Source: an uncultured bacterium
GTDB taxonomy: Bacteria > Bacillota_I > Bacilli_A > RFN20 > CAG-826
DNA: 64,000 nt
Assembly (NCBI GenBank): GCA_949296775.1
Contig: CASFQA010000003.1
Span: forward strand, 47,935-111,934
Direction of reading: 5' to 3'
Part shown: positions 1 through 64,000 of the stretch, in pieces
How positions within the stretch are numbered: position 1 is the first letter of the stretch
Layout: each line of letters opens with the position of its first letter
Position numbers and translations under genes: made by a program
Notes under the pieces: generated by a model
What the model was told of the DNA's origin: nothing
Seen by the model: the letters and a program-made list of their open reading frames with translations, nothing else
Database searches by the model: none

Positions 1-2
1 TC

Positions 3-815
3 ATAAACAGCAGTGATAATGGTTTGAGCGCCGAGAAAACTTCTTACACTTTTGCGACTTTGCAACCCGGCGACCAATTCCCTCCCGCGGCTTCGATTCG
101 GCTAACCGCCGATAGCCGGTGGGCGGTATGCACCGCACTCAATGAGCGTTATACCAAAATCACCGTCGAAAACAGCGATGTTTTGCCTGATGGTTCAATC
201 AAATGGGGTATTGTGACCAAAGATGATTTAGGGATTGGAAACGAATCTAACGAGATTGCCGCCATCGACTTGACGTTGGACCGGGCGATGATTAAACCTG
301 GCCAAAGCAAGCTTAAGTTTGAGACCCGGGGACATAACGGCAGTAGCGGCGTCACCGGCAAGATCACGGCCATTTGCCTTGATATCGTCGTCAAGGAGTT
401 TGGCTCTATTGAGGTTGATACTTATACAGTCAATCTTAGTCTCGATCTTTCCGCGCTTCCTTCGATCATTGATGAGACAGGAACCGACGCGGCTTCTTTG
501 AGCTGGACAATCACCGATGCGGCGGAGGAAGCCGATGTCTACGGCTATTCCGCCGATTATTCCCGGAGCGTCGATTTCCAAGCTGATGATTCGATAACCC
601 GGATTTCGGATATGAAGTTCGCCGTCGGCCATAGTTATGACACTTGGGTGTTCATCGAAGGCGAGGTTCGGGTTTGGATTTCTCTTTTGCCGGATGACGA
701 AAGCAAAGATTACGTTTTGACCCCGAGGGAAGATAACGCCCAATCGGCTTTAACGGTTTCTAAGGATAACCTGACAATCAACGCCAAACTCGGCGATTAT
801 TTCTCGCTTAAGTAA
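3..815 (+). CDS. Hypothetical surface-protein C-terminal fragment, probably 5'-truncated at the window edge
   Basis: Open frame runs from nt 3 with no upstream stop, so the true start is likely outside the window. The ORF track begins at a TTG at 24. No recognisable catalytic motif. Confidence 0.45.
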   Translation: MNSSDNGLSAEKTSYTFATLQPGDQFPPAASIRLTADSRWAVCTALNERYTKITVENSDVLPDGSIKWGIVTKDDLGIGNESNEIAAIDLTLDRAMIKPGQSKLKFETRGHNGSSGVTGKITAICLDIVVKEFGSIEVDTYTVNLSLDLSALPSIIDETGTDAASLSWTITDAAEEADVYGYSADYSRSVDFQADDSITRISDMKFAVGHSYDTWVFIEGEVRVWISLLPDDESKDYVLTPREDNAQSALTVSKDNLTINAKLGDYFSLK

Positions 816-928
816 TTTAAACCTGCAATTTGTTTTTCAAAATAACGACGTTTTTGCCTATATTTTTCGCCTAAGTGCCATTTTTGCGCCCTTTTTGCTA
901 TAGTAAAAACACTTTAAGGAGGATCACG

Positions 929-1435
929 ATGACTATGCAATTAAGAGCGATTGAACTAGATGACCTTAAGCAACTTCAAATCATGCTAAAGGATTTTTGG
1001 TCAACTCAGTTGGTGGAGGCTTCGAAAGCCGATATCCTCGAGGATATACGTCGGATGCTGAGCCCGAAATGCTATTCCTATATCATCGATGTCGACGGGG
1101 AGGCGGCCGGCTTTATTCATGTGAATGAGAAATACGGTTACGTCAACAACATCGAATATCTTTATATTAAGCCCGAATATCGAGGGCAAGGCCTCGGCTC
1201 ATTTGCCCTTAACGAAATAAAGAAGATACTTTTCGCCGATGGTTTGGAACGCGTCCAAATTGAGGCTAATCCATCAAATCTAAAGGCCTTAAAGCTTTAT
1301 CATCGACTTGGCTTCGACAACATCGATACCTTGACATTATCGACCGAGATCATCGGCAAGACCGAAGTCAAAACCGTCTTTGGCCTCGATTTTAAAATCA
1401 ACGAGATAAATTTGTTCGCCCACAAAAAGAAGTGA
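929..1435 (+). CDS. GNAT family N-acetyltransferase
   Basis: GNAT motif A (RGQGLGSFALNEI...KALKLYHRLGF). AAGGAGG RBS at 916-922, 6 nt before the ATG at 929. The ORF-track start at 875 lacks an RBS. Confidence 0.85.
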   Translation: MTMQLRAIELDDLKQLQIMLKDFWSTQLVEASKADILEDIRRMLSPKCYSYIIDVDGEAAGFIHVNEKYGYVNNIEYLYIKPEYRGQGLGSFALNEIKKILFADGLERVQIEANPSNLKALKLYHRLGFDNIDTLTLSTEIIGKTEVKTVFGLDFKINEINLFAHKKK

Positions 1436-1458
1436 TACCTTCGTTGGCTTAAGGTCGT

Positions 1459-1833
1459 CTAGGCCAAGGATGGGAGCAAAAAGAAGGAACACATCTTCTC
1501 GATTTTCGCCTTGTCCGCCAAGCCGAATTCAAAGCAACGGGCCTTGATCTCGATTCCATCGAGCAGATCGGTGTAATAAATCCCGATTGGCTTTTCGCCG
1601 GCGATTTCCTTGATATATGGGAGGAGCTGAGTGAATGATGTCTTTTCCGACGGGTAATCAAGTTTGATGGCCATTTTGTATCCGAACAACCCCTTTTTAA
1701 CTTCGTCATAGCTCGGGTGGGCTTTTTGGCCATTCACGCCGCCAAGGTGGGCGGAGGAAACGCCAGGCAGGGTTTGGAAACGCGCCGTTTCCTCCTCAAT
1801 CCGATCGAAACTGATGTAGATGGTCTTCTTCAT
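1459..1833 (-). CDS. MsrA-like (peptide methionine sulfoxide reductase A fold) protein lacking the catalytic Cys motif
   Basis: Aligns to the MsrA core (xxLPGV...GG...P(S/T)Y(D/E)EV...G..(E/K)A(V/I)...DP...S(Y/F)..LL...YRSAIY-like IGIYY). The GCFWC/G active-site motif is replaced by ISFDR. 124 aa, shorter than canonical MsrA. Confidence 0.55.
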   Translation of the reverse strand: MKKTIYISFDRIEEETARFQTLPGVSSAHLGGVNGQKAHPSYDEVKKGLFGYKMAIKLDYPSEKTSFTQLLPYIKEIAGEKPIGIYYTDLLDGIEIKARCFEFGLADKAKIEKMCSFFLLPSLA

Positions 1834-1894
1834 AACGGGCGTTATTATAAGGCAACCTTTATTTATTCTTGCTAAAAAAGGATAATTCGCTCAT

Positions 1895-4291
1895 ATGAAG
1901 AAAAGCAAAGTCGATGATTTGGGGTTAACGATCGAAGAAGAGTTGCCCCTTCTTTACGGTGATGGAAACTGGAATTTCCATGGAGTGCCCTCGTTGGAAT
2001 TGCCGGGGGTCAGCATGCGCGATGGGCCGTTGGGATTAAGAATGTCCGATGTCTCGACCGCCTTAGATTCCAATGTGACCCTTCCCTCGACCTGTTACCC
2101 CTCGCCTTCTTTGTTGGCTTGTTCCTTCGATCCTTCGTTGATGGAGGAAGTCGGGTCATCAATGGGACGGGATTGCCGGCAAAATAAGGTGAATGTCCTT
2201 TTGGCTCCCGCCATCAACATCAAACGCAATCCTCTGTGCGGACGGAATTTCGAATATTACTCGGAAGACCCATATTTGACTGGCAAGCTGGCCAGCGGCT
2301 TCATCAAGGGCCTGCAAAAAGAAGGGGTCGGGGCTTGCCTTAAGCATTTCGCCTGCAACTCGCAGGAAAACGGAAGGATGGTCAATGATTCCATCGTCGA
2401 CGAACGGGCGCTGCATGAGCTTTACCTTAAAGGCTTTGAGATCGCCATCACCGAGGGTCGGCCTTGGACGTTGATGACGAGTTACAACAAAATCAACGGG
2501 ACTTACGTTTCCGATTCCGATTATCTGCTAAAGGATCTGCTTCGGAACGAATGGCATTATAACGGAGTCGTCATGTCGGATTGGGGCGGGACCGCCCATT
2601 TCGTTCGTTCCCATAATTATGGCTTGGATGTCGAGATGCCTTGCTTAATCGACCGAAGCAAGGATCTGCTTCGCGCCATTCGGGCGGGGAAACTCGACCG
2701 CCATGCGGTCAAAACCACCGCCGAGCGGATCATCGCTTTATCAAAACGAGTCAAAATCCAAAGCGATAAACCCTTTGATTATTCCGAGGATAAGGCGGCG
2801 GAAGTGGCTTTGCAAGCCGCGCTTAATTCCCTTGTCTTGCTTCAAAATGATGGCGTCCTTCCCCTAAAAAATGGGCTTGCTGACGCCGCGATCATCGGCT
2901 CGCTGGCCAAGCGGCTGCGGATTACCGGCGGCGGCTCTTCCTGCGTGAGCCCCCTTCACGAGGCCAGCTTCCTTGATTGCTTGAAAGACGATGAGCAGAA
3001 GAACTACGCCCCTGGGTACTCCTTTAATCCTAAAGACGACCAAGAGGCTTTGCGGATCGAGGCGGCTGATTTAGCGGCTAAGAAGCAAACGGTCATCTTG
3101 TTTTTGGGGTTAAGTGACCATAATGAATCGGAAGGGTTCGACCGGGAGACTTTATGTCTTCCCGAAGAGCAGCTTCGCCTTTTCGATTCCCTATACTCGG
3201 TCAATCAAAACATCATCGTCGTCTTAAACGTCGGTGCCCCGGTCGAACTGCCTTTCGCCGATAAATGCCGGGCGATATTGCTTTGCTATTTGCCGGGCCA
3301 AGAAGGGGGCGAGGCCATCCGGCGGATCATCGAGGGCGAGGCTTCCCCCTCGGGCAAACTGGCCGAGACCTGGCCGATTCATCTTTCCGATGTTCCCTCT
3401 TTCGGGTTTTACCCAGGGACGGAAGTCCAATCGATTTACCGGGAATCGATCTATGTCGGCTACCGTTATTATCTTTCCTGCGAGAAGAAGACCCGTTTCC
3501 CCTTTGGGCACGGCTTAAGCTATGGCAAATTCAAATACGGCAAGTTGACTCTTTCTGATAGAACCATCGAAGAGGGGAAGGAAGTCAAGGCCAGCATCGA
3601 GGTCACCAACTCCTCCGACGTCGCTTCCGCCTTGACGGTCATGCTTTTCCTTGAGCCGACCGAAGGCAATGTCTTTAAGGCCAAGCGGACCCTCATCGGG
3701 TTCCAAAAACAAACATTCGGCCCAAAAGAGACCAAAATTTACGAGTTCTCCATCCCATATATGGCTTTATCCCATTACGATATCGGCACCTCCGCTTTCT
3801 TAGTCGAAGGGGGTAAATACCAAATCGAGGCTTGCTCTGATGCTGAAACCGTCGAGTCAAAGGCCTGCCTAAAAGCCATCTCGCCTGATCAATTCGCTTC
3901 CAAGATGATGTCGATGCCGATTTATTATAACGTCCCCAAAGGCGGTTTCCTCCAATACGACAACGATTTCGAGGATTTGCTCGGTCACCATGTCTCCATT
4001 GCCAAGGACCCCCGGAGCCGCCCCTATACTTTGGATTCGACTTTCGGCGATATCTCCTCGACTTGGATTGGGAAGATATTGATGAAGAAGGCTCGAGCCA
4101 GTTTCCCCGTCGATGAGAATAACGGCTTCTCGATAATGGTTAGCCGTTCGATCGCCGCCACGCCGATAAGGAACATCGTGATGAACGGATATAGCCAAAA
4201 ATTCGCTTTGGCGGTGGTCGATTTCGCCAACGGGCATATGCTAAAAGGCTTATTTCATTTGCTGTTCGGGGTTCAGCGACGTGATCTTTGA
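1895..4291 (+). CDS. Glycoside hydrolase family 3 (beta-glucosidase/BglX-like) with C-terminal extension
   Basis: GH3 N-terminal domain motifs KHFACNSQE and VMSDWGG (catalytic Asp). GH3 C-domain and FnIII-like region (FGHGLSYGKF). Confidence 0.85.
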   Translation: MKKSKVDDLGLTIEEELPLLYGDGNWNFHGVPSLELPGVSMRDGPLGLRMSDVSTALDSNVTLPSTCYPSPSLLACSFDPSLMEEVGSSMGRDCRQNKVNVLLAPAINIKRNPLCGRNFEYYSEDPYLTGKLASGFIKGLQKEGVGACLKHFACNSQENGRMVNDSIVDERALHELYLKGFEIAITEGRPWTLMTSYNKINGTYVSDSDYLLKDLLRNEWHYNGVVMSDWGGTAHFVRSHNYGLDVEMPCLIDRSKDLLRAIRAGKLDRHAVKTTAERIIALSKRVKIQSDKPFDYSEDKAAEVALQAALNSLVLLQNDGVLPLKNGLADAAIIGSLAKRLRITGGGSSCVSPLHEASFLDCLKDDEQKNYAPGYSFNPKDDQEALRIEAADLAAKKQTVILFLGLSDHNESEGFDRETLCLPEEQLRLFDSLYSVNQNIIVVLNVGAPVELPFADKCRAILLCYLPGQEGGEAIRRIIEGEASPSGKLAETWPIHLSDVPSFGFYPGTEVQSIYRESIYVGYRYYLSCEKKTRFPFGHGLSYGKFKYGKLTLSDRTIEEGKEVKASIEVTNSSDVASALTVMLFLEPTEGNVFKAKRTLIGFQKQTFGPKETKIYEFSIPYMALSHYDIGTSAFLVEGGKYQIEACSDAETVESKACLKAISPDQFASKMMSMPIYYNVPKGGFLQYDNDFEDLLGHHVSIAKDPRSRPYTLDSTFGDISSTWIGKILMKKARASFPVDENNGFSIMVSRSIAATPIRNIVMNGYSQKFALAVVDFANGHMLKGLFHLLFGVQRRDL

Positions 4292-5207
4292 TTTTCTTTT
4301 CGGAAAGGCCCTTCAGAAGGTTTTTGGGAAGCGGGGCGATGGCTTAGCCAGTTTCCGTTATCCGCCGATCAGCTCTTTCGGGGTGAAGACCGAGCCTTTT
4401 TCCTTTCTTAGCGAAGGCACCCTCATCAATGGCGAGGTCGCCTATCCAAACGCCGATCCGCGAGGCTTAGTCGTCTTCTTTCATGGGTTGGGGGCCGGTT
4501 ATACCGCCTATTCCCAGGAAATCGCCTATTATGCCCGTAATGGCTATTTGGTTTATGCCTTCGACTACCACGGCTGCATGACTTCATTGGGGCGGGATAT
4601 GGTTGATCTTGGTCATCCCCTGCTTGACCAAAAGGCCTTTTTCGCCTATTTAGACGCCCAAGAAGCGGCGAAAGGGTTGGCCCGTTATTCGATCGGCCAT
4701 TCTTGGGGCGGGTATCTTTCTTCGGCCGCCTTGGCCTTTCCGGAGTACCGGATCGAGAAAGCCATATCATTCGCCGGCTTCCTCGATATTGCCTCGATCA
4801 TCTTATATAGCGCCCCGACCCTTAAGAAAATGAAAGGGCGGATCAGCGCTTATTTTTCCAGCCGCTACGGAGCGGTGGCGGGCTCTTCGATCATCGAGGT
4901 GGCGAGGGCAAGCGGGAAGCCGTTGCTCTATATCCAAGGAGACGAGGATACGATGGTGCCCTTTTCCGATAGTTTGCTCGCCCTCCGGGAAGCGGGGCTG
5001 CCCAACGTTGAGACGGTGGTGGCAAATAGGCGGGGCCATCAACCGTATTGGAAAATAGAAAGCTATCGTTATTTCAAGCAGATCAACGAGCAATACAAGC
5101 CCGGTTCCTACGACCGTGACCCTAATTTCTTCATTGATTATGCTCGACTTCAGCAAGACGACCCGATAATTATGAAAAGGACAATCGACTTTTTGAAACT
5201 AGGGTAG
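4281..5207 (+). CDS. Alpha/beta-hydrolase (esterase/dienelactone-hydrolase-like)
   Basis: VVFFHGLGAGY oxyanion region and GHSWGG nucleophile elbow. Overlaps the GH3 stop by 11 nt, suggesting translational coupling. Confidence 0.7.
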   Translation: MIFDFLFGKALQKVFGKRGDGLASFRYPPISSFGVKTEPFSFLSEGTLINGEVAYPNADPRGLVVFFHGLGAGYTAYSQEIAYYARNGYLVYAFDYHGCMTSLGRDMVDLGHPLLDQKAFFAYLDAQEAAKGLARYSIGHSWGGYLSSAALAFPEYRIEKAISFAGFLDIASIILYSAPTLKKMKGRISAYFSSRYGAVAGSSIIEVARASGKPLLYIQGDEDTMVPFSDSLLALREAGLPNVETVVANRRGHQPYWKIESYRYFKQINEQYKPGSYDRDPNFFIDYARLQQDDPIIMKRTIDFLKLG

Positions 5208-5222
5208 TAGAATACCGCCCGT

Positions 5223-5308
5223 GCACTGGTGGCGGAACTGGTATACGCGCTAGTCTCAGGAGCTAGTCGGGCTTCCCGGTGTGAGTTCAAATCTCATCCA
5301 GTGCACCA
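5223..5308 (+). tRNA. tRNA-Leu(CAG), class II with long variable arm
   Basis: Near-identical in layout to E. coli tRNA-Leu(CAG): GCACTGG acceptor, GGTGGCGGAAcTGGTAtACGCG D-arm, anticodon loop CTCAGGA, long variable arm, GTTCAAAT T-loop, encoded CCA. Confidence 0.85.
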
Positions 5309-5320
5309 TATAATTGGCTG

Positions 5321-5397
5321 CTGCGCTCATAGCTCAGTTGGATAGAGTGCAAGCCTCCGAAGCTTGAGGTCGGGCGTTCGAGTCGCCCTGGGCGCGC
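5321..5397 (+). tRNA. tRNA-Arg(CCG)
   Basis: GCGCTCATAGCTCAGTTGGATAGAG...anticodon stem CAAGC/GCTTG with loop CTCCGAA, GTTCGAGTC T-loop, CCA encoded. Confidence 0.85.
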
Positions 5398-5410
5398 CAA
5401 ATTGAAAATA

Positions 5411-5436
5411 ACCTCGATTAGTTCGAGGTTTTTTTG
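5411..5436 (+). terminator. Rho-independent terminator after the tRNA pair
   Basis: Stem CCTCGA/TCGAGG with loop TTAGT, followed by T8. Confidence 0.6.
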
Positions 5437-5489
5437 TTTAATAGACGGATAAATATAAAGGTCTTTGCGTGTTGCTTCCGCTTTCTATC

Positions 5490-6161
5490 CTAACGCCAGT
5501 TTCCCAAAGCCCATGCGATGCCTTTGGCCATTCGCCTCTCGCCGTCGACGAAATGATTGCCGTGGTTCATCTCGAATATCGTCTTGATTCCTTTTTCCTC
5601 CAAAAAGCGGCGGAAGGCTAAGGTATTGTCCTCGACCGGCTGGAGAATCCTGTTTTTCGTTTTCTTTTCCTTATCCCCTAAAGACAAGTAGACGGAATTG
5701 ACGGTAGGGGAAAGCCGATTCTTTCTCGCAAAGTCCAGGAAGCCTGGATACCAAAGCGAACCCGAGGCTGATACTAAGGATGCGAAGCGGTCGGTCTTAA
5801 AACCGGCGTATAAAGCGAATAAGCCCCCTAGCGAATAGCCGGCGATGATCCTTACTTTTGGCTTCAGCCCATTATTTCCTTCCAAAGAGGGCAAAAGCTT
5901 CTCCAGCAGATAAGCGAGGTATTCATCGGCTTTCCCTTGGCAGGGGGTGTCGTTTTGGCTGATCCTTTCGATGGGCCAAGGGGTCAGGTCATCGTCCCAA
6001 CGGAGGTTGGAAATGACGACGAGGTTGGCTTCAGGGGCTTGGAGTTTTCCTAATTCTTCCTTGATGGCTGCCCCGTCCTTCATATAGGAATTGAGGACGA
6101 CCAAAGGGAGACTCGGATCGGAACCGAGGAACGTTTCAAGCGTCAAATCATCTCTTTCCAT
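5490..6161 (-). CDS. Esterase family protein (PF00756-like 'putative esterase'/Fes-IroE-like a/b-hydrolase)
   Basis: IIAGYSLGGLFALYA nucleophile elbow. Start overlaps the stop of the upstream adenylation-GNAT gene by 14 nt. Confidence 0.65.
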   Translation of the reverse strand: MERDDLTLETFLGSDPSLPLVVLNSYMKDGAAIKEELGKLQAPEANLVVISNLRWDDDLTPWPIERISQNDTPCQGKADEYLAYLLEKLLPSLEGNNGLKPKVRIIAGYSLGGLFALYAGFKTDRFASLVSASGSLWYPGFLDFARKNRLSPTVNSVYLSLGDKEKKTKNRILQPVEDNTLAFRRFLEEKGIKTIFEMNHGNHFVDGERRMAKGIAWALGNWR

Positions 6162-8028
6162 CAGGTCTATAGAACATGTAGTAGTTCTTCAGCTCAAAGC
6201 CGAGCTTTTGATACAACGGGCGGCCGGCCCTTGATGACTCGAGGTAGATTTTGCCGACTCCAGCCTGTTTAGCTTCTTCCATCAGTTTTTTCATGATCAG
6301 TCGGCCAAACCCGCGTTTCCGCAGCGACTCATCGACGTAGACGTTCATCAAAAACGCCACCTTGCCGGATTTATTCTCCGGGGATGGGAGTTCTTTTTGA
6401 TAGCATATATCCCCCGATCCGACGATTCTTTCGCCATCGAATAAGCCATAGGCTACATGGCGGAGGTTCCGACATCCCTCGATAAATTCCTGCTTGTTGC
6501 CCTCTTTGATCTTTGCTTGCTCTTCATTGCTATAGACCGAATAGCAGGCGAATACTTCCTTAAGCACCTTCTGCCTTTGGTCGGCCCAGGCTTCGGCTTC
6601 GTTCAGCCCGAATTTTCGTAAATTGAAGCGCAGGGACCGTCGATCGAGCTTACCGTTTTCGGTCAAAGGCATCTTGGGCAAGAAAACGAAATGCTCCGGA
6701 ATCATATAAGGAGGCAGATAAGCGCTTAGCTCATCTTTAATCTGCTCTTCCTTAAAAGGGGAGACCAAACAGGCTTTAAGGTGGGCTAATCCTTCCTCAT
6801 CGTAAACGGCGACGACCGCGGCCTCGCTTGCCAGCCCTTTGTTCAGGATGAGGTTTTCAACCTCCATCGGCTCGACCCGTTTGCCATAGATCATGACCTG
6901 AGCATCATTCCGCTTGAGGAAGTTGAGGTCGCCCTCTTCGTCGTAATAGGCGAGGTCGCCGCTTCGGAAGGACGGAACGCCATCGATCGTAAGATATCCT
7001 TGGCGGAGATTGCCGACGTAGCCTAAGCCTACCCCGGCCCCCTGGATGATGATCTCGCCTATTTGGTTCGGCTTATTTATCCTCTGCCCGTCTTTTTCCA
7101 AATAGACCTGATACCCTTCGATGCCTTTTCCGATTGGGAAGGTCCCATCCGGATTGGGCGTTTTCACCGTGGAATCGCAATAGGTGCAGCAAACGGTGGT
7201 CTCGCTTGGGCCATAGGTGTTGTAAACCTTAAACCGCTTCCGGATTTTATCGACGTAAGAAGCCCGCAAAACATCACCACCGGAGATGAATAAACGGAAA
7301 CAGCCCGGCAAATCGTCTCGGGAATTCCATTCTTTGAACAAATAGGGGAAGGAAGAAACGACAGTTACCTCTTTTTCTTCGCAAAACTTTAATAAACGTT
7401 CAGTATTTTGCTTGGTTTCATCGTTTGGGATTGCGAGGCTCGCCCCGTTAAGAAGGGAAGCGAAAACCTCTTCGGTGAAGATATCGAAGGTACATACCGA
7501 ATGCTGCAGAAAAGTGTCGGTATTCCTTAGATGGAATTCGTTTTGGAAGGCTTTGACGTAGCCGAGGATATTGTCTTCGGCGATCATCACTCCCTTCGGT
7601 TTGCCAGTTGAGCCGGAGGTGAAGAGGATATAGGCTAATCCGTGAACGCCTTTGGGCTCCTTGGGCTGATCAGGGCTCCATATTCCGATTTGAGGCAAAG
7701 AAGGGCAGAACTGAGGGCTCGGCGCATCGAGGAAGAGGCAATCGGCTTGGCCGATCCCCATCATCTTTTCGATTCGTTTGCTAGGGAAGTCGGGCTCAGC
7801 GATGATATAGGCGAGACCCGATTTCAAGGCGGCGAAGATGGCAGCGAGTTGCTGCGGCCCATGTTTCATGACGATCCCGACTCGTTTCGCTTCCAAGGGT
7901 ATCTTGCGGCTGAAATGCTCAATCAAGCTCAAAAAGTCGGAGTAGGTATAGTCTTTTTCCTCCGTCTTGAGGCAAATAGCGCTTGGGGCGCCATTCGCGA
8001 TGGATAGCAGACGTTCGTAAATTTTCAT
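6148..8028 (-). CDS. Stand-alone NRPS-type amino-acid adenylation (ANL) domain fused to a C-terminal GNAT acetyltransferase domain. No PCP/thiolation domain.
   Basis: A-domain core motifs A3 LAYILFTSGSTGKPKGV, A5 NTYGPSETTV, A7 FRSGDLAYY, A8 KRNDAQVMIYGKRVEPMEVE and A10 ENGKLDRR. The C-terminal 150 aa carry a GNAT motif (RKRGFGRLIMKKLMEEAKQAGVGKIYL...YQKLGFE). No DxFFxLGGHS PCP motif. Confidence 0.8.
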   Translation of the reverse strand: MKIYERLLSIANGAPSAICLKTEEKDYTYSDFLSLIEHFSRKIPLEAKRVGIVMKHGPQQLAAIFAALKSGLAYIIAEPDFPSKRIEKMMGIGQADCLFLDAPSPQFCPSLPQIGIWSPDQPKEPKGVHGLAYILFTSGSTGKPKGVMIAEDNILGYVKAFQNEFHLRNTDTFLQHSVCTFDIFTEEVFASLLNGASLAIPNDETKQNTERLLKFCEEKEVTVVSSFPYLFKEWNSRDDLPGCFRLFISGGDVLRASYVDKIRKRFKVYNTYGPSETTVCCTYCDSTVKTPNPDGTFPIGKGIEGYQVYLEKDGQRINKPNQIGEIIIQGAGVGLGYVGNLRQGYLTIDGVPSFRSGDLAYYDEEGDLNFLKRNDAQVMIYGKRVEPMEVENLILNKGLASEAAVVAVYDEEGLAHLKACLVSPFKEEQIKDELSAYLPPYMIPEHFVFLPKMPLTENGKLDRRSLRFNLRKFGLNEAEAWADQRQKVLKEVFACYSVYSNEEQAKIKEGNKQEFIEGCRNLRHVAYGLFDGERIVGSGDICYQKELPSPENKSGKVAFLMNVYVDESLRKRGFGRLIMKKLMEEAKQAGVGKIYLESSRAGRPLYQKLGFELKNYYMFYRPDGKR

Positions 8029-8104
8029 CTTATTATTTTAGACTTTTTTCTCTTGGATAAAAACCTAATGAGAGATATATAGAAATAGGAATAATCAAAC
8101 AGTC

Positions 8105-8146
8105 TTTGAAATAAGTTCAATGTCTCATTGAAGTGACTTTGAAGTA
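8105..8146. repeat. 42-bp perfect direct repeat, copy 1 (second copy at 9669-9710). Contains the palindrome TTCAATGtctCATTGAA at 8116-8132.
   Basis: Sequence tttgaaataagttcaatgtctcattgaagtgactttgaagta is identical at both positions. The preceding 4 nt also match except for one base. Confidence 0.9.
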
Positions 8147-8194
8147 GACATTGAAGTGAGATTGAAGTAAACATTGAAATTACATTGAAAACTT
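8127..8194. repeat. Six degenerate tandem 11-12-bp units (A/T)TTGAAGTnnnC, followed by ACTTGGT x2, upstream of the AlbA_2 gene
   Basis: The six units read attgaagtgac, tttgaagtagac, attgaagtgag, attgaagtaaac, attgaaattac and attgaaaactt. The array is iteron-like and sits in the divergent promoter region. Confidence 0.8.
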
Positions 8195-8229
8195 GGTCGA
8201 ACTTGGTAACATATTACTGAGGTTAATTT

Positions 8230-9666
8230 ATGTTTCTTAAAGATATCTACCCGTTCTTCAAGATAGAGGATAAAACTATTGAGTGTAAGCTTCGTCTTAA
8301 CGACGATTCGTTTTCTTGGCTTAAAACCGTCGCCGGCTTTGCCAATAGCGGAGGCGGGGTCTTATTTGTCGGGGTCAAGCCAGATGATTTCTCTCTCGCG
8401 GGCATGGACTTGTCTACCGCGGATAAGCAAAAGCAGCTTTTTTATCAAAATGTTAAAAACCGCATTCAGGCTGATTTGCATATTTCAACCGATCTTTTGT
8501 CATATGCCGATTCCGGGCATGATCTTTATGTTTTAAAAATCAACGTTGAGGAATCGGACAAGAAGCCGGTTATCCTCATGCATCAGGGTTTTCCGATGGT
8601 TTTCGTCCGAAATGACGGATTCACTTCTCCCGCGACCCAGGAAGAGTTGGTTTTCATGTCGACCCGTCATGAGCAAACTCATTTTGATGAGATGACAACC
8701 GACATTCCCTTCTCTATTGATGACTTTCACGATTTAGATGCTTTTAGGTTTTCTCGGACCAATCAGCATTTGAACGCGAAGGAGTTGGAATCCTTGCCGT
8801 TTTTCGATAAGGATGGGAAGCTTTATCGTGGCTCATCTCTGTTTTCGGATTCCTGCGATGAAGCCAATACTAAGATTGTTTGCTCGGTTTACCCCGGTTT
8901 CACCAGGGGAAGCGATTTGGTCATTGCCAGCAATTCCTTTGTTGGCAACCTAGTGCAAGGGTACGAGTTCATGAACGAGTTTGTTCGCACGAGGATGAAC
9001 CGCGGCTTTTTGAAAACCGGGGATGGCCGGATCGACGTCGATGCCTATCCGGAACGGGCTCTATTCGAGGCGATCATCAACTCTTTGGCCCATCGCGATT
9101 ATTTCATTCCCGGATCGCAGATTTCTTTGGACATGTTCAAAGATCGGCTTGTCATTACTTCTCCTGGCTCTTACTATCAAAGCGGCCCTTTAAAGCCGAC
9201 TTATGATTTAGCGGGTTTCGCTTCCCGACGACGAAATGAATATATTTGCCGTATTTTCTGTTATTGCAAGGCGATGGAAGCCAAAGGGACTGGGTTTGAG
9301 CGGATTGTAAGTGACTACGCTTCCGCCGATGAACGCCATAAGCCTTTCATTTATTCTAAGAACTCTTTATTTTCCATCGTTCTCCCGGATTTGACTTATG
9401 CCGCCGGGGTCAGCATTGAAACGGACTCGATTTCCGTTCTGTCGGAAAATTTGCTGACCTCTAAGTATGATTTGGAGATACTTTCCTATTGCTATGGGGC
9501 GAATCGGGACGTAAAGGATATCGCTAAGCATATCGGCCTCACCAATTCATCCTATCTTCGGAATGTCATTATTGGGAATTTGATCAAAATAGGCTATTTA
9601 GATTCTATAAAAATCGGCAACGCCCAATTCTTCTCATCCAATAAAGAAAAAGTAACTTTGAAATAG
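8230..9666 (+). CDS. AlbA_2 (Schlafen-like, 'divergent AAA/putative DNA-binding') domain protein with C-terminal HATPase_c_4-like region. Often annotated RecG-like transcriptional regulator.
   Basis: The N-terminus (IECKLRLNDDSFSWLKTVAGFANSGGGVLFVGV) matches the AlbA_2/PF04326 signature. The gene is about 40% GC against a surrounding level of about 50%. It is flanked by the 42-bp direct repeats. Confidence 0.6.
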   Translation: MFLKDIYPFFKIEDKTIECKLRLNDDSFSWLKTVAGFANSGGGVLFVGVKPDDFSLAGMDLSTADKQKQLFYQNVKNRIQADLHISTDLLSYADSGHDLYVLKINVEESDKKPVILMHQGFPMVFVRNDGFTSPATQEELVFMSTRHEQTHFDEMTTDIPFSIDDFHDLDAFRFSRTNQHLNAKELESLPFFDKDGKLYRGSSLFSDSCDEANTKIVCSVYPGFTRGSDLVIASNSFVGNLVQGYEFMNEFVRTRMNRGFLKTGDGRIDVDAYPERALFEAIINSLAHRDYFIPGSQISLDMFKDRLVITSPGSYYQSGPLKPTYDLAGFASRRRNEYICRIFCYCKAMEAKGTGFERIVSDYASADERHKPFIYSKNSLFSIVLPDLTYAAGVSIETDSISVLSENLLTSKYDLEILSYCYGANRDVKDIAKHIGLTNSSYLRNVIIGNLIKIGYLDSIKIGNAQFFSSNKEKVTLK

Positions 9667-9668
9667 TG

Positions 9669-9710
9669 TTTGAAATAAGTTCAATGTCTCATTGAAGTGA
9701 CTTTGAAGTA
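9669..9710. repeat. 42-bp perfect direct repeat, copy 2, starting 3 nt after the AlbA_2 stop codon
   Basis: Identical to 8105-8146. Internal palindrome at 9680-9696. Confidence 0.9.
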
Positions 9711-9732
9711 CGCCTATTTGTCGCCGGAAGTT

Positions 9733-9760
9733 AAAAAAACCGACCTTTGATTTCGGTCGG
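9733..9760 (-). terminator. Rho-independent terminator downstream of the minus-strand tRNA-Leu
   Basis: CCGACC/GGTCGG stem with a 9-nt loop. A7 on the plus strand gives a U-run on the minus strand. Confidence 0.55.
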
Positions 9761-9772
9761 ATCTTGCTAATT

Positions 9773-9859
9773 TGGTGCCCGAGGCCGGACTCGAACCGGC
9801 ACGAGTTCATCACTCAGCGGATTTTGAGTCCGCCGCGTCTACCATTCCACCACACGGGC
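9773..9859 (-). tRNA. tRNA-Leu(CAA), class II. Has a U6:U67 mismatch in the acceptor stem.
   Basis: Reverse complement reads GCCCGTG-TG-GTGGAATGGTAGACGCG-GCGGA[CTCAAAA]TCCGC-long variable arm-GCCGGTTCGAGTCCGGC-CTCGGGC-A-CCA. Anticodon CAA. Confidence 0.7.
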
Positions 9860-9905
9860 GCGAAGTGGATTATATAACGGACCCCGCCGATTGCCAAAAC
9901 TTTTC

Positions 9906-10550
9906 TTAACCGACGTTGGTGAAAGCGATGGAGTAGGCATAGGCCGCCCGTTCAATCTCGGGGTCGCTGTTCTCGATGCGGAAGTAGGGGTAGACGGCAT
10001 CGAAATCGTAGATCCAAACGTATTCCTCATTATCTCCGGTGTCGCCATTAGGAACTTCCGAATATTCATTTGGGTTCATTTCCATCCCGGCATAGACAAT
10101 CGGCATAGCGATGACGGGGTTCCACTGGTTCCGTTTATCAAGCAAGGTGATGATGACCCGGTTATGGCCTAGCGGATCGGTATTGTATATCTCTCCGTCG
10201 GCTTTATGCATTTGGATGGTGCCGGCGTTTTCCCCGTTGCCTTGCTGGACGTAATTGAGGTGGAAGCCGATGCCGTCGACCTCGATGTCCTCATCAATGA
10301 GGTAACTGCTTTCACTGGTGGAGGGTATGTCTTCCCTGGTTATGGAAAGATCGGCTTTGGCTTCGACGGATGGGCTCTCCTCCGAGGAAGTGGTTGAGGA
10401 AGTCGATGCCGAAGTTGGGCTCGATTCAGATGGGGGAGTCTCGCTTTCCGAAGAACTCTGACTTTCGCTTGGGGCCGGGCTTGAACTGGAGACCGTTCCC
10501 CGACAAGAAGCGAGGAATAGGGGCAACAAGAGAAGACAAAACTTTTTCAT
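9906..10550 (-). CDS. Lipoprotein with Ser/Pro/Thr-rich stalk, unknown function
   Basis: MKKFCLLLLPLFLASC lipobox, then a long low-complexity S/P/T/E linker and a C-terminal globular domain. The ORF-track start at 10619 is probably upstream of the true start. Confidence 0.6.
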   Translation of the reverse strand: MKKFCLLLLPLFLASCRGTVSSSSPAPSESQSSSESETPPSESSPTSASTSSTTSSEESPSVEAKADLSITREDIPSTSESSYLIDEDIEVDGIGFHLNYVQQGNGENAGTIQMHKADGEIYNTDPLGHNRVIITLLDKRNQWNPVIAMPIVYAGMEMNPNEYSEVPNGDTGDNEEYVWIYDFDAVYPYFRIENSDPEIERAAYAYSIAFTNVG

Positions 10551-10590
10551 AACGGTTTTAGGATAACAAAAACCTAGCCGCGAGGCTAGG

Positions 10591-13164
10591 TCATTCGGCT
10601 TGGTAACCGGCCGCTTCAATCGCGGCGACGAGCTTGGCTTTGTCGAGGTTTTCGCCTTTTACGACGGCTTGCTGGTTATCTAAGCTGACTTCGGCCGAAT
10701 CGACGCCGGCTTCCTTTTCCAAGGCCTCCTTGACGTGGGCGACGCAATGCATGCACATCATGCCGCTCACCTTGAGGGTTATCTCCATTTCCTTCACCTC
10801 CTTTCGTTTATCAATGCTTATCGGACAAGCGGTAGGGTACAAATCCTCGCTTAGCTGGATATGGTTTCGTTTTCTTGCGCCTTTATCTAAGGACAATAGA
10901 TTTAGCCGAAGGGCGTTCAAGACGACGGTGAGCGAGCTTAACGACATGGCGGCCGCCCCCATCCATGGCCGCATCTTGGCCATGCCGACGCTGGAGAATA
11001 CCCCGGCCGCAATCGGGATCATGATGAGGTTGTAAATGAAGGCCCAAAAAAGGTTTTCCTTGATATTGAGCAAGGTTTTCCTGGATAGCCTGATCGCTTT
11101 AACCGCATCGGATAGCTTGGATGAGGCGATGACGACGTCGGCGGAATCGATGGCGATATCCGAGCCGGAGCCGATGGCGATGCCGATATCGGCTTCGGTA
11201 AGGCTTGGGGCGTCGTTAATCCCGTCCCCGACCATAATGACTTTCCCTTTCTTCTTGAGCTCTCGGATGGCTGCTAGTTTGCCGCCCGGCAATAAGGAAG
11301 CGACTACCTGATCGATCCCCACTTCAATGGCGACCGAACGGGCCACCGTGGCATTGTCCCCGGTGAGCATGACCGGGATGATCCCCATTTCCTTGAGGGC
11401 GGCGATGGCGGATTTGCTGTCTTCTTTTATCTCATCCGCCGCTCCGATAGCCCCGAGGTATTCCCCTTGCTTAGCGAAGAGCAATGGGGTCGCGCCCAAT
11501 AGGGAGATTTCCTGGTAATCGGCTTCGGCCAAAGGGGTATCGGCCTTGATTTCTTTTAGCAATTCCAAATTGCCGCCATAATAGGTGATGCCGTTTATTT
11601 CGGCTTGGACCCCGCGACCAGGAATTGTTTGGAAGCGGGTGACTTCTTTTTCGATTAGATTACGATTTGCGGCCTCTTTTTTAATAGCCTTGGCCAAAGG
11701 ATGCTCGGATGCGGATTCGACCGCAAAAGCCAAGGATAAAAACTCGTTTTCATTAGTTTTGCACCGGATTTGGGTTACCCTTGGTTCCCCTTTGGTGATG
11801 GTCCCGGTCTTGTCGAGGACGACGATTTCCGCCTTTCCGGTCTCCTCTAAAGCCGTCGCGGTTTTGAATAAGATACCCTGCTTGGCCCCCCGACCGGAGC
11901 CGACCATTATCCCGACTGGGGTGGCGAGCCCTAAGGCGCAGGGACAGGATATGACTAAGACCGCGATCCCCTTCTCCAAAGCGTAAGTGAACAGGGATTC
12001 GGATTCGAAGTTCGCGTTGACGAAGTCTTTCCCGAATAATAGCCAGAAGACGAAGACGACGAGGGCGATCAGGATGACGGCGGGGACGAAGATCCCGGAC
12101 ACCTTATCGGCGATGCGGGCGATGGGGGCTTTGGAGGAAGACGCTTCCTCGACCATCTTGACGATTTGGCTTAAGGTCGTTTCCTCGCCGGTCCGCGTGG
12201 CCTTAATGGTCAAGGCTCCGGTTTGGTTGATGGTCGCGGTGTTGACCTCGTCGCCTTCTTTCTTATCCACCGGCATCGATTCCCCGGTAAGGGAGGACTC
12301 GTCAACCGAGGAGGAGCCTAGGAGGACGATTCCGTCGGCCGGGAAGGATTCGCCGGGGTAGATGAGCAGCTCATCCCCGGCTTTGATTTCTTCAATTCCC
12401 ACGTCTTTGATTTGGCCGTCCTTTTTCAGATGGGCGGTTTTGGGCGAGAGGGAAAGCAAGGCCGAGAGGGCGCTGGTGGTTTTGCCTTTGGAATAACTCT
12501 CCAACGTCTTCCCGACGGTGATCAAGGCGACGACGGTGCCGGCGGTCTCGAAGTTGAAGTTCATCGATATTTCCATGATCGCGCGGTAGGTCGAAGGGTC
12601 TTGGTACCCGGTTGCGGAGACGTAATAAGCCATCTCCAGCAATAGGGCGAAGCTATATAGGAAAGCGACCCCCGATCCCAGACTGACCAAGGTATCCATA
12701 TTGGGCGAACGGTGGAGCAAGGCCTTGAAGCCGGAGACGAAATAATGACGGTTTATGACCATGATGGCCAGGCTTAGGGCCATTTCGATTAGGCCTAATA
12801 GGAGGGGGTAATCAACTAAGGCCCCGATGTTCCAGCCTAACATCGCCCCCATCGCCAGGTAGAAAAGCGGAACGAGGAGGATTAGCGAGGCGATGAGGCG
12901 GAATAGCAATGGCTTGGTGAGGCTATTTTTATCCGTCTTGGCCTCGGCTTTCTTTTCTTTGGCGAGGGCCGCCCCGTACCCGGCTTTCTCGACCGCCTCG
13001 ATTATCGATTCGATTGAAGATGGCGCATCGAACTCGACGGCCATCGCATTGGTCAGCAGGTTGACTTCGACTTGGCGGACCCCCTCTAGCTTGGCGACCG
13101 CTTTCTCCACCCGGGACGAGCAGGCGGCGCAGGACATCCCGGTTATATTGAAACGTTCCTTCAT
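10591..13164 (-). CDS. copA: Copper-translocating P1B-type ATPase CopA with N-terminal and C-terminal HMA domains
   Basis: N-terminal HMA GMSCAACSSRVEKA, CPC motif (SCPCALGLATP), DKTGTIT, GDGINDAP and a C-terminal HMA GMMCMHCVAHVKEAL. Confidence 0.9.
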   Translation of the reverse strand: MKERFNITGMSCAACSSRVEKAVAKLEGVRQVEVNLLTNAMAVEFDAPSSIESIIEAVEKAGYGAALAKEKKAEAKTDKNSLTKPLLFRLIASLILLVPLFYLAMGAMLGWNIGALVDYPLLLGLIEMALSLAIMVINRHYFVSGFKALLHRSPNMDTLVSLGSGVAFLYSFALLLEMAYYVSATGYQDPSTYRAIMEISMNFNFETAGTVVALITVGKTLESYSKGKTTSALSALLSLSPKTAHLKKDGQIKDVGIEEIKAGDELLIYPGESFPADGIVLLGSSSVDESSLTGESMPVDKKEGDEVNTATINQTGALTIKATRTGEETTLSQIVKMVEEASSSKAPIARIADKVSGIFVPAVILIALVVFVFWLLFGKDFVNANFESESLFTYALEKGIAVLVISCPCALGLATPVGIMVGSGRGAKQGILFKTATALEETGKAEIVVLDKTGTITKGEPRVTQIRCKTNENEFLSLAFAVESASEHPLAKAIKKEAANRNLIEKEVTRFQTIPGRGVQAEINGITYYGGNLELLKEIKADTPLAEADYQEISLLGATPLLFAKQGEYLGAIGAADEIKEDSKSAIAALKEMGIIPVMLTGDNATVARSVAIEVGIDQVVASLLPGGKLAAIRELKKKGKVIMVGDGINDAPSLTEADIGIAIGSGSDIAIDSADVVIASSKLSDAVKAIRLSRKTLLNIKENLFWAFIYNLIMIPIAAGVFSSVGMAKMRPWMGAAAMSLSSLTVVLNALRLNLLSLDKGARKRNHIQLSEDLYPTACPISIDKRKEVKEMEITLKVSGMMCMHCVAHVKEALEKEAGVDSAEVSLDNQQAVVKGENLDKAKLVAAIEAAGYQAE

Positions 13165-13455
13165 TTATTTTAGTCTCCGCAGCAAAGCGAAGGATTCGAG
13201 CAAAGCCGAATCATCCCCGCCCATGAGCTTATCCTTGACGCAGGTTAGCATATGGGTTTTGTAAACCCTGGTGGCGATTTCCCTAATCGCCCCCTCGACC
13301 GCCGAAATCTGGCAGAGGATATCGCCGCAATAACGATCCTCCTCCAGCATATTCTTGATCCCTTCCATTTGGCCGACGACCCGTGAGCAGCGTTTTATTA
13401 GGTCCGCTTTTTCCTTTTCATCGCGGGGTTTGTCTTTCTTCTTGCAGCATTCCAT
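13165..13455 (-). CDS. csoR: CsoR/RcnR-family copper-sensing transcriptional repressor
   Basis: 96 aa with RCSRVVGQMEGIKNMLEEDRYCGDILCQISAVEGAI...HMLTCV, matching the CsoR Cys-His-Cys metal-site pattern. Directly abuts copA. Confidence 0.85.
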   Translation of the reverse strand: MECCKKKDKPRDEKEKADLIKRCSRVVGQMEGIKNMLEEDRYCGDILCQISAVEGAIREIATRVYKTHMLTCVKDKLMGGDDSALLESFALLRRLK

Positions 13456-13466
13456 AGGGTCAATAT

Positions 13467-13483
13467 ATACCCCCGGGGGGTAT
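13467..13483. promoter_or_regulatory. Putative CsoR operator (GC-rich inverted repeat ATACCCCC-GGGGGGTAT)
   Basis: Matches the CsoR operator architecture TACCC-N-GGGTA known from Bacillus. It lies 12 nt upstream of csoR and overlaps the -35 position of the divergent plus-strand promoter. Confidence 0.6.
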
Positions 13484-13501
13484 GTGTCAAAGATTGTGCT
13501 T

Positions 13502-13510
13502 TGCTATAAT
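13502..13510 (+). promoter_or_regulatory. Extended -10 promoter element TGcTATAAT for the Ntn-hydrolase gene
   Basis: TGnTATAAT at 13502-13510, followed by a GGCGGAGG RBS and the ATG at 13529. Confidence 0.5.
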
Positions 13511-13528
13511 AAAGGCGGAGGAAAACAT

Positions 13529-14434
13529 ATGTGCACTGCCTTAACCCTTTCCTATCCCGCCTTCCTATTTGGCCGCAACCTCGATTTAGTCGGCAATTTC
13601 GGGGAAAGGGCGCTTTATCTTTCCCCTCACGCCCCCTTGCTTTTCTCTTCTGGCGAAACGATTTCCGACCATCCGGCTTTGCTGGGCATTGGGGCAAGAG
13701 GCGGGGATTTCCCTTTATTCGCTGAGGCGATTTCTTCTTCCGGACTGGCCATGGCCGGACTCAATTACCCCGGGCTCGCGTCTTTTGATCCCTCTGGGCA
13801 AGTCGCCCAGTACGAGTTCATCGCCTTCGTCTTAACCCATTTCTCCTCCGCCAAGGAAGCCGCCGAGGCAATCGGCGGGATGCGGCTTAGCCAGAAGGGG
13901 TTCGCCCCCAATATGCCGCCCGCCCCTTTGCATTATCTTTTGTCCGACGAGAGCGATAGCTTCGTCATCGAGCAGGAGAAAGACGGGATGCACGTTTATC
14001 ATAACCCTTACGGCGTCTTGACCAATTCCCCTGGGTTTCCGGCCCAATCGGAAAACTATTCCCGTTATGGGGAGTTGACCAACCGTTTTGTTGCCGGGAC
14101 TTACCCTGGGCTTGGCTATGGGGCCATCGGATTGCCTGGCGATAACTCGCCGTTTTCCCGCTTTGTCCGGATGGCCTTTTTCAAAGAGCACCTGCCGGAA
14201 TTCGCTACTCCTGAGGCTGAGATCGTCGCTTTTTTCCATTTGCTCTCCAATGCCCGGGTTATCGAGGGATCGACTTTCGATGAGAAGGGACAAAGCGAGG
14301 AGACGATCTATTCCTCTTGCTATGACGTCGTTAATATGAGGCTGCTAGTCCAGACCTCTTCTTCCCTCAACGTCAAGGAAATTGCCTTCGATATGAAAAA
14401 GGAAGGCTTTTTCGACCTTCCTTTAGGTGATTAA
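13529..14434 (+). CDS. Choloylglycine hydrolase / linear-amide C-N hydrolase family (Ntn hydrolase; bile-salt hydrolase or penicillin V acylase-like)
   Basis: Met-Cys2 N-terminus (MCTALTL), the hallmark of an N-terminal nucleophile. GGCGGAGG RBS 7 nt upstream. The ORF-track start at 13355 lies upstream of the promoter and RBS. Confidence 0.75.
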   Translation: MCTALTLSYPAFLFGRNLDLVGNFGERALYLSPHAPLLFSSGETISDHPALLGIGARGGDFPLFAEAISSSGLAMAGLNYPGLASFDPSGQVAQYEFIAFVLTHFSSAKEAAEAIGGMRLSQKGFAPNMPPAPLHYLLSDESDSFVIEQEKDGMHVYHNPYGVLTNSPGFPAQSENYSRYGELTNRFVAGTYPGLGYGAIGLPGDNSPFSRFVRMAFFKEHLPEFATPEAEIVAFFHLLSNARVIEGSTFDEKGQSEETIYSSCYDVVNMRLLVQTSSSLNVKEIAFDMKKEGFFDLPLGD

Positions 14435-16506
14435 TCGAGTTCGGTCTTGCCGGTCCAGAGTTCGTAATAACGGCCTTTTTGGGCCAGCAATTCGTCATGG
14501 GTCCCCCTTTCGATGATCCGTCCTTTGTCCATGACCATGATGCAGTCGGCGTAGCGGACGGTCGAGAGGCGGTGGGCGATGACGAAGACGGTTTTCCCGG
14601 CCATGATGTTGTCCATCCCTTTGCTGATGAGCCGTTCGGTCCGGGTGTCGACGGAGGAGGTGGCTTCGTCGAGGATGAGGATCGGCGGATTGCCGACCGC
14701 GCAGCGGGCGATGCTGAGCAGCTGCTTCTGCCCTTGGGATAAGGAGGCGTTGGCTCCATCGATATAAGTATCGTAACCGTTTTTCAATTTCTCGATGAAT
14801 TGATCGGCGCAGGCAAGTTTGGCGGCGTTTTTGCAACGCTGGTCATCGGCGTGGAGGCAGCCGAAGCGGATATTGTCCATGATCGTCCCCGAGAACAGAT
14901 GGGTATCCTGGAGGACTAAGGTCATCGAGCGGCGCATCGAGACCCGATCGATATCCTTCAAATCGATCCCGTCGATCAATATCTCCCCGGCGTCGATGTC
15001 GTAGAAGCGGGTCAATAGGTTGGTGATGGTGGTCTTGCCGGCGCCGGTCGATCCGACCAAGGCGATTTTCTGCCCCGGGTGGGCATAGAGGGTGATGTCG
15101 CGGAGAATTTGCTGCCCCTTGACGTAGGAGAAGTCGACGTGGCGCATGTCGACTTGGCCTAAAACCGGCTTGGTCTCGATCCCGTTGGTCCAATAATGCT
15201 TGCCATCCTCGGCCTTATAGGAATGCCATTTGGCGGTTTGTAAGCTCGGTTCCGCCGGCTGGTCGATCATTTGGAAGATCCGTTCGGCCCCGGCTAAGGA
15301 GGATTGGACCATGGTCAATAGGTTGGAGATGTTATTGAAGGGCCGGGCCAGCATCCGCAGCAAAGCGACGTAGGCGACCAAAGTGCCGGTCGAGACCTTG
15401 ATGAAGGGGGCGTCGATGGCGATGAGGATGACCCCGAGCATGGTCACGATGGCGGTGTTGAGGTTATTGAAGTTATTGACGATCGGGACGTTGGCCGAGC
15501 TTAAGAACACCGATTTCTTATTATGGAGGGTATGGCGGTAATCGATGGACTTGAACACCTCCATCATGTCGTCTTCCTTCGAGAAGCATTTGACGACTTT
15601 AAGCCCCGAAAGCACTTCCTCGCTGAGCCCGTTGAATTCGCCCATCGAGATCTGGGTCTCCGAGAAAGCGTTGACCGAGTGGTGGACGTTATTGGCGACG
15701 ATGAGCATCGCGACCCCTTCCATGAAGAGGGCGATGAGGGCCAAGAACCAGTTGAGGGCGAATAGGAAGATGACGATCCCGACCAGCATGACGGCCGAGG
15801 TGAACATCTCCATGATGCCGGAGTTGAAGAATTGGGCGAGGTTATCGACGTCGTTGGTGAAGCGGGACATGATGTCGCCGTGCGGGGTCCCATCGAAATA
15901 GCTAAGGGGCAAAGACTCCATCTTCTTGAACATGTCGTTGCGGAGCCGCATCAGCGAATTGGTCCCGATCTTGGTCATCAGCAGGACTTGGGCGATCGAG
16001 CAGAGGAAGCCGATGAGATAGAGGCCGACTAAGATGACGATGACCACGACCAGCACCTTGACCGATTGGCCGAGGATGTCCGGTCCCTGCCAATCGACGA
16101 AGCCGAAGAGGATGGAGTTGAAGGGCGAGGAGGAGAGAGCCTCCGCTTTATAGCCTTCGAAGGATCCATATTGCCCCCAATCGCCGCGCAAAGCGAAGAC
16201 CGAGGGGTTCAATAGCCCGTCGACCAACGGGGCGGAGACGAAGCCGCCGATCAAATTGATCAAAATCATCAGCACCGTGACGAAGGCGGCGACGAAAAGC
16301 ATCCACTTATCGCCTTTTAAATAGGAGAAGACCCGTAATAAAGAACCCCAGGAATGCTTAGGCTTCCCATATCCCTTTTTCCGTTTGCCATAGGATTCGG
16401 AGATCTCCTTATAGCCTTGTTTCCCGCAGCTGAACTGGATGTCGACCCCGTTGATGTTCTCCCCGCGGCCGGAGGTATTGATGCCTTTGTATTTGTAGAA
16501 TTTCAT
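14431..16506 (-). CDS. ABC exporter permease/ATPase subunit (type I exporter; heterodimer partner 2)
   Basis: Six TM helices then an NBD with Walker A GSTGAGKTT and signature LSQGQKQLLSIARC, ILILDEATSSVD. Basic N-terminal extension. GC is about 60%. Confidence 0.85.
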   Translation of the reverse strand: MKFYKYKGINTSGRGENINGVDIQFSCGKQGYKEISESYGKRKKGYGKPKHSWGSLLRVFSYLKGDKWMLFVAAFVTVLMILINLIGGFVSAPLVDGLLNPSVFALRGDWGQYGSFEGYKAEALSSSPFNSILFGFVDWQGPDILGQSVKVLVVVIVILVGLYLIGFLCSIAQVLLMTKIGTNSLMRLRNDMFKKMESLPLSYFDGTPHGDIMSRFTNDVDNLAQFFNSGIMEMFTSAVMLVGIVIFLFALNWFLALIALFMEGVAMLIVANNVHHSVNAFSETQISMGEFNGLSEEVLSGLKVVKCFSKEDDMMEVFKSIDYRHTLHNKKSVFLSSANVPIVNNFNNLNTAIVTMLGVILIAIDAPFIKVSTGTLVAYVALLRMLARPFNNISNLLTMVQSSLAGAERIFQMIDQPAEPSLQTAKWHSYKAEDGKHYWTNGIETKPVLGQVDMRHVDFSYVKGQQILRDITLYAHPGQKIALVGSTGAGKTTITNLLTRFYDIDAGEILIDGIDLKDIDRVSMRRSMTLVLQDTHLFSGTIMDNIRFGCLHADDQRCKNAAKLACADQFIEKLKNGYDTYIDGANASLSQGQKQLLSIARCAVGNPPILILDEATSSVDTRTERLISKGMDNIMAGKTVFVIAHRLSTVRYADCIMVMDKGRIIERGTHDELLAQKGRYYELWTGKTELD

Positions 16507-18432
16507 TTATTCGACCCCCTTGGCTTGGATATCGGCGATCTCTTGGTAGAGGGCGCAGTCCTTCATTAGCTGCTCATGGGTCCCGTAACCGACCATCTTC
16601 CCGTTATCGAGGACCAAGATCTTGTCGCAGCGTTTGACCGAGTCGATCCGCTGGGCAATCATGAATACCGTGGTCGACTTGAGGCTGGTCGATAGCTGTT
16701 CCTGGATTTTCCGGCTGGTTTCCATATCGCAGGCCGAGACCGAATCGTCGAGGATGAGGATCTTGGGGTCTTTGATGACCGCCCTGGCGATGCAAAGCCT
16801 TTGCTTTTGCCCGCCGGACACCGATTTGCCCCCTTGGGCGACCGGGGTGTCGAGGCCGTCTTTGAAACGGGTGACGAATTCCGAGGCGCCGGCGATCTCC
16901 AAGGCGCGGTTGATCTCATCGTCGCTCGCCCCTTTCTTACCCCATTGGATGTTGCTGCGGATCGTGCCGGTGAAAAGGACGTTGTTCTGCAGCACGACCC
17001 CGATCTCCTCCCGCAAGGCGCGGAGGGAATAGTCCTTGACGTCATGGCCGCCGATCCTCACTTCCCCGACGGTGGCGTCATAAAGCCGGGGAATCAAATT
17101 GACGAGGCTCGATTTGCCCGAGCCCGTCCCCCCGATGATCCCGATCTTCTCCCCGGCGGCGATATGGAGGTTGATCGGTCCGACCGCGGGTTTGGCGGGG
17201 TCTTTGAGATAGGAGAAGATGAGATCCTTGAATTCGACGTCGGCTCCGGAAAGGTGGTCGGGGTCGAAGTCGGCGGTCTTTTCCTTCGGGGCATAGGAGA
17301 TGTCGATTTCCTCGCATAACACCCGGTCGATCCGTTCCTTCGAGGCTTCGGCCCGAGAGTAGAACTGGACGATCATCGAGAGGAAGGAGAAGGACATGGT
17401 GAGGACGGCGGCGTAGCTCGTCAGCATGGTGAGCTCGCCGGCGTCGAATAAGGGGTTGCCGTTATTGAACATGGTCCAAAGCGAATTGGGGTCGGCTTGG
17501 ACGGAATAGAGCATCGAGAAGCCGCCGAGCAATTGGATGATGGCGATGACGATGTTGATGGTGAGGGTGGTGATGGCGCTCGACATCCCAAGCCGGGAAA
17601 CCGAGGAGTAGGTGATGTCGGTCAGCTCGTCGTTGGCCTTTTCGAATTTCTGCTGCATATACCCTTCCCGGCAGAAGGCCTTGACCTCGCGGATGCCCTC
17701 GGTGTCCTCCTCGACGTTGTGGTTGACCGCGTCGATGGCGCTTTGGGTCATGACGAACTGCGGCTTGGTCTTCTTGATGATGTGGCAGATGATGAGGAAG
17801 CCGATGGCGACTAAGGGTAGGGCGATGCAGCCGATCAGCCAGTTGAGGGAGAAGATGAAGATGAAGGCGATGACCGCGACCATCGATTGCTTGAACCCCA
17901 TCCGGACCATCATCATGACGAAGAAACGGATGTTGTTGCAGTCGTTGGACAGCATGGTGGTCAGCTTGCTGACTGGGAAGTCCCCGATGTTGGAAAAGGA
18001 GAATTGCTCGGCTTTGTAGAAGATGGTGTTGCGGAGCCGCTCGATGTAGTCGCTGGAGATGGCGGCCGATAGCTTCATCCCGGCCAATTGGCAGGCGATG
18101 GCCAAAATCGAGCAGGCGATCATAAGGCCGCCGTAAAGCCAAACGTAATAAAGGTTAGGCTGGTCGAACCCGCCGCCGATGACGATCGGCTGGGGCAAGC
18201 CCATGGCATTTAGGTTCCCATATCCCTCCAGGCCATTGCGGATCATGAGCCCCGATAAAAAGGGAATCATCAACTCGAAGAAGGCATCGAAGAGGATGAC
18301 GAAGAAATCGACGATGATAAGCCGCCAGCTGGGTTTAAGGCATTCCATATAGATCGGAAGGGTCTTTTTGGCGTCGGCTTTGTCGATGGCGGCGTCTTCG
18401 GAAGAATAGGTTAAGCTGGAATCTGATCTCAT
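16507..18432 (-). CDS. ABC exporter permease/ATPase subunit (heterodimer partner 1) with extracellular loop insertion
   Basis: Walker A GGTGSGKSS, signature LSGGQKQRLCIARAV, ILILDDSVSACD. Directly adjacent to its partner gene. Confidence 0.85.
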   Translation of the reverse strand: MRSDSSLTYSSEDAAIDKADAKKTLPIYMECLKPSWRLIIVDFFVILFDAFFELMIPFLSGLMIRNGLEGYGNLNAMGLPQPIVIGGGFDQPNLYYVWLYGGLMIACSILAIACQLAGMKLSAAISSDYIERLRNTIFYKAEQFSFSNIGDFPVSKLTTMLSNDCNNIRFFVMMMVRMGFKQSMVAVIAFIFIFSLNWLIGCIALPLVAIGFLIICHIIKKTKPQFVMTQSAIDAVNHNVEEDTEGIREVKAFCREGYMQQKFEKANDELTDITYSSVSRLGMSSAITTLTINIVIAIIQLLGGFSMLYSVQADPNSLWTMFNNGNPLFDAGELTMLTSYAAVLTMSFSFLSMIVQFYSRAEASKERIDRVLCEEIDISYAPKEKTADFDPDHLSGADVEFKDLIFSYLKDPAKPAVGPINLHIAAGEKIGIIGGTGSGKSSLVNLIPRLYDATVGEVRIGGHDVKDYSLRALREEIGVVLQNNVLFTGTIRSNIQWGKKGASDDEINRALEIAGASEFVTRFKDGLDTPVAQGGKSVSGGQKQRLCIARAVIKDPKILILDDSVSACDMETSRKIQEQLSTSLKSTTVFMIAQRIDSVKRCDKILVLDNGKMVGYGTHEQLMKDCALYQEIADIQAKGVE

Positions 18433-18538
18433 AGTTCCCGCATTCTAGAACCATTGGCCTGACTTTGAAAGTGCTAATTTGCCTTAAAGGCATTTCCCTC
18501 TTTAAAGCGAGGTTCATAGCCGTTAATATTCACGCCAT

Positions 18539-19105
18539 ATGGATTGGCCGTTGGTTATCATCACTTCCTGCAATATGGCGATCGACGCGTCGGTCACCAA
18601 TGCCTGCAACGCGGTGAGGGCCGGGCTTCGGAAATGGGGGTTATTGCTCTTCTCGGCCTTCTTGTTCGGGCTCTTCCAAGCGGCCATGCCGACGATCGGT
18701 TATTTCGTGGGCTATGCCTTTAAGGATATTCTCGAGACCTACATCCCTTATATCGCCTTTGCCCTTTTGGCTTTGCTTTCAATCAAGAGTTTCGTTGATT
18801 TCGTTAAGGAATTGCGGGCTAAAGAGGAGGAAAACGCTTCGGAATTGCGATTAAGGGAAATCCTTTTCCAGGCAGTGGCGACCTCGATCGACGCCCTTTG
18901 CATCGGCTTTACCTTCCTTTCCTATTCGATTGCTGAGGCGATGGTTGTCTTTGTTTGCATCGGAGGCGTCACCTTCGCCCTTTCTTTTGTTTGCGCTTTG
19001 CTCGGCAGCTTCCTTTCCAAGCCTTTAAAGCGTTATGCCGGGCTGATTTCTTCCCTGGTTTTCTTGGGGATCGGCTTGAAGATTCTGCTTGAAGCCCTTT
19101 TGTAG
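18539..19105 (+). CDS. mntP: Manganese efflux pump MntP family (DUF204)
   Basis: The two-repeat pattern NMAIDASVTNA / VATSIDALCIGF matches MntP (MSMDAFAASI / TAIATSLDAMAVG). 188 aa. Confidence 0.7.
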   Translation: MDWPLVIITSCNMAIDASVTNACNAVRAGLRKWGLLLFSAFLFGLFQAAMPTIGYFVGYAFKDILETYIPYIAFALLALLSIKSFVDFVKELRAKEEENASELRLREILFQAVATSIDALCIGFTFLSYSIAEAMVVFVCIGGVTFALSFVCALLGSFLSKPLKRYAGLISSLVFLGIGLKILLEALL

Positions 19106-19160
19106 GCGCGAGTATTTCTTATAGAAATAGTTTTGATTGTGCTATATACTTTGCGCCCGT

Positions 19161-21077
19161 ATGGAAAGCCCATCGACTAAGAAAAGTAAAATCAAAACCG
19201 CCTTGAAAGCCGTCGGCATCGTGCTGGCCTTGCTTTTCGCCGATCTCCTTTTCTTTGGCTTTTTCTCGGTTCTTTGGGTCATGCGCTCCTTCCCATACAT
19301 CTCGGTCCCCGAGGCGATTTCGACCCTTATGTCGCTTTCCGGCACCCCGGCCTCCTCGATAATGCCATTCATTTACTCGGCGGTCATCCCCAGCGTCGTG
19401 GTGGCCGTCGTCATCGCCATTACCTACCTTCTGCTCTTTTTGTTCAAAGTCAAAAGGCGGAACCTCATCTGCATTTTGACCTTTACCTTGTCCGGCTTGG
19501 TCGCCGCCGTCCCTTCGCTAGCCGCTTTCTGGAATTATCTTGACCTCACCACCTATATCAAGGCGATGATGACCGAGTCTTCCTTCGTCGATGAGCATTA
19601 CGTCGATCCGGCCTCGATCGAGTTGGAGGCGCCGGAGAAGCCGCGCAACCTCATCTTCCTTTTCCTCGAATCGATGGAAACGACTTATGCTGATGTGGAA
19701 AACGGCGGCTATTTCGATTACAACTACATCCCTGAATTGACCGAATTGGCGGAAACCTACGATGACTTCTCTGGGAATTCCTCGGTTTTGAACGGCTCCC
19801 ACTGCCTGGAATACACCTCTTGGACCATGGCGGCGATGTTCGCCCATACCAGCGGCCTCCCCTTCAAGACGATATTGGGTCAAAACAACATGGATACCCA
19901 GGAAACCTTCTTCCCCAACGTCATGGCCCTTGGCGATGTCTTGGCTAACGATGGTTATGACCAGACGTTCTTCTGCGGGTCGGACGCGACTTTCGGCGGA
20001 AGGCGGCTTTATCTATCCGAACACGGAGGCTTCGCTTTCCGCGATTACGTTTATTATCATGGCCTTCCCTCCTCCGATCCGGACCGCGTCAACCACGATG
20101 GTTGGTGGGGGTATGAGGATTTCCGCCTCTTTGATTTCCTGAAAGAGACGATTTTGGAAAAGCAAGAGGCCGCCTTGGCCGGGAACCCTTTCAACATCAC
20201 CGGCCTTACCGTCGATACGCACTTCAACACCAACGTCAAGGACGATGACGGGCATCCCTGCTATCTTTGCGACCAACAGATGGTCCAAGAAGACCGTTAT
20301 GGGGCGGTTATCTCCTGCTCTTCCCGGCAAATAAGCCAATTCGTCGATTGGTTCTATTCCTCGGGCGAGGTCAATAAGGAAGTCAGCGACAACACCACCA
20401 TGGTATTGGTCGGCGATCACGTCTCGATGACCCCTCGTTGGCTCATAGAGGCCGATAGGGACAACTTCGACCGCCGGACTTACTATTGCTTTATCAATTC
20501 CGCGGTTGAGGTCGCCCCGGAAAAAGCTGATTTGACGCGTGAATACTGCGCTTTCGACACCTATCCCACCACCTTAGCCGCCTTAGGGTATTCGATCCCT
20601 GGGGACCGATTAGGGCTTGGGACCAACTTATATTCCGCCACCCCGACCTTAATCGAGCAATTCGGCGTCGATACCGTCAATACCGAGATCCAAAACCGGA
20701 GCGATACCTTGGAATCGCTTTTGGAGGTCGACGAATTCAACATGACTTATTTGGCCCGGAAGGGCTGGCTCCCGACCGCGACCCCGACGATTGAGGTTAA
20801 GGAAAGCGATATCCATGCCGTCTTGGCTGACATCGGCAAGCCGGTGGAGCTGCGCGAAGGGTTCGTCGGCGCGACCGTGACCATCTCCGCGATCGGCGGG
20901 GAGGAGAAGACTTTCGATTTGCAGCTTCTTGGCGATAACTGGAACTACGGGGCCGATATCCCGATCGCGGAGTTGCCTGAGGCCAAAGCCTGGGGATATA
21001 AGGCTGAGTTCCATCTGCTAGGGGAAAATAGCGGCAACGCCTATAGCTTCGACATCGTCGAATTCGACCTCGATTAA
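19161..21077 (+). CDS. LTA-synthase family sulfatase (LtaS-like phosphoglycerol transferase) with C-terminal extra domain
   Basis: Five N-terminal TM helices. Extracellular sulfatase motifs LIFLFLESMETTY, SWTMAAMFAHTSG and LVGDHVSM. Confidence 0.75.
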   Translation: MESPSTKKSKIKTALKAVGIVLALLFADLLFFGFFSVLWVMRSFPYISVPEAISTLMSLSGTPASSIMPFIYSAVIPSVVVAVVIAITYLLLFLFKVKRRNLICILTFTLSGLVAAVPSLAAFWNYLDLTTYIKAMMTESSFVDEHYVDPASIELEAPEKPRNLIFLFLESMETTYADVENGGYFDYNYIPELTELAETYDDFSGNSSVLNGSHCLEYTSWTMAAMFAHTSGLPFKTILGQNNMDTQETFFPNVMALGDVLANDGYDQTFFCGSDATFGGRRLYLSEHGGFAFRDYVYYHGLPSSDPDRVNHDGWWGYEDFRLFDFLKETILEKQEAALAGNPFNITGLTVDTHFNTNVKDDDGHPCYLCDQQMVQEDRYGAVISCSSRQISQFVDWFYSSGEVNKEVSDNTTMVLVGDHVSMTPRWLIEADRDNFDRRTYYCFINSAVEVAPEKADLTREYCAFDTYPTTLAALGYSIPGDRLGLGTNLYSATPTLIEQFGVDTVNTEIQNRSDTLESLLEVDEFNMTYLARKGWLPTATPTIEVKESDIHAVLADIGKPVELREGFVGATVTISAIGGEEKTFDLQLLGDNWNYGADIPIAELPEAKAWGYKAEFHLLGENSGNAYSFDIVEFDLD

Positions 21078-21120
21078 TCGCCTCGCCTTCGGGTATAATC
21101 AACTCGGAGGCTTTCTTTTC

Positions 21121-22395
21121 ATGAATAAATATCGGGATTTCCTTCTAGGGGCGCTTCTCGCTTCCGGATCATTTTATAAGAATGCCGCCTTTGCGGAAAA
21201 GCAATTGAAAGAGGCGGGATTTACGGAGAGTTTGGATTCCTTCTCTTTTCTAGTCAATCGCGGGGGCGGGGCGATTTTGGCCGTTAGAATGCCCAAGAAA
21301 CTGGTTAAGCCTTATTTCAAGATATACGCCGCCCACATCGATTCGCCTTGTTTGAAGCTGAAAGCCAATCCGGTTTTGCGCCAATCCGGATGCAGCCTCG
21401 TCCAATGTGAGCCTTATGGCGGGCTTATCTATGCCTCTTTCTTCGATCGCCCTCTTTGGCTTTCGGGGATGGTTTACGTGCAGGAGAAGGGTAAGCTAAT
21501 CGGCCGCCTATTCGATAGCGAAGCCCCTTTTGCCTATTTGCCGCGGCTCGCCATCCATTACGATCGGGAGGTCAATAGCCACGAAGAGGTTAACGCCGAT
21601 ACGGGGCTCCGTCCGATTGTCAGCAACGGCGAGGACTTCGATTTCGACGCTTTCCTCCGTTCTTATTTCCCAACGGCCGAGCGGATCCTCAGCCATGACC
21701 TCTATTTGGTGATCAAGGATAAGCCGGCCTTCTTCGGGCAGCATGAGGATTTGCTTTTCTCTCCCCGGCTCGATGATCTCGGCGGGGCTTACCCCGGGTT
21801 ATATGGCTTCTTGGAATCTTCCCCGGCCGAGGAAGACGAAATCCAGGTCTTGAGTCTCTTCGCTTCCGAGGAAGTCGGCTCCGCCACCTATTTCGGGGCC
21901 TCCGGCGGGATGATGGCGGAGACTTTATCGCGGCTAGCCCATAAACGCGGCTTCGATCTAACCGAGGCCTTGCCGCGTTCTTTCCTCGTCTCCAGCGACG
22001 GGGCCCATGCCGGCCATCCGACCCATCCGGAGCTTGAGGACAAGACGGTCCAGGTCCGTTTGGGGCGGGGGATCGCCATCAAGCGGAGCGCTTCCAGCGC
22101 CTATTCGACCTACGCCGCCTCCGAAGCTTTAGCCAAAGCGATTTGCTTAAAGGAGGGGATCCCCTATCAGGATTTCTCAACCCGAAGCGACCTCCGTTCC
22201 GGCTCGACTTTGGCCTCCATTTCCAATTCCCGCCTCTCCCTTCCCTCGGTGGATCTTGGCATCCCGATGTTAGGGATGCATTCGGGGGTTGAGATCGCCT
22301 CCTATTCCGATTTGTTCTGGATGGAAAGGTTCGCCAAGGCCTATTTCGCCACCCCCATAAGCTTTAATGGCCTGGAAATGGAGATCGGGAAATGA
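21121..22395 (+). CDS. M18-family (aspartyl) aminopeptidase
   Basis: AAHIDSPCLKLKANP motif, EEVGS Glu-Glu, SDGAHAGHP and the C-terminal His (GMHSGVEI). Confidence 0.75.
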   Translation: MNKYRDFLLGALLASGSFYKNAAFAEKQLKEAGFTESLDSFSFLVNRGGGAILAVRMPKKLVKPYFKIYAAHIDSPCLKLKANPVLRQSGCSLVQCEPYGGLIYASFFDRPLWLSGMVYVQEKGKLIGRLFDSEAPFAYLPRLAIHYDREVNSHEEVNADTGLRPIVSNGEDFDFDAFLRSYFPTAERILSHDLYLVIKDKPAFFGQHEDLLFSPRLDDLGGAYPGLYGFLESSPAEEDEIQVLSLFASEEVGSATYFGASGGMMAETLSRLAHKRGFDLTEALPRSFLVSSDGAHAGHPTHPELEDKTVQVRLGRGIAIKRSASSAYSTYAASEALAKAICLKEGIPYQDFSTRSDLRSGSTLASISNSRLSLPSVDLGIPMLGMHSGVEIASYSDLFWMERFAKAYFATPISFNGLEMEIGK

Positions 22396-23081
22396 ATCGG
22401 CTGGTGTTAGTCGGGGGCGGTTCCTCCTCCGGGAAATCCTATATCACCTCTGAGGTAATGAAGCGTTTAGGAGAAGAGGACATCGTCCGCTTGACCATGG
22501 ACGATTATTATAAGGATCAATCCGATATTTCTTTGGAAGACCGTTATAAGGTCAACTACGATCATCCGAAGGCTTTCGATTGGCCATTGATGCGAAAGCA
22601 GCTTAAGGACCTTAAAGATGGGAAGCCGGTGCAAAAGCCGGTTTATGACTTCGTGACCTTAACTCGAAGCGAGAAGGTCGAGACCATCGAGCCGAAGAAA
22701 GTGATCTTGGTCGAAGGGATCATGGCTTTGGTCGATAAAGAGATCAGAAAGCTTGGCGATATCAAGGTTTTCATCACCGCCTCGGCCGAAAGGCGGTTCC
22801 TCCGGCGCCTTATCCGCGATAAGCGCGACCGGGGACGGACTTTCGACAACATCGTCTCCCAATACTTCAATACCGTCCAGCCGATGTATGGGGAAGTGGT
22901 GGAACCGAGCTCGATCTACGCCGACTTCATCATCAATAACGATGGCGTCAAGAACATCGCCGTCGATATCCTCACCGTCTTGCTGAAGGAGGAGATTGAA
23001 TCCTCCGGTCATTCCTATTCGCCGAAGGCGATGGAAGAGGAGTTCGATGAAATAAGCCTAGCGGAAGCGTTTGCGAAGTAA
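22392..23081 (+). CDS. udk: Uridine kinase
   Basis: P-loop GGGSSSGKSY, DDYYKDQS, NYDHPKAFDW, PVYDF, ILVEGI, RRLIRDKRDRGR. Collinear with B. subtilis Udk. 4-nt ATGA overlap with the upstream gene. Confidence 0.85.
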   Translation: MNRLVLVGGGSSSGKSYITSEVMKRLGEEDIVRLTMDDYYKDQSDISLEDRYKVNYDHPKAFDWPLMRKQLKDLKDGKPVQKPVYDFVTLTRSEKVETIEPKKVILVEGIMALVDKEIRKLGDIKVFITASAERRFLRRLIRDKRDRGRTFDNIVSQYFNTVQPMYGEVVEPSSIYADFIINNDGVKNIAVDILTVLLKEEIESSGHSYSPKAMEEEFDEISLAEAFAK

Positions 23082-23232
23082 GCCCAGTATATTGACGTCT
23101 ATTTTCAATAGAGTTAACCGAAACCATCTGAATGCCTGACAAATTTCCGGCTTTCGTCAATTTTTAGTTGACCTTTTTTGATTTAGCGAAAAAATTTGCC
23201 CGTTCGAGAGATAGAAAGGAGCCTTTGTTTAT

Positions 23233-25218
23233 ATGAGGAAAAAATCTACGTTGCTAGCTCTCTCGGTATCGGCGTTGCTGCTTTTGGGAAGCTGCGATCC
23301 CGCGCGTACGTCAAGTAGCGAGGAAAGTCCGGTCGATACCACTTCGAAGACGACCCCCGTAACGGATACCACCTCGGATACCGATTCGGAAACCACGCCG
23401 ACCATTACCGTCGACATCACCACCACGGTCACCGAGGTCGAGACCGAGGGAACTTTGGAGTTGACCGCCACCGTAACCGGAGCGGAAGGCGCCAAAGCGA
23501 CTTGGGCCATCAAAACCAAAACTCCGGCGGAGATGGATGCCAGCATCGGCGCCGAAACCGGCGTTTTGAATGCCGGCACTGTAGCCGGAACTTTAGTCGT
23601 TACCGCAACTTATGGGGGCGTTAGCGATGAAATCACCATTACCGTTAAAGAAGCGCCGAAAGTAACGACGGTTAAGATTCTTGGCGCGCCGAGCGAAACC
23701 GTGTATACCGGGACTAACCTCAAGTTAGACGCCTATGTCACTAACGGGCCTGATGGTTATCGCGTTAACTGGACCTGCACGACCGATCCAGCGGATATGG
23801 GCGCGTCGGTCGATGCGAATGGCAACGTCTCAACCGGTACTAAGCCTGGTAAGATCACGGTTACCGCGAGAGTAGGCGAAGCGAGCGATTCGGTTGTCAT
23901 TACCGTAGTCGAGGCGCCGGTCGTCTCCGTCGATATCACGACCACCGACACGCAGGTGGCGATCGGCGGCACCCTTCAATTAGCCGCCTCCATCACCAAT
24001 GGAGAGGATGGGGCCAAACCGACCTGGGCCATCACTAGCAAAGCCCCGGAGACGATGGATGCGACCATCGACCCAGCTACTGGATTGTTAACTGCTGGCA
24101 AAGTTCCGGGCAAGTTGACCGTCACCGCCGCTTACGAAGATGCGGTCGACTCTATTGAGATCACTATTCCGGACCCGGCTTTCGCTACCGATGTTTTCCC
24201 AGCCTCGTATAAGATGACGATCGGCGATTCCTATTTCGAACTCGTTCAAGGAAAAGGCATAATTCTGTCGGGCGCATCCAACGTATATGGTTATATTTTG
24301 GTCGATGAGGTGCTCTACACTGCTGCATACGACGAAAAGCAAGGTTACGTCTATCGTCTTGATCAACCTCTATCGCCCGGTGTTATGACGGTTGATGAGG
24401 CTTTTGCAACCTTCGACCTAAATGCCGATGCTGCGAAATACACCTATGCCTCAACCGATGCGGCAACTGGTAATCACACTTATATCATCGACATAGACGG
24501 CACTCGCGCCCAAGATCTCATTAAGATTTTTGGGATATTTCCGGAGACCGCTAAGGCCGTCGTTAATCCTGATGGTGATCTCGTCTCCTTTACCTTCGTC
24601 GAGGAGGGCAAGGATATAGCCGCCACTATCACCGCGGTCGATGATTTGAGTGAGGAATACAAAGCCTATGTTGGAATCACTATCACTGGCGCCCCGAGTA
24701 AAGCCCCGACTAACGACGAGATCCCACTCGATTTGAATCTGGTCGGCGTCGATGAAGCGGATATTACTTGGTCGATCGTCAAGAACCCAACCACTATGGA
24801 TGCCACCATCGATCAGGACGGCATTCTCCATACCGGGTCGGTTGCCGGGACGGTTACCGTTCGGGCGGCGGCTGGCGATTATTATCATGAGGTCACCATC
24901 GAAATCCAGGTTGTCACTGTCGATATCGGCGGCGTTCCGACCGAACCGGTTTTGACCGGGCAAACGGTCGAGCTAGTTGCTAATATCACCAATACCGACG
25001 AGACGCCGGTCTGGTCGATAACAATGGTGGCCAAAGAGGATGGCAAGACGATGGATGCCACCCTCGATCAAGATGGCATCCTCCATACTGGCACCGTTGG
25101 CGGGACCATTACCGTCACCCTCAGCGTCGCTGGTTACTCTGACGAGGTCGATATCGTAGTTAAGCAACAGCTTAGCGATGGTGGAGCGACCGACGAAGGC
25201 GTGACCGAAGATTGGTAA
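23233..25218 (+). CDS. Surface lipoprotein with about six tandem Big_2 (bacterial Ig-like) domains
   Basis: LLLLGSC lipobox and a Thr/Asp-rich stalk. Repeated units of the form TWAIKTKTPAEMDASI...GTLVVTATYGGVSDEITITV. Confidence 0.75.
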   Translation: MRKKSTLLALSVSALLLLGSCDPARTSSSEESPVDTTSKTTPVTDTTSDTDSETTPTITVDITTTVTEVETEGTLELTATVTGAEGAKATWAIKTKTPAEMDASIGAETGVLNAGTVAGTLVVTATYGGVSDEITITVKEAPKVTTVKILGAPSETVYTGTNLKLDAYVTNGPDGYRVNWTCTTDPADMGASVDANGNVSTGTKPGKITVTARVGEASDSVVITVVEAPVVSVDITTTDTQVAIGGTLQLAASITNGEDGAKPTWAITSKAPETMDATIDPATGLLTAGKVPGKLTVTAAYEDAVDSIEITIPDPAFATDVFPASYKMTIGDSYFELVQGKGIILSGASNVYGYILVDEVLYTAAYDEKQGYVYRLDQPLSPGVMTVDEAFATFDLNADAAKYTYASTDAATGNHTYIIDIDGTRAQDLIKIFGIFPETAKAVVNPDGDLVSFTFVEEGKDIAATITAVDDLSEEYKAYVGITITGAPSKAPTNDEIPLDLNLVGVDEADITWSIVKNPTTMDATIDQDGILHTGSVAGTVTVRAAAGDYYHEVTIEIQVVTVDIGGVPTEPVLTGQTVELVANITNTDETPVWSITMVAKEDGKTMDATLDQDGILHTGTVGGTITVTLSVAGYSDEVDIVVKQQLSDGGATDEGVTEDW

Positions 25219-25229
25219 GGAGAGCAAAT

Positions 25230-28200
25230 ATGAAAAAGAACAAATTGCTTATTCTCTCCGCCTCCTGCGCCCTTGGGCTTAGCCTTGTGGGCGCCGGGGT
25301 GGGAATCGCCCTCTCCGAGAAGGCAAACGCCGATACCCCGTCTAGCACGGTGTTCGACGATGTCCTTGGCGAAGACGCCATTGGCCAAAAGGTCAAACTC
25401 GGAGTCGGGGCAGAGACTTCTGACGTTACTCCGGAAATCGAAACCAATATCGGCGTCTTGGCGGTTGATGGCGAGATCGCTGGCACTAAAGACGTCCGGG
25501 TTTATTTCCGGCTCAATTCCATCAATGGAATTCAAACTGCTTCATTGACCCGCTCTGTCAAGACTGCGGCAGGGGAGGTCGTCAAGGAAGCGAGCACCCT
25601 TGACGTCGATTACGTTTATTCCTCCATCAATGGAGCGGAAGAGGCGACCTGGCTTGATATGGCCGCCGAGGAGCCGGCCGTTATCGCAACCGACGAGCTT
25701 CCCGCCGCCCCGTATTACCTCGTCTACACTTTGAAAAACATCCCGGCTGACCATTGGTTTGATCATGTGAACGTGGTCGCCAAGCTTAATGGAACCGAAG
25801 CTTCGCCAACTCAGGAATTTACCTATAATGTCTATGGGGCGATCGGCGATATTGCGGCTGGGGTTATTTTCGCTCCACGTCCTGATGTTGAGGGCGAATA
25901 TTACGTCAAGAGCTCCGGAGCCGCCGAGGCTGTCGTTCCAGAGAATTACTGCGAATACCATGGGGCGATTGCCACTTTGCTTGGCAAAGTGACATGTGTT
26001 GGCGATCCGACCTCAACTTCTGGCGGGTTTGAATATAAATCCTCATTAACTAGTCTGACTTTGCCCGATACCATTGACACATTCAACAAATGGTCTTTTA
26101 GTGGCGTAAGTTCTTTGAAATCTCTTACCCTTCCGCGAGATTTGACTACTGTTTTGCAGAGCTCGTTTAATAACATGGACTCGCTAGAAACCATTGAATA
26201 TAAAGCTCTCAATCTTACAACGGTTGATGACACTTTCGACAATGAGGGCTTGACCGTTAATGTTTCGGGTGCTGTAGAATCGTTGCCAGACGAATTGATT
26301 ACTGGCGAGGCGGAACTGGTCAATTATGAAGGAACGACGGCCGAATGGGAGGCCTTGAAGACCGATACCAACCAAAACAATGGGCTCTTCATCGACAACG
26401 TCATTTGTTCCGACACCGTCACCCATACCGTCACATTCCATCTTGGCGAAGGAACGATCGGCGATTTGACTGGCGATGTTGATTACACCGTCATCGAAGG
26501 CAAGCTGGCTGCTGACCCGGGCGATGCTTTGCTGCTGGGCATGGCGTTCAAGGGCTGGTATATGGATCAAGCCGGCGAAACTCCGTGGAATCCTGAAACT
26601 CCGGTTACCGGGGATTTGGATATCTATGCCGTGTATGAGGAGTTCGGACCGGGCGCATCGGCGAGCAATCCGATTACCCTAATCACTGGCGAAACCTATA
26701 CCGAGAACCTCGTTCCGGGCTATGAAAAAGTCTATCTGACTTACACTCATCCAGCGGATGCGGAAGCTGATTGGCGTTACCTTTACGTCGATGAGTCGGC
26801 CTGCGAGGAAAGTGAGGTTTCCACGGTTACCGCCAGTAACCTCGACGTGGCTATTGATGTCTACAAAGGGTCATTCGAAGGGGAAAAGGAAGAACTTGGC
26901 TCTAATGACTATGTTTTTGACAGCGCCGTTAAACCGATTGGCACTGACGGAGACATACGTTTCTTGGCTGAGCCGGGGCAGACTTATTGCTTCGTAATCG
27001 ATCCTTATTCAAATGATTACTATCAAGACCGAGTTTATTACGGCAGTCTTGCAATGAAATTCCTTGATTTCGAAGAGGATTCAATTGAAGCGGCTGGTCA
27101 GCTTGTCTACGGCGAAACTTCGACCGTTCGCCGCGACGACTATACTAGCTCAGTTATGACGCCTGCCACGGTCAAGGCCTATACCCCGACGGAAACTAAG
27201 GCGGTTGCCCTTAATATCGGCCGCACGAATTACACTTGGGCTGATGTTGAAGTTTACGATATCACCGATCCTGCAAACCCATCCTCTTTAGGGTCTGATT
27301 CGGATACCAGCGATTCGACGATGATTTTGAATCTTGAGGCCAACCATCGTTATATCTTGGTTGTCGACTTGAACGGGGCGACCAGTGATACCGACTATGT
27401 GACTTTGACAATTGGCGAGATTCCGGCGGGCGCCGATATCTCCAACCCGATCGCCATGACTATTGGTACGCCGGTGACCGTTAATTCCATTAATAGCGAA
27501 TACAGTTACTATTCTCTTACCTTGGATGAAGCGGCGGATTTGGCTTTCACCCTTAATGAAGGTTCATCTTCCTACGCCAAATACTTCAAGGTATACGATA
27601 GCACTGGCGAGCAAGTGGCAACCGCCACCGAAACCGGTGTGCAAAGTGGATGGGGTTGGGACACCACTACCACTTATGGCGGTGAGCTGCTTGAGCGTCT
27701 GCACCTGGAGGCTGGATCCTACGTTGTTGAAGTCGGCTATACCAGCAGCCTCTATAGTTACACCGGCTTTACCTTCCAAGTCGATTATGTCCAAGACGGC
27801 GAATACATCGGGCGTCCTGGCATTGCAAATCTCATTGAGGGCACTAACAACCTTAGGTCGACAAAAGATGGTTACTATTATAGTTATTCTCCGTCTGCTG
27901 ATATGGATGGAAAGTATCTTGTGATAGAGCTGCCCGATCTAGAAGGACTGGTCATTGACGTTGTCGATGCTGATGATGAAGTCATTAAGACAGTTTCAGC
28001 AGGCGGTCAAGTCGGCGTCAAATTAACTCAAGGCACAAACGTGATCTTTGTGCTTCGTGGCATTGATAACAATACGGTTTCTGTAAATGCCCAATTCGTC
28101 GATACCTATCAAGATGGACTCACCGAGGATACTGCCTATACTTTGGATAACGCTGGAATATTTGCTTCTTCTGACGGCGGCGACGGTTTTATATTTACTT

Positions 28201-29159
28201 TCTCCGTCGAGGAAACCGGTGATTATGTCTTTTATTCCAACACACCAAGGGATCTCGATTTAAATCGTCTCTATACTATTGAAGGCGGAAATGTCGACTA
28301 CGAGGGATTTAATGACGATAATGGCCGGCATTCTCAAACTGGTAACGAAGATGATTTTGCCGCTGAAGTTAATTTAGTGGCAGGCACTGTCTACTACGCT
28401 CGGATTGCCGGCTATGGTGGGACTGATGGTATGAGTGCTGATCAATTTTCCATTGGTTTGGACAAGATCATACCTGGTTCGTTGCTGTCTTCTCCGATCG
28501 ATAACGAGTTCCTTGGCAAGGATGCAACCACGTTGAGCGGAGGTGAAATTGCTACTTACTACCGTGATACTATGGATCAAGACGGCTGGTATACGATAAA
28601 GATCGATGATACCTCTTCCGGTACCTTGACTGTCTATAGTGGCACAACGGTTCTTGCTACGTTAATGGCTGGCGATTCTTATTTCTTGGAAGCTGAAGCC
28701 AATTCGACCGTGACTGTAAAAGTCGAAGGTGAGATCAGTTTTAGTTCGATTTATTCAACTACGGTTCAAAATGGCAGTAGCCGTGCTAACGCCGTTGAAC
28801 TCCCTTCCGACGGTCGCTTGCCATATACTTATTCTGGTTCTACCCAATCTTCCTATTGGATTAAATTCACCGTTCCGACCGACGGTACGTATGTCTTCTA
28901 TTCGGAAACTAATAAAGATTCAACAGCTTATGCATTCGACCCTTTTGTGAAACACATTTACGAGGGCGATTCGGCGACCGCTTTGGTTGAAGGAAGTAAC
29001 GACGATCCTTATGAAGGACATGGCAATAGTTACGATTCCCACGTTATTGTCGAACTTAAAGCTGGCGTAACCTATTATGCTGAGGTCCAAATGCCTGGTC
29101 CATATGACGATTACGCCGTAGAGTACATACTAGAACCAGTTTCCTCAACTGCCGCATAA
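25230..29159 (+). CDS. Giant surface protein with BspA-type leucine-rich repeats followed by multiple pre-peptidase C-terminal (PPC)-like domains
   Basis: Signal peptide MKKNKLLILSASCALGL. LRR block (SLTSLTLPDTIDTF...SLKSLTLPRDLTTV). At least 5 repeats of the PPC pattern (ANPITLITGETYTENL..., NPIAMTIGTPVTVNSINSEYSYYSLTL..., RANAVELPSDG...YWIKFTVPTDGTYVFYS). AAGGAG RBS before the ATG at 25230. Confidence 0.75.
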   Translation: MKKNKLLILSASCALGLSLVGAGVGIALSEKANADTPSSTVFDDVLGEDAIGQKVKLGVGAETSDVTPEIETNIGVLAVDGEIAGTKDVRVYFRLNSINGIQTASLTRSVKTAAGEVVKEASTLDVDYVYSSINGAEEATWLDMAAEEPAVIATDELPAAPYYLVYTLKNIPADHWFDHVNVVAKLNGTEASPTQEFTYNVYGAIGDIAAGVIFAPRPDVEGEYYVKSSGAAEAVVPENYCEYHGAIATLLGKVTCVGDPTSTSGGFEYKSSLTSLTLPDTIDTFNKWSFSGVSSLKSLTLPRDLTTVLQSSFNNMDSLETIEYKALNLTTVDDTFDNEGLTVNVSGAVESLPDELITGEAELVNYEGTTAEWEALKTDTNQNNGLFIDNVICSDTVTHTVTFHLGEGTIGDLTGDVDYTVIEGKLAADPGDALLLGMAFKGWYMDQAGETPWNPETPVTGDLDIYAVYEEFGPGASASNPITLITGETYTENLVPGYEKVYLTYTHPADAEADWRYLYVDESACEESEVSTVTASNLDVAIDVYKGSFEGEKEELGSNDYVFDSAVKPIGTDGDIRFLAEPGQTYCFVIDPYSNDYYQDRVYYGSLAMKFLDFEEDSIEAAGQLVYGETSTVRRDDYTSSVMTPATVKAYTPTETKAVALNIGRTNYTWADVEVYDITDPANPSSLGSDSDTSDSTMILNLEANHRYILVVDLNGATSDTDYVTLTIGEIPAGADISNPIAMTIGTPVTVNSINSEYSYYSLTLDEAADLAFTLNEGSSSYAKYFKVYDSTGEQVATATETGVQSGWGWDTTTTYGGELLERLHLEAGSYVVEVGYTSSLYSYTGFTFQVDYVQDGEYIGRPGIANLIEGTNNLRSTKDGYYYSYSPSADMDGKYLVIELPDLEGLVIDVVDADDEVIKTVSAGGQVGVKLTQGTNVIFVLRGIDNNTVSVNAQFVDTYQDGLTEDTAYTLDNAGIFASSDGGDGFIFTFSVEETGDYVFYSNTPRDLDLNRLYTIEGGNVDYEGFNDDNGRHSQTGNEDDFAAEVNLVAGTVYYARIAGYGGTDGMSADQFSIGLDKIIPGSLLSSPIDNEFLGKDATTLSGGEIATYYRDTMDQDGWYTIKIDDTSSGTLTVYSGTTVLATLMAGDSYFLEAEANSTVTVKVEGEISFSSIYSTTVQNGSSRANAVELPSDGRLPYTYSGSTQSSYWIKFTVPTDGTYVFYSETNKDSTAYAFDPFVKHIYEGDSATALVEGSNDDPYEGHGNSYDSHVIVELKAGVTYYAEVQMPGPYDDYAVEYILEPVSSTAA

Positions 29160-29176
29160 TTTGTTCACCATCATCT

Positions 29177-29204
29177 GGGAAGGCGACTTGCCTTCCCTTT
29201 TTTT
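29177..29204 (+). terminator. Rho-independent terminator
   Basis: GGGAAGGC/GCCTTCCC stem with loop GACTT, followed by T7. Confidence 0.7.
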
Positions 29205-29307
29205 GTCATTAGATGCTTATTCTCAGGCAAAAAAGGCTTGCTTTTTTTCGTAACGCTATTATGTTTTCCGAGGCTCAACAGTAAATGCGCGAGAACAAGG
29301 AGTACCA

Positions 29308-30765
29308 ATGTCTATTAAAAACATCCGAAAACCATTGATGCTAACCCTCTGCATGCTGGCCCTCCCATTAATGGGGTGCCACGACGAAAACACAAGCGGA
29401 GATAGCAGCGAGGGCCCTAAAATCAACGTCGACTATTCTTCAGCAAAGGCGGCGATCGATTCCATCCAAGGGGCCCAAAATTACACGGTCGCGACCAAGA
29501 TCGTCGAAAACATGAATATCGGTACCGCCGATGAACCGGTCTATTCCAAGATTACGACCAATTTCAGCAATTACTTCACCCCGACTTATACTTGGTGTGA
29601 TTATGAAGACGCAGAGGAAGGCTACGCTTCTAAAGACGGGGCGGTCTTCCACCTTAATCTTTATAACGACGAAATCATCGCTTCTGATGCCTACGTCGAT
29701 GAAAGCGGGAATAAGCTGACCTCGATTTATGATATCGTGGTCTCTCCGATTCCCGCCGCTTCTTTTGTTGAGTCCGCGGACGCCAACGCCCAAACGATCA
29801 ATATCTCCAACAAGAACGCCCGGTTGGCGTTTATCGAATTCATTCAGTTCGACGAGACTTTCTTCGCCGATGTGCAAAGCTTCACCGCTTCAATTGGGAC
29901 CAGTGAGGATGGCGAGCAGGCTTTGGTTCTGACAATGACGGGGACCGATGAAACCGTCATAACCTCGACTTTCCATAGTTTTGGCTCCACTTCGGTGAAT
30001 GAGGTTGCTGCGTATTTGAATTCCGAAGGCAGCGGGGCCGCTGTTTACGATTCGACTTTGGTTAAAGCCATGGATGGCTTCTTGGGCAACAATTTCACCA
30101 AATTGACCTACGAATCTTTGAATTACAGCGAGGATAACCCGGTTATCGGGGAGGAGATTTATCATTCCGATTACTGGTATGGCGGATATTATCCTGATTC
30201 CGGATATTCCATCTATTCTCTTGGTTACGTGAGCTTGCCGCAGAAAACCTATGTCGACGAAAGCGAAGGGCTCGAAGTCGATCTCGATGGGGCTTATCTT
30301 TTCTATCTCAACGAGACCATGACGGAGTTGCGGACCATCGCTTTGGCCTATCCAGCCTTCACCACCAATGTTTCGGATATGGCATTCATCATGGATTATC
30401 CGAGCAATATGGTGCTTTGGAATCATAATCTTCAATTCATGCAGCCCTATGAGGATCCAAGCCTTGGATTAGATGGGGAGATGTTCATCACCTATGACTA
30501 TTATATGATGTATGACTTTTTCGAAATCGCCCAGGTCATGAACTCGCTGCAGGCCGCGACCACGGTCATGAGCTGCGTGCTCATTGACCTAATTATGGTC
30601 GTGAATCTCGATAACGCCGGTAACTTGGATACGGTTGATTTCCTATTTGACATCTTGCTTAACGGATCATCCGTCACCCTCCAATATACTTATACGGATT
30701 TTGGTACCACCACGATTCCGGCACTTGATGAGTGGATGCAAACCTATATCCGCGATCAGCAATAA
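29308..30765 (+). CDS. Lipoprotein, unknown function
   Basis: LALPLMGC lipobox. No catalytic motif recognised. Confidence 0.6.
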   Translation: MSIKNIRKPLMLTLCMLALPLMGCHDENTSGDSSEGPKINVDYSSAKAAIDSIQGAQNYTVATKIVENMNIGTADEPVYSKITTNFSNYFTPTYTWCDYEDAEEGYASKDGAVFHLNLYNDEIIASDAYVDESGNKLTSIYDIVVSPIPAASFVESADANAQTINISNKNARLAFIEFIQFDETFFADVQSFTASIGTSEDGEQALVLTMTGTDETVITSTFHSFGSTSVNEVAAYLNSEGSGAAVYDSTLVKAMDGFLGNNFTKLTYESLNYSEDNPVIGEEIYHSDYWYGGYYPDSGYSIYSLGYVSLPQKTYVDESEGLEVDLDGAYLFYLNETMTELRTIALAYPAFTTNVSDMAFIMDYPSNMVLWNHNLQFMQPYEDPSLGLDGEMFITYDYYMMYDFFEIAQVMNSLQAATTVMSCVLIDLIMVVNLDNAGNLDTVDFLFDILLNGSSVTLQYTYTDFGTTTIPALDEWMQTYIRDQQ

Positions 30766-30779
30766 GAAAGGATTTGATT

Positions 30780-31574
30780 ATGAACAAAAAGCTTATTCCC
30801 TTAATCGCCGTTGCTTGCTTGGGGCTGGTCGGCTGCCGCGAAAATGGCACCGATTCCACTGACTCCAACTCTGGGTCGGATGTTACTAATACCGGATCGG
30901 ACGTTACCGACTCTGAATCCAGCGGCGGTTACGAATCGGTTGAATGGAATCCCGAGGACGAGGTTATGGAAGGCGGCATTACCGGCGCCTTCATCGACGC
31001 GGCCGTCGGCATTGTCTTCACGGTCGGTTATGAATATCGGGGCTCGGTTTCCTTCGGCGATTATTCGACCGTTGGGGCGACCGTTACCATGTCTAATAAC
31101 GGTGTTGCCGAAGCTACCATCGATGATTCTGGCATGGTCACCTTCAAAGGATTAAAAGAAGGCGAATCAATCATCTGCGTCTACGATTCGACCGGCTTCT
31201 TGTATTATCGGAATTGCCTTAGTTTCCGGAAAGCCCTCGATACCCAGGCAGCGATAACCGATTTCATCGTTAACGAGGTCGATCACTATACTTCGGTTGC
31301 CTATCCGGGCATGCATATCTCCTTCCTTGCCGGTAATTCGGGCATGGTTTACGGCTCGGATGAAGGCATCGGGTTAGAGCCGGCGATTACCTTTGCCTAT
31401 GATTACCGCGGCATCGTCGGCGCCGAACACCATTTGGTTGTTACCGACTGGCAGAACCAAACCTATTCTTCTTTGACTATCACCGATATTTATATCGAAG
31501 TTAATGGGTATACCGTCCACCCCATGACCAGTGGCGGAGTTGTCGATTTCTTCACCCCGGTTTTTACGGAGTGA
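30780..31574 (+). CDS. Lipoprotein, unknown function
   Basis: MNKKLIPLIAVACLGLVGC lipobox with a Ser/Thr/Asp stalk. The ORF-track start at 30732 overlaps the preceding gene, so the ATG at 30780 is preferred. Confidence 0.6.
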   Translation: MNKKLIPLIAVACLGLVGCRENGTDSTDSNSGSDVTNTGSDVTDSESSGGYESVEWNPEDEVMEGGITGAFIDAAVGIVFTVGYEYRGSVSFGDYSTVGATVTMSNNGVAEATIDDSGMVTFKGLKEGESIICVYDSTGFLYYRNCLSFRKALDTQAAITDFIVNEVDHYTSVAYPGMHISFLAGNSGMVYGSDEGIGLEPAITFAYDYRGIVGAEHHLVVTDWQNQTYSSLTITDIYIEVNGYTVHPMTSGGVVDFFTPVFTE

Positions 31575-31606
31575 TCAAATAAATTTCTAAGGAAAGGGTT
31601 AAATAC

Positions 31607-34252
31607 ATGAAACAAAAGAACCTCCTTTTGCTCCTGAGCGCCGTCGCCCTCACCGCTTGCGGACCGACTGGAAATTCCAGTTCGTCAAGCCAAACAGGCG
31701 ATGGTTCGGGCTCAGGGGATAGCCAAGTGTCGGATAGCGACACCGGCAGCACGACCACCCCGATTGGATCGGATTCCGACACCGGTGGCGGTTCGAGCGA
31801 AGAAACCACCTACACCATCCGGATCGAAGGGCTTCCGACCGGGGTCAGCGTCACCGTTGACAAAGATTCGGCGAAGCCTGGCGAAACCGTAACCGTTACC
31901 GTCACCGTCGAAGATGGATTCGAATTGGGCTATTTGCTTATCAACGGCGAGCCCATCACCGTCGGCAGCGACGGCAAGGCGACCTTCACGATGCCTAATC
32001 GTTCGGTCAGCATCGCCGTCACCGTCAACGCCATCGGGGAAATCACTCTCCGCGGGCAGATTTCCGCCGTCTTGAAAGAGGAAACCGAAGGTTCTGGCCT
32101 CTACGTCGCCCGCAATGTTGCGGTTCCGCAGTCGGCGGCTTTCTCCTTCATGGTCGGCACCACCGAACTCGACATGTCGGATATCGACTGGACTAAGTGC
32201 TTCGCGCCGCTTACTTACAACAATTCCGGCACTGGCGCCCTCAAGATCGAAGGTGGGGCGACCTATGACTTCTATTATGATGACAACGCCGATGAGGAAA
32301 CCGGCCGTTGCTACATCAAGAAAGTCAAACAGGATAAGCTTCCGGACAGCCCCGAGACCTTGAACAATCTCTTCCAAGGCATGGCTCGGAGCGAATCGAC
32401 CATGAATCCGGATGATGTCTTGAAGATCGAATACACCAACAAGGTCACCGGCATTGATTACGATTATCAGAACTACACCAACGGGTCCTATGCTGAGGCC
32501 CATAACCTCAAGGACGAAAACAAGCTTGTCGGCGTGGTTGATAAGAAAATTGATGGGGATGTCCTCTCGGTCGTCAATACCTATCTTGATGATGGCGAAT
32601 CCTACTATTCTGGCAATTATCAGAAGTATTCCGCTAAATACGGCATCGTCGACAAAACCACCGATATCGGCACTGGCTTAGGCCGTTATTCTCGCGTCCG
32701 TTCGATGGCCGATTACGAAGCTCACTTCTACGCCCATAACTATGAATCGATCTATTTCGACATCATGTATGCTTATTACATCGGTTATGACACCTCGGCC
32801 GACATCGGCACCGAAGGCTTAGGGCAATTCGAGCGGAAGATCGTCTCGACTGCGACGGCCGATGGATTCACCGTTGACCTCGATTCTTATCGTGAGATCG
32901 ACACTTCCAATTCCACCCAGGTCGATGAAGAAGATCGGGAGACCAGTTTCTATACCTACGCTATCGACTTCAAATTCGATACCGCCGGCCGCTTGCTGAC
33001 CCTTGATTTCGATGGCAAGGTCTACGATAGCGATGCTTATGACTTCGCGACCCACCAAATCATCGATGCCAATGATTTCACGACCATATTCGACATCACC
33101 ATCGCCTATACTTACGGCACTCCAACCGAGGCCAATACCCATGACGATTCCGCTTACTTCACCTCGAAGATGGGCGTCACCGTCCGGGATGAGGATCTTG
33201 GCGAGGAATATGCCGATAAGAACGCCATCCAGCGGACCAACAATGATTCCGATGCCGCGGTCAATGCCCATATGACTTTGACTTCGGACAAGGCGACTGC
33301 TGTCGATTTGGAGAACTTCACCATCATTTCGAGCTCCGATACCTCGATCATCGGGCCGCGTGGCGCTCTTGAGCCCTATACCTGGATTCCGAAGAAGAAA
33401 GGGACTGCCACCCTTACCATTGGCAATCCGGCTGTTCCTTCGGTCCCGCAGACTCAGATCGAAGTCGAGGTTGTCGATAACGCACAAGTCCGCTCCTTCT
33501 ATTTGACTGGAAAAGACGGTGTCTACTCGCCTTCTCAGGACCTTCTTGATACCGCCAACTCCTTCACCTTGAATGCCGGCACGACCCGGACCTTCCGGAT
33601 CATCGGTTCGCCGGATGATATTAACGTCCCCTGCACTCCCGTCTCCTCTGACCCGGATTTGCTCGAGGTCAGTTCCTATCAAGGGACGGATGGTTACTAC
33701 TATCTCTATGCTTCGGCTAAAAAAGCCGCAGTCACGCAAAAGACAAGGGTCACCATCACCATTGAATCCGACTACTATATGCCGGAATGGGCCGATTCTC
33801 CGTCAACCGTTGCCGTTGATATCCTGCCGGCTTCCGACTTCAATCCGATTGGCACTTGGTACTACATCACCGAGTACGACTCCAATTATGTTGCGACCGG
33901 TGTCAACAAGGATGTGGTCATTACGTTGAAGGAATACGATGGCACTGAAGCGACCGTATCGACCGTCGTCGACGAAAAGGGCAACACCTATAAGTTTGGC
34001 TTCAACGTCGATCCGGAAACCAAAACCTATTCCTACACTCATATCGATGGCGGCAACGTCTCCTATGTCTCAATTGTCGAAACCGAAGACGGCTACCTCG
34101 GCTTAGTTCTCGAAGCTGATGACGCTCAGTGGACCGGTCAAGACGAAGGCACCGATTCGACCATTGTCTTCGGCAACGTCGTTTATGACGAAGGAATGAT
34201 CATGAGCGAAGAATACGATGGCTTCGCTCCGGCCGCTGATTTCGCCGATTAA
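31607..34252 (+). CDS. Large surface lipoprotein with an Ig-like (Big-type) domain
   Basis: LLLSAVALTAC lipobox, Gly/Ser/Asp stalk, and a Big-like segment TIRIEGLPTGVSVTVDKDSAKPGETVTVTVTV. Confidence 0.65.
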   Translation: MKQKNLLLLLSAVALTACGPTGNSSSSSQTGDGSGSGDSQVSDSDTGSTTTPIGSDSDTGGGSSEETTYTIRIEGLPTGVSVTVDKDSAKPGETVTVTVTVEDGFELGYLLINGEPITVGSDGKATFTMPNRSVSIAVTVNAIGEITLRGQISAVLKEETEGSGLYVARNVAVPQSAAFSFMVGTTELDMSDIDWTKCFAPLTYNNSGTGALKIEGGATYDFYYDDNADEETGRCYIKKVKQDKLPDSPETLNNLFQGMARSESTMNPDDVLKIEYTNKVTGIDYDYQNYTNGSYAEAHNLKDENKLVGVVDKKIDGDVLSVVNTYLDDGESYYSGNYQKYSAKYGIVDKTTDIGTGLGRYSRVRSMADYEAHFYAHNYESIYFDIMYAYYIGYDTSADIGTEGLGQFERKIVSTATADGFTVDLDSYREIDTSNSTQVDEEDRETSFYTYAIDFKFDTAGRLLTLDFDGKVYDSDAYDFATHQIIDANDFTTIFDITIAYTYGTPTEANTHDDSAYFTSKMGVTVRDEDLGEEYADKNAIQRTNNDSDAAVNAHMTLTSDKATAVDLENFTIISSSDTSIIGPRGALEPYTWIPKKKGTATLTIGNPAVPSVPQTQIEVEVVDNAQVRSFYLTGKDGVYSPSQDLLDTANSFTLNAGTTRTFRIIGSPDDINVPCTPVSSDPDLLEVSSYQGTDGYYYLYASAKKAAVTQKTRVTITIESDYYMPEWADSPSTVAVDILPASDFNPIGTWYYITEYDSNYVATGVNKDVVITLKEYDGTEATVSTVVDEKGNTYKFGFNVDPETKTYSYTHIDGGNVSYVSIVETEDGYLGLVLEADDAQWTGQDEGTDSTIVFGNVVYDEGMIMSEEYDGFAPAADFAD

Positions 34253-34269
34253 TCCTTAATTCGTCTCAA

Positions 34270-34301
34270 AGAGCTTCCTCTGATGGGGAGGCTCTTTTTC
34301 T
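34270..34301 (+). terminator. Rho-independent terminator
   Basis: Imperfect AGAGCttCCTC/GAGGGCTCT hairpin followed by a T-run. Confidence 0.55.
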
Positions 34302-34776
34302 TATCTATTGCAGGCGGAGATACCCGTTTTAATCCTTTCCAAGGAGATATTTGATTGATGGTGATTCGTCCGTTTGGTCTTGCGATTCTTTGAACTCAGC
34401 GCACATTGATTGGTTTTGGTTTGAACTGATGGCTATTAGAAGAAAGCGGAACGCCAATCGTGGTTAATATCCATCTTTGTTTAACTAGACTCAAGGCAGC
34501 ACGCCTAGACCATTGTTTTCTCAAATTCACCCAAACGAAAAAGCGAAGAACCTTGTTCGATGCGGCGATTTGCTATTTTAATCCGCTAATTGGTTTTGAT
34601 AATCGGTTTTTGCGCGGTTTTTAAGGCCTGTAAGGCTACAAAAGACAAGACAATGGATAATTTCTCGTCCTTGATCGTTTTCGCTTTCTGATAAGGCGTT
34701 TTTACACGGAATTCCGATAGAGTTCACTTCTAAATATTAGGTTTGGTAGGTAAGGCGGCTTAATTTGCGTTCGAGG

Positions 34777-34808
34777 CAAAAACAAAAGCCATCCGGTTAA
34801 GGATGGCT
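34777..34808 (-). terminator. Rho-independent terminator for the minus-strand lipoprotein gene
   Basis: AGCCATCC/GGATGGCT stem with loop GGTTAA. Plus-strand A-run 34776-34786 gives a U-run on the minus strand. Confidence 0.6.
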
Positions 34809-34827
34809 AGTGGTTTGATTAAGCCGA

Positions 34828-37020
34828 TTAAGCTTGAGCGGAGCTCGAGGAATCCTCGGCCGGCCCCTCTTCGTCCTGCACTGGCATGGTGGACTTATAG
34901 GGGTTTTCCATATAGGCCTTGGCATCCGCCGGGACGTTATCGACCCCGACGTCGCTATAGGAGATGTGGATGTTGTACTTGATGTCGGTCGAATAGTCGA
35001 AGGTGACGTCCATGACGAGCTCGTCTTCGCTGACGGTGAAGTAGGAGTCGCAGTAGCTATCGAGGTATCCGGTAACGCCAAGGTAATAGGCGGTCCAGAA
35101 GGCATAGGACTGGTTGACGTGGAAGAGGAACATATAGAATATGCCGCTTAAGCCCATATCAGCCCCGCCTTGCATGTAGGAGAAGTTCCGGTCCGGCCCA
35201 TAGGAGTTGAAGTAGTACTTGCCATCTTGCAGATCGGTGAAGGAGGCAATTTCGAATAACGTCTTTCCGCCGGTTTCTTCAGTGATTTCTTTCGCATGAC
35301 CGAAGGTGGCGGTGGGGACGAGGATCGAATCGGCCCAAATATCCTTAATCTTGGCGTTGTCCGTGCTTTGGGTCGCGACGTTGAAGCCGTTGCCGGTCGT
35401 TTCGTCGTAGATGCCGGTCGCTTCGTGGAAGCTGCCTTGGTGGATGAATTTAAGGTCGGTGTGGTTGTTTTGGATGTTGGCATCGCCCATGCTAAGCGAA
35501 GTATCGCAATAGACGTTGTTGTCGTTGAGATTGCCATAACGGGTGTAGATGGCGTTCTCGTTGGCGTAGGACAAGACCGAGATCGAGGAGAAGATATCCT
35601 GATGGGTGTCGGTGAAGGTCATGTTCTCCGGGGTTTCGGTCTGAACGCCATTTTCGTACCAAGCGGCGTCCATCTTCATGGTGTAGGACTTCTTCTCAGC
35701 CATATTGTCGAAGAACTTGTCGAAGGCGGAGACGTCTAGGGACGGGACTTCGGTCGGGGCCTTGACCCAGGAGTCGGCGGCGGTGAAGCCGGCTTTATTG
35801 AAGTCGGTTACCTGGATATAAGCCGGGAATTCCTGAATGGTGCCGGCAGTGCTCGGCAATTCAAGGGTATCGATATAATTGATTTCCTCTCCGATGATGG
35901 CCGGGAAGAAGGTGATGTAGGGATTGGTGTCTAAATCAGCGACGTAGACCATCGCGCCGTTGATGATCTCGCCATAGAGTTCTTCGCAGTAATAAACGAT
36001 GTTGCTCCAGGCTTCGGGGGCGATGGCATCGAGCATGTTGGTCAAGGAATTCGATCCGTCTTCCTCGATGTAATACATGCCGGAGGACTCACCGCGGAAA
36101 ATCAGTTCGCGGAAGTTTGAGGCCGGGACGTCGAAGGAACCTAACCCTTCGATTTCCTTGCTGGCCCCATAACCATAGCCGACTTCGAAGGTTGCCTCGT
36201 TGATATCGAACCAAGTCGCGCCGGTGGCATCGGGAGACGCTTCGACGGTGAAGTTCCGCCAAACGTCGTTTTGGGTGTCGCGGATTGAGCCGGCTAAGGT
36301 ATAAGTCTGGGTGGTTTCGTTGGAGTCGACCGGATAATAGAAATAATCATCGGTGACGGCATAGACGCCGGAGATCGCCGAATAGGAGATCCAGTTATCC
36401 TTGATCGAGGAGTAGAAATTATTGAAGGCGACTTTGTTTTCCGAGATGACGTTGCCGGTTAAGGCCCGGACGGTACGCCCAGCGTGGAGGGTGACGGTGT
36501 ATTCGCCGCATTCAAGGCCATAGAAGGTTTTGCCGTTGATTTGGACGACGTCGGGGGTCGAGGTGGTGAGATACCAAGAGCCGACGCCGCTTACTTCGAC
36601 GTAATCCTCGACATTGATGCCGTTTTCTTTGCCGGGGAGGATTTCGGTCGGAAGAGCGTCGTAATCGACGGTGACTTTGCCGGAAGTGGCGCTGTCGGGG
36701 TCGACGACGGTGATCTTGTATTCCTCTTCGTTGGTCCCGTTGGAGACGGTGATGGTCACTTCGCCCGGGGCGATGGGGGTCACGTTGCCGTTCTCGTCGA
36801 CGGTGGCGATGTTCTCGTCAGAGACGGTCCAGGTCAATTCGCCGTCCAATTTGGTTTTGATTTGGCCGGTGGAGCCGAGATTGATCGAGGAACCGTTCTC
36901 GATGATGACCATCGAAGAGCTGGGATCGTCAGCCGGATCGCAGGAGGTGGCCAGCATCGGGGCTCCGAGAGCGAGGACCGCCGCTAAGCTTAGCAGAAGG
37001 TTCTTTTTCATTGTTTTCAT
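34828..37020 (-). CDS. Surface lipoprotein with Ig-like domain(s), unknown function
   Basis: MKTMKKNLLLSLAAVLALGAPMLATSC lipobox. GAAAGG RBS upstream of the ATG at 37020. The ORF-track start at 37089 lacks an RBS. Confidence 0.65.
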   Translation of the reverse strand: MKTMKKNLLLSLAAVLALGAPMLATSCDPADDPSSSMVIIENGSSINLGSTGQIKTKLDGELTWTVSDENIATVDENGNVTPIAPGEVTITVSNGTNEEEYKITVVDPDSATSGKVTVDYDALPTEILPGKENGINVEDYVEVSGVGSWYLTTSTPDVVQINGKTFYGLECGEYTVTLHAGRTVRALTGNVISENKVAFNNFYSSIKDNWISYSAISGVYAVTDDYFYYPVDSNETTQTYTLAGSIRDTQNDVWRNFTVEASPDATGATWFDINEATFEVGYGYGASKEIEGLGSFDVPASNFRELIFRGESSGMYYIEEDGSNSLTNMLDAIAPEAWSNIVYYCEELYGEIINGAMVYVADLDTNPYITFFPAIIGEEINYIDTLELPSTAGTIQEFPAYIQVTDFNKAGFTAADSWVKAPTEVPSLDVSAFDKFFDNMAEKKSYTMKMDAAWYENGVQTETPENMTFTDTHQDIFSSISVLSYANENAIYTRYGNLNDNNVYCDTSLSMGDANIQNNHTDLKFIHQGSFHEATGIYDETTGNGFNVATQSTDNAKIKDIWADSILVPTATFGHAKEITEETGGKTLFEIASFTDLQDGKYYFNSYGPDRNFSYMQGGADMGLSGIFYMFLFHVNQSYAFWTAYYLGVTGYLDSYCDSYFTVSEDELVMDVTFDYSTDIKYNIHISYSDVGVDNVPADAKAYMENPYKSTMPVQDEEGPAEDSSSSAQA

Positions 37021-37186
37021 CCTTTCTTTTTTGGCTATTTGCTGATGAATTAGCCTGTCTTTCATTCGCGTAGGTGAATGAACGCCCATATACCATACGG
37101 GCCAAATTTAAAAATGCAAGGATAAGTTGCTTTTTATTAATAAAAAGAGCCGAGAAACGATCTCGGCTCAATCGGTTTAACCCTTA

Positions 37187-46099: not shown

Positions 46100-48024
46100 T
46101 TATGAATAAGTACAAAACCATCGATTACCCCGCTTCGGTCGGGGAGAAAGAAGCGGGGAAGGAACCGGTTCTTTCGGTTCGAAACCTGGCCATCTCCTTT
46201 AAAACCGACGAGGGGATGGTCAAAGCCGTCCGCGGCGTCTCCTTCGATTTATATAAAGAGGAGACCCTTTGCATCGTCGGCGAGTCCGGTTCGGGCAAAT
46301 CGGTCACCAACAAAACCATCATGGGCATCCTCCCCAAAAGCGCCCGCATCGAATCGGGCTCGATCGTCTATGAAGGCGAGGATTTGACCCAGGTTTCCGA
46401 GGACGAATTCCATAATATCCGGGGGACTAAGATCGGGATGATCTTCCAAGACCCCCTTTCCTCCTTGAACCCGATCATGAAGATCGGCAAGCAAATCACC
46501 GAGGTCATGCTCATCAACGGGCATCACCTGAAGAACCTTTTCAAGGACATCGTCAACGACGTCTTCATCAAGCTGAAGAACGATGAGCGTTTGCTTGAGC
46601 TCGCCAAAAGCGATTTGAAGCATTCGCTTGCCGATATCAAGGCCAAGATCGCCCAGGAAAAGAAAAACGCCAAGGCCGAGGAACGGACGCCGAACCTCGA
46701 GCCTTTGCTAGCCGAACAGGCCAAGGCCAAACAAGCCTTCATCGACAAGAAAGCCGAATTGAAGAACGTTATCGTTATGGATAAAGCGGCTTACGCGGCG
46801 AAGAAAAAAGAAGCGAGGGCGGCGGTTAAAGCCAAGAAGACGGAACTCTTGAAGGAGCATTGGGCCAACTTGAAGCCTATTTGGAAGTCCTTCTTCGACA
46901 AAGGCCCCTCCCAGCAGGCTAAGGCCAAGATCGCCGAGGCGAAAACGCGTTATCAAGAGGCCATGGCTAAGCCAGAGAACAACCCGAGCGAAGATGAACT
47001 CATCGACCTTTACGCCTCCATCGTCAACCCGAAGGAGAAGCAGGTCGCGGAGGTTAAAAAGAAACTCGAGGCTTTATCCGCCGATAAGGGGAATGAAGCG
47101 GGGCTGCTTGCCTATAACGAATGCCGGCTAGCCCTTCGCGACGCCAAAAAAGAAGCCGCTTCCGCCCGAAAAGAGGCGAAGAAGGCGATGCATGAGAGGA
47201 AGTATGGGGCCCGCGACGCTTATCGCGCCGAGGTCCGGCCGCTTTATCGGTCTTTGTTGACCTTCCCGGCCTTTAAGAAAGCCTATGATGATTTCCTGCT
47301 CGAGCATCGGCGTTATCTTTCCTGCCTCCGGGTCACCCATAAGGAAGCCAAGGACCGGGCCTTGAAGATCATGGCCGAAGTCGGCATCCCTCAACCGGAA
47401 CGGCGGTTCTATCAATACCCGTTCGAGTTCTCCGGCGGCATGCGCCAACGGATCGTCATCGCCATCGCCTTGACCGCCCATCCGGACATTTTGATCTGCG
47501 ATGAGCCGACCACCGCCCTCGACGTCACCATCCAAGCCCAGATCCTCGAATTGATCAACGAGCTGAAGGCCAAGCACCATATGTCGGTCATCTTCATCAC
47601 CCATGACTTAGGGGTCGTCGCCAACATGGCGGACCGGGTCGCGGTTATGTATGCGGGGAAAATCGTCGAATACGGGAAGGCCGATGAGGTCTTCTATTCG
47701 CCCGCCCATCCTTATACCTGGGCTTTGCTCTCCTCGATTCCCGACGTCGATTCGAAGGAAAAACTCGAGGCGATTCCCGGCACCCCGCCGAACATGCTTT
47801 TCCCGCCGAAAGGCGATGCCTTCGCCGCCCGAAGCAAATACGCCCTCGGGATCGATTTCAAGGAAGAGCCCCCGATGTTTCAGATTTCCCCTTCCCATTA
47901 CGCCGCCACCTGGCTGCTTGATGAAAGGGCGCCGGAACATAAGATGCCCTCGATCGTCGCGACCCGGATCAAGAATTCCTTGAAACGGGCCGGCAAGACT
48001 TCCGGAGGAAAGAAAGATGAATGA
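46096..48024 (+). CDS. oppD: Oligopeptide ABC transporter ATPase OppD with a Lys/Ala/Glu-rich insertion of about 250 aa
   Basis: Walker A GESGSGKSVT, then a coiled-coil-like insert, then the signature FSGGMRQRIVIAIAL, ILICDEPTTALD and the H-loop ITHDLG. The start may be the GTG at 46096 or the ATG at 46102. Confidence 0.85.
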   Translation: MIMNKYKTIDYPASVGEKEAGKEPVLSVRNLAISFKTDEGMVKAVRGVSFDLYKEETLCIVGESGSGKSVTNKTIMGILPKSARIESGSIVYEGEDLTQVSEDEFHNIRGTKIGMIFQDPLSSLNPIMKIGKQITEVMLINGHHLKNLFKDIVNDVFIKLKNDERLLELAKSDLKHSLADIKAKIAQEKKNAKAEERTPNLEPLLAEQAKAKQAFIDKKAELKNVIVMDKAAYAAKKKEARAAVKAKKTELLKEHWANLKPIWKSFFDKGPSQQAKAKIAEAKTRYQEAMAKPENNPSEDELIDLYASIVNPKEKQVAEVKKKLEALSADKGNEAGLLAYNECRLALRDAKKEAASARKEAKKAMHERKYGARDAYRAEVRPLYRSLLTFPAFKKAYDDFLLEHRRYLSCLRVTHKEAKDRALKIMAEVGIPQPERRFYQYPFEFSGGMRQRIVIAIALTAHPDILICDEPTTALDVTIQAQILELINELKAKHHMSVIFITHDLGVVANMADRVAVMYAGKIVEYGKADEVFYSPAHPYTWALLSSIPDVDSKEKLEAIPGTPPNMLFPPKGDAFAARSKYALGIDFKEEPPMFQISPSHYAATWLLDERAPEHKMPSIVATRIKNSLKRAGKTSGGKKDE

Positions 48025-49417
48025 AGAAAAGCGCCTCCAAATTCAGTCGGAGAAAGCCGAACTGAAAGAAAAAGTCGACCAAGCTAAGGCGGCTTTGCGG
48101 GATTTTAAGGTCAAATACAAAGGAGTGGAGCTCGATGAGTCCCTCCGGTATGAGCGGAAAAAGCTCAACGATGATCTCCATGAGGCCAAAAGAGCCCTCT
48201 CTTTAGTCGGGGTGTCTTATGACCCCTCCTTGATGGAGAACCACGTTATCTTAGACGTCCGCCACTTAAAGGAGTTCTTTAAGTCCGGCGAATACAAAAC
48301 CAAAGCCGTCCATGATATCTCCTTCCAAATCCACGAAGGGGAATGCTTTGGCTTAGTCGGGGAGTCGGGCTGCGGCAAAACCACCACCGGACGCTGCATC
48401 ATCGGCCTTTATCCCATCACTTCCGGCTCGATCTACTACAAGGGGTACCGGATTTCCGCCGGGAGCCGCTGGAACGAAAAGGAAATCAAGTGGACCCGGA
48501 TCCGCGACAATTCCCAAATCAAGGTTTTGAAAAGGGAACTCCGCGACAAACTAAGCGAATCGGCCAGCGAGGAGGAAAAAGACTCGCTAAGGCAGGAATA
48601 CGGGGCGAAAATCGCCGAGATCAAAGCCCATACCGATTCGGTCGTCTCGGTTCAGAAAGAGAAAATCTCCCAAATCCGTTACGACAACAAGCATTCCTCG
48701 TCCAAACTCCGGAACGAGATCCAGATGATCTTCCAGGATCCGATCGATTCCCTCGATCCCCGGATGACGGTCGAGGACATCATCGTCGAAGGGCTGCACA
48801 TCCAAGGGCAGTATGACAAGGAGGAGAATCGGCGGGCGGTCGAGCGGGTTTTGCGCCAAGTCGGCTTAATCCCCGAATACGCCTCCCGTTATCCCCATGA
48901 GTTCTCCGGCGGGCAAAGGCAGCGGATCGGCATCGCCCGGGCCCTTATCATGAACCCCAAGCTGCTTATTTGCGACGAGCCGATCTCGGCCCTCGACGTC
49001 TCGATCCGGGCCCAGGTCTTGAATTTGCTTAACGAGATCAAGGATTCGATGAAGCTGACGATGCTTTTCATCGCCCATGACCTTTCGGTCGTCAAGTATT
49101 TCTGCGACCGGATTGGGGTCATGTATTTCGGGGATATGGTTGAGCTCGCCTCCTCGGAAGAGCTCTTCCGCCACCCGCTTCATCCCTATACCAAAGCCTT
49201 GCTCTCAGCCATCCCTAAGCCCGACCCCTTGTCGGAGAAGAACCGGGTCCGGCAGGTTTATAACCCAGCCTCGACCCACGATTATTCCAAGCAAAAGCCC
49301 TCCTTCCGGGAGTTGATCCCCGGCCATTTCGTCCTTTGCAACGACGAGGAGGAGAAGCGTTACCTCAAAGAGATAAAACGGATCGATTCCAAGAAAGGAG
49401 ATAAGGCCAATGATTAA
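48017..49417 (+). CDS. oppF: Oligopeptide ABC transporter ATPase OppF (with insertion)
   Basis: Walker A GESGCGKTTT, signature FSGGQRQRIGIARAL, LLICDEPISALD, IAHDLS. GGAGG RBS. 8-nt overlap with oppD. Confidence 0.85.
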   Translation: MNEEKRLQIQSEKAELKEKVDQAKAALRDFKVKYKGVELDESLRYERKKLNDDLHEAKRALSLVGVSYDPSLMENHVILDVRHLKEFFKSGEYKTKAVHDISFQIHEGECFGLVGESGCGKTTTGRCIIGLYPITSGSIYYKGYRISAGSRWNEKEIKWTRIRDNSQIKVLKRELRDKLSESASEEEKDSLRQEYGAKIAEIKAHTDSVVSVQKEKISQIRYDNKHSSSKLRNEIQMIFQDPIDSLDPRMTVEDIIVEGLHIQGQYDKEENRRAVERVLRQVGLIPEYASRYPHEFSGGQRQRIGIARALIMNPKLLICDEPISALDVSIRAQVLNLLNEIKDSMKLTMLFIAHDLSVVKYFCDRIGVMYFGDMVELASSEELFRHPLHPYTKALLSAIPKPDPLSEKNRVRQVYNPASTHDYSKQKPSFRELIPGHFVLCNDEEEKRYLKEIKRIDSKKGDKAND

Positions 49418-50078
49418 ATGGATTAAATCCTTAGGGATATCTTTGTTCAGTTTCCTCGGGTTCCTGGTTTTGGCTTTGACCATCCCTTTCTTCGTCTCTT
49501 TGCTCGGGGCCTACGCCGATCCGGCCGGGCATAATTACCGGCTCGATTATCTGCCGGAAGGGGAAGCGGTCGATGCTTACCTCCATACCGGCGAGGCCTT
49601 CCTGTTTTTGGTTTTCGGCATCACCATCGCCGTCTTCTTGTTTCTTTTCATCCTCGATACTTTCTTCCGGAAGAAGAGCAGCCATGTCGGCATCGTGGCT
49701 TTGGGGACGCTTTTGCTTTCCGCTTTCTGCCTCGGAAGGGCGATCCTTAACTTCAAGTTGGGGGAAACGGTGACCGGGGTCATCGACATCATCGCTGCCG
49801 TCAGCATGCTCATCACCCTCTTCTTCTTCGTCAAGAAGAGCCTCGATGGCGATTGCTTGGTCTGGTATTACGTCTCGGTCATCCTAAGCGGCTTCCTCTT
49901 CTATTTCTGCATCATCTCCAATTACAACATCCTCGATTGCTTCTCCCATTCGGGCGACGTCATCTTCTGGTGCGGCTATGCCGTGACCCGTTATTACCTG
50001 CTTACTTATCTTTTGCTCGTTTGGGTCAATCACCATTACGATTACGAGCCGGCTGGGGTTGTGGTCGCCGATATATGA
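49410..50078 (+). CDS. Polytopic membrane protein translationally coupled to oppF, unknown function
   Basis: About six TM helices. AAAGGAG RBS. 8-nt overlap with the oppF stop. Confidence 0.5.
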   Translation: MIKWIKSLGISLFSFLGFLVLALTIPFFVSLLGAYADPAGHNYRLDYLPEGEAVDAYLHTGEAFLFLVFGITIAVFLFLFILDTFFRKKSSHVGIVALGTLLLSAFCLGRAILNFKLGETVTGVIDIIAAVSMLITLFFFVKKSLDGDCLVWYYVSVILSGFLFYFCIISNYNILDCFSHSGDVIFWCGYAVTRYYLLTYLLLVWVNHHYDYEPAGVVVADI

Positions 50079-50106
50079 TTTATAGGGGCCTTGGCCCCTT
50101 TTCATT

Positions 50107-50739
50107 ATGAAAGCCTTGATATTCGATTTAGACGGAACCCTCTGGGATTCCACCGTCCCGGTGGCTTCCTGCTACGAGGCGGTGGGGCGGAGGCTGCTCG
50201 GCCCATCTTTCCGTTTCACCCCGGATGACGCTCGTTCGTTAATGGGAAAGACGATGGATGAAATCGCCGCCGCGATCGCGCCGAAAAGCTATTCGCCTAC
50301 CCAAATCCAATCCTTGGGAAAAGCCTTCTTCCAGGCGGAAAACGCCTATTTGGCCGACCATCCGGGGACGTTATACCCCTTTGTCGGGGAAACGCTCTTT
50401 AAATTGAAGGAGCGGTATCGCCTCTATATCGTCTCCAATTGCCAAGCCGGCTATATCGAGACCTTCCTGCCTTTGCTTCCCGAAGGGACGTTTCTTTCCC
50501 ATATGTGCTTTGACGATACCAAGAAGCCCAAATGGTTCACCATTCGCTCCTTGATGGATAGGGAAGGGATCGACGAAGCGATCTATATCGGGGACACCGC
50601 GAGGGATGAGGAAGCCTCGGAAAAGGCCGGCCTCCCTTTCATCCATGCCGAATACGGTTTTGGAAACGCCCTCCATCCAGCGGGGCGGATCGCATGTTTT
50701 GCCGACTTGCCCAATATCCTATTGAGTCTTGGCTTCTAG
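50107..50739 (+). CDS. HAD-superfamily phosphatase (subfamily IA)
   Basis: Motif I FDLDGTLWDS, motif II S/T, motif III/IV K...IYIGDTARDEEAS. Confidence 0.75.
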   Translation: MKALIFDLDGTLWDSTVPVASCYEAVGRRLLGPSFRFTPDDARSLMGKTMDEIAAAIAPKSYSPTQIQSLGKAFFQAENAYLADHPGTLYPFVGETLFKLKERYRLYIVSNCQAGYIETFLPLLPEGTFLSHMCFDDTKKPKWFTIRSLMDREGIDEAIYIGDTARDEEASEKAGLPFIHAEYGFGNALHPAGRIACFADLPNILLSLGF

Positions 50740-50755
50740 CCTTTAAGATATTGTT

Positions 50756-51139
50756 ATGGAAAAAACCGATAACCCTTTCAAGGCCGACCGTTACCTCTCC
50801 TCCTCTCAACAGGAGATCGTCCATTCGATGATGCCGGAGCTCAATCAAGCCACCGATGCCGACCAATGTCATCGGACCATAGATTTGATCGATGGTTTCG
50901 TCAAGGCCAATAAAACCAGCGATTTGGTATACGAGAATGCCCTTAAGGCTTTCCAAGGGGCTGAGGATTCGCTTCGTTCGGCCGCCCTTTTCCCACCCGA
51001 TGCCGGCTCGATGCTCGTCCTTAACCTCATCGCCAGCTATATGTCGATTATGTTTTTGGTTGGGGCCTTATCGGCGGACGATTTGAAGAAGATGGCGCCG
51101 GTTATGAACGGCTTTAACGATAAACTGCCGACCGCCTAG
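50756..51139 (+). CDS. Hypothetical protein
   Basis: ORF only. Helical composition. Confidence 0.4.
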   Translation: MEKTDNPFKADRYLSSSQQEIVHSMMPELNQATDADQCHRTIDLIDGFVKANKTSDLVYENALKAFQGAEDSLRSAALFPPDAGSMLVLNLIASYMSIMFLVGALSADDLKKMAPVMNGFNDKLPTA

Positions 51140-51145
51140 CTGAAT

Positions 51146-51173
51146 TTGCCGAAATTTTCGCCGATTGTATATT
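51146..51173 (+). promoter_or_regulatory. Sigma-70-like promoter of the 4-gene operon (-35 TTGCCG, 16-nt spacer, -10 TATATT)
   Basis: Hexamers lie 45-75 nt upstream of the AGGAGG RBS at 51208 and the ATG at 51222. Confidence 0.5.
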
Positions 51174-51221
51174 GCCTCTTTTTCCCTTTTAGGGGAAAAT
51201 TAGAAGACAGGAGGCGCGTCA

Positions 51222-51491
51222 ATGGACAATCAAGCCAAAGGATTTGCCGAATTGGCTAGTGGTTTAGCCGATAGGACCGCAAGGTTAGCCGGCTCTGCCG
51301 ATGAGGCGATGCATGAAGGTTTTTCCCGTTACATTGAGGCGCAAAAGGCCACTATTTCCGAGGCTGAGCGAATCAGCTCATCCGTCAGCGAGGAGATCGA
51401 AACCCTCGCAAAAAGCCGTTTTGAGGTGGCTTTAGAGGAAGGGAAGAAAGCCATCGCGGAGGCTTTTGCCACCCAGGGGGTTAGCTTATGA
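51222..51491 (+). CDS. Small alpha-helical protein, first gene of the unknown 4-gene operon
   Basis: AGGAGG RBS 8 nt upstream. 89 aa. Its stop overlaps the next start (ATGA). Confidence 0.5.
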   Translation: MDNQAKGFAELASGLADRTARLAGSADEAMHEGFSRYIEAQKATISEAERISSSVSEEIETLAKSRFEVALEEGKKAIAEAFATQGVSL

Positions 51492-51805
51492 AAGAGCCAA
51501 TTCGGGAGACTAATGGCAATATGGCTGATTTGCCTTCCCAAATCAACCAACTCGAATCCGATAACGCGGCCTTGGAAATCAAAATCAAAAAGCTGAAATC
51601 GGAGTTGAATGGGAAATTATTCCAACAGAGCAAAGACGATATTCGCCGCTTGAACGAGCAGCTAACCGCTTATTCGGAGAAAGAGATCGCCATCATGGAC
51701 GATTTCTCTGCCGCCCTCCGTCATTTAAACGATTCGGTTTCCGATCTGCAGGCTATTTTATCCGTCGAGAAGGGTGAGGAAGAGCAACCGGAGGTCGAAG
51801 GATGA
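51488..51805 (+). CDS. Coiled-coil protein, second gene of the operon
   Basis: Heptad-like LESDNAALEIKIKKLKSELNGKL. Its stop overlaps the next start (ATGA). Confidence 0.5.
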   Translation: MKEPIRETNGNMADLPSQINQLESDNAALEIKIKKLKSELNGKLFQQSKDDIRRLNEQLTAYSEKEIAIMDDFSAALRHLNDSVSDLQAILSVEKGEEEQPEVEG

Positions 51806-53691
51806 GCAACGAAATGGATAATCGGCTGCTGGAACTGAAGCAGCTCAACCTCTCCTTATCCACCGACTTGCTCGATTTGGAGAAGCTTTCCGCCCATTGC
51901 GATTTCCAATTGCCGAAATCAAAGGCGGCTTTGGCGGAGATGTCGCTTTCGAAGGAAAAGCTTTTGCTTTGCGACGCCAAGCTAGCCCAAGCCAAACAGG
52001 ACCTTGAGGATTCAAAGGAGAACGTCAAATTCCTCTCCTCTTTCGTCAAAGTCATATGCCGTCAGATCATGGCGGTTGGATCGCTCACCAATAAAGGGCT
52101 TTTCGATTCCGCTTCCGACATATTGAATTCCTTATCGTCCCATGCCAACGATCTCTCAGCCCCTTGGACGGCTGATTTGAAGGAACAGATCGAGGAATCG
52201 ATTGGCTATCAAAGGGTCAAGCTGGTTTTGCTTCGGGCCCGCCATAACGAAAAGCATGGCCTTCCTCCCTGCGGGGAGGCGGAAATCGACGCCTTATTGG
52301 ATGATATCGTCGATTTGGGCATGAAATACCATTCGGAAAGCGAAAGGGCTGGCTTGCTCAACGAGGCTTTGGTCATCAAGCTCAATATCTTGGCCTCCCG
52401 CGAGGAAGCAACCATCCATGATATGGATAGCCTTGAAGCCATCATCGCCGAACGGGATCATTATTTGTCTTTATCGAGCGGGGCCGATTGCCATGTCGAG
52501 GAGGCGAAAAAACGCCTATATAAAGTCATTCTCGACGAATTCAACGAGCTTTCCTTCCTTTACTTCGACGATGAGCCGAACTTCGATAAGGCCTTAGCGG
52601 TCTTCAATCAAAAAGGGAGCATCGAGAAAGAGGACATCGCCCATCACGCTTATAAAGAAGCGGAGGACGACAAAGCCTTCCGGATCGCCTTCCTTTGCCA
52701 AATGGCTTTGCGGAAAGACGTTTCCGGCTACAAAGACCAAGTCATCGTCTTGTCCTCGAAAGCCGAGGAGGGCGATATCGATTCGCTCGATCTATTGGCC
52801 CATTTCCTCTCGATGCCGTTAATCGATTCGACGAAATTCGATTTGACGATCAAATCGCTTAAGACTTTGTCTTTTGAGCAGAAGATCCATTTCCTGGCCT
52901 TCGCCATCAAGCTAGGCTTGGACGAGGAGAAGCAAGTCCTGCTTTTCCAATTCATCGAGCAGCTGCGGATCGGGGCTCGCCGGGGCGATCTTGAGAAGAT
53001 GGCCCCCGACCTCTCTTACCTCGATTTCCATATCGCCCCCTCCTTGAAGGAAGATTGGGCGGGGATGAAGGGGGACTTGCTCCGCTCGCCGAGAGCCCAT
53101 AAGATCGTGACCAAGACCCAAGTGGCGGAACTCCGGGTTTTCGCCGGCGAGGATCCGGCGTCTTTATCGGCCCCGTTAGGCAAAAAACTCAAATCCGCCT
53201 ATGTCCGTTCCTGGGATATGCTCAAGTATGTCCTCTATTGGTTTTTCGCCATCCCCTTGCCGTTGGTCTTATCGGGGGTCGCCTATTATTTGATGTACCA
53301 TTTCGGGGTCGCCGATTATATCGGCTCCGCCATCTTCGCTTTGCCATTCGGCCTTTGCCTGCTTCTATTGGCCTTAGTCGGTCACGCTTTCTACGGCCGG
53401 GACGAGAAAGGGTCGATGTGGTATCGAAGGGCCCTCGGCCTCGTTTCCGTCTCTCTCCTCGCCGGCTCGGCCGTCATCTTCGCTTTGCCGCCTCGTTTGC
53501 TTTTCGGGGCGGAGATCATCGCTTTGCCGGCCTTGATCGATGGGATCCTCGCCTATTTGCTTTCCGTTTTGTTCTTTAAGGAAAGGAATCGGGCCCTTTC
53601 TTATGCGGTCCTCGGGCTATTCATCGTCGCCCTCGGGGTGGCGACCGGCTTCATGGTCTATGTCATGATGTCGGGCCTGACGGTTTCTTGA
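51802..53691 (+). CDS. 629-aa protein with an N-terminal coiled-coil/helical region and four C-terminal TM helices, third gene of the operon
   Basis: No known motif recognised. The C-terminal 130 aa are strongly hydrophobic (four helices). TGATG overlap with the next gene. Confidence 0.55.
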   Translation: MSNEMDNRLLELKQLNLSLSTDLLDLEKLSAHCDFQLPKSKAALAEMSLSKEKLLLCDAKLAQAKQDLEDSKENVKFLSSFVKVICRQIMAVGSLTNKGLFDSASDILNSLSSHANDLSAPWTADLKEQIEESIGYQRVKLVLLRARHNEKHGLPPCGEAEIDALLDDIVDLGMKYHSESERAGLLNEALVIKLNILASREEATIHDMDSLEAIIAERDHYLSLSSGADCHVEEAKKRLYKVILDEFNELSFLYFDDEPNFDKALAVFNQKGSIEKEDIAHHAYKEAEDDKAFRIAFLCQMALRKDVSGYKDQVIVLSSKAEEGDIDSLDLLAHFLSMPLIDSTKFDLTIKSLKTLSFEQKIHFLAFAIKLGLDEEKQVLLFQFIEQLRIGARRGDLEKMAPDLSYLDFHIAPSLKEDWAGMKGDLLRSPRAHKIVTKTQVAELRVFAGEDPASLSAPLGKKLKSAYVRSWDMLKYVLYWFFAIPLPLVLSGVAYYLMYHFGVADYIGSAIFALPFGLCLLLLALVGHAFYGRDEKGSMWYRRALGLVSVSLLAGSAVIFALPPRLLFGAEIIALPALIDGILAYLLSVLFFKERNRALSYAVLGLFIVALGVATGFMVYVMMSGLTVS

Positions 53692-54827
53692 TGCATCTAT
53701 TCTTCGATTACCATCCCGACCGGGACGTCATTGTCTATTGCCTTTCCGACGAAAGGCTTTTGTGTTTGGAGAAAGGGGAGGCGGCCCTTGGGTCGGAACA
53801 ATTCGGCGCGCTTATAACCGAATACCCTATTGTCAGCTATGACGTTGAGCCCTTTTTCCTGCGGCTAAGGGCGTTGAATTTCCCCAAACGCTTTTCCTGT
53901 TTCGACTTGAAGCGGCTTTTCCGAGCTTATTATGGAGTGGCGGAGGACATTCCCTATGAGGAAGCCAAAACCCAGTTCGACGACCAAGCCCTCCTGCAGG
54001 GCTGCGAGGCTTTTTCCTTCTTCGTCCACCTCTGCGATTTCGAGGCGGAGGATGCCGCTTGCCTATTGGGGGTCGATTACGGTGACTGCCTGCTTTCTTT
54101 CCCCGAATGCGGCGAGGCCTTCGCCTCATTGAATCTGTTTAAGCAAGCTCGGGAGGAAAGGATATCCGCTTTCGATCCTAAGCGAATAAAACGGCTTTTG
54201 TTTTTCGATTTGGAATGCGCGAACACCGACGGGAATATCGGGAAGATATGCGAGTTCGGCGGGGTTTATGCCTCTTTATCCATGCAAATCGAAGGGGAAA
54301 TCGAAATGCTTATCAATCCCGAGTCAACTTTCAAAGTGAATCGGCTCGGGCGGGGTTTGCAGCTGTTTTATCGTTCCGCCGATTACGAACGCTCGCCCTC
54401 TTTCCCCCAGCAATACGGCCGTCTAAAAAGCGTTTTGGAAGATGAAGAGACTTTGCTGGTCGGCTTTGCTTCCGGCAATGACTTCCGCTTCCTAATGGGC
54501 GATTGTTGGCGTTATCGCCTTCCGGGATTCGATCTATTGGGATTGGACGTTCAGCCTTTGGCCGACCGCTTGCTGGGATCGAAGAGATCGCTTTCGTTGG
54601 AAGACGCTTTATTCGGGCTTGGGGGCAGCCTGCCGAATGGGCTTACCCCTCATCGGGCCCTCGATGACGCCAAATTGACTTTGTTGGTGGCTCAGAAAGC
54701 TTTTCAGCGGGTTAAAGGCGGCTTGCTCGGCTATTTGGAAAACAAAAGCGAGGGCTTCATCACCTCGCTTCATGTCGATAAGATATTGGAGCACCCGCTT
54801 CCGAAGCTCCGTTATTGGTCGGATTGA
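53691..54827 (+). CDS. Protein with a C-terminal DEDDh 3'-5' exonuclease domain (DnaQ/RNase T/KapD-like) and an unknown N-terminal domain of about 180 aa
   Basis: Exo motif I FFDLECANT, motif II GNDFRFL and motif III HRALDDAKL (the His-containing DEDDh variant). Confidence 0.6.
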   Translation: MHLFFDYHPDRDVIVYCLSDERLLCLEKGEAALGSEQFGALITEYPIVSYDVEPFFLRLRALNFPKRFSCFDLKRLFRAYYGVAEDIPYEEAKTQFDDQALLQGCEAFSFFVHLCDFEAEDAACLLGVDYGDCLLSFPECGEAFASLNLFKQAREERISAFDPKRIKRLLFFDLECANTDGNIGKICEFGGVYASLSMQIEGEIEMLINPESTFKVNRLGRGLQLFYRSADYERSPSFPQQYGRLKSVLEDEETLLVGFASGNDFRFLMGDCWRYRLPGFDLLGLDVQPLADRLLGSKRSLSLEDALFGLGGSLPNGLTPHRALDDAKLTLLVAQKAFQRVKGGLLGYLENKSEGFITSLHVDKILEHPLPKLRYWSD

Positions 54828-54828
54828 T

Positions 54829-55269
54829 TCAGTAGGCGGCCTCGTCGTAGCCGTAGAGGAACTTTTTCCCCTCGTCTTGAGAATAATCATCGACGTGGAG
54901 GAAGACTAGTTTGTCTTTTTCCGCGAATTCCTCGATCCGGATGACGGTGCATTCCATTTGGACCTTGGCGTTTTCGATTAAGGCCACCGACCCGTTTATC
55001 TTCATCGGGGCCAGGGCGAATTTATCGATGGAATCACTATGCCCACGGCCGAAGGCGGCGGAGATTGAGGCTTGGTCGTCGGATAGGGCGGACACGCCGA
55101 TCTTCATTCCGACCTCGAGGTTATTGCTGGTTTTGGCTTGACCGCCTAAAAGCATGGCGATATCGGAGTAGCCGATCATCATAGCCCAGGCGCAGGTCAT
55201 GCCGTAATGATGGCCGTCTTTGATGTAGGCGACGACCGAGGCGCTGCAATTGAAGGCTTTTAATGACAT
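54829..55269 (-). CDS. Flavin reductase-like (FMN-binding split-barrel) family protein
   Basis: The pattern VVAYIKDGHHYGMTCAWAMM...GVSALSDDQASISAAFG...DKF is consistent with PF01613. Confidence 0.55.
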   Translation of the reverse strand: MSLKAFNCSASVVAYIKDGHHYGMTCAWAMMIGYSDIAMLLGGQAKTSNNLEVGMKIGVSALSDDQASISAAFGRGHSDSIDKFALAPMKINGSVALIENAKVQMECTVIRIEEFAEKDKLVFLHVDDYSQDEGKKFLYGYDEAAY

Positions 55270-55270
55270 C

Positions 55271-56626
55271 TTATGCTCCTTTGACGATTTCCTCTTTTTC
55301 CTTGCTTAAGAAACGGAGGAGTATCGGGGTCAAGAAACTGGAGACGAGAATGAGGACGAGGGTAAAGGGGATGATCCCAGCTTCGACCAATCCCGAATCG
55401 ACCCCTTCTTGGGCGGTGACGATGACGACCTCCGCCCGGGCCATCATCCCGATCCCGACGATCAGCGAGTCTTTGCTGTTCGAGCCGGTGATCTTGGCCC
55501 CAAGCCCGGCTCCGAGCACTTTGCCGAGTAGCCCAGCCACCACCCAGACCAAGCCGAAGCCGATGAATAGGCCGGATATGGAATTAACGCTTTCCCCGGA
55601 AGAAGATCCGATGCCTAAGGAAGAGAACATCTTCAGGGCGACTGAGGCGAAGAAAACCGGGGTGAATAAGACATTGGCCGTCGTCTCCACCCGATGGTCG
55701 ATGTAGTGGGAAGCGCTGGTGTTGGCGAGGATAAGCCCGGCGACATAAGCCCCGGTGATGTCGGCGATATGGAATATCTCGGCCACGAAAGCCCAAAGGA
55801 AGCAGAAGCCGAGCGAAAGCATCGGGATGCGCCGATGGTGGGGGTATTTCCTCCCCATCCAGTCGAATAGCTTGTGAACCCCGATCCCCATGCCGATCGA
55901 GATGGCGAAGAAAAGGACCATGATTAGAATCAAGAGGACGATTGACCAAGCCGAATCGCCGGTCGGGATGACCCAAGGAGCCGTCGCTTCCTCGCCTCCG
56001 GATAAGGAAATGACGATGGAAAGCAAGATGATGCCGATGACGTCGTCGATGATGGCGGCGCTCACCAAGCTGGTGCCGATCGGGCCTTCAAGCTTGCCGA
56101 GCTCTTTCAAGGTGGCGACGGTGATGGAAACCGAGGTGGCGGTCAGGATGACCCCATAATAGAGGTCGGAATAGAAAGGGGAAGTCCCAGCCGATTCCAG
56201 CCCGATGTAAAACTCCTCGTCCATATGGCCGAAGAAGCGGAACATGAAGGCGCAGAGGAATCCGAGCAGCAAGGGGAATATCACCCCTAAGCTGGTGATG
56301 ATCATGCTGGATTTGCCTTGTTTCCTGATTTGCCCAAGATTAGTGGTGATGCCGGCTTCGAACAAGATCAGGATGACGCCGATCTTGGCGAGGTCGTTGA
56401 TGCCTTCGACCGAATAATCGGTCAAGATGAATTGGCTTTCCTCGGGGATAAAATAGAACAGCCCGACCAATAGGCCGCCTAAAAGGTAGCCGACCACTTC
56501 CGGGACTTTGATTTTCGCCATCAGCAACGATAGCAATTTGCCGACGATGAGAATCAACCCGAGCGGCAATAAAATCATGTAAGGCTCATTGGTGAAGCTT
56601 TCGTCGATTAGGGAATTCAATTGCAT
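55271..56626 (-). CDS. Cation:proton antiporter (CPA2/Kef-type Na+/H+ exchanger domain)
   Basis: VVGYLLGGLLVG motif with 11-12 TM helices. GGGAGG RBS positions the start at 56626 (MQLNSL...). The ORF-track start at 56653 sits too close to the RBS. Confidence 0.8.
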   Translation of the reverse strand: MQLNSLIDESFTNEPYMILLPLGLILIVGKLLSLLMAKIKVPEVVGYLLGGLLVGLFYFIPEESQFILTDYSVEGINDLAKIGVILILFEAGITTNLGQIRKQGKSSMIITSLGVIFPLLLGFLCAFMFRFFGHMDEEFYIGLESAGTSPFYSDLYYGVILTATSVSITVATLKELGKLEGPIGTSLVSAAIIDDVIGIILLSIVISLSGGEEATAPWVIPTGDSAWSIVLLILIMVLFFAISIGMGIGVHKLFDWMGRKYPHHRRIPMLSLGFCFLWAFVAEIFHIADITGAYVAGLILANTSASHYIDHRVETTANVLFTPVFFASVALKMFSSLGIGSSSGESVNSISGLFIGFGLVWVVAGLLGKVLGAGLGAKITGSNSKDSLIVGIGMMARAEVVIVTAQEGVDSGLVEAGIIPFTLVLILVSSFLTPILLRFLSKEKEEIVKGA

Positions 56627-56736
56627 TGTCATTCCTCCCATTCGGGCAATCATACGCCGGTATGCGCGTAAATAAAGAGGGAATTGATTCCGTTAACTGA
56701 ATGGGATCTCAAAGGCGAGGAAAACCCTGCAAAAGA

Positions 56737-57180
56737 CTATCCAAATGGATGGAAGCGGCCTTTGCGGAAAGGGGCGGTCAGATCGCATATCATCGTGATG
56801 CATTGGCGGTTATGGGCATCGAGGATGATTTCTCCGGTCTCGTCCTCCTTGAAGCCGTTGGCCTTAAAAAACCTAAGCAACGGCAATGGGGCTAAGGCGA
56901 TTAGCTTCCGGGCGCCGGTTTGCCTCGCCCGGGTGGAAATGAAGCGGAGGGCGTATGATCCAATATAGCGGCGGCGGAGGGGCTTGGCGACGATTAGCTC
57001 GTCAAGAGCGCAATGCTCGGGGTCAAGGGGGTGGCAATAAGCGATGGCCAGGATATAGGCGTCTTTGACGAGGGCGAAATTGAAACCCCCGGCTTCCTGA
57101 TGAGCGGGCGTTTCCCCATATTCGGAGCGGTAGAGGGGCGAATCAACTATTTTTCCGAATTCGAACTTTCCGTTGACCAT
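56737..57180 (-). CDS. GNAT-like acetyltransferase (weak)
   Basis: Segment LRRRYIGSYALRFISTRARQTGARKL resembles GNAT motif A. Low similarity. Confidence 0.4.
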   Translation of the reverse strand: MVNGKFEFGKIVDSPLYRSEYGETPAHQEAGGFNFALVKDAYILAIAYCHPLDPEHCALDELIVAKPLRRRYIGSYALRFISTRARQTGARKLIALAPLPLLRFFKANGFKEDETGEIILDAHNRQCITMICDLTAPFRKGRFHPFG

Positions 57181-57219
57181 CTTCTTGCCTTTTCGCCTTA
57201 ATTATCTAATTATAACCCC

Positions 57220-57846
57220 ATGAATCTTGGCCTTTACCTCAAACATCGGAAGAACAAAATCTTGGCGGTTGGTTTGTCCGGGTTCGCGACCATTTTGCTT
57301 TGCCTTTGCTTTTTCCTCGATATGAGCGCCCTTTCTTGGCGTTTTGATTTCACCACCCTTTGGAATTATCTGCTCTATTTCATCGCCTACCTCATCATCT
57401 TCATCTGCAATGTGCGCAACGACAACGGGGCGTATCGCGGCATTACCCTCTTCGTCTTCTTCATGGCCTTTGACCAAATCTGGTCGGGCGTGATGATGGG
57501 AGGAAGCGCCTTCGGCCTTTTCTCCGGCGCCGACCCGGTCTCGATCACCCTGGCGGTTATCTATCTGCTCGCCGTGGTCGTCGGTGGGGTGTTGGGCTTC
57601 ATCCTTTACGCCAAGATCCTCAAATACATGGTCAATCCCTTAGTCGATTATCGTCCGGTCCGCAAGTATGGGATCATCTACTCCTCTTCCCTCTTCTTCA
57701 TCCTGGCTTTTCTTATCGGGATGGAGATGTACGTTTCCCCGTCCGCGGGCGCCCTTGACATCGCCATTATTTTCCTTTTGCCGATTTCCGAACTCATCAT
57801 GTCGGTGGCCATCGTCTTCACCTTGGAACGGCTCTACCGTAAGTAG
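57220..57846 (+). CDS. Polytopic membrane protein, unknown function
   Basis: Five to six TM helices. No motif recognised. Confidence 0.45.
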   Translation: MNLGLYLKHRKNKILAVGLSGFATILLCLCFFLDMSALSWRFDFTTLWNYLLYFIAYLIIFICNVRNDNGAYRGITLFVFFMAFDQIWSGVMMGGSAFGLFSGADPVSITLAVIYLLAVVVGGVLGFILYAKILKYMVNPLVDYRPVRKYGIIYSSSLFFILAFLIGMEMYVSPSAGALDIAIIFLLPISELIMSVAIVFTLERLYRK

Positions 57847-57867
57847 TTATTAATTTCCTGGTCCGCC

Positions 57868-57878
57868 TGTGATATAAT
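57868..57878 (+). promoter_or_regulatory. Extended -10 element TGtGATATAAT upstream of the P-type ATPase, defining a leader of about 110 nt
   Basis: TGnTATAAT-like hexamer TATAAT at 57873-57878. The ATG is at 57997. Confidence 0.45.
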
Positions 57879-57996
57879 CTCGCGCCGTAAGGGGAGTAGC
57901 GCTCGCTCGGATCTCGACATCTCGCTGAATAAGCCGGGACCGAGGGGGTAACACCTCGCGAGACCTTAACTCGTATTGAGAGAAGGACAGGAAAAT

Positions 57997-60768
57997 ATGT
58001 ACGAAGACAAAAACGCCAAAGAAACGTTAAGCGCTTTTTCCGTCGATCCCGAATCCGGCTTAACCCAAGAACAAGCCAAAAAGAAACTGGAAGCGGAAGG
58101 GCGGAACAAACTTGACGAAAAGAAGAAGGACCCATGGTATGTCATTTTCTTCAACAACATGAAGGATCCGATGACCTTGATCCTTTTCATCGCCGCGCTT
58201 ATATCGGTGGCCTTGGGCATTTATACCGTCGTTCGGGAGCCGGATTTGCCATTTGATGAGAAATTCGAGCAGTTCGTCGACGTCATCATCATCTTCTTGG
58301 TCGTTATCCTCAACGCCACCATCGGCACCATTCAGGAGATGAAAGCCGAAAAGGCCCTCGAAGCCTTGAAGAAGATGTCAGCTCCGACCGCGACGGTCAG
58401 GCGGGACGGGAAGCTTATCGAGATCCCGGCCGAGGAAGTCGTGACCGGCGATATCGTCATCCTGGAGGAAGGGCGGACGGTCCCGGCTGACCTGCGGCTT
58501 ATCAAGACCTTCTCGATGAAGGCCGATGAATCCTCCTTGACCGGTGAATCGGTCCCGGCCGAGAAAGACGCCTCGGTCGTCTTAACCGGCGAATCCGGGG
58601 TCGGCGATCGGGTCAACGAAGTCTTCATGTCGACCCCGATCGTTTATGGCCGGGGCGAAGGCGTGGTCATCGCCACCGGGATGAAGACCGAGATCGGCCG
58701 CATCGCCTCCATGCTTTCCGGGGAAGAGGACGAGATGACCCCGTTGCAGAAGAAATTGGCCCAGCTATCGAAGTTCCTCGGCGTTTTGACGGTCGGCGTC
58801 GTTATCTTGATGCTTGTCGTCAAAATCATCTGGGCGTTGATACAAAGCAATATCGCCGCCACTTGGTCGGACGCGTTGCTGGATTCGGTCGCTTTGGCCG
58901 TCGCCGCCATCCCTGAAGGGCTCACGGCCGTCGTCACCATCGTCTTGGCCCTCGGGGTCGGGAAGATGGTTAAGGTCAATACCATCGTCCGCCGCTTGGC
59001 CTCGGTCGAGACTTTAGGCGCGGTCTCGGTCATTTGCTCCGACAAGACCGGCACCCTCACCCAAAACAAGATGACCGTCGTCGAGGCCTATGTGCCGGGG
59101 ATGATGATCAAGAAAGACCAATTCGACAGCCATAAAGAGAACATCTCCCTTCTTGCCAAAGGGCTATCCCTTTGCAGCGACGCCAAAGTCGAAGGCGGAG
59201 TCTACGGCGATCCGACCGAGGTGGCCCTGGTCGAATTCGCCATGAACCTCGGGATGAAGAAGACCGACTTGGAGAAAACTAGCCCCCGGATCAACGAAGC
59301 CCCCTTCGATTCGGTGCGGAAGATGATGTCGACCCTCCATTCGGAGGAAGGCAAAGCGGTCCAGTTCACCAAAGGGGCGATGGATCAGGTACTCAAGCAC
59401 ACCACCCATATTTTGGATAATGGGGCGGTGCGGAAGATAACCGATAAAGACATAGAAGCCATCAAAGACGCTTCCTCCGCCATGGCCTCCGAGGCTCTCC
59501 GGGTCCTTTCGCTGACCTATCGGGAAGGGTCGGAAGTCGAGGAGGATAACCTTATCTTCATCGGCTTAGTCGGCATGGTCGATCCTCCGCGGGAAGCGGC
59601 TAAGCCGGCCGTCTCGACTTTGAAGAAAGCCGGCATCGTCACCATCATGATCACCGGCGACCACAAGGATACCGCTTTCGCGATCGCCAAAGAGCTCGGG
59701 ATCGCCGATAGCGAGAGTCAGGTTATGTCCGGCGACCAAATCGACGCCTGCACCGACGAGCAGCTGCAGGAGAAGGTCAAGACCTGCCGGGTCTTCGCTC
59801 GGGTCTCCCCTTCCAACAAAGTCTCGATCGTCAAAGCCATCAAGGCCAACGGGCTGACCGCGGCCATGACCGGGGACGGTGTTAACGACGCGCCGAGTTT
59901 GAAAGCCGCCGATATCGGCATCGCCATGGGCATCACCGGGACCGACGTCGCCAAAGGGGCGGCCGATATGGTCTTGACCGACGACAATTTCGCTTCGATC
60001 GAGAAAGCGGTCGAGGAAGGGCGGGGCATATACGCCAACATCAAGAAAACCGTCCTCTTCCTCCTCTCTTCCAATATCGGCGAAGTGGTGGCGATGCTGA
60101 TCGCCGCCATCATCGGCATCCCCTCGCCGCTTATCGCCATTCACCTTCTCTGGGTTAACCTCATCACCGACTCTTTCCCGGCCATCGCATTAGGGGCCGA
60201 CAAAAAACCGAACGACATCATGAACGACAAGCCCCGTGACCCGAAGGAATCCCTCTTCAGCCATGGCGGTTATCTCATCACCTTCGGTTACGGCGTTATC
60301 ATCGGTCTAATTACCTTGGCCGCCTTCTTGATCGCCCCGATCAACGAGCTTGGGGCCTATAACGCCGCCCATCCGGACGCTGCCTTGTCGCTTTGGGAAT
60401 ATTTATCCTCCGCTTCGGAAATCGGTCAGGAATCGGTGGTGGAAGAGGCCCAGTCGATGGCCTTCTGCGTCTTGGCTTTCTCCGAGTTGTTCCATATGCT
60501 TGGGATGACCAATACCAAAAAGAGCTTCATCTATGTCTTCGCCGATAAGAACCCGATGCTTTGGATCGCCTTATTCGGCGGCATCGCCTTGCAGTTCTTC
60601 GTCATCGAGGTTCCTTACATCAATTCCTTCTTCAAGGTCTATCCGCTCCACGACCATCCGATGGATTATCTCTACGTCTTCTTGCTGGCCATCGTACCGC
60701 TTCTGATCCACGAGGCGGCGGTCTTGGTCCAGTGGATAATGAAGAAAGCGAAAGCAAGCCATCAATAA
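57997..60768 (+). CDS. P-type Ca2+-transporting ATPase (PMCA/YloB-like, P2 type)
   Basis: DKTGTLTQNKM, TGDHKDTAFAIAKELG, GDGVNDAPSLKAADIGIAMG, 10 TM helices. The ATG at 57997 follows AGGA. The ORF-track start at 57976 lacks an RBS. Confidence 0.85.
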   Translation: MYEDKNAKETLSAFSVDPESGLTQEQAKKKLEAEGRNKLDEKKKDPWYVIFFNNMKDPMTLILFIAALISVALGIYTVVREPDLPFDEKFEQFVDVIIIFLVVILNATIGTIQEMKAEKALEALKKMSAPTATVRRDGKLIEIPAEEVVTGDIVILEEGRTVPADLRLIKTFSMKADESSLTGESVPAEKDASVVLTGESGVGDRVNEVFMSTPIVYGRGEGVVIATGMKTEIGRIASMLSGEEDEMTPLQKKLAQLSKFLGVLTVGVVILMLVVKIIWALIQSNIAATWSDALLDSVALAVAAIPEGLTAVVTIVLALGVGKMVKVNTIVRRLASVETLGAVSVICSDKTGTLTQNKMTVVEAYVPGMMIKKDQFDSHKENISLLAKGLSLCSDAKVEGGVYGDPTEVALVEFAMNLGMKKTDLEKTSPRINEAPFDSVRKMMSTLHSEEGKAVQFTKGAMDQVLKHTTHILDNGAVRKITDKDIEAIKDASSAMASEALRVLSLTYREGSEVEEDNLIFIGLVGMVDPPREAAKPAVSTLKKAGIVTIMITGDHKDTAFAIAKELGIADSESQVMSGDQIDACTDEQLQEKVKTCRVFARVSPSNKVSIVKAIKANGLTAAMTGDGVNDAPSLKAADIGIAMGITGTDVAKGAADMVLTDDNFASIEKAVEEGRGIYANIKKTVLFLLSSNIGEVVAMLIAAIIGIPSPLIAIHLLWVNLITDSFPAIALGADKKPNDIMNDKPRDPKESLFSHGGYLITFGYGVIIGLITLAAFLIAPINELGAYNAAHPDAALSLWEYLSSASEIGQESVVEEAQSMAFCVLAFSELFHMLGMTNTKKSFIYVFADKNPMLWIALFGGIALQFFVIEVPYINSFFKVYPLHDHPMDYLYVFLLAIVPLLIHEAAVLVQWIMKKAKASHQ

Positions 60769-60774
60769 AGAGCG

Positions 60775-60801
60775 AGGCGTCCGTTGGGCGCCTCTTTTTT
60801 C
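60775..60801 (+). terminator. Rho-independent terminator
   Basis: GAGGCG/CGCCTC stem followed by T6. Confidence 0.7.
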
Positions 60802-60839
60802 TTGTTTGGAAGCCGCTTGGCGTGTAAAGTATGCGGTGC

Positions 60840-60915
60840 GCCGACTTAGCTCAACTGGCAGAGCAGCGGTATCGTAAACCGCAGGTTGGAGGTTCGATTC
60901 CTCTAGTCGGCACCA
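60840..60915 (+). tRNA. tRNA-Thr(CGT)
   Basis: GCCGACT acceptor, TAGCTCAACTGGCAGAGCA D-arm, anticodon loop ATCGTAA, GGTTCGATTCC T-loop, CCA encoded. Confidence 0.85.
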
Positions 60916-61029
60916 CGAAAACTTCCAGGCCGGCGCTTCCGGCCTTTTCTATAAAATATTCCTTGATATGGGTGGGGGAGGGCTCTATAATAGCCGAGCC
61001 GTCAGAAAGACGGACCCTTACACGAACAT

Positions 61030-61105
61030 GGGTGTTTAGCTCAGCTGGGAGAGCACCTGTTTGACGTACAGGAGGTCACAGGTTCGATCCCTGTAGCACC
61101 CACCA
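61030..61105 (+). tRNA. tRNA-Val(GAC)
   Basis: GGGTGTT acceptor, TAGCTCAGCTGGGAGAGCA D-arm, anticodon stem CCTGT/ACAGG with loop TTGACGT, T-loop, CCA. Confidence 0.8.
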
Positions 61106-61117
61106 TGTTGCAAGACT

Positions 61118-61140
61118 CCGCGGTTAACCGCGGTTTTTTG
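61118..61140 (+). terminator. Rho-independent terminator (perfect palindrome CCGCGGTTAACCGCGG followed by T6)
   Basis: 16-bp perfect palindrome followed by a T-run. Confidence 0.7.
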
Positions 61141-61187
61141 TTGTCAAGAAAATAGGGTTAGCCTAGAATTTGCTTGAGGGTTTTATT

Positions 61188-61916
61188 ATGAAATACAAAC
61201 ACGTTAGAAGATCCGGCATCCTGTTCATCTTCCTTTCCATCATCACTTTATCGATTTGGACGTTGATTTGCCTTTCCATGGTCAATCGGGACGTCAACAA
61301 GTTCGCCAAGCGCAAGATGTGCCCTTATTGGATTGTGTGGATTCTTTCGCTTGTTTTCCTCTTTATCCCGACCATCATTTGGATGTCGACCTTATCGAGG
61401 AGGGTTGAGGAAGCTGCCCTCGAGTTAGGCATTGCCTCCCCGCGGACCGGCTTTGGCAAGTTCTTCAACTGGTGTTTCTTCGGTTCGCTTATCATCGTCG
61501 GCCCCTTCATCGCCTATTGCTTGACCTTCCGGACGCTTAACGCGGTCTTGAAGCGGCTTAACGTCGCCGCCCCGGCGGTTAAACCGGTCGCCAAGTCCGT
61601 GGAGAGCCCAACTGCCGTTTCCCCAGAAAAGAAGGATGGGGCTCCTATCCCCGACGTCATAATCGTTCGGGCGGCCGATCCAACCCCCGTCCCCGCCCAG
61701 GCCAAGGCTGAGGATATTAAGCTCATCGAGCAGAAGAAGCCGGAGCCGGCGGTTATCTTTGAAGGCTGTGCCCCGCAGGCCACCAAGAAGTGGCGGGTGC
61801 GCTATGCCTCCCGGAAAGACGCGGTCATGAGTTTCTCCTCGCAAGAGGAAGCCATCAACTTCGCCAAGGATCTGGCGATGAAGAACGGTTCGTCGGTTCG
61901 CGTCAAAGGCCGTTGA
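61188..61916 (+). CDS. Membrane protein with a soluble C-terminal domain, unknown function
   Basis: Three to four N-terminal TM helices, a Pro/Ala linker and a C-terminal globular region. The ATG at 61188 is preferred over the ORF-track start at 61170. Confidence 0.45.
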   Translation: MKYKHVRRSGILFIFLSIITLSIWTLICLSMVNRDVNKFAKRKMCPYWIVWILSLVFLFIPTIIWMSTLSRRVEEAALELGIASPRTGFGKFFNWCFFGSLIIVGPFIAYCLTFRTLNAVLKRLNVAAPAVKPVAKSVESPTAVSPEKKDGAPIPDVIIVRAADPTPVPAQAKAEDIKLIEQKKPEPAVIFEGCAPQATKKWRVRYASRKDAVMSFSSQEEAINFAKDLAMKNGSSVRVKGR

Positions 61917-61959
61917 CGAATCCCTCGATTTATTGTTTAATACTCCTCGCTGAACCGAT

Positions 61960-62033
61960 GCAGCCTTAGTTCAGTGGTAGAACACCAGCTTCCCAAGCTG
62001 GTTATACGGGTTCGATTCCCGCAGGCTGCTCCA
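61960..62033 (+). tRNA. tRNA-Gly(CCC)
   Basis: GCAGCCT acceptor, TAGTTCAGTGGTAGAACA D-arm, anticodon stem CCAGC/GCTGG with loop TTCCCAA, T-loop, CCA encoded. Confidence 0.85.
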
Positions 62034-62042
62034 GAGCGAATT

Positions 62043-62070
62043 AGCGGATCCCAAGAGGTCCGCTTTTTTC
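62043..62070 (+). terminator. Rho-independent terminator
   Basis: AGCGGA/TCCGCT stem followed by T6. Confidence 0.6.
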
Positions 62071-62224
62071 GTCAGCCAAACAATTTTAAAAAAAATCGCA
62101 ATTTACGAAGACGGCGCAAAACTTAGGCGGATTTCCCGCTTTGCGCCCTTTATGAATTTGCATATGCGTGCGCGCGTTTGCACTTTGTTCGGTAACGATT
62201 TATTATTCGTCTGGTGATTTGCCA

Positions 62225-62719
62225 ATGATTGATTTGCGTGAACATTGCATCCAGTTGCTAGCTAACCGCGGCGTCAGCGTTGCCGACATCGCCGATTGCG
62301 CCGTCTATCTCCAATCCGCCTATTTCCCCAATCTGAAGAGGGAAGATATGGTCGAATCGGTGATGGACGTTTTAGGCAAGCGGGAAGTCCAGTACACCAT
62401 CATGACCGCAATCGCCATCGATAAGGCGGCTGACCGGGGCGATATCGATGACCCGATATTGCTTAATATGCTTCGCGAGGACGATGGGTTATATGGCGTT
62501 GACGAAGTCCTAGCCTATTCGATCTGCAACGTCTACGGTTCGATCGCCTTGACCAATTTCGGTTATATCGATAAGGACAAATTCGGGATCGTCGGGGAGC
62601 TGAACAAAAAGAATCCCGATGGTTCTTACCCGGGCAATCACAATACCTTCCTCGACGACATCGTCGGGGCCATCGCCGCGAGCGCCGCCGCCCGTTATGC
62701 CCATTCTCAGGAAAATTAA
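62225..62719 (+). CDS. PgpA-family phosphatidylglycerophosphatase A (B. subtilis YutG-like)
   Basis: Collinear with YutG: KREVQYTIMTAIAIDKAADRG, DDGLYGVDEVLAYSICNVYGSIALTNFGYIDKDKFGI, HNTFLDDIVGAIAASAAARYAH. Confidence 0.8.
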   Translation: MIDLREHCIQLLANRGVSVADIADCAVYLQSAYFPNLKREDMVESVMDVLGKREVQYTIMTAIAIDKAADRGDIDDPILLNMLREDDGLYGVDEVLAYSICNVYGSIALTNFGYIDKDKFGIVGELNKKNPDGSYPGNHNTFLDDIVGAIAASAAARYAHSQEN

Positions 62720-62722
62720 AAC

Positions 62723-63550
62723 ATGAACATCAATTTCTTGCTTCTTTCTTCCGATCCCGCCCCTTATTTGGATATGGGGAATTACCTGAATATGGTTTCG
62801 CTGATCATGGCGATCATCATCTTCGCCGGTTTTGACGTGGTTCTCTTCTTTTGGCTTAAGCGCTGGTTCGTCCGGATTTTCTTGACCGCTTCCGAATTGG
62901 CGATCGTTTTGTTTTGGCTCTTCGGCTTGGATTTATTGCTGTTCATCGTCTTGGCTTTCTTCATCGTCGCCGTCTCCTTTTTCTTCCTCCACAATTCGGC
63001 GGAGGGGCGAAAGTACGTTTCCAATAACGTGAAGAAGCGGCTGCCCTCGAAGATTTTCCGAGGCAAGCCAACCCCCGAGGCCCTTTTTGACCGGGAGGCG
63101 GTGTATAAGAAGGTCGCCGACGCGGTCTTGATCATGTCGAAAAAGAAAGTCGGGGCTTTGATCACTTTCGAAAGAGGCGATAACCTCCGGGATTACATCG
63201 CCAAAGGCGTGACGGTCAATTGCCCGGTCTCGAGCGAGATACTGCAAACCATTTTCTACCCCGGCACCCGACTTCACGATGGGGCGGTAATCATCCGTAA
63301 TGACCTCATCGCCGCCGCCTCGGTTTACTATCAGACGGTGGACATCGCCATGCCGGGCAAATTCGGGTCGCGTCATCGGGCGGCCCTGTCGATTTCCAGC
63401 CAGGTCGATGCCGTGACCGTGGTCGTCAGCGAGGAAACCGGCCGCATATCGATTGCCTACGAAGGGGAGATTCAATCGGTTGAACCTGATTCCTTCCTTC
63501 AAACATTCGAAGAATACATGTCTAACGACAACGAGAAGACCAATCGTTGA
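62723..63550 (+). CDS. cdaA: Diadenylate cyclase CdaA (DacA)
   Basis: Three N-terminal TM helices. DAC domain motifs DGAVIIRN, GSRHRAALSISS, VVVSEETGRIS. Confidence 0.9.
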   Translation: MNINFLLLSSDPAPYLDMGNYLNMVSLIMAIIIFAGFDVVLFFWLKRWFVRIFLTASELAIVLFWLFGLDLLLFIVLAFFIVAVSFFFLHNSAEGRKYVSNNVKKRLPSKIFRGKPTPEALFDREAVYKKVADAVLIMSKKKVGALITFERGDNLRDYIAKGVTVNCPVSSEILQTIFYPGTRLHDGAVIIRNDLIAAASVYYQTVDIAMPGKFGSRHRAALSISSQVDAVTVVVSEETGRISIAYEGEIQSVEPDSFLQTFEEYMSNDNEKTNR

Positions 63551-63561
63551 AAGGAGGGGTC

Positions 63562-64000
63562 ATGACACGTTATTTCGGAACCGACGGGATCCGCGGCCAG
63601 GCTTTTAGCGAATTGACCGAGGAAACCGCCTATAGGATTGGCCGTTACATCGGGCAATATCCCGATGGCCATCCCAATACCATCCTTATCTCCCGCGATA
63701 CCCGCGAATCGGGGGAGGCTTTGCTTGAGGCCATAAAGCGGGGCGTCCTCAAAAGCGGCGGGACTTTGCTTGACGAAGGGGTTTCGACCACGCCCTCGGT
63801 TTCTTTTTTGGTCGAAGCCAACCATTATGACTATGGCATCATGATCTCGGCTTCCCACAATCCGTATTCGGATAACGGGATCAAGCTTTTCGCCCCCACA
63901 GGGGAGAAATTGGCCGAGGCCATCGAGGAAGCGATTGAGGACTATATCGATTCCAAAGAGGACTATCTGCCGGTCAAAGAAGGGAAATACCTCTATTCGC
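63562..64000 (+). CDS. glmM: Phosphoglucosamine mutase GlmM, 3'-truncated by the window end
   Basis: AAGGAGG RBS followed by MTRYFGTDGIRGQA..., with ISASHNPYSDNGIK (active-site Ser). Runs off the window end. Confidence 0.85.
   Translation, partial: MTRYFGTDGIRGQAFSELTEETAYRIGRYIGQYPDGHPNTILISRDTRESGEALLEAIKRGVLKSGGTLLDEGVSTTPSVSFLVEANHYDYGIMISASHNPYSDNGIKLFAPTGEKLAEAIEEAIEDYIDSKEDYLPVKEGKYLYS

Follow-up and report, generated by a model that had tools for sequence, protein, structure and literature searches.

The gene considered here raises the question of what becomes of a repair enzyme once the residues that carry out its chemistry have gone. Few repair enzymes are conserved as uniformly as MsrA, and in the 64-kb stretch of DNA that was analysed (64,000 nucleotides, hereafter the window) the original prediction had picked out an open reading frame that aligned to the MsrA core without its catalytic cysteine motif. 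The frame runs on the minus strand from an ATG at 1833 to a stop codon at 1459-1461, and its product is 124 aa long.

1459..1833, minus strand: coding sequence, with stop codon, for the Cys-less MsrA-fold protein of 124 aa (ORF list, Pfam, AF2, Foldseek, orthologs)

This protein is homologous to MsrA at a level that chance could not produce. It passed the gathering score of Pfam PF01625 (30.9 bits against 23.7, E 3.7e-7), with coverage limited to residues 17-73, and phmmer against the PDB aligned residues 3-79 with Neisseria MsrA 3bqf (E 1.6e-5). A profile built from the Cys-less family matched the MsrAs of the PDB at E 1e-19. The AF2 model was confident (pLDDT 92.7, pTM 0.85), and in a Foldseek search of the PDB its best 43 matches were all MsrA, over the whole length and with TMq of 0.83-0.85. 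The motifs on which the predicted alignment to the MsrA core had been based were all found, with LPGV at residues 22-25, GGVNGQKAHPSYDEV, YPSEKTSFTQLL, and IGIYY at the position of YRSAIY. The equivalog model TIGR00401 gave 26.1 bits against a cut-off of 108.1, a score so far under the cut-off that the protein is to be regarded as an MsrA homolog and not an equivalog.

Residues of MsrA are numbered here as in the E. coli / N. meningitidis enzymes (Cys51, Glu94 and so on), whose mutagenesis has established the roles of the catalytic residues. The sulfoxide is bound by Glu94, Tyr82 and Tyr134, and Phe52 and Trp53 make up the methyl pocket. Three segments of the 124-aa protein correspond to parts of this active site.

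1795..1812, minus strand: residues 8-13, SFDRIE, in register with A-G-G-C-F-W of the GCFWG motif (alignments, site table)
1672..1683, minus strand: residues 51-54, GYKM, where MsrA has GHAE, the equivalent of catalytic Glu94 being Met54 (alignment, site table)
1588..1596, minus strand: junction at residues 80-82, E-K-P; intact MsrA has here about 12 further residues of the active-site loop (..QG.D.G.QY, with Asp129 and Tyr134), which the 124-aa protein has lost by deletion (profile-to-3bqf alignment)

The predicted replacement of GCFWC/G by ISFDR was confirmed by an in-register alignment (YLAGGCFWGL / YISFDRIEEE), in which Arg11 (codon 1801-1803) takes the position of the nucleophilic Cys, Ile12 that of Phe52 and Glu13 that of Trp53; together with the Pfam score this bears out both the fold and the absent Cys. 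The loop is a 12-residue gap in the profile-to-3bqf alignment. The C-terminus reads ...CSFFLLPSLA; the AE.YHQ.Y lid and the recycling-Cys tail are missing, and with them Glu183, His186, Tyr189 and the recycling Cys of GGYCH. A site table was compiled for Cys51, Phe52, Trp53, Tyr82, Glu94, Asp129, Tyr134, Glu183, His186, Tyr189 and Cys198 in 25 Cys-less sequences and 22 intact relatives. All 22 intact relatives had Cys51, Trp53, Glu94, Asp129, Tyr134 and Cys198, whereas Cys51, Trp53 and Glu94 occurred in none of the 25 Cys-less sequences and Asp129, Tyr134 and Cys198 each in at most one. Every catalytic position of the 124-aa protein was substituted or deleted except Tyr82, which is kept as Tyr42 and is Pro in the sister 124-aa subgroup.

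The loss of the cysteine motif is therefore real but is only part of a far wider loss. Canonical MsrA, solved examples of which are 3bqe-3bqh (the Neisseria PilB MsrA domain), 1ff3 (E. coli) and 1fvg (bovine), has in common with the 124-aa protein the alpha/beta core (TM 0.83-0.85) and the G-x-x-N-G...P-x-Y-x-x-V and Y-Y-x-D segments; the 124-aa protein, however, is about 40 residues shorter and has neither the Cys nucleophile nor Phe52/Trp53, Glu94, the loop with Asp129 and Tyr134, the recycling Cys or the AE.YHQ.Y lid. Because of these losses, the protein is predicted to have no methionine sulfoxide (Met-S-sulfoxide) reductase activity. A frameshift hiding a Cys motif, which the original prediction had named as grounds for giving up its reading, was looked for and ruled out, as neither alternative frame of the N-terminal region contained a GCFWG-like motif and tblastn with intact MsrA returned one HSP, in a single frame, at the 124-aa gene. 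Selenocysteine at the active site was likewise ruled out, there being no in-frame TGA in the ORF.

The neighbourhood of the gene indicates where it came from.

1895..4291, plus strand: glycoside hydrolase family 3 (GH3) gene, 798 aa, divergent neighbour (Pfam, synteny)
4281..5207, plus strand: alpha/beta-hydrolase gene, 308 aa, second in the conserved GH3 operon (Pfam, synteny)
929..1435, plus strand: convergent GNAT acetyltransferase (Pfam; 168-aa calls in L001-L004)

Cys-less genes of five subgroups (124, 129, 132, 137 and 160 aa) are transcribed divergently from a pair made up of GH3 (~800 aa) and abhydrolase (~308 aa) genes, and GH3 lies next to Cys-less and intact msrA forms alike (loci L001-L004, L012-L014, L016 and L018-L023). 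This linkage was kept in every lineage sampled, at GH3 identities of only 45-52%. The neighbours on the far side vary by subgroup (GNAT, MS channel, an uncharacterised 660-aa protein, DegV, ROK, acyltransferase_3); GNAT adjoins the msrA-like gene only in the closest, 77%-identity group. The GNAT gene itself likely starts at 929, giving 168 aa as in relatives, and the mechanical ORF begins at 875.

The same slot, divergent from GH3-abhydrolase, is occupied in sister lineages by the intact GGCFWG MsrAs P0035 and P0045. Intact MsrAs of these lineages (P0035, P0045, P0005 and others) are PRK05528-like proteins of 163-165 aa with the pattern GGCFWG ... YYTDLLDG ... NFFPAE.YHQDYL ... GGYCHVNL, and they resemble the 124-aa protein in their slot, in the N-terminus MKKTIY, in YY.DLLDG(I/V)E and in a -10 box near the ATG. 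They are 34-42% identical to it, but they keep all catalytic residues and have evolved slowly (P0035 and P0045 are 74% identical, with GH3 at 47%). The 124-aa gene is the positional ortholog of intact msrA in sister lineages, not a duplicate, and the term paralog used in the original prediction does not hold. A second msrA was sought by tblastn with intact MsrAs in the window and in loci L001-L011, and within those stretches, which are what the search covered, only the 124-aa gene itself was found. No msrB was found by tblastn in the window and L001-L011 with an E. coli MsrB query.

The Cys-less proteins form one clade (NJ bootstrap 100) nested within the intact YY.DLLDG subfamily, and this clade has a single origin. 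Judged on sequence, it is a conserved pseudoenzyme clade within the MsrA family. Its hosts are RFN20-type gut Bacilli, uncultured, small-genome bacteria of gut and rumen that are relatives of Ca. Alloenteromonas; the RFN20/CAG-826 host has a genome of about 1.2 Mb (PMC8035907). Long-branch attraction among fast-evolving sequences could inflate the monophyly of the Cys-less sequences in such a tree.

Whether the gene is maintained or decaying was left undecided by the original prediction, which proposed a comparison of dN/dS with orthologs to distinguish the two. Nine aligned orthologs, 46-98% identical, were 123-124 aa long with one 1-residue gap and 32 invariant columns, and a genome-contig search using the alignment of the 124-aa group recovered the gene in four species-level genomes. 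For L001 against L005, L008 and L009, dN was about 0.065 and dS about 1.0, with omega of 0.05-0.08. In the Nei-Gojobori count for L001 against L008, 45.5 of 80.5 synonymous sites had changed vs 19.5 of 291.5 nonsynonymous sites (Fisher p 2e-21), and the adjoining GH3 gene of the same genome pair had an omega of 0.068 at dS 0.92. The 124-aa gene is under purifying selection as strong as that on neighbouring GH3, and its protein therefore does something useful. The Cys-less clade as a whole has spread to about 30% identity with start, core and motifs kept. Pairs of Cys-less proteins are 31-37% identical at about 47% GH3 identity, similar to the abhydrolase, whereas intact MsrAs at the same GH3 identity share 74% of their residues. 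Of the two states that had been put forward, the conserved pseudoenzyme stands and the decaying gene is refuted by the selection analysis.

The residues that have been conserved may point to a part of the molecule other than the former active site.

1480..1497, minus strand: residues 113-118, KMCSFF, carrying the K-x-C-x-F-F motif peculiar to the clade; Cys115 (codon 1489-1491) is in the hairpin turn between beta5 and beta6 (alignment counts, AF2 secondary structure)
1549..1578, minus strand: residues 86-95, YYTDLLDGIE, in which strand beta4 ends and helix alpha3 has its N-cap (alignments, AF2 secondary structure)

All 25 aligned Cys-less sequences have Cys at position 115. Of the 22 intact relatives 3 do so, and intact enzymes otherwise show a polar residue there that differs from one to another (R, N, S, K, D, E, G). 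Given the three intact relatives with Cys there, Cys115 could have been inherited without consequence, or could serve in packing after C-terminal trimming. The YYTDLLDGIE segment is common to the Cys-less proteins and the intact subfamily from which they arose, and Tyr87, Asp89, Leu91 and Asp92 vary little or not at all within the Cys-less clade. Among the polar residues of the clade, conservation is highest at Cys115, Lys113 (96%), Asp89 (100%) and Asp92 (96%). A thiol or binding site may be present around Cys115, and the strand order of the ferredoxin-like core would place Tyr87-Asp89-Asp92 and Lys113-Cys115-Phe117 in one patch, at the opposite pole to the old active site. The original prediction had not remarked on the newly fixed Cys115. 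In the distant member P0010, Thr stands in place of the new Cys.

The region upstream of the gene was conserved as well.

1844..1849, minus strand: perfect TATAAT -10 box, a candidate promoter element; the 10 nt that separate it from the ATG contain no Shine-Dalgarno (sequence, conservation)
1834..1894, no strand assigned: 61-bp intergenic region between the divergent 124-aa and GH3 genes (sequence)

The box that had been predicted about 10 nt from the ATG was thus located, with 10 nt between. TATAAT or TATACT was found 6-10 nt from a likewise conserved ATG start in 11 related loci, among them L001, L005, L008-L012, L016 and the intact orthologs L018 and L020, and this spacing fits a leaderless or short-leader transcript. 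A consensus promoter scan found no recognisable -35 upstream of the box at 1844-1849, and because of this the scan made no minus-strand promoter call. The GH3 gene has its own box, GATAAT, 8 nt upstream of its ATG. A similar layout is seen at other first-in-operon genes of the window, and AGGAG at internal ones. From the arrangement of these elements, the 124-aa gene is probably expressed from a leaderless or near-leaderless mRNA.

Taken in order, these observations suggest the following history. In the common ancestor of this clade of Bacilli, which belongs to the order RFN20, the resident short-type MsrA would have been stripped of everything needed to reduce methionine-S-sulfoxide, namely the Cys nucleophile, the methyl pocket formed by Phe and Trp, the Glu and Tyr side chains holding the oxygen of the sulfoxide, and the 12-residue loop. 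The AE.YHQ.Y segment at the C-terminus would have gone later, as would the recycling Cys, and the alpha/beta core of the fold was retained. In the same clade the new Cys115 of K-x-C-x-F-F would have become fixed in the beta5-beta6 turn. The present gene would be read from a leaderless mRNA beginning a few bases past the conserved TATAAT, in the 61-bp bidirectional region shared with the GH3/abhydrolase operon, and the pseudoenzyme would be a small stand-alone module, thiol-dependent or binding a ligand or partner, whose putative working surface is Tyr87-Asp89-Asp92 / Lys113-Cys115-Phe117. We consider it probable, though well short of certain, that the lineage's own msrA was converted in place to a non-reductase pseudoenzyme, most likely a thiol-dependent or ligand/partner-binding module at the Cys115 patch.

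It is possible, with a distinctly lower probability, that the pseudoenzyme is instead a scaffold or regulator without thiol chemistry, for example one tied to the GH3/abhydrolase operon, in which Cys115 is merely structural. The GH3-abhydrolase linkage in all lineages sampled, even at 45-52% GH3 identity and with the other flank varying, is consistent with such a role, as are the conserved columns, which are mostly core or shared residues, and P0010, which does without the Cys. Intact MsrAs, however, show the linkage as well, which makes it older than the erasure of the active site and no evidence for a new GH3-related role. No conserved partner gene besides this ancestrally linked operon was found among the loci compared, so that the gene neighbourhood gives no specific hint of the new function. 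Presence of Cys115 in 25/25 sequences, at a position that is polar and variable in intact enzymes, would also be unusual for a mere packing residue, and no DNA-binding or other recognisable interaction domain is present in the 124-aa protein.

Returning to the Cys115 module, a bolder version of it is that the MsrA scaffold, after the old site was erased, gained an opposite-pole centre in which a reactive Cys115 is flanked by Lys113 and Asp89/Asp92, making a hitherto unrecognised family of thiol enzymes or sulfur/ligand carriers on the MsrA fold in place of an inert relic; this we regard as speculative and unlikely. A shade less likely still is the particular form in which the old scaffold carries a new enzyme with a site of Cys115, Lys113 and Asp89 or Asp92 (a Cys-Lys-Asp arrangement as in the triads of amidases and thiol hydrolases), or acts as a sulfur-relay/persulfide carrier. 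These four residues are the most conserved polar residues of the clade; Lys113 and Cys115 stand i/i+2 at a strand end in the AF2 secondary structure, so that their side chains would point the same way; and topological reasoning sets the end of beta4, with Asp89, beside the end of beta5, with Cys115. Intact relatives, however, conserve Asp89 and Asp92 too, and these two residues may only cap helix alpha3; in so small a protein a substrate pocket and the geometry of the residues are putative.

A protein that is still a methionine (or other) sulfoxide reductase, its nucleophile having migrated from the GCFWG position to Cys115, is very improbable. One new invariant Cys appears in exactly the clade that has no Cys51, and the MsrA fold is retained, but Phe52, Trp53, Glu94, Tyr134 and Asp129 are gone, Tyr82 is gone in part of the 124-aa group, and the active-site loop and C-terminal lid are deleted. 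By chain tracing, Cys115 is six residues before the former Glu183, at the other end of beta6, and so lies far from the old pocket; a second conserved Cys for recycling is also absent. Least credible of all is a decaying msrA pseudogene whose frame merely remains open, for although its catalytic motifs are gone, its length has shortened to 124 from about 164 aa, it has evolved faster than intact MsrA relative to GH3, and its host is an anaerobe with a reduced genome in which Met-SO repair may be dispensable, this is opposed by an omega of 0.05-0.08 at dS of about 1, as in neighbouring GH3, by an open frame of 123-124 aa in 9/9 aligned sequences and its presence in four species-level genomes, by a clade that still keeps start, core and motifs at about 30% identity, by the confident AF2 model and by the conserved promoter box.

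One MsrA-fold protein with a role other than Met-SO repair is that of Haloferax volcanii, in which MsrA-dependent ubiquitin-like (SAMP) conjugation requires the nucleophilic Cys13 and Glu56 (PMC5587910). The equivalents of both residues are absent from the 124-aa protein, and archaeal MsrA sampylation was rejected as a model because it needs this active-site Cys and Glu. A literature search found no description of conserved Cys-less MsrA homologs.

Conversion of the resident msrA would make this a clean natural case of an enzyme gene turned in place into something else, and were Cys115 a working site, it would provide a second, unrelated function for the MsrA fold. In public annotation the Cys-less proteins are called 'peptide-methionine (S)-S-oxide reductase' (e.g., MBO8426348.1, MDY6429650.1 and MCR5491920.1). 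These MsrA names are probably wrong, and so, probably, are metabolic and oxidative-stress inferences for RFN20-type gut Bacilli that rest on them.

As intact and converted versions occupy the same slot in sister lineages, the transition should be easy to study. The GGCFYG variants P0055 and P0057 (165-166 aa) branch as sister to the Cys-less clade with a bootstrap of 80. They belong to the same subfamily and, like the Cys-less clade, show changes at active-site positions (Trp53 to Tyr, Tyr82 to His, Asp129 to Tyr and the recycling Cys to Asn); unlike it, they keep Cys51, Glu94, Tyr134 and an AE.KHQ.Y lid, and have Glu at the Cys115 position. These variants may represent an intermediate or altered-specificity state.

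The following features make up the MsrA-like gene and its divergent neighbourhood.

1459-1833, minus strand: MsrA-like ORF, 124 aa (ATG at 1833, stop at 1459-1461; N-terminus MKKTIYISFDRIEEETARFQTLPGV)
1844-1849, minus strand: TATAAT, 10 nt from the MsrA-like ATG
1895-4291: glycoside hydrolase family 3 (GH3) glycosidase, divergent from the MsrA-like gene
4281-5207: alpha/beta hydrolase, after GH3

In the Pfam search, the 124-aa protein exceeded the PF01625 (PMSR) gathering score of 23.7 with 30.9 bits (E 3.7e-7), matching across residues 17-73 only. Against TIGR00401, the NCBIfam MsrA equivalog model, it scored 26.1 bits versus a cut-off of 108.1. A phmmer search of PDB sequences aligned residues 3-79 with the MsrA domain of Neisseria PilB (3bqf, E 1.6e-5), and a profile of its relatives that lack the nucleophilic Cys of GCFWG (hereafter Cys-less) matched PDB MsrAs at E 1e-19. 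These data uphold the original prediction of an MsrA-fold protein without the GCFWG motif. In the 3bqf alignment, TIYLAGGCFWGLEAYFQ lies opposite TIYISFDRIEEETARFQ, which places Arg11 where the nucleophilic Cys would be, and the pairing of GHAE with GYKM replaces the catalytic Glu with Met54. A 12-residue loop ('..lnkqgndtgtqy', bearing Asp129 and Tyr134) is cleanly deleted in the alignment of the Cys-less profile to PDB MsrAs. Neither of the remaining frames across the N-terminal region held a GCFWG-like sequence, and tblastn with an intact relative as the query gave a single HSP in a single frame; a frameshift-corrected reading therefore cannot restore the motif.

The family is small. A word-indexed search recovered three full-length orthologs, each exactly 124 aa long (98, 77 and 73% identity), and HMMER, run exhaustively over 1.84 billion representatives, returned only 19 proteins at E <= 1e-3, about 10 of which are short (123-161 aa) MsrA-like proteins likewise without GCFWG. 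A profile search enlarged the set to 53 proteins, comprising Cys-less forms and intact MsrAs of 163-166 aa. In the 90%-identity cluster around P0054 (Ca. Alloenteromonas group), three proteins (P0070, P0072 and P0073) are 108 aa rather than 124 aa, which may reflect alternative start calls or truncated variants missing about 16 residues.

An alignment of 49 sequences (A4) was the input for both a site table and an AlphaFold2 model. The site table splits sharply into two states at residues whose catalytic roles we take to be those assigned by mutagenesis of E. coli and N. meningitidis MsrA. Cys51, Phe52, Trp53, Tyr82, Glu94, Asp129, Tyr134, His186, Tyr189 and the GGYCH recycling Cys are present in 22/22 intact sequences, and Glu183 in 21/22 (Asp in the remaining one). 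Among the 25 Cys-less sequences, Cys51, Trp53 and Glu94 occur in none, and Asp129, Tyr134 and the recycling Cys in at most one each. Basal Cys-less members of 140-160 aa still keep NFFPAE..HQHY, and the C-terminal lid is wholly gone from the 124-aa group, including the window protein. The reductase machinery has been completely lost from this protein, which would be expected to have no Met-SO reductase activity. Judged by its residues, the group contradicts the name peptide-methionine (S)-S-oxide reductase that Cys-less proteins carry in public records.

The MsrA fold is nevertheless retained. The AlphaFold2 model (mean pLDDT 92.7, pTM 0.85) has the order beta1-alpha1-beta2-(short helix)-beta3-alpha2-beta4-alpha3-beta5-beta6, and its best 43 PDB matches in Foldseek are all MsrA structures, with query-normalised TM-scores up to 0.85.

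The gene is also under strong purifying selection. Across 46-98% identity, the alignment of the 124-aa group contains one 1-residue gap and 32 invariant columns. Between related locus L001 and loci L005, L008 and L009, dN was 0.06-0.07 and dS 1.0-1.2 (omega 0.05-0.08); the GH3 neighbour gave dN 0.063, dS 0.92 and omega 0.068 for L001 versus L008. Nei-Gojobori counts for the latter pair of MsrA-like genes were 45.5 changes at 80.5 synonymous sites and 19.5 at 291.5 nonsynonymous sites (Fisher p 2e-21). Comparisons with the window sequence itself were saturated at dS, with pN 0.14-0.16 versus pS of about 0.8. The original prediction had offered a conserved pseudoenzyme or a decaying gene; the first stands, and the pseudogene reading is rejected by the omega values, the substitution counts and the conserved length.

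The divergent arrangement with GH3 recurs in the 124-aa groups of 77% and 52% identity, in the 160-aa, 137-aa and 129-aa groups, and, with an acyltransferase inserted, in the 132-aa group. Two intact GGCFWG MsrAs of sister uncultured Bacilli (P0035 and P0045) occupy the same position, and the genes on the opposite flank vary among all lineages compared. The Cys-less genes therefore descend in place from the resident msrA and are its positional orthologs, not paralogs as first supposed. By tblastn, no second msrA or msrB was found in the 64-kb window or loci L001-L011. In a neighbour-joining tree (200 bootstraps), all Cys-less sequences form one clade (support 100), to which long-branch attraction is a possible contributor, nested inside the intact YY.DLLDG subfamily. 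Its sister (support 80) consists of two GGCFYG variants in which Trp53, Tyr82, Asp129 and the recycling Cys are already lost. These variants, P0055 and P0057 (locus L024:150-647; 165-166 aa), keep Cys51, Glu94 and Tyr134, carry Trp53->Tyr, Tyr82->His and Asp129->Tyr, lack the recycling Cys, and may mark an intermediate stage or a change in specificity. The two intact MsrAs are 74% identical where GH3 is at about 47% identity; Cys-less pairs at that GH3 distance are 31-37% identical, about equal to the alpha/beta hydrolase. These relative rates support a shift in constraint.

Within L009 (7543-10375), GH3 is near-identical to that of L001 (dS 0.09) and distant from L008 (dS 0.96), and the MsrA-like gene is close to L008 (dS 0.12) and distant from L001 (dS 1.0). 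On sequence comparison, these close relatives form a recombination mosaic, and the opposite affinities place a breakpoint at or close to the 61-bp intergenic region between the two divergent genes. In the window, on the other side of the MsrA-like gene, a convergent GNAT acetyltransferase gene (875-1435, plus strand; mechanical ORF from GTG 875, 186 aa; the 168 aa of relatives corresponds to ATG at 929) ends 23 bp from the MsrA-like stop, with no terminator-like hairpin between the two stops.

Comparison of conservation between groups identified a Cys two residues ahead of the conserved F-F as the outstanding clade-specific feature (K113-M-C115-S-F-F in the window protein). This position is Cys in 25/25 Cys-less sequences and in 3/22 intact relatives, the other 19 being variable and mostly polar (R, N, S, K, D, E, G, T, L). 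The representative scan supplied three more Cys-less sequences, two with Cys here and one, P0010, with Thr. The Cys is newly fixed in the Cys-less clade, and Lys113 is conserved in 96% of that group versus 50% of intact relatives. Cys115 sits at the beta5-beta6 turn of the model. In MsrA, beta4 opens with Tyr134, and the AE.YHQ lid comes after beta6, at the end that holds the active site; by this topology, Tyr87-Thr88-Asp89 (closing beta4) and Lys113-Cys115 (beta5-beta6 turn) would lie on neighbouring parallel strands at the opposite pole. The protein probably acts as a small thiol-dependent or binding module through a Cys115/Lys113/Asp89-Asp92 patch.

Rival readings were a pseudoenzyme whose role is purely structural or regulatory, a new enzyme with a Cys-Lys-Asp site, and a reductase whose nucleophile migrated. 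The moonlighting activity of an archaeal MsrA depends on the active-site Cys and Glu (PMC5587910), both absent here, and so offers no model for the window protein. A full-text literature search, with most subscription journals outside its coverage, found no description of Cys-less MsrA homologs. As a pseudoenzyme, or possibly a neo-enzyme, the window gene is a clean and well-supported example.

The predicted TATAAT was confirmed at 10 nt from the ATG, and the intervening bases contain no Shine-Dalgarno sequence. TATAAT or TATACT lies 6-10 nt from the ATG in 11/11 related loci with the divergent arrangement, including two intact orthologs. This conservation makes a leaderless transcript plausible, and the protein would then be translated from leaderless mRNA. 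The promoter, having no recognisable -35, was missed by a consensus scan. For GH3 the hexamer is GATAAT, 8 nt ahead of the ATG, and several other first-in-operon genes of the window are alike, with -10-like hexamers (GATAAT, TAAAAT, TAGAAT, TAATAT) about 6-16 nt from start codons and no Shine-Dalgarno; genes inside operons have AGGAG at -9 to -14. This RFN20-type lineage may commonly use leaderless or near-leaderless mRNAs.

1881-1897, 8029-8045, 13165-13180, 18433-18450, 18520-18541, 57205-57222, 61160-61172: regions with -10-like hexamers near start codons

Upstream of the -10 box, the divergent intergenic region contains an A-rich element (1850-1875; AATAAATAAAGG), with equivalents in Cys-less and intact orthologs (AAAATAAAGACC in L010 and L012; CAAATAAAACC in L018). 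It may act in the bidirectional promoter as a shared operator or UP-like element, or may be just an AT-rich spacer.

Of 185,579 species-level genomes scanned, four carry the 124-aa form; they are MAGs of uncultured Bacilli and Candidatus Alloenteromonas pullistercoris. Alloenteromonas, first named Ca. Enteromonas (GTDB UBA733), was assigned to order RFN20, family CAG-826, with a genome of ~1.2 Mb reported for one species (PMC8035907). The window also encodes ABC exporters, large repeat-containing probable surface proteins and the following genes.

8230-9666, plus strand: Schlafen/AlbA_2 and HATPase_c_4 protein
10591-13164, minus strand: copper P-type ATPase with two HMA domains
13355-14434, plus strand: choloylglycine (bile salt) hydrolase family protein
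23233-34252, plus strand, and 34828-39283, minus strand: run of large ORFs (661, 1315, 485, 280, 881, 753 and 698 aa)

This content, bile salt hydrolase included, fits a gut commensal. The copper ATPase and Schlafen-like genes are syntenic in L001-L003 too. The large ORFs, the majority without a Pfam match, are probably surface proteins; BspA-type LRR and Listeria-Bacteroides repeats occur in the 1315-aa ORF, and a Big_2 domain in the 753-aa ORF.

Follow-up and report, generated by a model that had tools for sequence, protein, structure and literature searches.

A mobile adenylation domain-GNAT-esterase cassette of gut and rumen anaerobes with predicted specificity for lysine

Here, we describe a cassette in which an adenylation (A) domain of the nonribosomal peptide synthetase (NRPS) type, with a specificity code that predicts lysine, is encoded with a GNAT and, in most loci, an esterase. 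As enzyme types, the parts are all familiar; what is new is the combination of a carrier-free amino-acid A domain coupled or fused to a GNAT, usually with a siderophore-type esterase, of which the libraries and papers that we searched give no description. Taken as a whole, the cassette would be a self-contained, inducible, mobile set of three enzymes for the carrier-free synthesis and turnover of an N-alpha-acetyl-lysyl conjugate. The best explanation, which we hold tentatively and at less than even confidence, is carrier-free lysyl transfer followed by N-alpha-acetylation and then ester hydrolysis. In the window (the whole stretch of 64,000 nucleotides that was analysed), the fusion of A and GNAT reduces the cassette to two genes.

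Organization of the locus

Both ORFs are real genes, as near-identical or clear homologues exist: homologues of the two proteins are 99% and 96% identical, and there are thousands at E<1e-10. The TGA of A-GNAT occupies 6148-6150, and the esterase ATG (6161) falls within the last A-GNAT codons, so that the two genes overlap as an earlier note on this DNA had claimed (Table 1). This overlap suggests translational coupling of A-GNAT and esterase. The co-translation that the earlier note also asserted is deduced from the overlap itself.

Table 1. Features of the cassette and its surroundings in the window
Feature	Position	Strand	Details
A-GNAT ORF	6148-8028	-	626 aa, ATG start
Esterase ORF	5490-6161	-	223 aa, ATG start
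A domain, residues 1-467 of A-GNAT	6628..8028	-	Pfam, TIGR01733, code mapping
Codon of A10 catalytic lysine K460 (= GrsA K517)	6649..6651	-	G459-K460 invariant in alignment
GNAT domain, residues 468-626 of A-GNAT	6151..6627	-	starts ~8 residues after K460
A-GNAT stop / esterase start overlap, 14 nt, ATGGAAAGAGATGA	6148..6161	-	coordinates
Terminator-like hairpin 3' of esterase stop	5410..5430	-	pattern match only
Divergent intergenic region 5' of A-GNAT	8029..8229	.	with 11-nt-period tandem array 8126-8189
Divergent Schlafen/AlbA_2 + HATPase_c_4 gene, 478 aa	8230..9666	+	Pfam

The hairpin downstream of the esterase would likely mark the end of the operon, shared by the operon and the convergent tRNA genes, and the divergent intergenic region is presumed to be the promoter/operator region of A-GNAT. 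Homologues of the AlbA_2 + HATPase_c_4 gene beyond it adjoin the cassette only in the window and in loci L018 and L045, and the gene is absent from L001, a syntenic relative (54%). It is possibly a local regulator outside the conserved core, in the position taken by HxlR or AraC genes in other lineages. A search of the window and of 10 loci gave no riboswitch or T-box leader that would name a ligand, and the PADLOC defence models gave 0 matches for A-GNAT or esterase. A phage origin was rejected, with IMG/VR relatives only 26-28% identical.

Adenylation domain and specificity code

Pfam assigns AMP-binding to residues 11-337 of the 626-aa protein (E 7e-52) and AMP-binding_C to residues 389-460 (E 1e-9). 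The best-scoring model for the A domain is TIGR01733 (AA-adenyl-dom), at 263.5 bits and under its cutoff of 317.4, and the closest solved structures are the NRPS A domains LgrA, GrsA, and SrfA-C. Motifs A3 (TSGSTGKPKG), A5 (NTYGPSE), A7 (SGD), A8 (GKRVE), and A10 (NGK, with K460) are all present and are invariant or nearly so among 22 diverse relatives (39-80% identity). Pfam and motif alignment thus confirm the earlier description of a complete A domain followed by a GNAT in one protein. The intact, conserved catalytic motifs support the predicted adenylation activity.

The specificity (Stachelhaus) residues, which the earlier note had proposed to extract, were read through an alignment to GrsA (1amu) residues 231-341. 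They give the code DIESIGTVCK (D182, I183, E186, S225, I248, G250, T271, V279, C280, and K460), in which D182 and K460 are the equivalents of Asp235, which binds the alpha-amino group, and Lys517. The code is unchanged in 114 of 121 relatives in one set and 60 of 78 in another; its sole common variant, DIEDIGTVCK, is more acidic still. The nearest published code is that of BacB-M1 Lys (bacitracin), which reads DAESIGSV against the eight-residue signature DIESIGTV of the cassette (PMC3207962). The predicted substrate is L-lysine or a very close cationic analogue. A basic-amino-acid/polyamine antiporter gene follows the GNAT gene in three Bacteroides loci, which we counted in favour of a lysine-type substrate.

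The cassette A domain shares with NRPS A domains, including BacB module 1, the full ANL/NRPS architecture, the motifs, the alpha-amino-binding Asp, and the A10 Lys. It differs from them in having no T, C, or TE nearby, in its pairing with a GNAT, in scoring under the TIGR01733 cutoff (263 versus 317), and in belonging to a two- to three-gene mobile unit of strict anaerobes and not to a biosynthetic cluster. ORF19 of streptothricin biosynthesis is a stand-alone, carrier-independent A domain and likewise has no fused carrier.

Other assignments were considered and rejected. DltA orthology fails on scores (214 bits versus 476 for NF003417; 210.6 versus 559.85 for TIGR01734), and dltBCD are not nearby. 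Orthology to acyl-CoA synthetases is ruled out by scores and gene context. Neighbouring GH3 and abhydrolase genes had raised a reading as feruloyl esterase, CoA ligase, and hydroxycinnamoyl transferase, which was discarded on account of the amino-acid Asp235 and the lysine-like code in the A domain; those neighbours are conserved only among close relatives of the window.

Search for a carrier protein

Among 27 large window ORFs, Pfam detected no PP-binding, condensation, thioesterase, or PPTase domain, and a six-frame translation of all 64 kb revealed no G-x-D-S-[LI]-type carrier motif in small ORFs. These searches agree with the earlier claim that no carrier, condensation, or thioesterase gene is nearby. 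They also rule out a hidden PCP in the window: the 626-aa protein contains no PCP/T domain, with ~8 residues from K460 to the first GNAT strand. Carrier, C, and TE partners were also absent among the called genes of seven related contexts with Pfam labels.

GNAT and esterase

The GNAT domain matches Pfam Acetyltransf_1 (PF00583) at residues 508-611 (E 6e-14, 52.7 bits versus a cutoff of 20.7) and carries the CoA-binding motif R-K-R-G-F-G, which is of the R-x-x-G-x-G type. Two of its residues, E597 and Y606, align with E103 and Y115 of RimI and are invariant in 74-75 of 76 relatives. We assume for them the roles of the RimI residues, which we take to be general base and general acid, respectively. 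Family-specific invariants are C542, E546, and P548-S549-P550. The nearest structure, 3mgd, was solved with acetyl-CoA, and the structural neighbours are small-molecule or alpha-amine acetyltransferases, the tabtoxin-resistance protein and thialysine acetyltransferase among them. By these features, the GNAT is RimI-like. Models for specific subfamilies (Sat, AAC, ArsN, AblB, EctA, and MshD) gave weak generic matches only, far under cutoffs. The GNAT has no specific family match, and its donor could be an acyl-CoA other than acetyl-CoA. The GNAT is real, no PCP was found, and the A domain is not DltA, so the points most damaging to the earlier note's view all turned out in its favour.

The 223-aa protein matches PF00756 (46.8 bits versus a cutoff of 22), and S110 (in GYSLGG), E165, and H203 are invariant among relatives. 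All six of its nearest folds are siderophore esterases, and its nearest structural relatives all hydrolyse esters of N-acylated amino acids. No obvious signal peptide was seen by eye in the sequence. From sequence and fold comparison, we classify it as a cytosolic alpha/beta serine hydrolase of the siderophore-esterase structural clade. However, it is shorter than Fes, IroE, PfeE, BesA, and EstB (PF00756), with which it is only ~20% identical, its Fes equivalog score is 37.2 bits against a cutoff of 222, and it is genetically tied to A and GNAT without siderophore genes nearby. Siderophore salvage was rejected as a function, as no iron, siderophore uptake/synthesis, or transport genes are linked to the cassette in the window or in related loci.

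Distribution and mobility

The search for A-GNAT-esterase triads that the earlier note had recommended recovered a relative in at least 522 species, which belong to Bacillota, Bacteroidales, Coriobacteriia, and Treponema. The hosts are gut and rumen anaerobes of four phyla, and cultured carriers include Lachnospira multipara, Butyrivibrio proteoclasticus, Dubosiella newyorkensis, Absicoccus porci, and Clostridium estertheticum. A and GNAT are adjacent in 65 of 80 species-level loci and fused in 11 (76 of 80 together); the commonest state is the unfused, three-gene form with A and GNAT as separate, probably translationally coupled genes. The A/GNAT and GNAT/esterase junctions in other species mostly measure -8 to +20 nt. 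The functional tie to the esterase is far stronger than the earlier note could have known: of 71 loci whose flanks are long enough to judge, 53 have the esterase and 18 lack it. It lies adjacent in 42 loci and near in 10, and in one species it is fused to A (L091).

The A proteins reach 91.5% identity between Bacillota and Bacteroidales, and the cassette is often cargo of mobile elements with integrases, relaxases, and Mob proteins. These are clear signs of a conserved cassette that has spread horizontally, with recent inter-phylum transfer. Adjoining regulators are of the HxlR type in Bacillota and of the AraC type in Bacteroidales, and recurrent neighbours include efflux pumps, Sat4-like GNATs, UvrA-like proteins, and flavin reductases. 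YjbR/MmcQ neighbours give no chemical clue, since the literature describes only a DNA-binding fold. Radical SAM neighbours were considered as lysine aminomutases and set aside; among them are "radical SAM mobile pair protein B" (TIGR04470) and a 536-aa protein of a generic twitch/SPASM type. On a complete plasmid, the PGAP names are generic. Neither the triad nor the code DIESIGTVCK is described in the literature that we searched, and no named family covers the triad. The lysine prediction, the unfused form as the common state, the spread across phyla, and the mobile-element and regulator context are new relative to the earlier note.

Proposed pathway and alternatives

Carrier-free synthesis of an acetyl-lysyl conjugate would proceed in four steps. 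The A domain would adenylate L-lysine or a close cationic analogue, as its code implies, and the lysyl group would pass from the adenylate straight to a soluble nucleophile (an alcohol, a thiol such as CoA, or an amine). The RimI-like GNAT would then acetylate the lysyl conjugate on its free alpha-amino group, with acetyl-CoA as donor. This is suggested by the conserved CoA motif of the GNAT, by its counterparts of RimI residues 103 (Glu) and 115 (Tyr), and by its small-molecule or alpha-amine acetyltransferase neighbours. Finally, the Ser-His-Glu hydrolase would cleave the N-acetyl-lysyl ester or thioester in the cytosol and thereby release, recycle, or proofread the product; this step is proposed because all of its nearest structural relatives cleave N-acylated amino acid esters, and it would be accessory because about a quarter of loci have no esterase. 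Expression would be under the adjacent regulator, be it HxlR-type (Bacillota), AraC-type (Bacteroidales), or the AlbA_2-type protein (window). Candidate biological roles are a stress or xenobiotic response and the making of a small lysine-derived metabolite.

Of three roles put forward in the earlier note, a minimal amide- or ester-forming pathway with an esterase that reverses or edits the product fits best, given the RimI-like GNAT and the ester-cleaving relatives of the hydrolase. Aminoacylation of a lipid is unlikely, as all three proteins are soluble and there is no conserved membrane partner. A similar logic is seen in MshC/MshD (mycothiol), Ngg, and Pur6/Pac/NapH (puromycin), in which ATP-dependent attachment of an amino acid is followed by GNAT N-acetylation, with a hydrolase for turnover or deprotection. 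Ngg is a GNAT fused to a peptide ligase that makes N-acetylglutaminylglutamine amide, with a partner peptidase; the Ngg model matches the cassette GNAT only weakly (E 0.03-0.08). The ligases of these pathways are aaRS-like, ATP-grasp, or other types with known acceptors, whereas the cassette uses an A domain. A weakness of the proposed pathway is that its last enzyme undoes the work of its first, which looks futile unless the esterase serves to release or edit the product.

The A domain may alternatively be a lysine-CoA ligase, from whose lysyl-CoA product the GNAT moves lysine to an amine or hydroxyl acceptor with no acetylation, the esterase then serving as a proofreading thioesterase or to reverse the product. 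We regard this as unlikely. The GNAT begins ~8 residues past A10, exactly where an NRPS would have its carrier and condensation domains, and the LPxP A-T linker motif is kept in most fused A-GNAT relatives. There is precedent in Drosophila Ebony, where the condensation role downstream of the A domain is described as falling to a domain of GNAT fold (Izore 2019, as cited in PMC8072286). Invariant E546 and E597 and the invariant GNAT cysteine could bind or carry the di-cationic lysyl group. Ebony (A-T-C_N) and Tan share with the cassette a GNAT-fold domain C-terminal to an A domain, amide-forming logic, and a separate reversing hydrolase. However, Ebony activates beta-alanine and has a phosphopantetheinylated T between A and the GNAT-like domain, whereas the cassette has no T, and the comparison is one of fold class; Tan is a cysteine hydrolase, and the cassette hydrolase is an alpha/beta serine esterase. 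The GNAT residues and nearest structure (RimI-like Glu and Tyr; acetyl-CoA in 3mgd) are those of ordinary acetyl-CoA users, which also counts against lysyl-CoA as the donor. To our knowledge, aminoacyl-CoA formation by amino-acid A domains occurs only as an in vitro side reaction.

Doubtful, in our estimation, is a carrier-free mini assembly line in which the A domain hands lysine or an analogue directly to the GNAT. This line would yield a small N-acylated lysyl ester, amide, or lactam acting as a diffusible signal, antimicrobial, or stress protectant, with the siderophore-type esterase as dedicated turnover enzyme. Here, C542, E546, and the P-S-P hairpin might be a covalent or binding stand-in for phosphopantetheine.

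Resistance to, or detoxification of, a cationic amino-acid antimetabolite or aminoacyl-nucleotide antibiotic would follow the pattern of MccE (GNAT) and MccF (serine hydrolase), Ttr, or PAT, with an A domain that recognises or activates the toxin. The mobile cargo, the identity of up to 91.5% between A proteins of Bacillota and Bacteroidales, the recurrent regulators, efflux pumps, and other neighbours, and the tabtoxin-resistance and thialysine acetyltransferase folds are all consistent with it. Yet for the amino-acid antimetabolites known, detoxification takes only a GNAT, which leaves no evident job for an ATP-consuming, fully catalytic A domain; with neither a match to resistance-gene families nor a candidate toxin, we think this a rather poor prospect.

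It is improbable that the cassette encodes a carrier-dependent, DltA-like or NRPS loading enzyme whose carrier lies elsewhere in the genome. Trans-acting A domains are known, the A domain is NRPS-type throughout, and it is DltA-like in size, with DltA models scoring 210-214 bits; DltA is also a stand-alone amino-acid A domain of ~500 aa in Bacillota, and solved DltA structures match at E 4e-41. However, both equivalog scores fall far under their cutoffs (476 and 560), the specificity code is another one, and the cassette A domain also occurs in Bacteroidales, Coriobacteriia, and Treponema. Neither the window nor the seven gene-labelled contexts contain DltB, DltC, DltD, another carrier, or a PPTase, the GNAT fills the carrier position, and a two- to three-gene unit that crosses phyla is hard to square with a host-specific carrier.

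AcsA, AcuA, and AcuC offer a three-gene analogy for self-regulation, in which the GNAT would acetylate K460 of its own A10 motif as Pat/AcuA do on acetyl-CoA synthetase, with the esterase as deacetylase. This role, also raised in the earlier note, gained no specific support and is highly improbable. In its favour, Acs/AcsA + Pat/AcuA + CobB/AcuC likewise encode an ANL enzyme together with a GNAT and a hydrolase, the A10 P-x4-G-K is present (as it is in all ANL enzymes), and the C-terminal subdomain bearing K460 is the one to which the GNAT is joined. However, the GNAT has no AcuA or Pat family match, and the esterase showed no specific similarity to the CobB and AcuC families. The enzymes known to deacetylate lysine belong to the sirtuins or the zinc HDACs and not to the siderophore-type serine esterases; no deacetylase is conserved beside the cassette, SIR2-like genes being found in the vicinity of only 4 of 80 loci. 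The A domain would be left without downstream function and the conserved code and esterase-A fusion without explanation.

Implications

The near-invariant code, the occurrence in so many species, and the recent transfer between phyla point to a specific, selectable chemistry common to the gut microbiota. Cultured carriers allow direct testing of the cassette. If the mini assembly line were the true reading, hundreds of gut and rumen anaerobes would make its product, and it would be traded across phyla. Solving the function of the cassette would add a carrier-independent route for amino-acid activation and transfer to those known, and would probably bring to light a new metabolite of the microbiome or else a new mobile function in resistance or stress.

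The adenylation-GNAT operon

The 626-aa protein joins an NRPS-type adenylation (A) domain to a GNAT domain (A-GNAT), and its partner is a 223-aa esterase (table). The sequence confirms both ORFs and the 14-nt overlap described in the earlier note, as the esterase ATG lies inside the final codons of the A-GNAT gene, ahead of its TGA. The A domain is complete, as had been claimed: motifs A3, A5, A7, A8 and A10 are present and, across 22 aligned relatives sharing 39-80% identity with the window protein, conserved. The GNAT domain reported behind it and the PF00756 assignment of the esterase also hold. Pfam detected no PP-binding, condensation, thioesterase or PPTase domain in the 27 large ORFs of the 64-kb window, which instead gave transporters, a CopA/CsoR pair, glycosidases and surface proteins, and no small ORF in the window contains the G-x-D-S-[LI] motif; the reported lack of a nearby carrier, condensation or thioesterase gene thus stands. 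No riboswitch or T-box was found ahead of the operon in the window or at 10 loci.

Coordinates of the operon, its domains and surrounding features (window positions unless stated)
Feature	Position	Strand	Remarks
A-GNAT ORF	6148-8028	minus	626 aa; TGA at 6148-6150
Esterase ORF	5490-6161	minus	223 aa; ATG at 6161; PF00756
AMP-binding (Pfam)	residues 11-337		626-aa protein
AMP-binding_C (Pfam)	residues 389-460		626-aa protein
GNAT PF00583 (Pfam)	residues 508-611		626-aa protein; 52.7 bits, cutoff 20.7
C542-E546	6400-6414		GNAT residues
P548-S549-P550	6388-6396		GNAT residues
tRNA-Leu(CAG), tRNA-Arg(CCG)	5223-5399		just downstream of esterase
70-nt direct repeat	8077-8146, 9641-9710		spacing 1564 nt
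Tandem array	8126-8189		divergent promoter region
AlbA_2 gene	8230-9666		Schlafen/AlbA_2-HATPase_c_4
tRNA-Leu(CAA)	9773-9859		just past AlbA_2 gene
GH3/S33 hydrolase pair	1895-5207		11-nt overlap
Opp-type peptide ABC operon	40023-49417
ORFs without Pfam match	23233-25218, 29308-30765, 31607-34252, 37187-39283, 51802-54827		E<=1e-5
Esterase-A fusion	L091 5314-7446		Absicoccus porci; 710 aa

A conserved three-enzyme module

The earlier note proposed a search for orthologous triads, and this search revealed a conserved module. The protein database yielded fused A-GNAT proteins at 38-99% identity to the window protein and many A-only proteins of ~490 aa (43-47% identity). On the contigs of relatives, A-only genes are directly followed by a stand-alone GNAT gene (152-153 aa), and this in turn by a PF00756 esterase gene, while fused genes also adjoin an esterase, in either gene order. 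With each species represented by one genome, relatives occur in at least 522 species, and the best 80 of these loci were analyzed for gene order by ORF calling and BLAST. Among these 80, A and GNAT are fused in 11 and separate but adjacent in 65 (junctions mostly -8 to +20 nt); the esterase is adjacent in 42, nearby in 10, fused to the A N-terminus in one and absent with at least 1.5 kb of flank in 18, and eight loci are truncated. Therefore, A plus GNAT forms an obligatory core that the esterase often joins as an accessory. The Absicoccus porci ORF, which matches the esterase and A domain and is followed by a separate GNAT gene, is the reciprocal of the A-GNAT fusion in the window, so that two kinds of fusion link all three enzymes.

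Two kinds of regulator recur as neighbors in the best 80 loci, HxlR-type at 20 loci of Bacillota and AraC-type, immediately upstream, at 17 of Bacteroidales. Also recurrent are YjbR/MmcQ DNA-binding proteins, exporters of the ABC or MFS type, UvrA-like proteins and a Sat4-like GNAT. The "radical SAM mobile pair protein B" (TIGR04470; 419 bits, cutoff 410) is a neighbor at 10 loci. It repeatedly lies just 3' of the cassette (L020, L022, L024, L071, L072, L079, L083, L089, L094 and L003/L004), often accompanied by a 250-aa protein with weak likeness to pair protein A. Three Bacteroides MAGs (L041, L048, L054) have a basic-amino-acid/polyamine antiporter gene in the esterase's place, directly 3' of the GNAT, and a small YjbR/MmcQ gene 5' of A; their A-domain specificity code is DIEDIGTVCK.

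The carriers are gut and rumen anaerobes. Among the matches listed, they include Bacillota (Clostridia, Erysipelotrichaceae, Negativicutes), Bacteroides, Prevotella, Muribaculaceae, Coriobacteriia and Treponema; closest to the window are an uncultured "Bacilli" MAG (80%) and the syntenic Candidatus Alloenteromonas (54%). Among the A proteins compared, those of Bacillota reach 91.5% identity with Bacteroidales, 73% with Actinomycetota and 69% with Spirochaetota. Several loci of relatives are flanked by integrases or adjoin relaxase/Mob genes, and a Clostridium estertheticum plasmid carries one. The cassette was not found in phage contigs (IMG/VR).

Predicted substrate of the A domain

The A domain is NRPS-type: its best model is TIGR01733 (263 bits, under the cutoff of 317), and its best solved relatives are LgrA, GrsA, TycB and SrfA-C. 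DltA orthology, which the earlier note held would overturn its reading, did not emerge; with DltA models the domain reaches 210-214 bits, short of their cutoffs of 476 and 560, and it is therefore not DltA. Extraction of the Stachelhaus residues, also proposed there, was done by mapping onto GrsA (1amu 231-341 to query fragment 5-117, two-residue insertion) and gave DIESIGTVCK. This code recurs unchanged in 114 of 121 database relatives and, at species level, in 60 of 78 proteins spanning four phyla; ten of the 78, all from a Bacteroides/Muribaculaceae clade, carry an S278D variant. The nearest published signature, DAESIGSV for lysine in BacB-M1 (PMC3207962), shares six of eight positions; at the other two, the window code has I for A and T for S. 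Two features, the invariant Asp235 equivalent and an acidic residue at position 239, point to an alpha-amino acid whose side chain is cationic, and our best guess is lysine.

GNAT and esterase

The GNAT has an R-x-x-G-x-G CoA motif, and its E597 and Y606, aligned with RimI E103 and Y115, are each invariant in 74-75 of 76 GNATs. An LPxP linker motif is kept in most fused relatives. The GNAT matches no curated subfamily; its structural neighbors are small-molecule and alpha-amine acetyltransferases (3mgd, tabtoxin-resistance protein, AAC(6')-Iy, N-terminal, thialysine and polyamine acetyltransferases), not Fem or MprF-type transferases. A family-specific hairpin, C542...E546-x-P-S-P, is likewise invariant in 74-75 of 76 family GNATs, whereas 3mgd, the nearest solved GNAT, has A, F and P-T-Y at these places. 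These residues could bind substrate or provide a covalent nucleophile.

The esterase's fold neighbors are IroE-like 3gff (22.4), EstB (22.1), Fes (21.7), PfeE (21.1), BesA (21.0) and IroE (19.0). These siderophore esterases act on enterobactin, bacillibactin and triacetylfusarinine C, each an ester of an N-alpha-acylated amino acid.

Genomic surroundings

With tRNA genes on both sides, the cassette sits in a tRNA-flanked islet of ~4.4 kb. The 70-nt repeat (87% identical, final 44 nt identical) brackets the divergent AlbA_2 gene and looks like an insertion/duplication signature or shared operator sites. This gene is absent from the 54% relative (L001) and present in the 80% relative (L018), with a 9-nt ACTTCAAWG motif on either side. 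Between A-GNAT and AlbA_2 lies an iteron-like array, 5.6 copies of the 11-nt unit CATTGAAGTGA, or about one helical turn per copy; its 9-nt core occurs six times in the window (0.8 expected), five of them flanking AlbA_2.

Convergent on the cassette is a GH3 glycosidase gene (best model exo-alpha-(1->6)-L-arabinopyranosidase, under cutoff) overlapping a 308-aa S33-type alpha/beta hydrolase gene; the pair is syntenic in L001 and L018 and not conserved elsewhere. The components of the Opp-type operon are unusually long: the binding protein has 891 aa, the OppC-like permease 731 aa and the ATPase 642 aa, and the ABC domain of the ATPase falls into two stretches on either side of an AAA_21 match. 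The ORFs without Pfam match (379-881 aa) have LRR_5/Flg_new and Big_2 surface proteins as neighbors.

Proposed mechanism and novelty

The similarities of A, GNAT and esterase converge on one species, an N-alpha-acylated aminoacyl ester or thioester. The domain identities, conserved catalytic residues and genetic coupling are observed; the substrate, acceptor and step order of the following tentative mechanism are inferred. The A domain would adenylate lysine or a close analogue and, the carrier being absent, hand the lysyl group to a soluble nucleophile; the RimI-like GNAT would acetylate the free alpha-amine, and the esterase would hydrolyze the N-acetyl-lysyl ester/thioester for release, recycling or editing.

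The logic resembles that of Ebony/Tan, MshC/MshD, Ngg and Pur6/Pac/NapH; to our knowledge, none of these has a carrier-less A domain plus GNAT. A weaker candidate is an Ebony-like route: A would form lysyl-CoA, and the GNAT would transfer the lysine. A GNAT-fold condensation domain is a precedent for it (Izore 2019, as cited in PMC8072286). Less probable still is a mobile detoxification cassette against a cationic amino-acid or aminoacyl-nucleotide toxin. The GNAT starts ~8 residues past the A10 catalytic lysine (K460; GrsA K517), at the position of an NRPS carrier domain; dependence of the A domain on a carrier encoded elsewhere is improbable, and self-acetylation of K460 very much so. The remaining probability belongs to explanations outside these five readings.

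Each part comes from a known family (ANL/NRPS A domain, GNAT, PF00756). The A-GNAT protein, without a carrier, is not an NRPS module, and membership tests placed nothing in DltA or Fes. NCBIfam, PADLOC and PGAP offer only generic names, and searches of the literature for the cassette or code found no description of the triad or DIESIGTVCK. The interest of the cassette lies in its breadth, conservation and testability.

What the first reader, a model, noticed from the sequence alone, without database searches (positions are those of the whole stretch)
8040..9720. Low-GC cassette: AlbA_2/Schlafen-like ATPase gene bracketed by 42-bp perfect direct repeats carrying a palindromic site, plus an iteron-like tandem array
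The 1437-bp gene at 8230-9666 encodes an AlbA_2 (Schlafen-like 'divergent AAA') N-domain protein with a HATPase_c_4-like C-terminus. By eye it is about 40% GC, inside a ~50% GC neighbourhood. It is flanked by an identical 42-bp sequence at 8105-8146, 84 nt upstream of the start, and at 9669-9710, 3 nt after the stop. Each copy contains the perfect palindrome TTCAATG-tct-CATTGAA. Between copy 1 and the start codon lie six degenerate tandem 11-12-bp units (A/T)TTGAAGTnnnC that overlap the end of the repeat. Direct repeats bracketing a single AT-rich gene suggest one of three things: a site-specific insertion such as a duplicated target or attachment-like site, a cassette that can be excised or inverted, or duplicated operator arrays for autoregulation. 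Schlafen/AlbA_2 ATPases are frequent in mobile and defence contexts.
Basis: seen in the sequence. Interest (0 to 1): 0.65.

Follow-up and report, generated by a model that had tools for sequence, protein, structure and literature searches.

The report
Schlafen-ATPase gene bracketed by own operators
The 42-bp repeats and the tandem units are two copies of a phased TTGAAGT binding-site array that goes with this family of bacterial Schlafen-ATPase-HTH genes in every genome examined; it is most likely the protein's own operator, so this is a self-regulating accessory (probably defence-type) gene, not a freshly inserted mobile cassette.

Summary
There are two perfect 42-bp copies (8105-8146, 9669-9710), a 5.6-unit tandem array (8126-8189), and a 478-aa SLFN_AlbA_2 + GHKL (HATPase_c_4) + winged-helix gene at 44.6% GC in a 52% GC window.

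The repeats are not att sites or a target duplication. They are built from TTGAAGT heptads spaced 11/12 bp apart. All 80 family genes examined, from many bacterial phyla, carry at least two phased units just upstream (72 carry four or more). Usually there are exactly four units (11-12-11), interleaved with the -35/-10 of the gene's own promoter. Residue 439, at the start of the predicted recognition helix, co-varies perfectly with heptad bases 1-2 (76 N/D:TT; 4 exceptions coincide).

31 of 77 loci also carry a partial or full array just after the stop codon. These copies keep the heptads but lack the promoter hexamers.

A relative at 76% nucleotide identity has the same gene, repeats and neighbours. 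A more distant syntenic relative lacks both gene and array. Elsewhere, gene-loss alleles keep solo arrays.

Best reading: an autorepressed prokaryotic Schlafen gene with a second, auxiliary operator. This is inferred, not tested. I found no report of this cis-element.

The parts
8105..8146 (+). Upstream copy of the 42-bp direct repeat. It is the 5' part of the operator: heptad TTGAAAT (8106-8112), inverted heptad AGTTCAA (8114-8120), then heptads TTGAAGT at 8128 and 8139. The palindrome TTCAATGtctCATTGAA (8116-8132) is the inverted heptad plus the first direct heptad.
8126..8189 (+). Phased heptad array. TTGAAGT occurs at 8128, 8139, 8151 and 8162, TTGAAAT at 8174 and TTGAAA at 8185, with spacing alternating between 11 and 12 bp. 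This is the family-wide cis-element and the predicted binding site of the protein's winged helix.
8185..8212 (+). Predicted promoter of the gene: -35 TTGAAA (the last heptad-like unit), a 16-bp spacer ending in TG, and -10 TAACAT. An RBS GAGG lies at 8219-8222.
   Evidence: sequence
8230..9666 (+). Gene for a 478-aa prokaryotic Schlafen protein. Its parts are a SLFN_AlbA_2 nuclease-type domain (E13, E18, K20 conserved), a GHKL ATPase (E280/N284/D290, G353-T-G355) and a C-terminal winged helix (helices 414-423, 428-435, 441-453; wing 457-470).
9658..9710 (+). Downstream, promoter-less partial operator. It comprises heptad TTGAAAT at 9658-9664 (overlapping the TAG stop), then the second 42-bp repeat copy (9669-9710) with TTGAAAT 9670-9676, inverted AGTTCAA 9678-9684, and TTGAAGT at 9692 and 9703.
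8077..8104 (+). Weak extension of the repeat upstream of copy 1. It resembles the last 26 nt of the ORF plus the stop (9641-9668). It may be a decayed remnant of a duplicated gene 3' end, or it may be chance in AT-rich DNA.
9730..9750 (.). Hairpin CCGACC-N9-GGTCGG, preceded by an A-run on the + strand. This makes it an intrinsic terminator for the minus-strand tRNA-Leu. It is the only hairpin between the gene and the tRNA. It is context, not part of the repeat.
9773..9859 (-). tRNA-Leu(CAA), a conserved neighbour. It marks a variable spot: in the more distant relative L221, the DNA between this tRNA and the AMP-binding/GNAT gene is different and lacks the cassette.

Best explanation
The region is a self-contained accessory gene module. 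The gene encodes a prokaryotic Schlafen protein of the most common architecture: a Schlafen/AlbA_2 nuclease-type domain, a GHKL ATPase and a C-terminal winged helix-turn-helix ('Schlatpase-HTH', or pSlfn HisKinase-HTH).

The 'iteron-like' units and the 42-bp repeats are the protein's own operator. This is an array of TTGAAGT heptads on one face of the helix (11/12-bp spacing), preceded by an inverted heptad. The array overlaps the gene's promoter.

Inferred steps, none of them tested:
- The winged helix reads one heptad per subunit.
- An ATP-dependent oligomer, probably a tetramer as in the related SLFN-pAgo, occupies four heptads.
- Occupancy shuts off the gene's own transcription, keeping a potentially toxic tRNase-type effector at a low, buffered level.
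- The second 42-bp copy after the stop codon is a promoter-less auxiliary operator. It either loops to the promoter array to tighten repression or blocks transcription across the 3' end of the gene.

The module was acquired horizontally, before the window's organism split from its closest relative, at a variable spot next to tRNA-Leu(CAA). It has been inherited vertically since.
For: Shown by computation:
- All 80 family genes (37-100% identical to the window protein; labelled Bacilli, Clostridia, Bacteroidales, Treponema, Elusimicrobiaceae, Selenomonas, Coriobacteriales, Flexilinea) have at least 2 phased heptads just upstream. 72 have 4 or more, and the mode is exactly 4 units spaced 11-12-11. 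The last unit ends a median of 26 bp before the ATG. Control windows hold 0-1 unit in 319 of 320 cases.
- In the first 100 loci plus the window, strict arrays occur only next to family genes and on the gene's strand.
- In 39 loci the -10 starts at the last base of the last heptad, with a TTGACA-like -35 in the 12-bp spacer and a 17-bp promoter spacer. In about 15 more loci the promoter is shifted by whole units. In the window the last unit is itself the -35.
- The AlphaFold model (pLDDT 84) has a C-terminal winged helix that superposes on ArsR/SmtB repressors at about 1.9 Å.
- Residue 439, at the N-cap of the recognition helix, is N or D in the 76 loci whose heptads begin TT. It is A, V, Y or P in exactly the 4 loci whose heptads begin TA, TA, AT or GT (Fisher p = 6e-7; at least 3 independent lineages).
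- Between the window and its relative L003, the 42-bp core is 41/42 identical. The surrounding non-array intergenic DNA is only 45-58% identical, and the coding DNA about 76%.
- 31 of 77 loci have a downstream array. The 14 that have four units keep the heptads and the 11-12-11 phasing, but all score lower for the in-phase promoter (mean 5.9 versus 9.9 of 12; p = 9e-4).
- Loci with 4 or fewer upstream units usually have a downstream array (27 of 41). Loci with 5 or more rarely do (3 of 35; p = 3e-7).
- The variant-heptad locus L043 uses TAGAAGT in both copies.

From the literature:
- The SLFN+GHKL supradomain tetramerises on ATP and cleaves tRNA in RzAgo. More than 90% of Schlatpase tails are HTH (bioRxiv 10.64898/2026.05.29.728809).
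- HisKinase-HTH fusions make up 19% of prokaryotic Schlafens (PMC13056530).
Against: - There is no binding, expression or looping experiment. Repression rather than activation is inferred only from the overlap with the -35 and spacer.
- The covariation and the two Fisher tests are not corrected for phylogeny.
- The downstream copy is absent from about 60% of loci, so it is dispensable. It could be a by-product of duplication.
- The two copies in a locus are often more alike than orthologous copies in related genomes. In one Bacteroidales clade the repeat includes 37-132 nt of the gene's 3' end. Both point to recurrent duplication or gene conversion as well as, or instead of, selection for binding.
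- Solo arrays persist after gene loss.
- In the window and in L003 the promoter geometry differs from the family norm.
- The taxon labels come from metagenome bins.
Confidence: 0.68

Rival explanations
1. The direct repeats are mainly products and substrates of recombination. Unequal crossing-over or slippage between heptad arrays duplicates the 'gene 3' end + array' junction, homogenises the two copies, and allows the gene to be amplified or deleted (an on/off accessory gene). The downstream copy would then have no regulatory role of its own.
For: - Within-locus copies are as similar as, or more similar than, orthologous copies. For example, L020 is 43/44 within the locus against 37/44 to an 80%-identical relative, and L033 is 65/66 against 45/50.
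- The repeat reaches 90-132 nt into the coding 3' end in L035 and L038.
- Unit number is polymorphic between samples of one species: 4 versus 7 units in L315/L241 versus L242/L303.
- Presence/absence alleles with 94-100% identical flanks exist in four species groups. 42 of 123 strict arrays in metagenome contigs have no gene remnant, and 12 sit next to fragmented genes.
Against: - The four deletion junctions examined differ from one another. None is a clean array-by-array crossover. One fuses the array to the last 33 codons, and the occupied alleles L044 and L081 have no downstream array.
- Downstream copies lose the promoter hexamers specifically while keeping the heptads and their phasing.
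- The presence of a downstream array is complementary to the number of upstream units. Both observations are hard to explain without selection on binding.
- The 42-bp core is conserved between species far above the neighbouring intergenic DNA.
Confidence: 0.2
2. The repeats are attL/attR-like sites or a long target duplication left by site-specific insertion of a mobile single-gene cassette next to the tRNA gene.
For: - A low-GC gene sits next to the 3' end of tRNA-Leu.
- The gene family is patchily distributed across phyla. Members at 74-80% identity occur in bins labelled as different phyla.
- A syntenic relative lacks the gene.
- Some homologues lie beside recombinase genes or gene fragments on plasmids.
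Against: - No recombinase gene is called in or beside the cassette.
- The repeat does not overlap the tRNA.
- The gene-less relative L221 has no copy of the repeat, where an att model predicts one.
- Repeat length varies from 19 to 187 nt, and the repeat is always made of operator heptads.
- An identical protein (P0046) sits in the same context in all 10 places shown, out of 24 contigs read.
- Gene and neighbours are equally diverged from the relative.
Confidence: 0.04
3. The array and palindrome form an iteron-type origin or nick site, and the protein acts as an initiator or nickase on a small rolling-circle or plasmid-like element. The 1.04-unit-length arrangement would be a relic of a concatemer.
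For: - The architecture (an inverted repeat plus four helically phased direct repeats beside a gene for a winged-helix protein) resembles iteron plasmids.
- The repeat unit runs from the gene's stop codon into the array, as it would in a head-to-tail concatemer.
- 16 of the 120 top homologues have a longest contig of 1521-1598 bp.
Against: - The short contigs are exactly what a k=31 assembler produces between two repeats of at least 31 bp. L002 equals window 8117-9698, and L010 fits the 46-bp repeat of L007.
- The loci are chromosomal and stable.
- There is no Rep or HUH domain.
- The core promoter is interleaved with the array.
- No family gene was found on the viral contigs that carry similar arrays.
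Confidence: 0.03
4. The repeats act in RNA, as 5' and 3' UTR elements bound by the Schlafen/Alba-like RNA-binding domain or forming a structure.
For: Schlafen domains bind and cleave RNA. The downstream copy would be transcribed as a 3' UTR.
Against: - In most loci the -10 lies at or after the last heptad, so the upstream array is not transcribed from the gene's own promoter.
- Nothing but the tRNA matches Rfam.
- The 3' region folds no better than shuffled sequence (z = -0.5).
- The covarying residue lies in the DNA-type winged helix.
Confidence: 0.04

Closest known systems
Prokaryotic Schlafen proteins of the HisKinase(GHKL)-HTH class ('Schlatpase' supradomain with an HTH tail), described in PMC13056530 and bioRxiv 10.64898/2026.05.29.728809
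   Same: The domain order is the same: SLFN_AlbA_2, then HATPase_c_4/GHKL, then a short C-terminal HTH. The N-terminal E-x4-E/D acidic pair is conserved; it is the pair mutated in the nuclease-dead RorSlfn5 (E15A/D20A) and CbCash (E17Q/D22N). The GHKL N-box and G-box are also conserved.
   Different: In those papers the fused domains are treated as sensors. In the passages I searched they report no DNA site for the HTH, no autoregulation and no flanking repeats. Here, a specific heptad array is tied to one subfamily. Defence activity of this subfamily is untested.
Phage lambda immunity region, where cI is bracketed by the OL and OR operator triplets and long-range CI looping sharpens autoregulation. 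Other auxiliary-operator loops (lac, gal, deo) are comparable.
   Same: A regulator gene lies between two arrays of its own binding sites about 1.5-2.4 kb apart. One array overlaps the gene's promoter, and the other is remote.
   Different: The sites here are direct heptads in helical phase, not 17-bp dyads. The second array carries no promoter. The protein also contains nuclease and ATPase domains. Looping is inferred only.
Iteron plasmids (pPS10 RepA, F RepE, P1 RepA), in which a winged-helix initiator binds four or five phased direct repeats and an inverted repeat at its own promoter, and arrays pair by handcuffing
   Same: There is an inverted repeat plus about four direct repeats on one helical face, next to the gene for a winged-helix protein. 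There are two arrays that could pair.
   Different: There is no Rep homology. The loci are chromosomal and single-copy. The units are 7 bp at an 11/12-bp period rather than 17-22-bp iterons. The promoter is interleaved with the array. There is no evidence of replication.
PhoB/OmpR-type winged-helix regulators on tandem 7-bp repeats with an 11-bp period (pho boxes) at the -35
   Same: Winged-helix domains bind head-to-tail on 7-bp direct repeats spaced one helical turn apart, overlapping the -35 region.
   Different: Pho boxes replace a missing -35 and activate transcription. Here good -35 and -10 hexamers sit inside the array, which suggests occlusion. The oligomerisation module is a GHKL ATPase, not a receiver domain.
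Self-repressing toxin or defence modules: controller C proteins and C-boxes of restriction-modification systems, and type II antitoxin operators
   Same: A potentially harmful gene is kept low by a DNA-binding function that binds its own promoter.
   Different: Effector and repressor are one polypeptide here. The operator is a four- to ten-unit direct-repeat array, sometimes duplicated at the 3' end of the gene.

Membership tests
Prokaryotic Schlafen, GHKL-HTH class (Schlatpase-HTH / pSlfn HisKinase-HTH) | N-terminal SLFN_AlbA_2 (PF04326) domain | tested here: met
   Pfam hit at residues 13-132, E 2.3e-14, above the gathering score. The fold matches SLFN5/11/12/13/14 N-domains.
Prokaryotic Schlafen, GHKL-HTH class (Schlatpase-HTH / pSlfn HisKinase-HTH) | Conserved acidic catalytic pair at the start of the Schlafen domain (E-x4-E/D) | tested here: met
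   E13 is present in 80/80 members, E18 in 79/80 (one D) and K20 in 80/80. The correspondence to RorSlfn5 E15/D20 and CbCash E17/D22 is by position in the motif, not by structural superposition.
Prokaryotic Schlafen, GHKL-HTH class (Schlatpase-HTH / pSlfn HisKinase-HTH) | GHKL-type ATPase domain (PF13749) with N-box and G-box | tested here: met
   HATPase_c_4 hit at 295-385, E 8.7e-16. E280, N284 and G353-x-G355 are invariant and D290 is present in 79/80. The full-length fold matches 3LMM.
Prokaryotic Schlafen, GHKL-HTH class (Schlatpase-HTH / pSlfn HisKinase-HTH) | Short C-terminal helix-turn-helix domain | tested here: met
   There is no Pfam hit. The model shows three helices plus a beta-hairpin wing at 414-470, superposing on ArsR/SmtB/CzrA at 1.7-2.0 Å over about 62 residues.
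Prokaryotic Schlafen, GHKL-HTH class (Schlatpase-HTH / pSlfn HisKinase-HTH) | tRNA cleavage, ATP-driven tetramerisation and anti-phage defence | not testable with these tools
   These are known only for other Schlafen fusions (RzAgo, RorSlfn5, Cash). PADLOC gives only weak domain-level hits to pAgo-associated proteins.
Autoregulated gene with a promoter operator plus an auxiliary operator | Repeated sites overlapping the core promoter of the regulator's own gene | tested here: met
   In silico only. In 39 of the 69 loci with a promoter match of at least 9/12, the -10 sits at position -1 from the last heptad; about 15 more are shifted by whole units. The window promoter lies at 8185-8212.
Autoregulated gene with a promoter operator plus an auxiliary operator | The protein recognises the sites | tested here: inconclusive
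   Residue 439 co-varies perfectly with heptad bases 1-2 (76 + 4, p = 6e-7).
Autoregulated gene with a promoter operator plus an auxiliary operator | The second site is functional (looping or roadblock) | not testable with these tools
   Indirect evidence only: the downstream copies are promoter-less but keep their phasing, and their presence is complementary to the upstream unit number.
Integrated mobile element flanked by att sites or a target duplication | A recombinase or transposase gene in or beside the element | tested here: not met
   The cassette holds one gene. Its neighbours are an AMP-binding/GNAT enzyme, a tRNA and a P-type ATPase.
Integrated mobile element flanked by att sites or a target duplication | The empty site carries a single copy of the repeat | tested here: not met
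   The syntenic relative L221 lacks the gene and has no match to the repeat with up to 3 mismatches.
Integrated mobile element flanked by att sites or a target duplication | The same element occurs at different sites in close relatives | tested here: not met
   The window and L003-L006/L011 share the locus. P0046 has the same neighbours in all 10 places shown, out of 24 contigs read.
Generic intergenic repeat (REP/MITE-like) | Many dispersed copies unrelated to one gene | tested here: not met
   There are only two copies in the 64-kb window. Arrays in the first 100 loci lie only beside family genes. In metagenome contigs, 74 of 116 arrays with room to judge lie beside the gene or a recognisable remnant; the rest are solo arrays, which in the four species groups examined correspond to gene-loss alleles.
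Iteron-type replicon | A Rep initiator and an extrachromosomal or multicopy state | tested here: not met
   There is no Rep or HUH domain. The source contigs are 137-372 kb long and syntenic. Read coverage could not be tested.

The most novel reading that the evidence does not exclude
The heptad arrays may be more than an operator. They could be a general, subfamily-specific DNA 'dock' for the commonest class of prokaryotic Schlafens.

In this reading, an ATP-driven tetramer is held on four heptads, and handcuffed to a second array at the other end of its own gene. This would keep the gene silent and the tRNase inactive. Release from DNA on a trigger would both derepress and arm the effector. 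The same repeats would make the gene easy to amplify or lose.

Two points support generality. Six of eight distant subfamily members examined carry their own, different two- to four-fold repeats just upstream of the ATG. The modal unit number is four.
Probability: 0.15. Interest if true: 0.8.

Novelty: new variant of a known kind. Interest (0 to 1): 0.58.

Why it matters
Schlafen-GHKL-HTH proteins are the largest class of bacterial Schlafens. According to the two papers consulted, they number tens of thousands of proteins. Related Schlafen fusions have just been shown to be anti-phage tRNases, but the role of the HTH tail is unknown.

This analysis gives the HTH tail a concrete, testable target. 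The target is a phased TTGAAGT array interleaved with the gene's own promoter, with a predicted specificity-determining residue (N/D439). The usual four-site layout matches the tetramer seen in a related protein.

The analysis also explains three things:
- why these genes break short-read assemblies into contigs of about 1.5 kb;
- why solo arrays mark places where the gene has been lost;
- where to start experiments, namely a cultured strain (Butyrivibrio proteoclasticus B316, WP_013282674.1).

The kind of mechanism, autorepression by direct-repeat operators, is ordinary. The association itself and the bracketing second array appear to be new.

Tried and rejected
- **Viral-contig scan for TTGAAGT arrays.** The hits are mostly 12-nt-period coding repeats in giant-virus contigs. 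A few are phage arrays with no family gene. The scan says nothing about this family.
- **First metagenome scan, using the neighbouring AMP-binding/GNAT protein, to find empty sites.** It found nothing. I replaced it with a protein search plus a context look-up, which found L221.
- **Full-text search for 'TTGAAGT'.** It returned 9,283 papers, mostly primer lists, and was useless.
- **EarA, the archaeal archaellum regulator, recalled as a possible relative.** The paper mentions no Schlafen, AlbA or HATPase domain. I dropped the lead without resolving it.
- **NCBIfam.** No hit.
- **Pfam on the C-terminal 84 residues.** No HTH family. The winged helix is seen only in the structure model.
- **Rfam and RNA folding of the 3' copy.** Nothing.
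- **Ungapped identity profile upstream of the repeat, to look for decayed remnants of the gene's 3' end.** The signal fades within about 40 nt, and the analysis is muddied by the choice of anchor. Clear extension into coding sequence is limited to one Bacteroidales clade.
- **Plasmid search.** There were only six hits. The 40%-identical Butyrivibrio gene has the array. The distant homologues examined (25-29% identical) show no clear upstream repeats.
- **Single TTGAAGT heptads elsewhere in the window (16 found versus 6.5 expected).** None are phased, so I attribute them to coding bias.
Full report
**1. Observation**

TTTGAAATAAGTTCAATGTCTCATTGAAGTGACTTTGAAGTA occurs at 8105-8146 and 9669-9710 and nowhere else in the window, even with three mismatches allowed; chance expectation is 0. 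Each copy contains the palindrome TTCAATGtctCATTGAA. Tandem Repeats Finder reports 5.6 copies of an 11-nt unit, or equivalently a 23-nt double unit, at 8126-8189.

The ORF at 8230-9666 encodes a 478-aa protein with SLFN_AlbA_2 and HATPase_c_4 domains. The gene is 44.6% GC in a 52.3% GC window. That is the lowest GC among the 28 ORFs of at least 250 aa. Its GC3 of 0.52 is only about 1.6 sd below the mean.

The repeat similarity also extends weakly, to 70 nt at 87%, into the last codons of the ORF.

**2. What the repeats are made of**

Both repeat copies, and the tandem units between copy 1 and the gene, are built from one heptad, TTGAAGT (or TTGAAAT). The heptads are spaced alternately 11 and 12 bp apart and are preceded by one inverted heptad.

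**3. The closest relative**

The protein is encoded on a 137-kb metagenome scaffold. A relative with 80% amino-acid identity lies at the same locus in four further assemblies and in a GTDB genome labelled 'uncultured Bacilli bacterium'. The gene order there is AMP-binding/GNAT enzyme, this gene, tRNA-Leu, a 216-aa ORF, then a P-type ATPase. That relative has both repeat copies: seven heptads upstream, and the palindrome plus three heptads downstream.

Nucleotide identity between the two genomes is:
- 76% for this gene;
- 77% for each of the two flanking genes compared (the AMP-binding/GNAT enzyme and the P-type ATPase);
- 45-58% for the non-array intergenic DNA;
- 41/42 for the repeat core.

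So the gene has been inherited together with its neighbours since the two lineages split. The array is under strong constraint.

A more distant relative (L221; neighbour protein 54% identical) has the same gene order, including tRNA-Leu(CAA). It has about 900 bp of different DNA in place of the cassette and no trace of the repeat. The cassette therefore sits in a variable spot beside the tRNA, but the repeat is not a duplicated target.

**4. The family-wide picture**

A scan of one genome per GTDB species with a family alignment returned 80 loci. Their bins are labelled Bacilli/Mollicutes, Clostridia, Lachnospiraceae, Bacteroidales, Treponema, Elusimicrobiaceae, Selenomonas, Coriobacteriales and Flexilinea.

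- All 80 family genes analysed (37-100% identical to the window protein) have at least two phased heptads immediately upstream, on the gene's strand.
- 72 of the 80 have at least four. The commonest form (38 loci) has exactly four, spaced 11-12-11.
- The last heptad ends a median of 26 bp before the ATG.
- Of 320 control windows, 319 have 0 or 1 heptad.
- In the first 100 loci plus the window, strict arrays (three heptads at 11-12 bp) occur only directly upstream or downstream of family genes.

**5. Promoter register**

In 69 of 75 loci a sigma-70-like promoter matches at least 9 of 12 positions. In 39 of these the -10 begins at the last base of the final heptad, a TTGACA-, TTGACT- or TAGACA-type -35 sits in the 12-bp spacer, and the promoter spacer is exactly 17 bp. 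About 15 more are shifted by one or two whole units.

The operator and the core promoter are thus interleaved. This predicts repression when the array is occupied, and it means the upstream array is not transcribed from the gene's own promoter. In the window the geometry differs slightly: the last heptad-like unit, TTGAAA at 8185-8190, is the -35, followed by 16 bp ending in TG and then TAACAT.

**6. The protein and its likely read-out of the heptad**

The AlphaFold model (mean pLDDT 84) ends in three helices and a beta-hairpin wing at residues 414-470. This segment superposes on ArsR/SmtB-type repressors at 1.7-2.0 Å. The N-domain matches mammalian Schlafen nuclease domains. The whole chain matches the uncharacterised protein 3LMM.

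In an alignment of the 80 proteins, residue 439, at the N-cap of the third (recognition) helix, is N or D in the 76 loci whose heptads begin TT. The four exceptions coincide exactly:
- L043 has A439 and TAGAAGT.
- L039b has V439 and TAGAAGT.
- L049 has Y439 and ATGAAGT.
- L077 has P439 and GTGAAGT.

Fisher p is 6e-7, and the four proteins are 37-61% identical to one another. This is the strongest evidence that the winged helix reads the heptad. It is not corrected for phylogeny.

S440 (80/80) and R444 (78/80) in the same helix are invariant or nearly so. So are the Schlafen E13/E18/K20 motif and the GHKL N- and G-boxes, so the nuclease and ATPase are probably active.

**7. The downstream copy**

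31 of 77 loci have at least two phased heptads starting 0-60 nt after the stop codon. The exact shared stretches are 19-81 nt, against at most 14 nt in controls. Fourteen loci have a full four-unit array with 11-12-11 spacing. In all 14 the in-phase promoter score is lower than upstream (mean 5.9 versus 9.9 of 12; p = 9e-4). The differences fall on the -35 and -10 positions, while the heptads are kept.

Loci with four or fewer upstream units usually have a downstream array (27 of 41). Loci with five to ten upstream units rarely do (3 of 35; p = 3e-7, uncorrected).

I read this as two alternative ways of providing more than four sites. On that reading the second 42-bp copy in the window is an auxiliary, promoter-less operator. 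Whether it loops to the promoter array or acts as a roadblock cannot be decided here.

**8. Signs of recombination and gene loss**

The two copies in a locus are often more alike than orthologous copies in the nearest relatives. In one Bacteroidales clade the repeat includes 37-132 nt of the gene's 3' end.

- 38 lie beside an intact gene.
- 24 lie beside a gene cut by the contig end.
- 12 lie beside a fragmented gene.
- 42 have no remnant within 1.9 kb.
- 7 are at contig ends.

For four species groups I found both occupied and gene-less alleles with 94-100% identical flanks. The junctions differ from one another. One fuses the array to the last 33 codons, and others remove roughly the ORF. None is a clean array-by-array crossover. 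Unit number also varies between samples, 4 versus 7.

So the gene is a frequently lost accessory gene, and the arrays are recombination-prone. This does not explain the promoter-less pattern or the complementarity described in section 7.

An identical protein (P0046) has the same neighbours in all 10 places shown, out of 24 contigs read. No recombinase gene is called next to the window's cassette. Active mobility is therefore not supported.

**9. Assembly side-effect**

The 1582-bp Logan contig L002 equals window 8117-9698. That is what a k=31 graph yields between two 42-bp repeats. L010 (1545 bp) fits the 46-bp repeat of L007 in the same way. The value k=31 is my own knowledge of Logan. Sixteen of the 120 best homologues have a longest contig of 1521-1598 bp. 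This is an independent hint that flanking repeats of at least 31 bp are common in the family.

**10. Comparison with the literature**

Two recent papers describe this architecture:
- SLFN + GHKL is named the 'Schlatpase' supradomain. It is present in 58.6% of 103,533 prokaryotic Schlafen proteins. More than 90% of the tails have an HTH, and ATP drives tetramerisation and tRNA cleavage in RzAgo (bioRxiv 10.64898/2026.05.29.728809).
- HisKinase and HisKinase-HTH fusions make up 34% and 19% of prokaryotic Schlafens. The phage defence characterised in detail there is that of a DUF262-Schlafen fusion, RorSlfn5 (PMC13056530).

In the passages I searched, neither paper reports a DNA target of the HTH, autoregulation or flanking repeats. 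Further searches found nothing either. The modal four-heptad array fits a tetramer, but that link is an inference.

**11. Generality (partly followed up)**

Distant Schlafen-GHKL-HTH paralogues carry different repeats at the same position, just upstream of the ATG:
- 4x ATTAGATAGA in L007 (21-nt period);
- 4x TCCGAGAGA(T/A)TA in the L034 paralogue;
- 2x TTCCGAAAGATTATTT in L347;
- 3.2x a 20-nt unit in L348;
- 4-5x TAATGAAT in L349;
- two 31-bp palindromes in L351.

L350 is ambiguous and L345 has none. No matched controls were run.

**12. Verdict**

The insertion/att reading is rejected, and the 'duplicated operator' reading is favoured.

The gene family is known, and autorepression through direct-repeat operators is a known kind of mechanism. 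What appears to be new is:
- the specific, deeply conserved heptad array;
- its interleaving with the promoter;
- the specificity residue;
- the bracketing promoter-less copy.

I rate interest as moderate.

Noticed in passing
L007:18821-18899; L034:3722-3820 (minus strand, upstream of the paralogue at 2294-3721); L347, L348, L349 and L351, positions about 470-700: Other Schlafen-GHKL-HTH subfamilies, 20-60% identical to one another, carry their own, different two- to four-fold repeats ending about 15-35 bp before the ATG. Examples are 4x ATTAGATAGA, 4x TCCGAGAGA(T/A)TA, 3.2x ATTGGAAGAATAATTGATTT, 4-5x TAATGAAT and two 31-bp palindromes. This suggests subfamily-specific self-operators are general in this protein class. 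L350 is ambiguous and L345 has none.
   Followed up: partly
L249/L314 vs L044; L332/L308/L318 vs L081/L064/L246/L310; L327 vs L329/L313/L236/L339; L286 and the L239 group vs L232/L292: Within single species (flanks 94-100% identical) there are alleles with the gene and alleles where it is deleted but the heptad array remains. In one case the array is fused to the last 33 codons. Twelve further arrays lie beside frameshifted or internally deleted genes. The family is being lost often.
   Followed up: partly
L242 and L303 vs L315, L241 and L320: The same solo array has 7 heptads in some samples and 4 in others. This is a unit-number polymorphism of the kind slippage or unequal exchange would produce.
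   Followed up: no
L343:1402-1480 (Butyrivibrio proteoclasticus B316 plasmid pCY360, NC_014389.1): A cultured, fully sequenced strain carries a 40%-identical family gene (WP_013282674.1, annotated 'ATP-binding protein') with a seven-unit TTGAAGT array, next to a gene annotated as a tyrosine recombinase (567 bp, so possibly truncated). It is a practical system for experiments.
   Followed up: partly
window 9773-9859 and 9730-9750: The neighbour of this Schlafen-type (tRNase family) gene is tRNA-Leu(CAA), a type II tRNA of the class cleaved by mammalian SLFN11 (from my own knowledge). The tRNA's terminator hairpin faces the cassette. Other family loci have no tRNA neighbour, so this is probably coincidence.
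   Followed up: partly
L221:7100-8000: In the gene-less syntenic relative, the space between tRNA-Leu(CAA) and the AMP-binding/GNAT gene holds an ORF of about 100 aa on the + strand (from about 7680) that resembles small monooxygenase-like proteins by eye. The assembly also calls a 176-aa ORF on the minus strand with no Pfam hit. The spot beside this tRNA is variable.
   Followed up: no
L062: about 3751-3857 and 5481-5588: In a Treponema genome the family gene is flanked by an unrelated 106-nt GC-rich direct repeat (96% identical), in addition to its heptad array. This may be a dispersed intergenic repeat of that genome.
   Followed up: no
L112/L185, L146/L165, L200 (IMG/VR contigs): A few viral contigs carry three or four TTGAAGT heptads at 11-bp spacing, ending in an inverted heptad and so resembling the family operator. 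No family gene lies nearby.
   Followed up: no
window 25229-29159 (+): A 1310-aa ORF has the lowest GC3 in the window (0.50). It contains three of the isolated TTGAAGT heptads (27247, 27583, 27727). It may be another foreign gene.
   Followed up: no
window, whole: Isolated TTGAAGT heptads outside the cassette number 16, against 6.5 expected from dinucleotide shuffles. None are in 11/12-bp phase, so the excess is probably codon bias.
   Followed up: partly
L013:2340-2540: One family locus has two complete heptad arrays in tandem upstream of the gene, each preceded by an inverted heptad, and no downstream array.
   Followed up: no

Follow-up and report, generated by a model that had tools for sequence, protein, structure and literature searches.

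Three overlapping genes in the 64-kb window analyzed here (the whole stretch of DNA, taken from an uncultured member of the gut Bacilli, in order RFN20 and family CAG-826, near Ca. Alloenteromonas), together with two genes upstream of them, form a conserved and previously unannotated cluster in wall-less gut Bacilli. We hold with slightly better than even confidence that these genes (genes 1-3, a HAD hydrolase and a 127-aa protein, p127) constitute a lineage-restricted, vertically inherited housekeeping membrane scaffold, and that a fourth gene, encoding a DEDDh exonuclease, is a clade-specific add-on. The genus has been placed in RFN20/CAG-826, and the genome of Ca. E. pullicola measures ~1.2 Mb at 57% GC (PMC8035907); for CAG-826, peptidoglycan deficiency and a lack of sporulation have been predicted (PMC10868615). 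In a search of 1.84e9 proteins the gene 3 profile matched just 43 clusters (50% identity); except for a few fragments, practically all are full-length (~590-640 aa), and the only names found on family members were 'hypothetical protein [Bacilli bacterium]' or Ca. Enteromonas/Alloenteromonas.

An earlier note on this DNA described four plus-strand ORFs from 51222 to 54827, and all four are real, each having conserved homologues. The 89-aa product of gene 1 (51222-51491) is acidic and helical and shows the conserved motif ADEAxxxG...Y, and the AGGAGG sequence reported for this gene is present 7 nt before its ATG. The 105-aa product of gene 2 (51488-51805) is an acidic coiled coil, conserved near its C-terminus in the motif E.A.M..F......ND. 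Gene 2 is followed by gene 3 (51802-53691), encoding a 629-aa membrane-anchored helical protein, and gene 4 (53688/53691-54827), encoding the exonuclease of 379 or 378 aa. The junctions overlap as described, with ATGA at 51488, where the gene 2 start overlaps the gene 1 stop, ATGA again at 51802, and TGATG at 53689. The promoter-like site TTGCCG-16 nt-TATATT (51146..51173, plus strand, 9/12 matches) is present as claimed but is no better than chance when compared to shuffled sequences, with two promoter-like sites observed in the region and 2.8 +/- 1.6 expected; it may be an internal promoter. Upstream of gene 1, OppF, mem222, HAD and p127 run in the same direction, spaced by -8 to 82 nt, and in relatives the p127-gene 1 gap is just 1-15 nt. 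Because these same-strand upstream genes are separated by such short gaps, the transcription unit is probably longer than four genes.

The HAD-IA family hydrolase (210 aa; 50107..50739, plus strand; Pfam HAD_2, 1.3e-19) probably opens the conserved block. In NCBIfam it gave generic phosphoglycolate-phosphatase-like and HAD-IA matches under the equivalog cut-offs. In most lineages examined the cluster follows it directly (L004-L015, L009, L010, L020-L024, L061 and L062), but not in L063, and it is displaced in L001, L016, L017 and L060; in L060 two other genes separate it from gene 1. The gene that comes after HAD and before gene 1 in the window encodes p127 (50756..51139, plus strand), an acidic protein of 127 aa with one strongly hydrophobic helix (aa 87-105, by hydropathy). 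In a tblastn map, p127 is kept at this position in the high-GC clade and in distant lineages, where positional orthologues align, and is absent from the low-GC Enteromonas clade. No match to p127 was found in Pfam or NCBIfam, and none to genes 1-3 in Pfam, NCBIfam, PADLOC, PHROG or PDB families, the gene 2 matches being coiled-coil noise under the cut-offs (PADLOC: JetC 0.0029, LmuB 0.0058). Profile searches thus bear out the earlier reading for genes 1-3 and for the first ~165 aa of gene 4, none of which fell into a named family, and they gave no match placing the genes in a known housekeeping complex.

The product of gene 3 was borne out as a membrane-anchored helical protein. Its AlphaFold2 (AF2) model (pLDDT 81) has a coiled coil on the cytoplasmic side, then a TPR-like solenoid, and an anchor of five TM helices. 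Residues 1-245 (51802-52536) form cytoplasmic long helices and coiled coil (AF2 helices 4-30, 38-97, 121-151 and others) and are the region of lowest conservation (alignments A1 and A6). Residues 246-455 (52537..53166), the TPR-like alpha-solenoid, are the region of highest conservation and carry the motifs ALRKD.S.Y.D, LIDSTKFD and LDEEKQ; a near-invariant juxtamembrane motif, LLRSPxAHK (aa 426-438, nt 53077-53115), closes the solenoid. The C-terminal region had been described as having exactly four transmembrane helices, but hydropathy, loop charges and the AF2 helices place five in residues 476-621 (53227..53664), at 476-498, 507-525, 544-562, 572-590 and 603-621. An N-in/C-out topology with positive-inside loops agrees with the loop charges and puts the TM2-TM3 loop, GRDE(K/R)GS (aa 532-538, nt 53395-53415), in the cytoplasm. 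Across 41 diverse sequences (alignment A6), D534, E535, K438 and G460 are invariant, and R428, S429, G532 and S538 near-invariant, all at the cytoplasmic membrane face.

The invariant D534, E535 and K438 could mark a catalytic or transport site. In this alternative, which we find rather improbable, gene 3 would be a membrane enzyme or transporter that works with the conserved HAD phosphatase in the metabolism of envelope lipids, glycolipids or precursors, under regulation by genes 1 and 2. The invariant and near-invariant residues, the five TM helices and a HAD gene adjoining in most lineages examined are consistent with such a function; the HAD itself, however, is generic and in L060 stands two genes away from gene 1. 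Moreover, gene 3 showed no similarity to enzyme or transporter families in Pfam, NCBIfam or PDB, and its fold matches were to helical-repeat scaffolds only, with nothing at E<=1e-3 in Foldseek and the match a generic one. It is this generic helical-repeat fold of a predicted model that suggests a scaffold role for gene 3. Among characterized proteins of this kind, the TPR/coiled-coil membrane adaptors (LapB/YciM, BamD, Sec72 and EzrA-type division scaffolds) have no sequence relationship to gene 3. Where those have a single N-terminal helix, gene 3 has as its anchor a C-terminal bundle of five TM helices with an invariant DE loop, and two dedicated small helical partners are unique to the gene 1-3 cluster. 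The features of LapB/YciM (TPR sequence repeats, an N-terminal TM helix and a C-terminal rubredoxin domain) were not found in gene 3.

Evidence for the housekeeping character of the module comes from a comparison of ~25 related loci from uncultured RFN20/CAG-826 gut Bacilli (Ca. Alloenteromonas/Enteromonas), in which HAD hydrolase-p127-gene 1-gene 2-gene 3 is a stable block. The high-GC clade is collinear with the window, in the order Opp-mem222-HAD-p127-g1-g2-g3-g4-(FlavRed)-NaH-(GNAT)-mem208-P-type ATPase, with GNAT missing from L007, L008 and L013. The order in the low-GC clade is HAD-g1-g2-g3-mem242, and distant members, at 20-31% identity, have HAD-p12x-g1-g2-g3. The position adjoining HAD is the same in most of the loci, across every lineage sampled, and HAD-(p127)-g1-g2-g3 holds its place down to ~20% identity, which is essentially a fixed chromosomal position in all the relatives compared. 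The neighbors also diverge together, with identities of 87 > 55 > 48 > 34% for gene 3 and 70 > 58 > 62 > 45-50% for HAD. Because the block occupies one chromosomal position and is inherited vertically, we regard it as a housekeeping-type module and not as a mobile one.

Homologues of gene 4 begin MYLFFDY and a 98% identical cluster is 378 aa long, so that, judged from these sequences, its start is most likely the ATG at 53691; the ORF proposed earlier is real, but its length is then 378 aa and not 379. The N-terminal domain of ~165 aa (53691..54182, plus strand) has no Pfam match and no similarity to the C-terminal half of the protein (hhalign probability <1%). The C-terminal half contains, as claimed, a DEDDh (DnaQ/PolC-exo-like) 3'-5' exonuclease domain (54189..54716, plus strand), identified by profiles and by all three Exo motifs, namely Exo I DxE, Exo II D and Exo III Hx4D. 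The predicted catalytic residues, numbered from the TTG at 53688, are D174 and E176 (FFDLECAN), D265 (GNDFRFL), and H322 and D327 (HRALDDA), and they are invariant in six homologues of 41-76% identity. The domain matched phrog_192 (PHROG 192, 'DNA polymerase exonuclease subunit') at 3.5e-12 and PDB 2p1j at 8e-4, and its tentative fold neighbors (ERI1, PolC-exo, TREX1 and epsilon) are those expected for DEDDh exonucleases. Unlike the DnaQ/PolC-exo-like enzymes, gene 4 stands just at the Pfam threshold (RNase_T, PF00929; a borderline 24.1 bits with a cut-off of 24.0) and has the extra N-terminal domain. By its sequence, gene 4 is predicted to be an active-site-intact DEDDh exonuclease from a wider gut-metagenome family; it falls in a subfamily with the signature LLFFD[LI]EC...GKICEFG, in which other members mostly have the exo domain first, followed by a C-terminal extension. 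Two-domain and exo-only relatives were found elsewhere without gene 3. One of these, a 411-aa protein in L026 with 30% identity to gene 4 over residues 51-360, has the same N-domain fused to the same exonuclease type.

The earlier note raised the possibility that the four genes are one anti-phage or abortive-infection system, with a coiled-coil membrane sensor and the exonuclease as effector. We consider this very unlikely. In its favor, the exo domain resembles in PADLOC, at the profile level, the CRISPR-associated DEDDh of Cas2-DEDDh (9e-8) and the candidate PDC-S48 (2.6e-4). Likewise, the stop and start codons of genes 3 and 4 overlap, JetABC lies directly after gene 3 in L062, and a type I R-M, NERD and a STAND-like ATPase surround the module in L001. 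The PADLOC matches, however, are domain-level, come only from gene 4 and cover the exo domain alone, with PDC-S48 scoring <=28 bits even for relatives. Genes 1 and 3 had no match in PADLOC-DB v2, genes 1-3 together had no meaningful one, and no single defense system was covered by all components. Most lineages that keep genes 1-3 do so without the nuclease, and the block, fixed in position, co-diverges with its housekeeping neighbors. The operon has a GC content of 0.49-0.56, as in the flanks; no bounding repeats or CRISPR array were found around it or in the window, and the cluster has no phage or plasmid matches. Across the ~25 loci, the variable location, patchiness and mobility of a defense island were not seen. 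A Cas2-DEDDh assignment was also rejected, with no cas genes or CRISPR array in the window and flanks of transporters, HAD and flavin reductase. An SMC/Mks/Wadjet-type complex, which would bring an SMC-like ATPase head together with kleisin and KITE partners, was not seen either: the window's operon has no ATPase, and JetABC is a neighbor in L062 only.

The slot after gene 3 differs by lineage. The DEDDh exonuclease occupies it solely in the high-GC Alloenteromonas clade, to which the window belongs; in other lineages it is replaced by a 242-aa multi-TM protein (mem242), SbcCD, JetABC, DUF2188, GNAT or GH88, or no same-strand gene follows. Unrelated genes stand in place of the exonuclease elsewhere, and it has relatives that lack gene 3; the idea of one four-gene system is therefore not supported. 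DNA-processing machines are found in this slot in three other lineages, SbcCD in two and JetABC in one: SbcD-SbcC directly follows gene 3 after a 54-nt gap in L060, JetA-B-C directly follows after a 100-nt gap in L062, and SbcCD lies ~3 kb downstream in L023. These occupants hint at a function connected with DNA, which would not be expected from the scaffold model. The 1-nt stop/start overlap between genes 3 and 4 is kept in all Alloenteromonas-type loci, in five or more species, and is compatible with a real functional link in this clade.

Gene 3 might, in Alloenteromonas, recruit the exonuclease to the membrane by docking of the gene 4 N-domain on the TPR-like solenoid, and genes 1-3 might more generally tether SbcCD, JetABC or the DEDDh exonuclease for DNA uptake, surveillance or chromosome anchoring. 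The retained overlap and the SbcCD and JetABC neighbors would suit such a coupling, as would the fact that TPR-like domains are typical client-docking modules, but we find it rather improbable: non-DNA genes (mem242, DUF2188, GNAT or GH88) hold the slot elsewhere, gene 4-like proteins occur without gene 3, and the adjacency may simply be inherited from an ancestral gene order or mark a variable island next to a stable core.

A variable fourth gene, multi-TM in the low-GC clade, also recalls the T7SS LXG toxins with Lap1/Lap2, whose order of small helical protein, small helical protein, protein with a long helical N-terminus and variable fourth gene is shared by the cluster. By this analogy genes 1 and 2 would be Lap-like proteins targeting the long helical N-terminal domain of a membrane-active toxin encoded by gene 3, and the fourth gene would confer immunity. 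The likeness lies in gene architecture alone, with two helical proteins of ~90-105 aa encoded directly ahead of one whose N-terminus is long and helical, and the idea strikes us as extremely unlikely. No LXG (PF04740), WXG100 or Lap (DUF3130/DUF3958) match was found at E<=1 for 41 gene 3 family members and genes 1 and 2, and no EssC-like gene in any flank examined. The C-terminal 5-TM domain is conserved family-wide rather than polymorphic, this one domain is paired with unrelated fourth genes, and the locus is single-copy and fixed in position.

The sequence comparisons show that the genes are real and establish their domains, their distribution among lineages, their synteny and the replacement of gene 4; from these we infer that the proteins form a complex built on a scaffold. 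Gene 3 is a polytopic membrane protein whose N-terminus faces the cytoplasm and which crosses the membrane in five TM helices, and its ~470-aa cytoplasmic part is a coiled-coil stalk followed by the TPR-like solenoid; under this housekeeping model it would serve as a membrane-anchored scaffold or adaptor. The small acidic helical proteins of genes 1 and 2 may pack onto the long N-terminal helices of gene 3, and the solenoid, LLRSPxAHK and the GRDE(K/R)GS loop may together make a site, on the side of the membrane that faces the cytoplasm, for binding clients or for regulation. Gene 4, in the variable slot of the Alloenteromonas clade only, would be co-expressed there through the 1-nt overlap and would not be a defining part of the module. 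The likely role of the module would be in membrane or cell organization in a wall-less cell. A bolder and unlikely extension is that genes 1-3, with p127, are a membrane-anchored docking platform of wall-less RFN20 bacteria that recruits interchangeable DNA-end-processing or SMC-type machines (SbcCD, JetABC and, in Alloenteromonas, the two-domain DEDDh exonuclease) to the cytoplasmic membrane face. If true, such a platform would couple the surveillance or uptake of DNA, or the anchoring of the chromosome, to the membrane in a new way.

Four plus-strand open reading frames lie at 51222-54827 of the window: gene 1 (51222-51491, 89 aa), gene 2 (51488-51805, 105 aa), gene 3 (51802-53691, 629 aa) and gene 4 (53688-54827, 379 aa when counted from a TTG). 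All four have conserved homologues and are therefore real genes. The earlier note had described them as one promoter-driven operon and had suggested an anti-phage module with a nuclease effector or, equally, a nucleic-acid processing complex. Its account of the genes was largely right, in that the ORFs are present, the junctions overlap (ATGA at 51488 and 51802, TGATG at 53689) and an AGGAGG lies 7 nt 5' of the gene 1 AUG; the unit and the function it proposed did not hold. The promoter-like sequence, TTGCCG-16-TATATT, is present, but sites of this kind are not commoner here than in shuffled sequence (2 observed versus 2.8 expected). Genes upstream of gene 1 run in the same direction, separated by -8 to 82 nt, and GC content across the operon is unremarkable. 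Gene 4 most likely starts at the ATG at 53691, since its homologues open with MYLFFDY and a 98% identical cluster is 378 aa long. The end of gene 4 falls 1 nt short of a convergent flavin-reductase gene.

Word-based searching of 5.8e9 clusters yielded few relatives (gene 4, 6 clusters; gene 3, 9 clusters). With an exhaustive HMMER profile search of 1.84e9 representatives the gene 3 count rose to 43 clusters (50% identity), which apart from a few fragments are almost all full-length (~590-640 aa). Repeating the homologue search with a profile of 41 gene 3 sequences added no new members; the gene 3 loci recovered from genome contigs represent near clades only. Named members are annotated as "hypothetical protein [Bacilli bacterium]" or come from Ca. 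Enteromonas/Alloenteromonas MAGs. Compared with uncultured Bacilli MAGs, the window's gene 3 is 86-87% identical and its neighbours 75-92%, and gene 3 is 48-55% identical to its counterparts in two named Alloenteromonas species. Members of RFN20/CAG-826 are common, uncultured gut bacteria with reduced genomes that are predicted to be wall-less. Ca. Enteromonas (GTDB UBA733) belongs to order RFN20, family CAG-826, and the Ca. E. pullicola genome is 1.2 Mb with 57% GC (PMC8035907); CAG-826 bacteria are predicted to be deficient in peptidoglycan and to form no spores (PMC10868615).

Several very large ORFs of the window (25212-29159, 34828-37089 on the minus strand, 23233-25218 and 31607-34252) probably encode surface proteins of this gut bacterium, which is predicted to be wall-less; they include a 1315-aa protein with BspA-type LRR and Listeria-Bacteroides repeat domains and a 753-aa protein with a Big_2 domain, and the two proteins of 661 and 881 aa lack Pfam matches. 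OppD- and OppF-like ATPases are encoded at 46096-48024 and 48017-49417. Their lengths differ from those of the Ca. A. pullicola orthologues (642 versus 513 aa and 466 versus 575 aa), and the Pfam ABC_tran match of the OppD-like protein falls in two separate stretches, which implies lineage-specific, partly coiled-coil-like insertions or extensions in these ABC ATPases. A short intergenic tandem repeat (8126-8189; period 11/23 nt, 2.8-5.6 copies) separates two divergent genes, a minus-strand AMP-binding/GNAT fusion and a plus-strand ORF of 478 aa.

Profile searches against Pfam, NCBIfam, PADLOC and PHROGs took in all four proteins and p127, the 127-aa protein encoded upstream of gene 1. Genes 1-3 matched no family in these collections, giving only sub-threshold coiled-coil noise, and the N-terminal ~165 aa of gene 4 likewise had no match, in line with the earlier note, which had recognised no family in these parts. 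The 41 gene 3 family members, searched against Pfam, still gave nothing besides coiled-coil noise, and the only PDB sequences that the family profile matched were those of influenza HA2 and of designed coiled coils. Instead of the four transmembrane helices first counted, gene 3 has five hydrophobic helices (476-498, 507-525, 544-562, 572-590 and 603-621), and its K/R-rich loops agree with an N-in/C-out topology. An AF2 model from a nine-sequence alignment is all-helical and confident (pLDDT 80.8): long helices extend up to residue ~250, followed by a compact domain of helical repeats (residues ~250-450, pLDDT ~90) and by the transmembrane bundle. Across 41 diverse sequences, invariant or near-invariant positions are concentrated at the cytoplasmic membrane face: R428, S429, A432 and K438 in the motif LLRSPxAHK, G460, and G532, D534, E535 and S538 in the TM2-TM3 loop GRDE(K/R)GS. 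The invariant DE loop raises the alternative that gene 3 is enzymatic or transport-related and acts together with the HAD-IA family hydrolase encoded at 50107-50739, which we consider unlikely. An LXG/T7SS-like module, which failed wherever it could be checked, is very improbable. The p127 protein (50756-51139) is small and acidic with one strongly hydrophobic helix at aa 87-105; it is kept beside gene 1 in distant lineages and lost from the low-GC clade. As its distant orthologues have an Asp within this helix, the helix may be buried rather than membrane-spanning.

Window proteins were placed by tblastn on 24 loci, and gene calls were inspected for further members. Loci of the high-GC Alloenteromonas clade (GC 0.53-0.59; L004-L008, L011-L015) are collinear with the window, in the order Opp-mem222-HAD-p127-g1-g2-g3-g4exo-(FlavRed)-NaH-(GNAT)-mem208-P-type ATPase, with GNAT missing from L007, L008 and L013. 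Those of the low-GC Enteromonas clade (GC 0.30-0.36; L001-L003, L009, L010, L016-L021) read HAD-g1-g2-g3 followed by a multi-TM protein of 242-255 aa, and have neither the exonuclease nor p127. Distant members (20-31% identity; L022, L023/L024, L060-L063) read HAD-p12x-g1-g2-g3, except that L060 has two inserted genes and L063 has no HAD upstream; their positional orthologues of p127, gene 1 and gene 2 are alignable and have motifs in common. MscS and a ~180-aa gene, both on the minus strand, recur upstream in these members, and mem208/p212 and a P-type ATPase recur downstream. Gene 3 identity declines roughly in parallel with that of adjacent housekeeping genes, repeat scans of the window found neither a CRISPR array nor bounding repeats or mobile-element boundaries, and phage and plasmid collections gave zero matches. 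The gene 1-3 locus is inherited vertically at a fixed position. The mobility and varying neighbourhoods of a defence island were sought and a fixed locus was found instead, an outcome the earlier note had itself named as refuting. In the Enteromonas sub-lineage of L001, the HAD gene is not adjacent to genes 1-3 any more, and the module lies between HTH regulators, a NERD protein, an ATPase_2/STAND-like gene and type I R-M genes (HsdM/HsdS; L001:1-7400 and 10694-17887), as if variable or defence genes had been inserted locally around a stable core.

The slot after gene 3 varies by lineage. It holds the DEDDh exonuclease in the window's clade and, in the low-GC clade, the multi-TM gene (mem242; L001:9891-10619, L009:11908-12675, L010:2866-3594), which begins 3-5 nt past gene 3, or up to ~85 nt in L020/L021. 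This protein has no family match and is kept in its clade at 27-41% identity between sub-lineages; a homologue was looked for among the window's membrane proteins, and none was found. DUF2188 and DUF1508 proteins occupy the slot in L022, and GNAT, GH88 and HD proteins in L061. In L060 (7965-12184), SbcD (Metallophos) and SbcC follow 54 nt past gene 3, and in L023/L024 SbcCD lies ~3 kb downstream (L023:14015-18267); SbcD and SbcC may be the ancestral neighbours that the exonuclease replaced in the window's clade. In L062 (7883-13116), a type I Wadjet JetA/JetB/JetC trio (PADLOC JetC 2.8e-233) lies 100 nt past the gene 3 homologue P0030, with a P-type ATPase directly after and no JetD called alongside; the two candidate identities of the trio are an incomplete Wadjet and an MksFEB-like condensin. 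The recurrence of SbcCD, JetABC and DEDDh next to gene 3 hints at a functional tethering of DNA-processing neighbours by gene 3, a reading that we regard as unlikely. As the slot gene differs between lineages, the exonuclease is not a defining component.

The DEDDh exonuclease claimed for the C-terminal half of gene 4 is borne out by matches to Pfam RNase_T (24.1 bits, at the 24.0 cut-off), a PADLOC DEDDh profile (9e-8), phrog_192 "DNA polymerase exonuclease subunit" (3.5e-12) and the T. maritima PolC exo domain (PDB 2p1j; 8e-4). An AF2 model from a five-sequence alignment was poor (pLDDT 47.5). An origin of the N-terminal domain by duplication and decay of the exo domain was rejected, as hhalign gave a probability of <1%, and gene 4 relatives were rejected as PADLOC candidate PDC-S48, with domain-level matches only (<=28 bits). 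When metagenomes were scanned with the alignment of gene 4, 35 loci emerged; L025 is the sole Alloenteromonas-clade locus, and the remaining loci lack a gene 3 relative nearby. Of these, L026 has a two-domain relative of 411 aa, 30% identical over residues 51-360, whose gene overlaps an amine-oxidase-like gene. Other full-length relatives examined have the exo domain first and a C-terminal extension of 150-230 aa, except that of L029 (548 aa), whose extension is N-terminal. The gut-metagenome proteins of L027-L059 (314-404 aa; e.g., L039:5989-6942, L048:5998-7197 and L057:5989-7203) have an N-terminal DEDDh domain and the signature LLFFD[IL]EC...GKICEFG in common with gene 4; their extensions have no family, and annotation was found for the exo domain only. 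Judged by sequence, gene 4 is a member of this wider DEDDh family of gut metagenomes. The exonuclease was captured into a variable slot in one clade, where its conserved 1-nt overlap predicts co-expression with gene 3.

The conserved unit, HAD-p127-g1-g2-g3, is best explained as a membrane module of housekeeping type that is specific to this lineage. From its architecture and phyletic pattern, we infer that gene 3, as modelled, would be a central cytoplasmic coiled-coil and TPR-like scaffold anchored by its five TM helices, that genes 1 and 2 would be its two small acidic helical partners, and that the complex may take part in membrane or cell organisation of the wall-less cell. The cluster is an undescribed set of protein families built of generic blocks, a well-delimited conserved hypothetical.

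These data remove a false lead, namely a conserved defence system of four genes with the nuclease as its effector. A cluster of 3-5 genes is kept in one place lineage-wide and is absent elsewhere in 1.84 billion representative proteins, and a lineage-defining membrane or cell-organisation function is therefore likely; little is understood of functions of this kind in bacteria that lack a wall. The occurrence of SbcCD, JetABC or DEDDh in the downstream slot, depending on lineage, poses a concrete and testable question on membrane-linked DNA processing.
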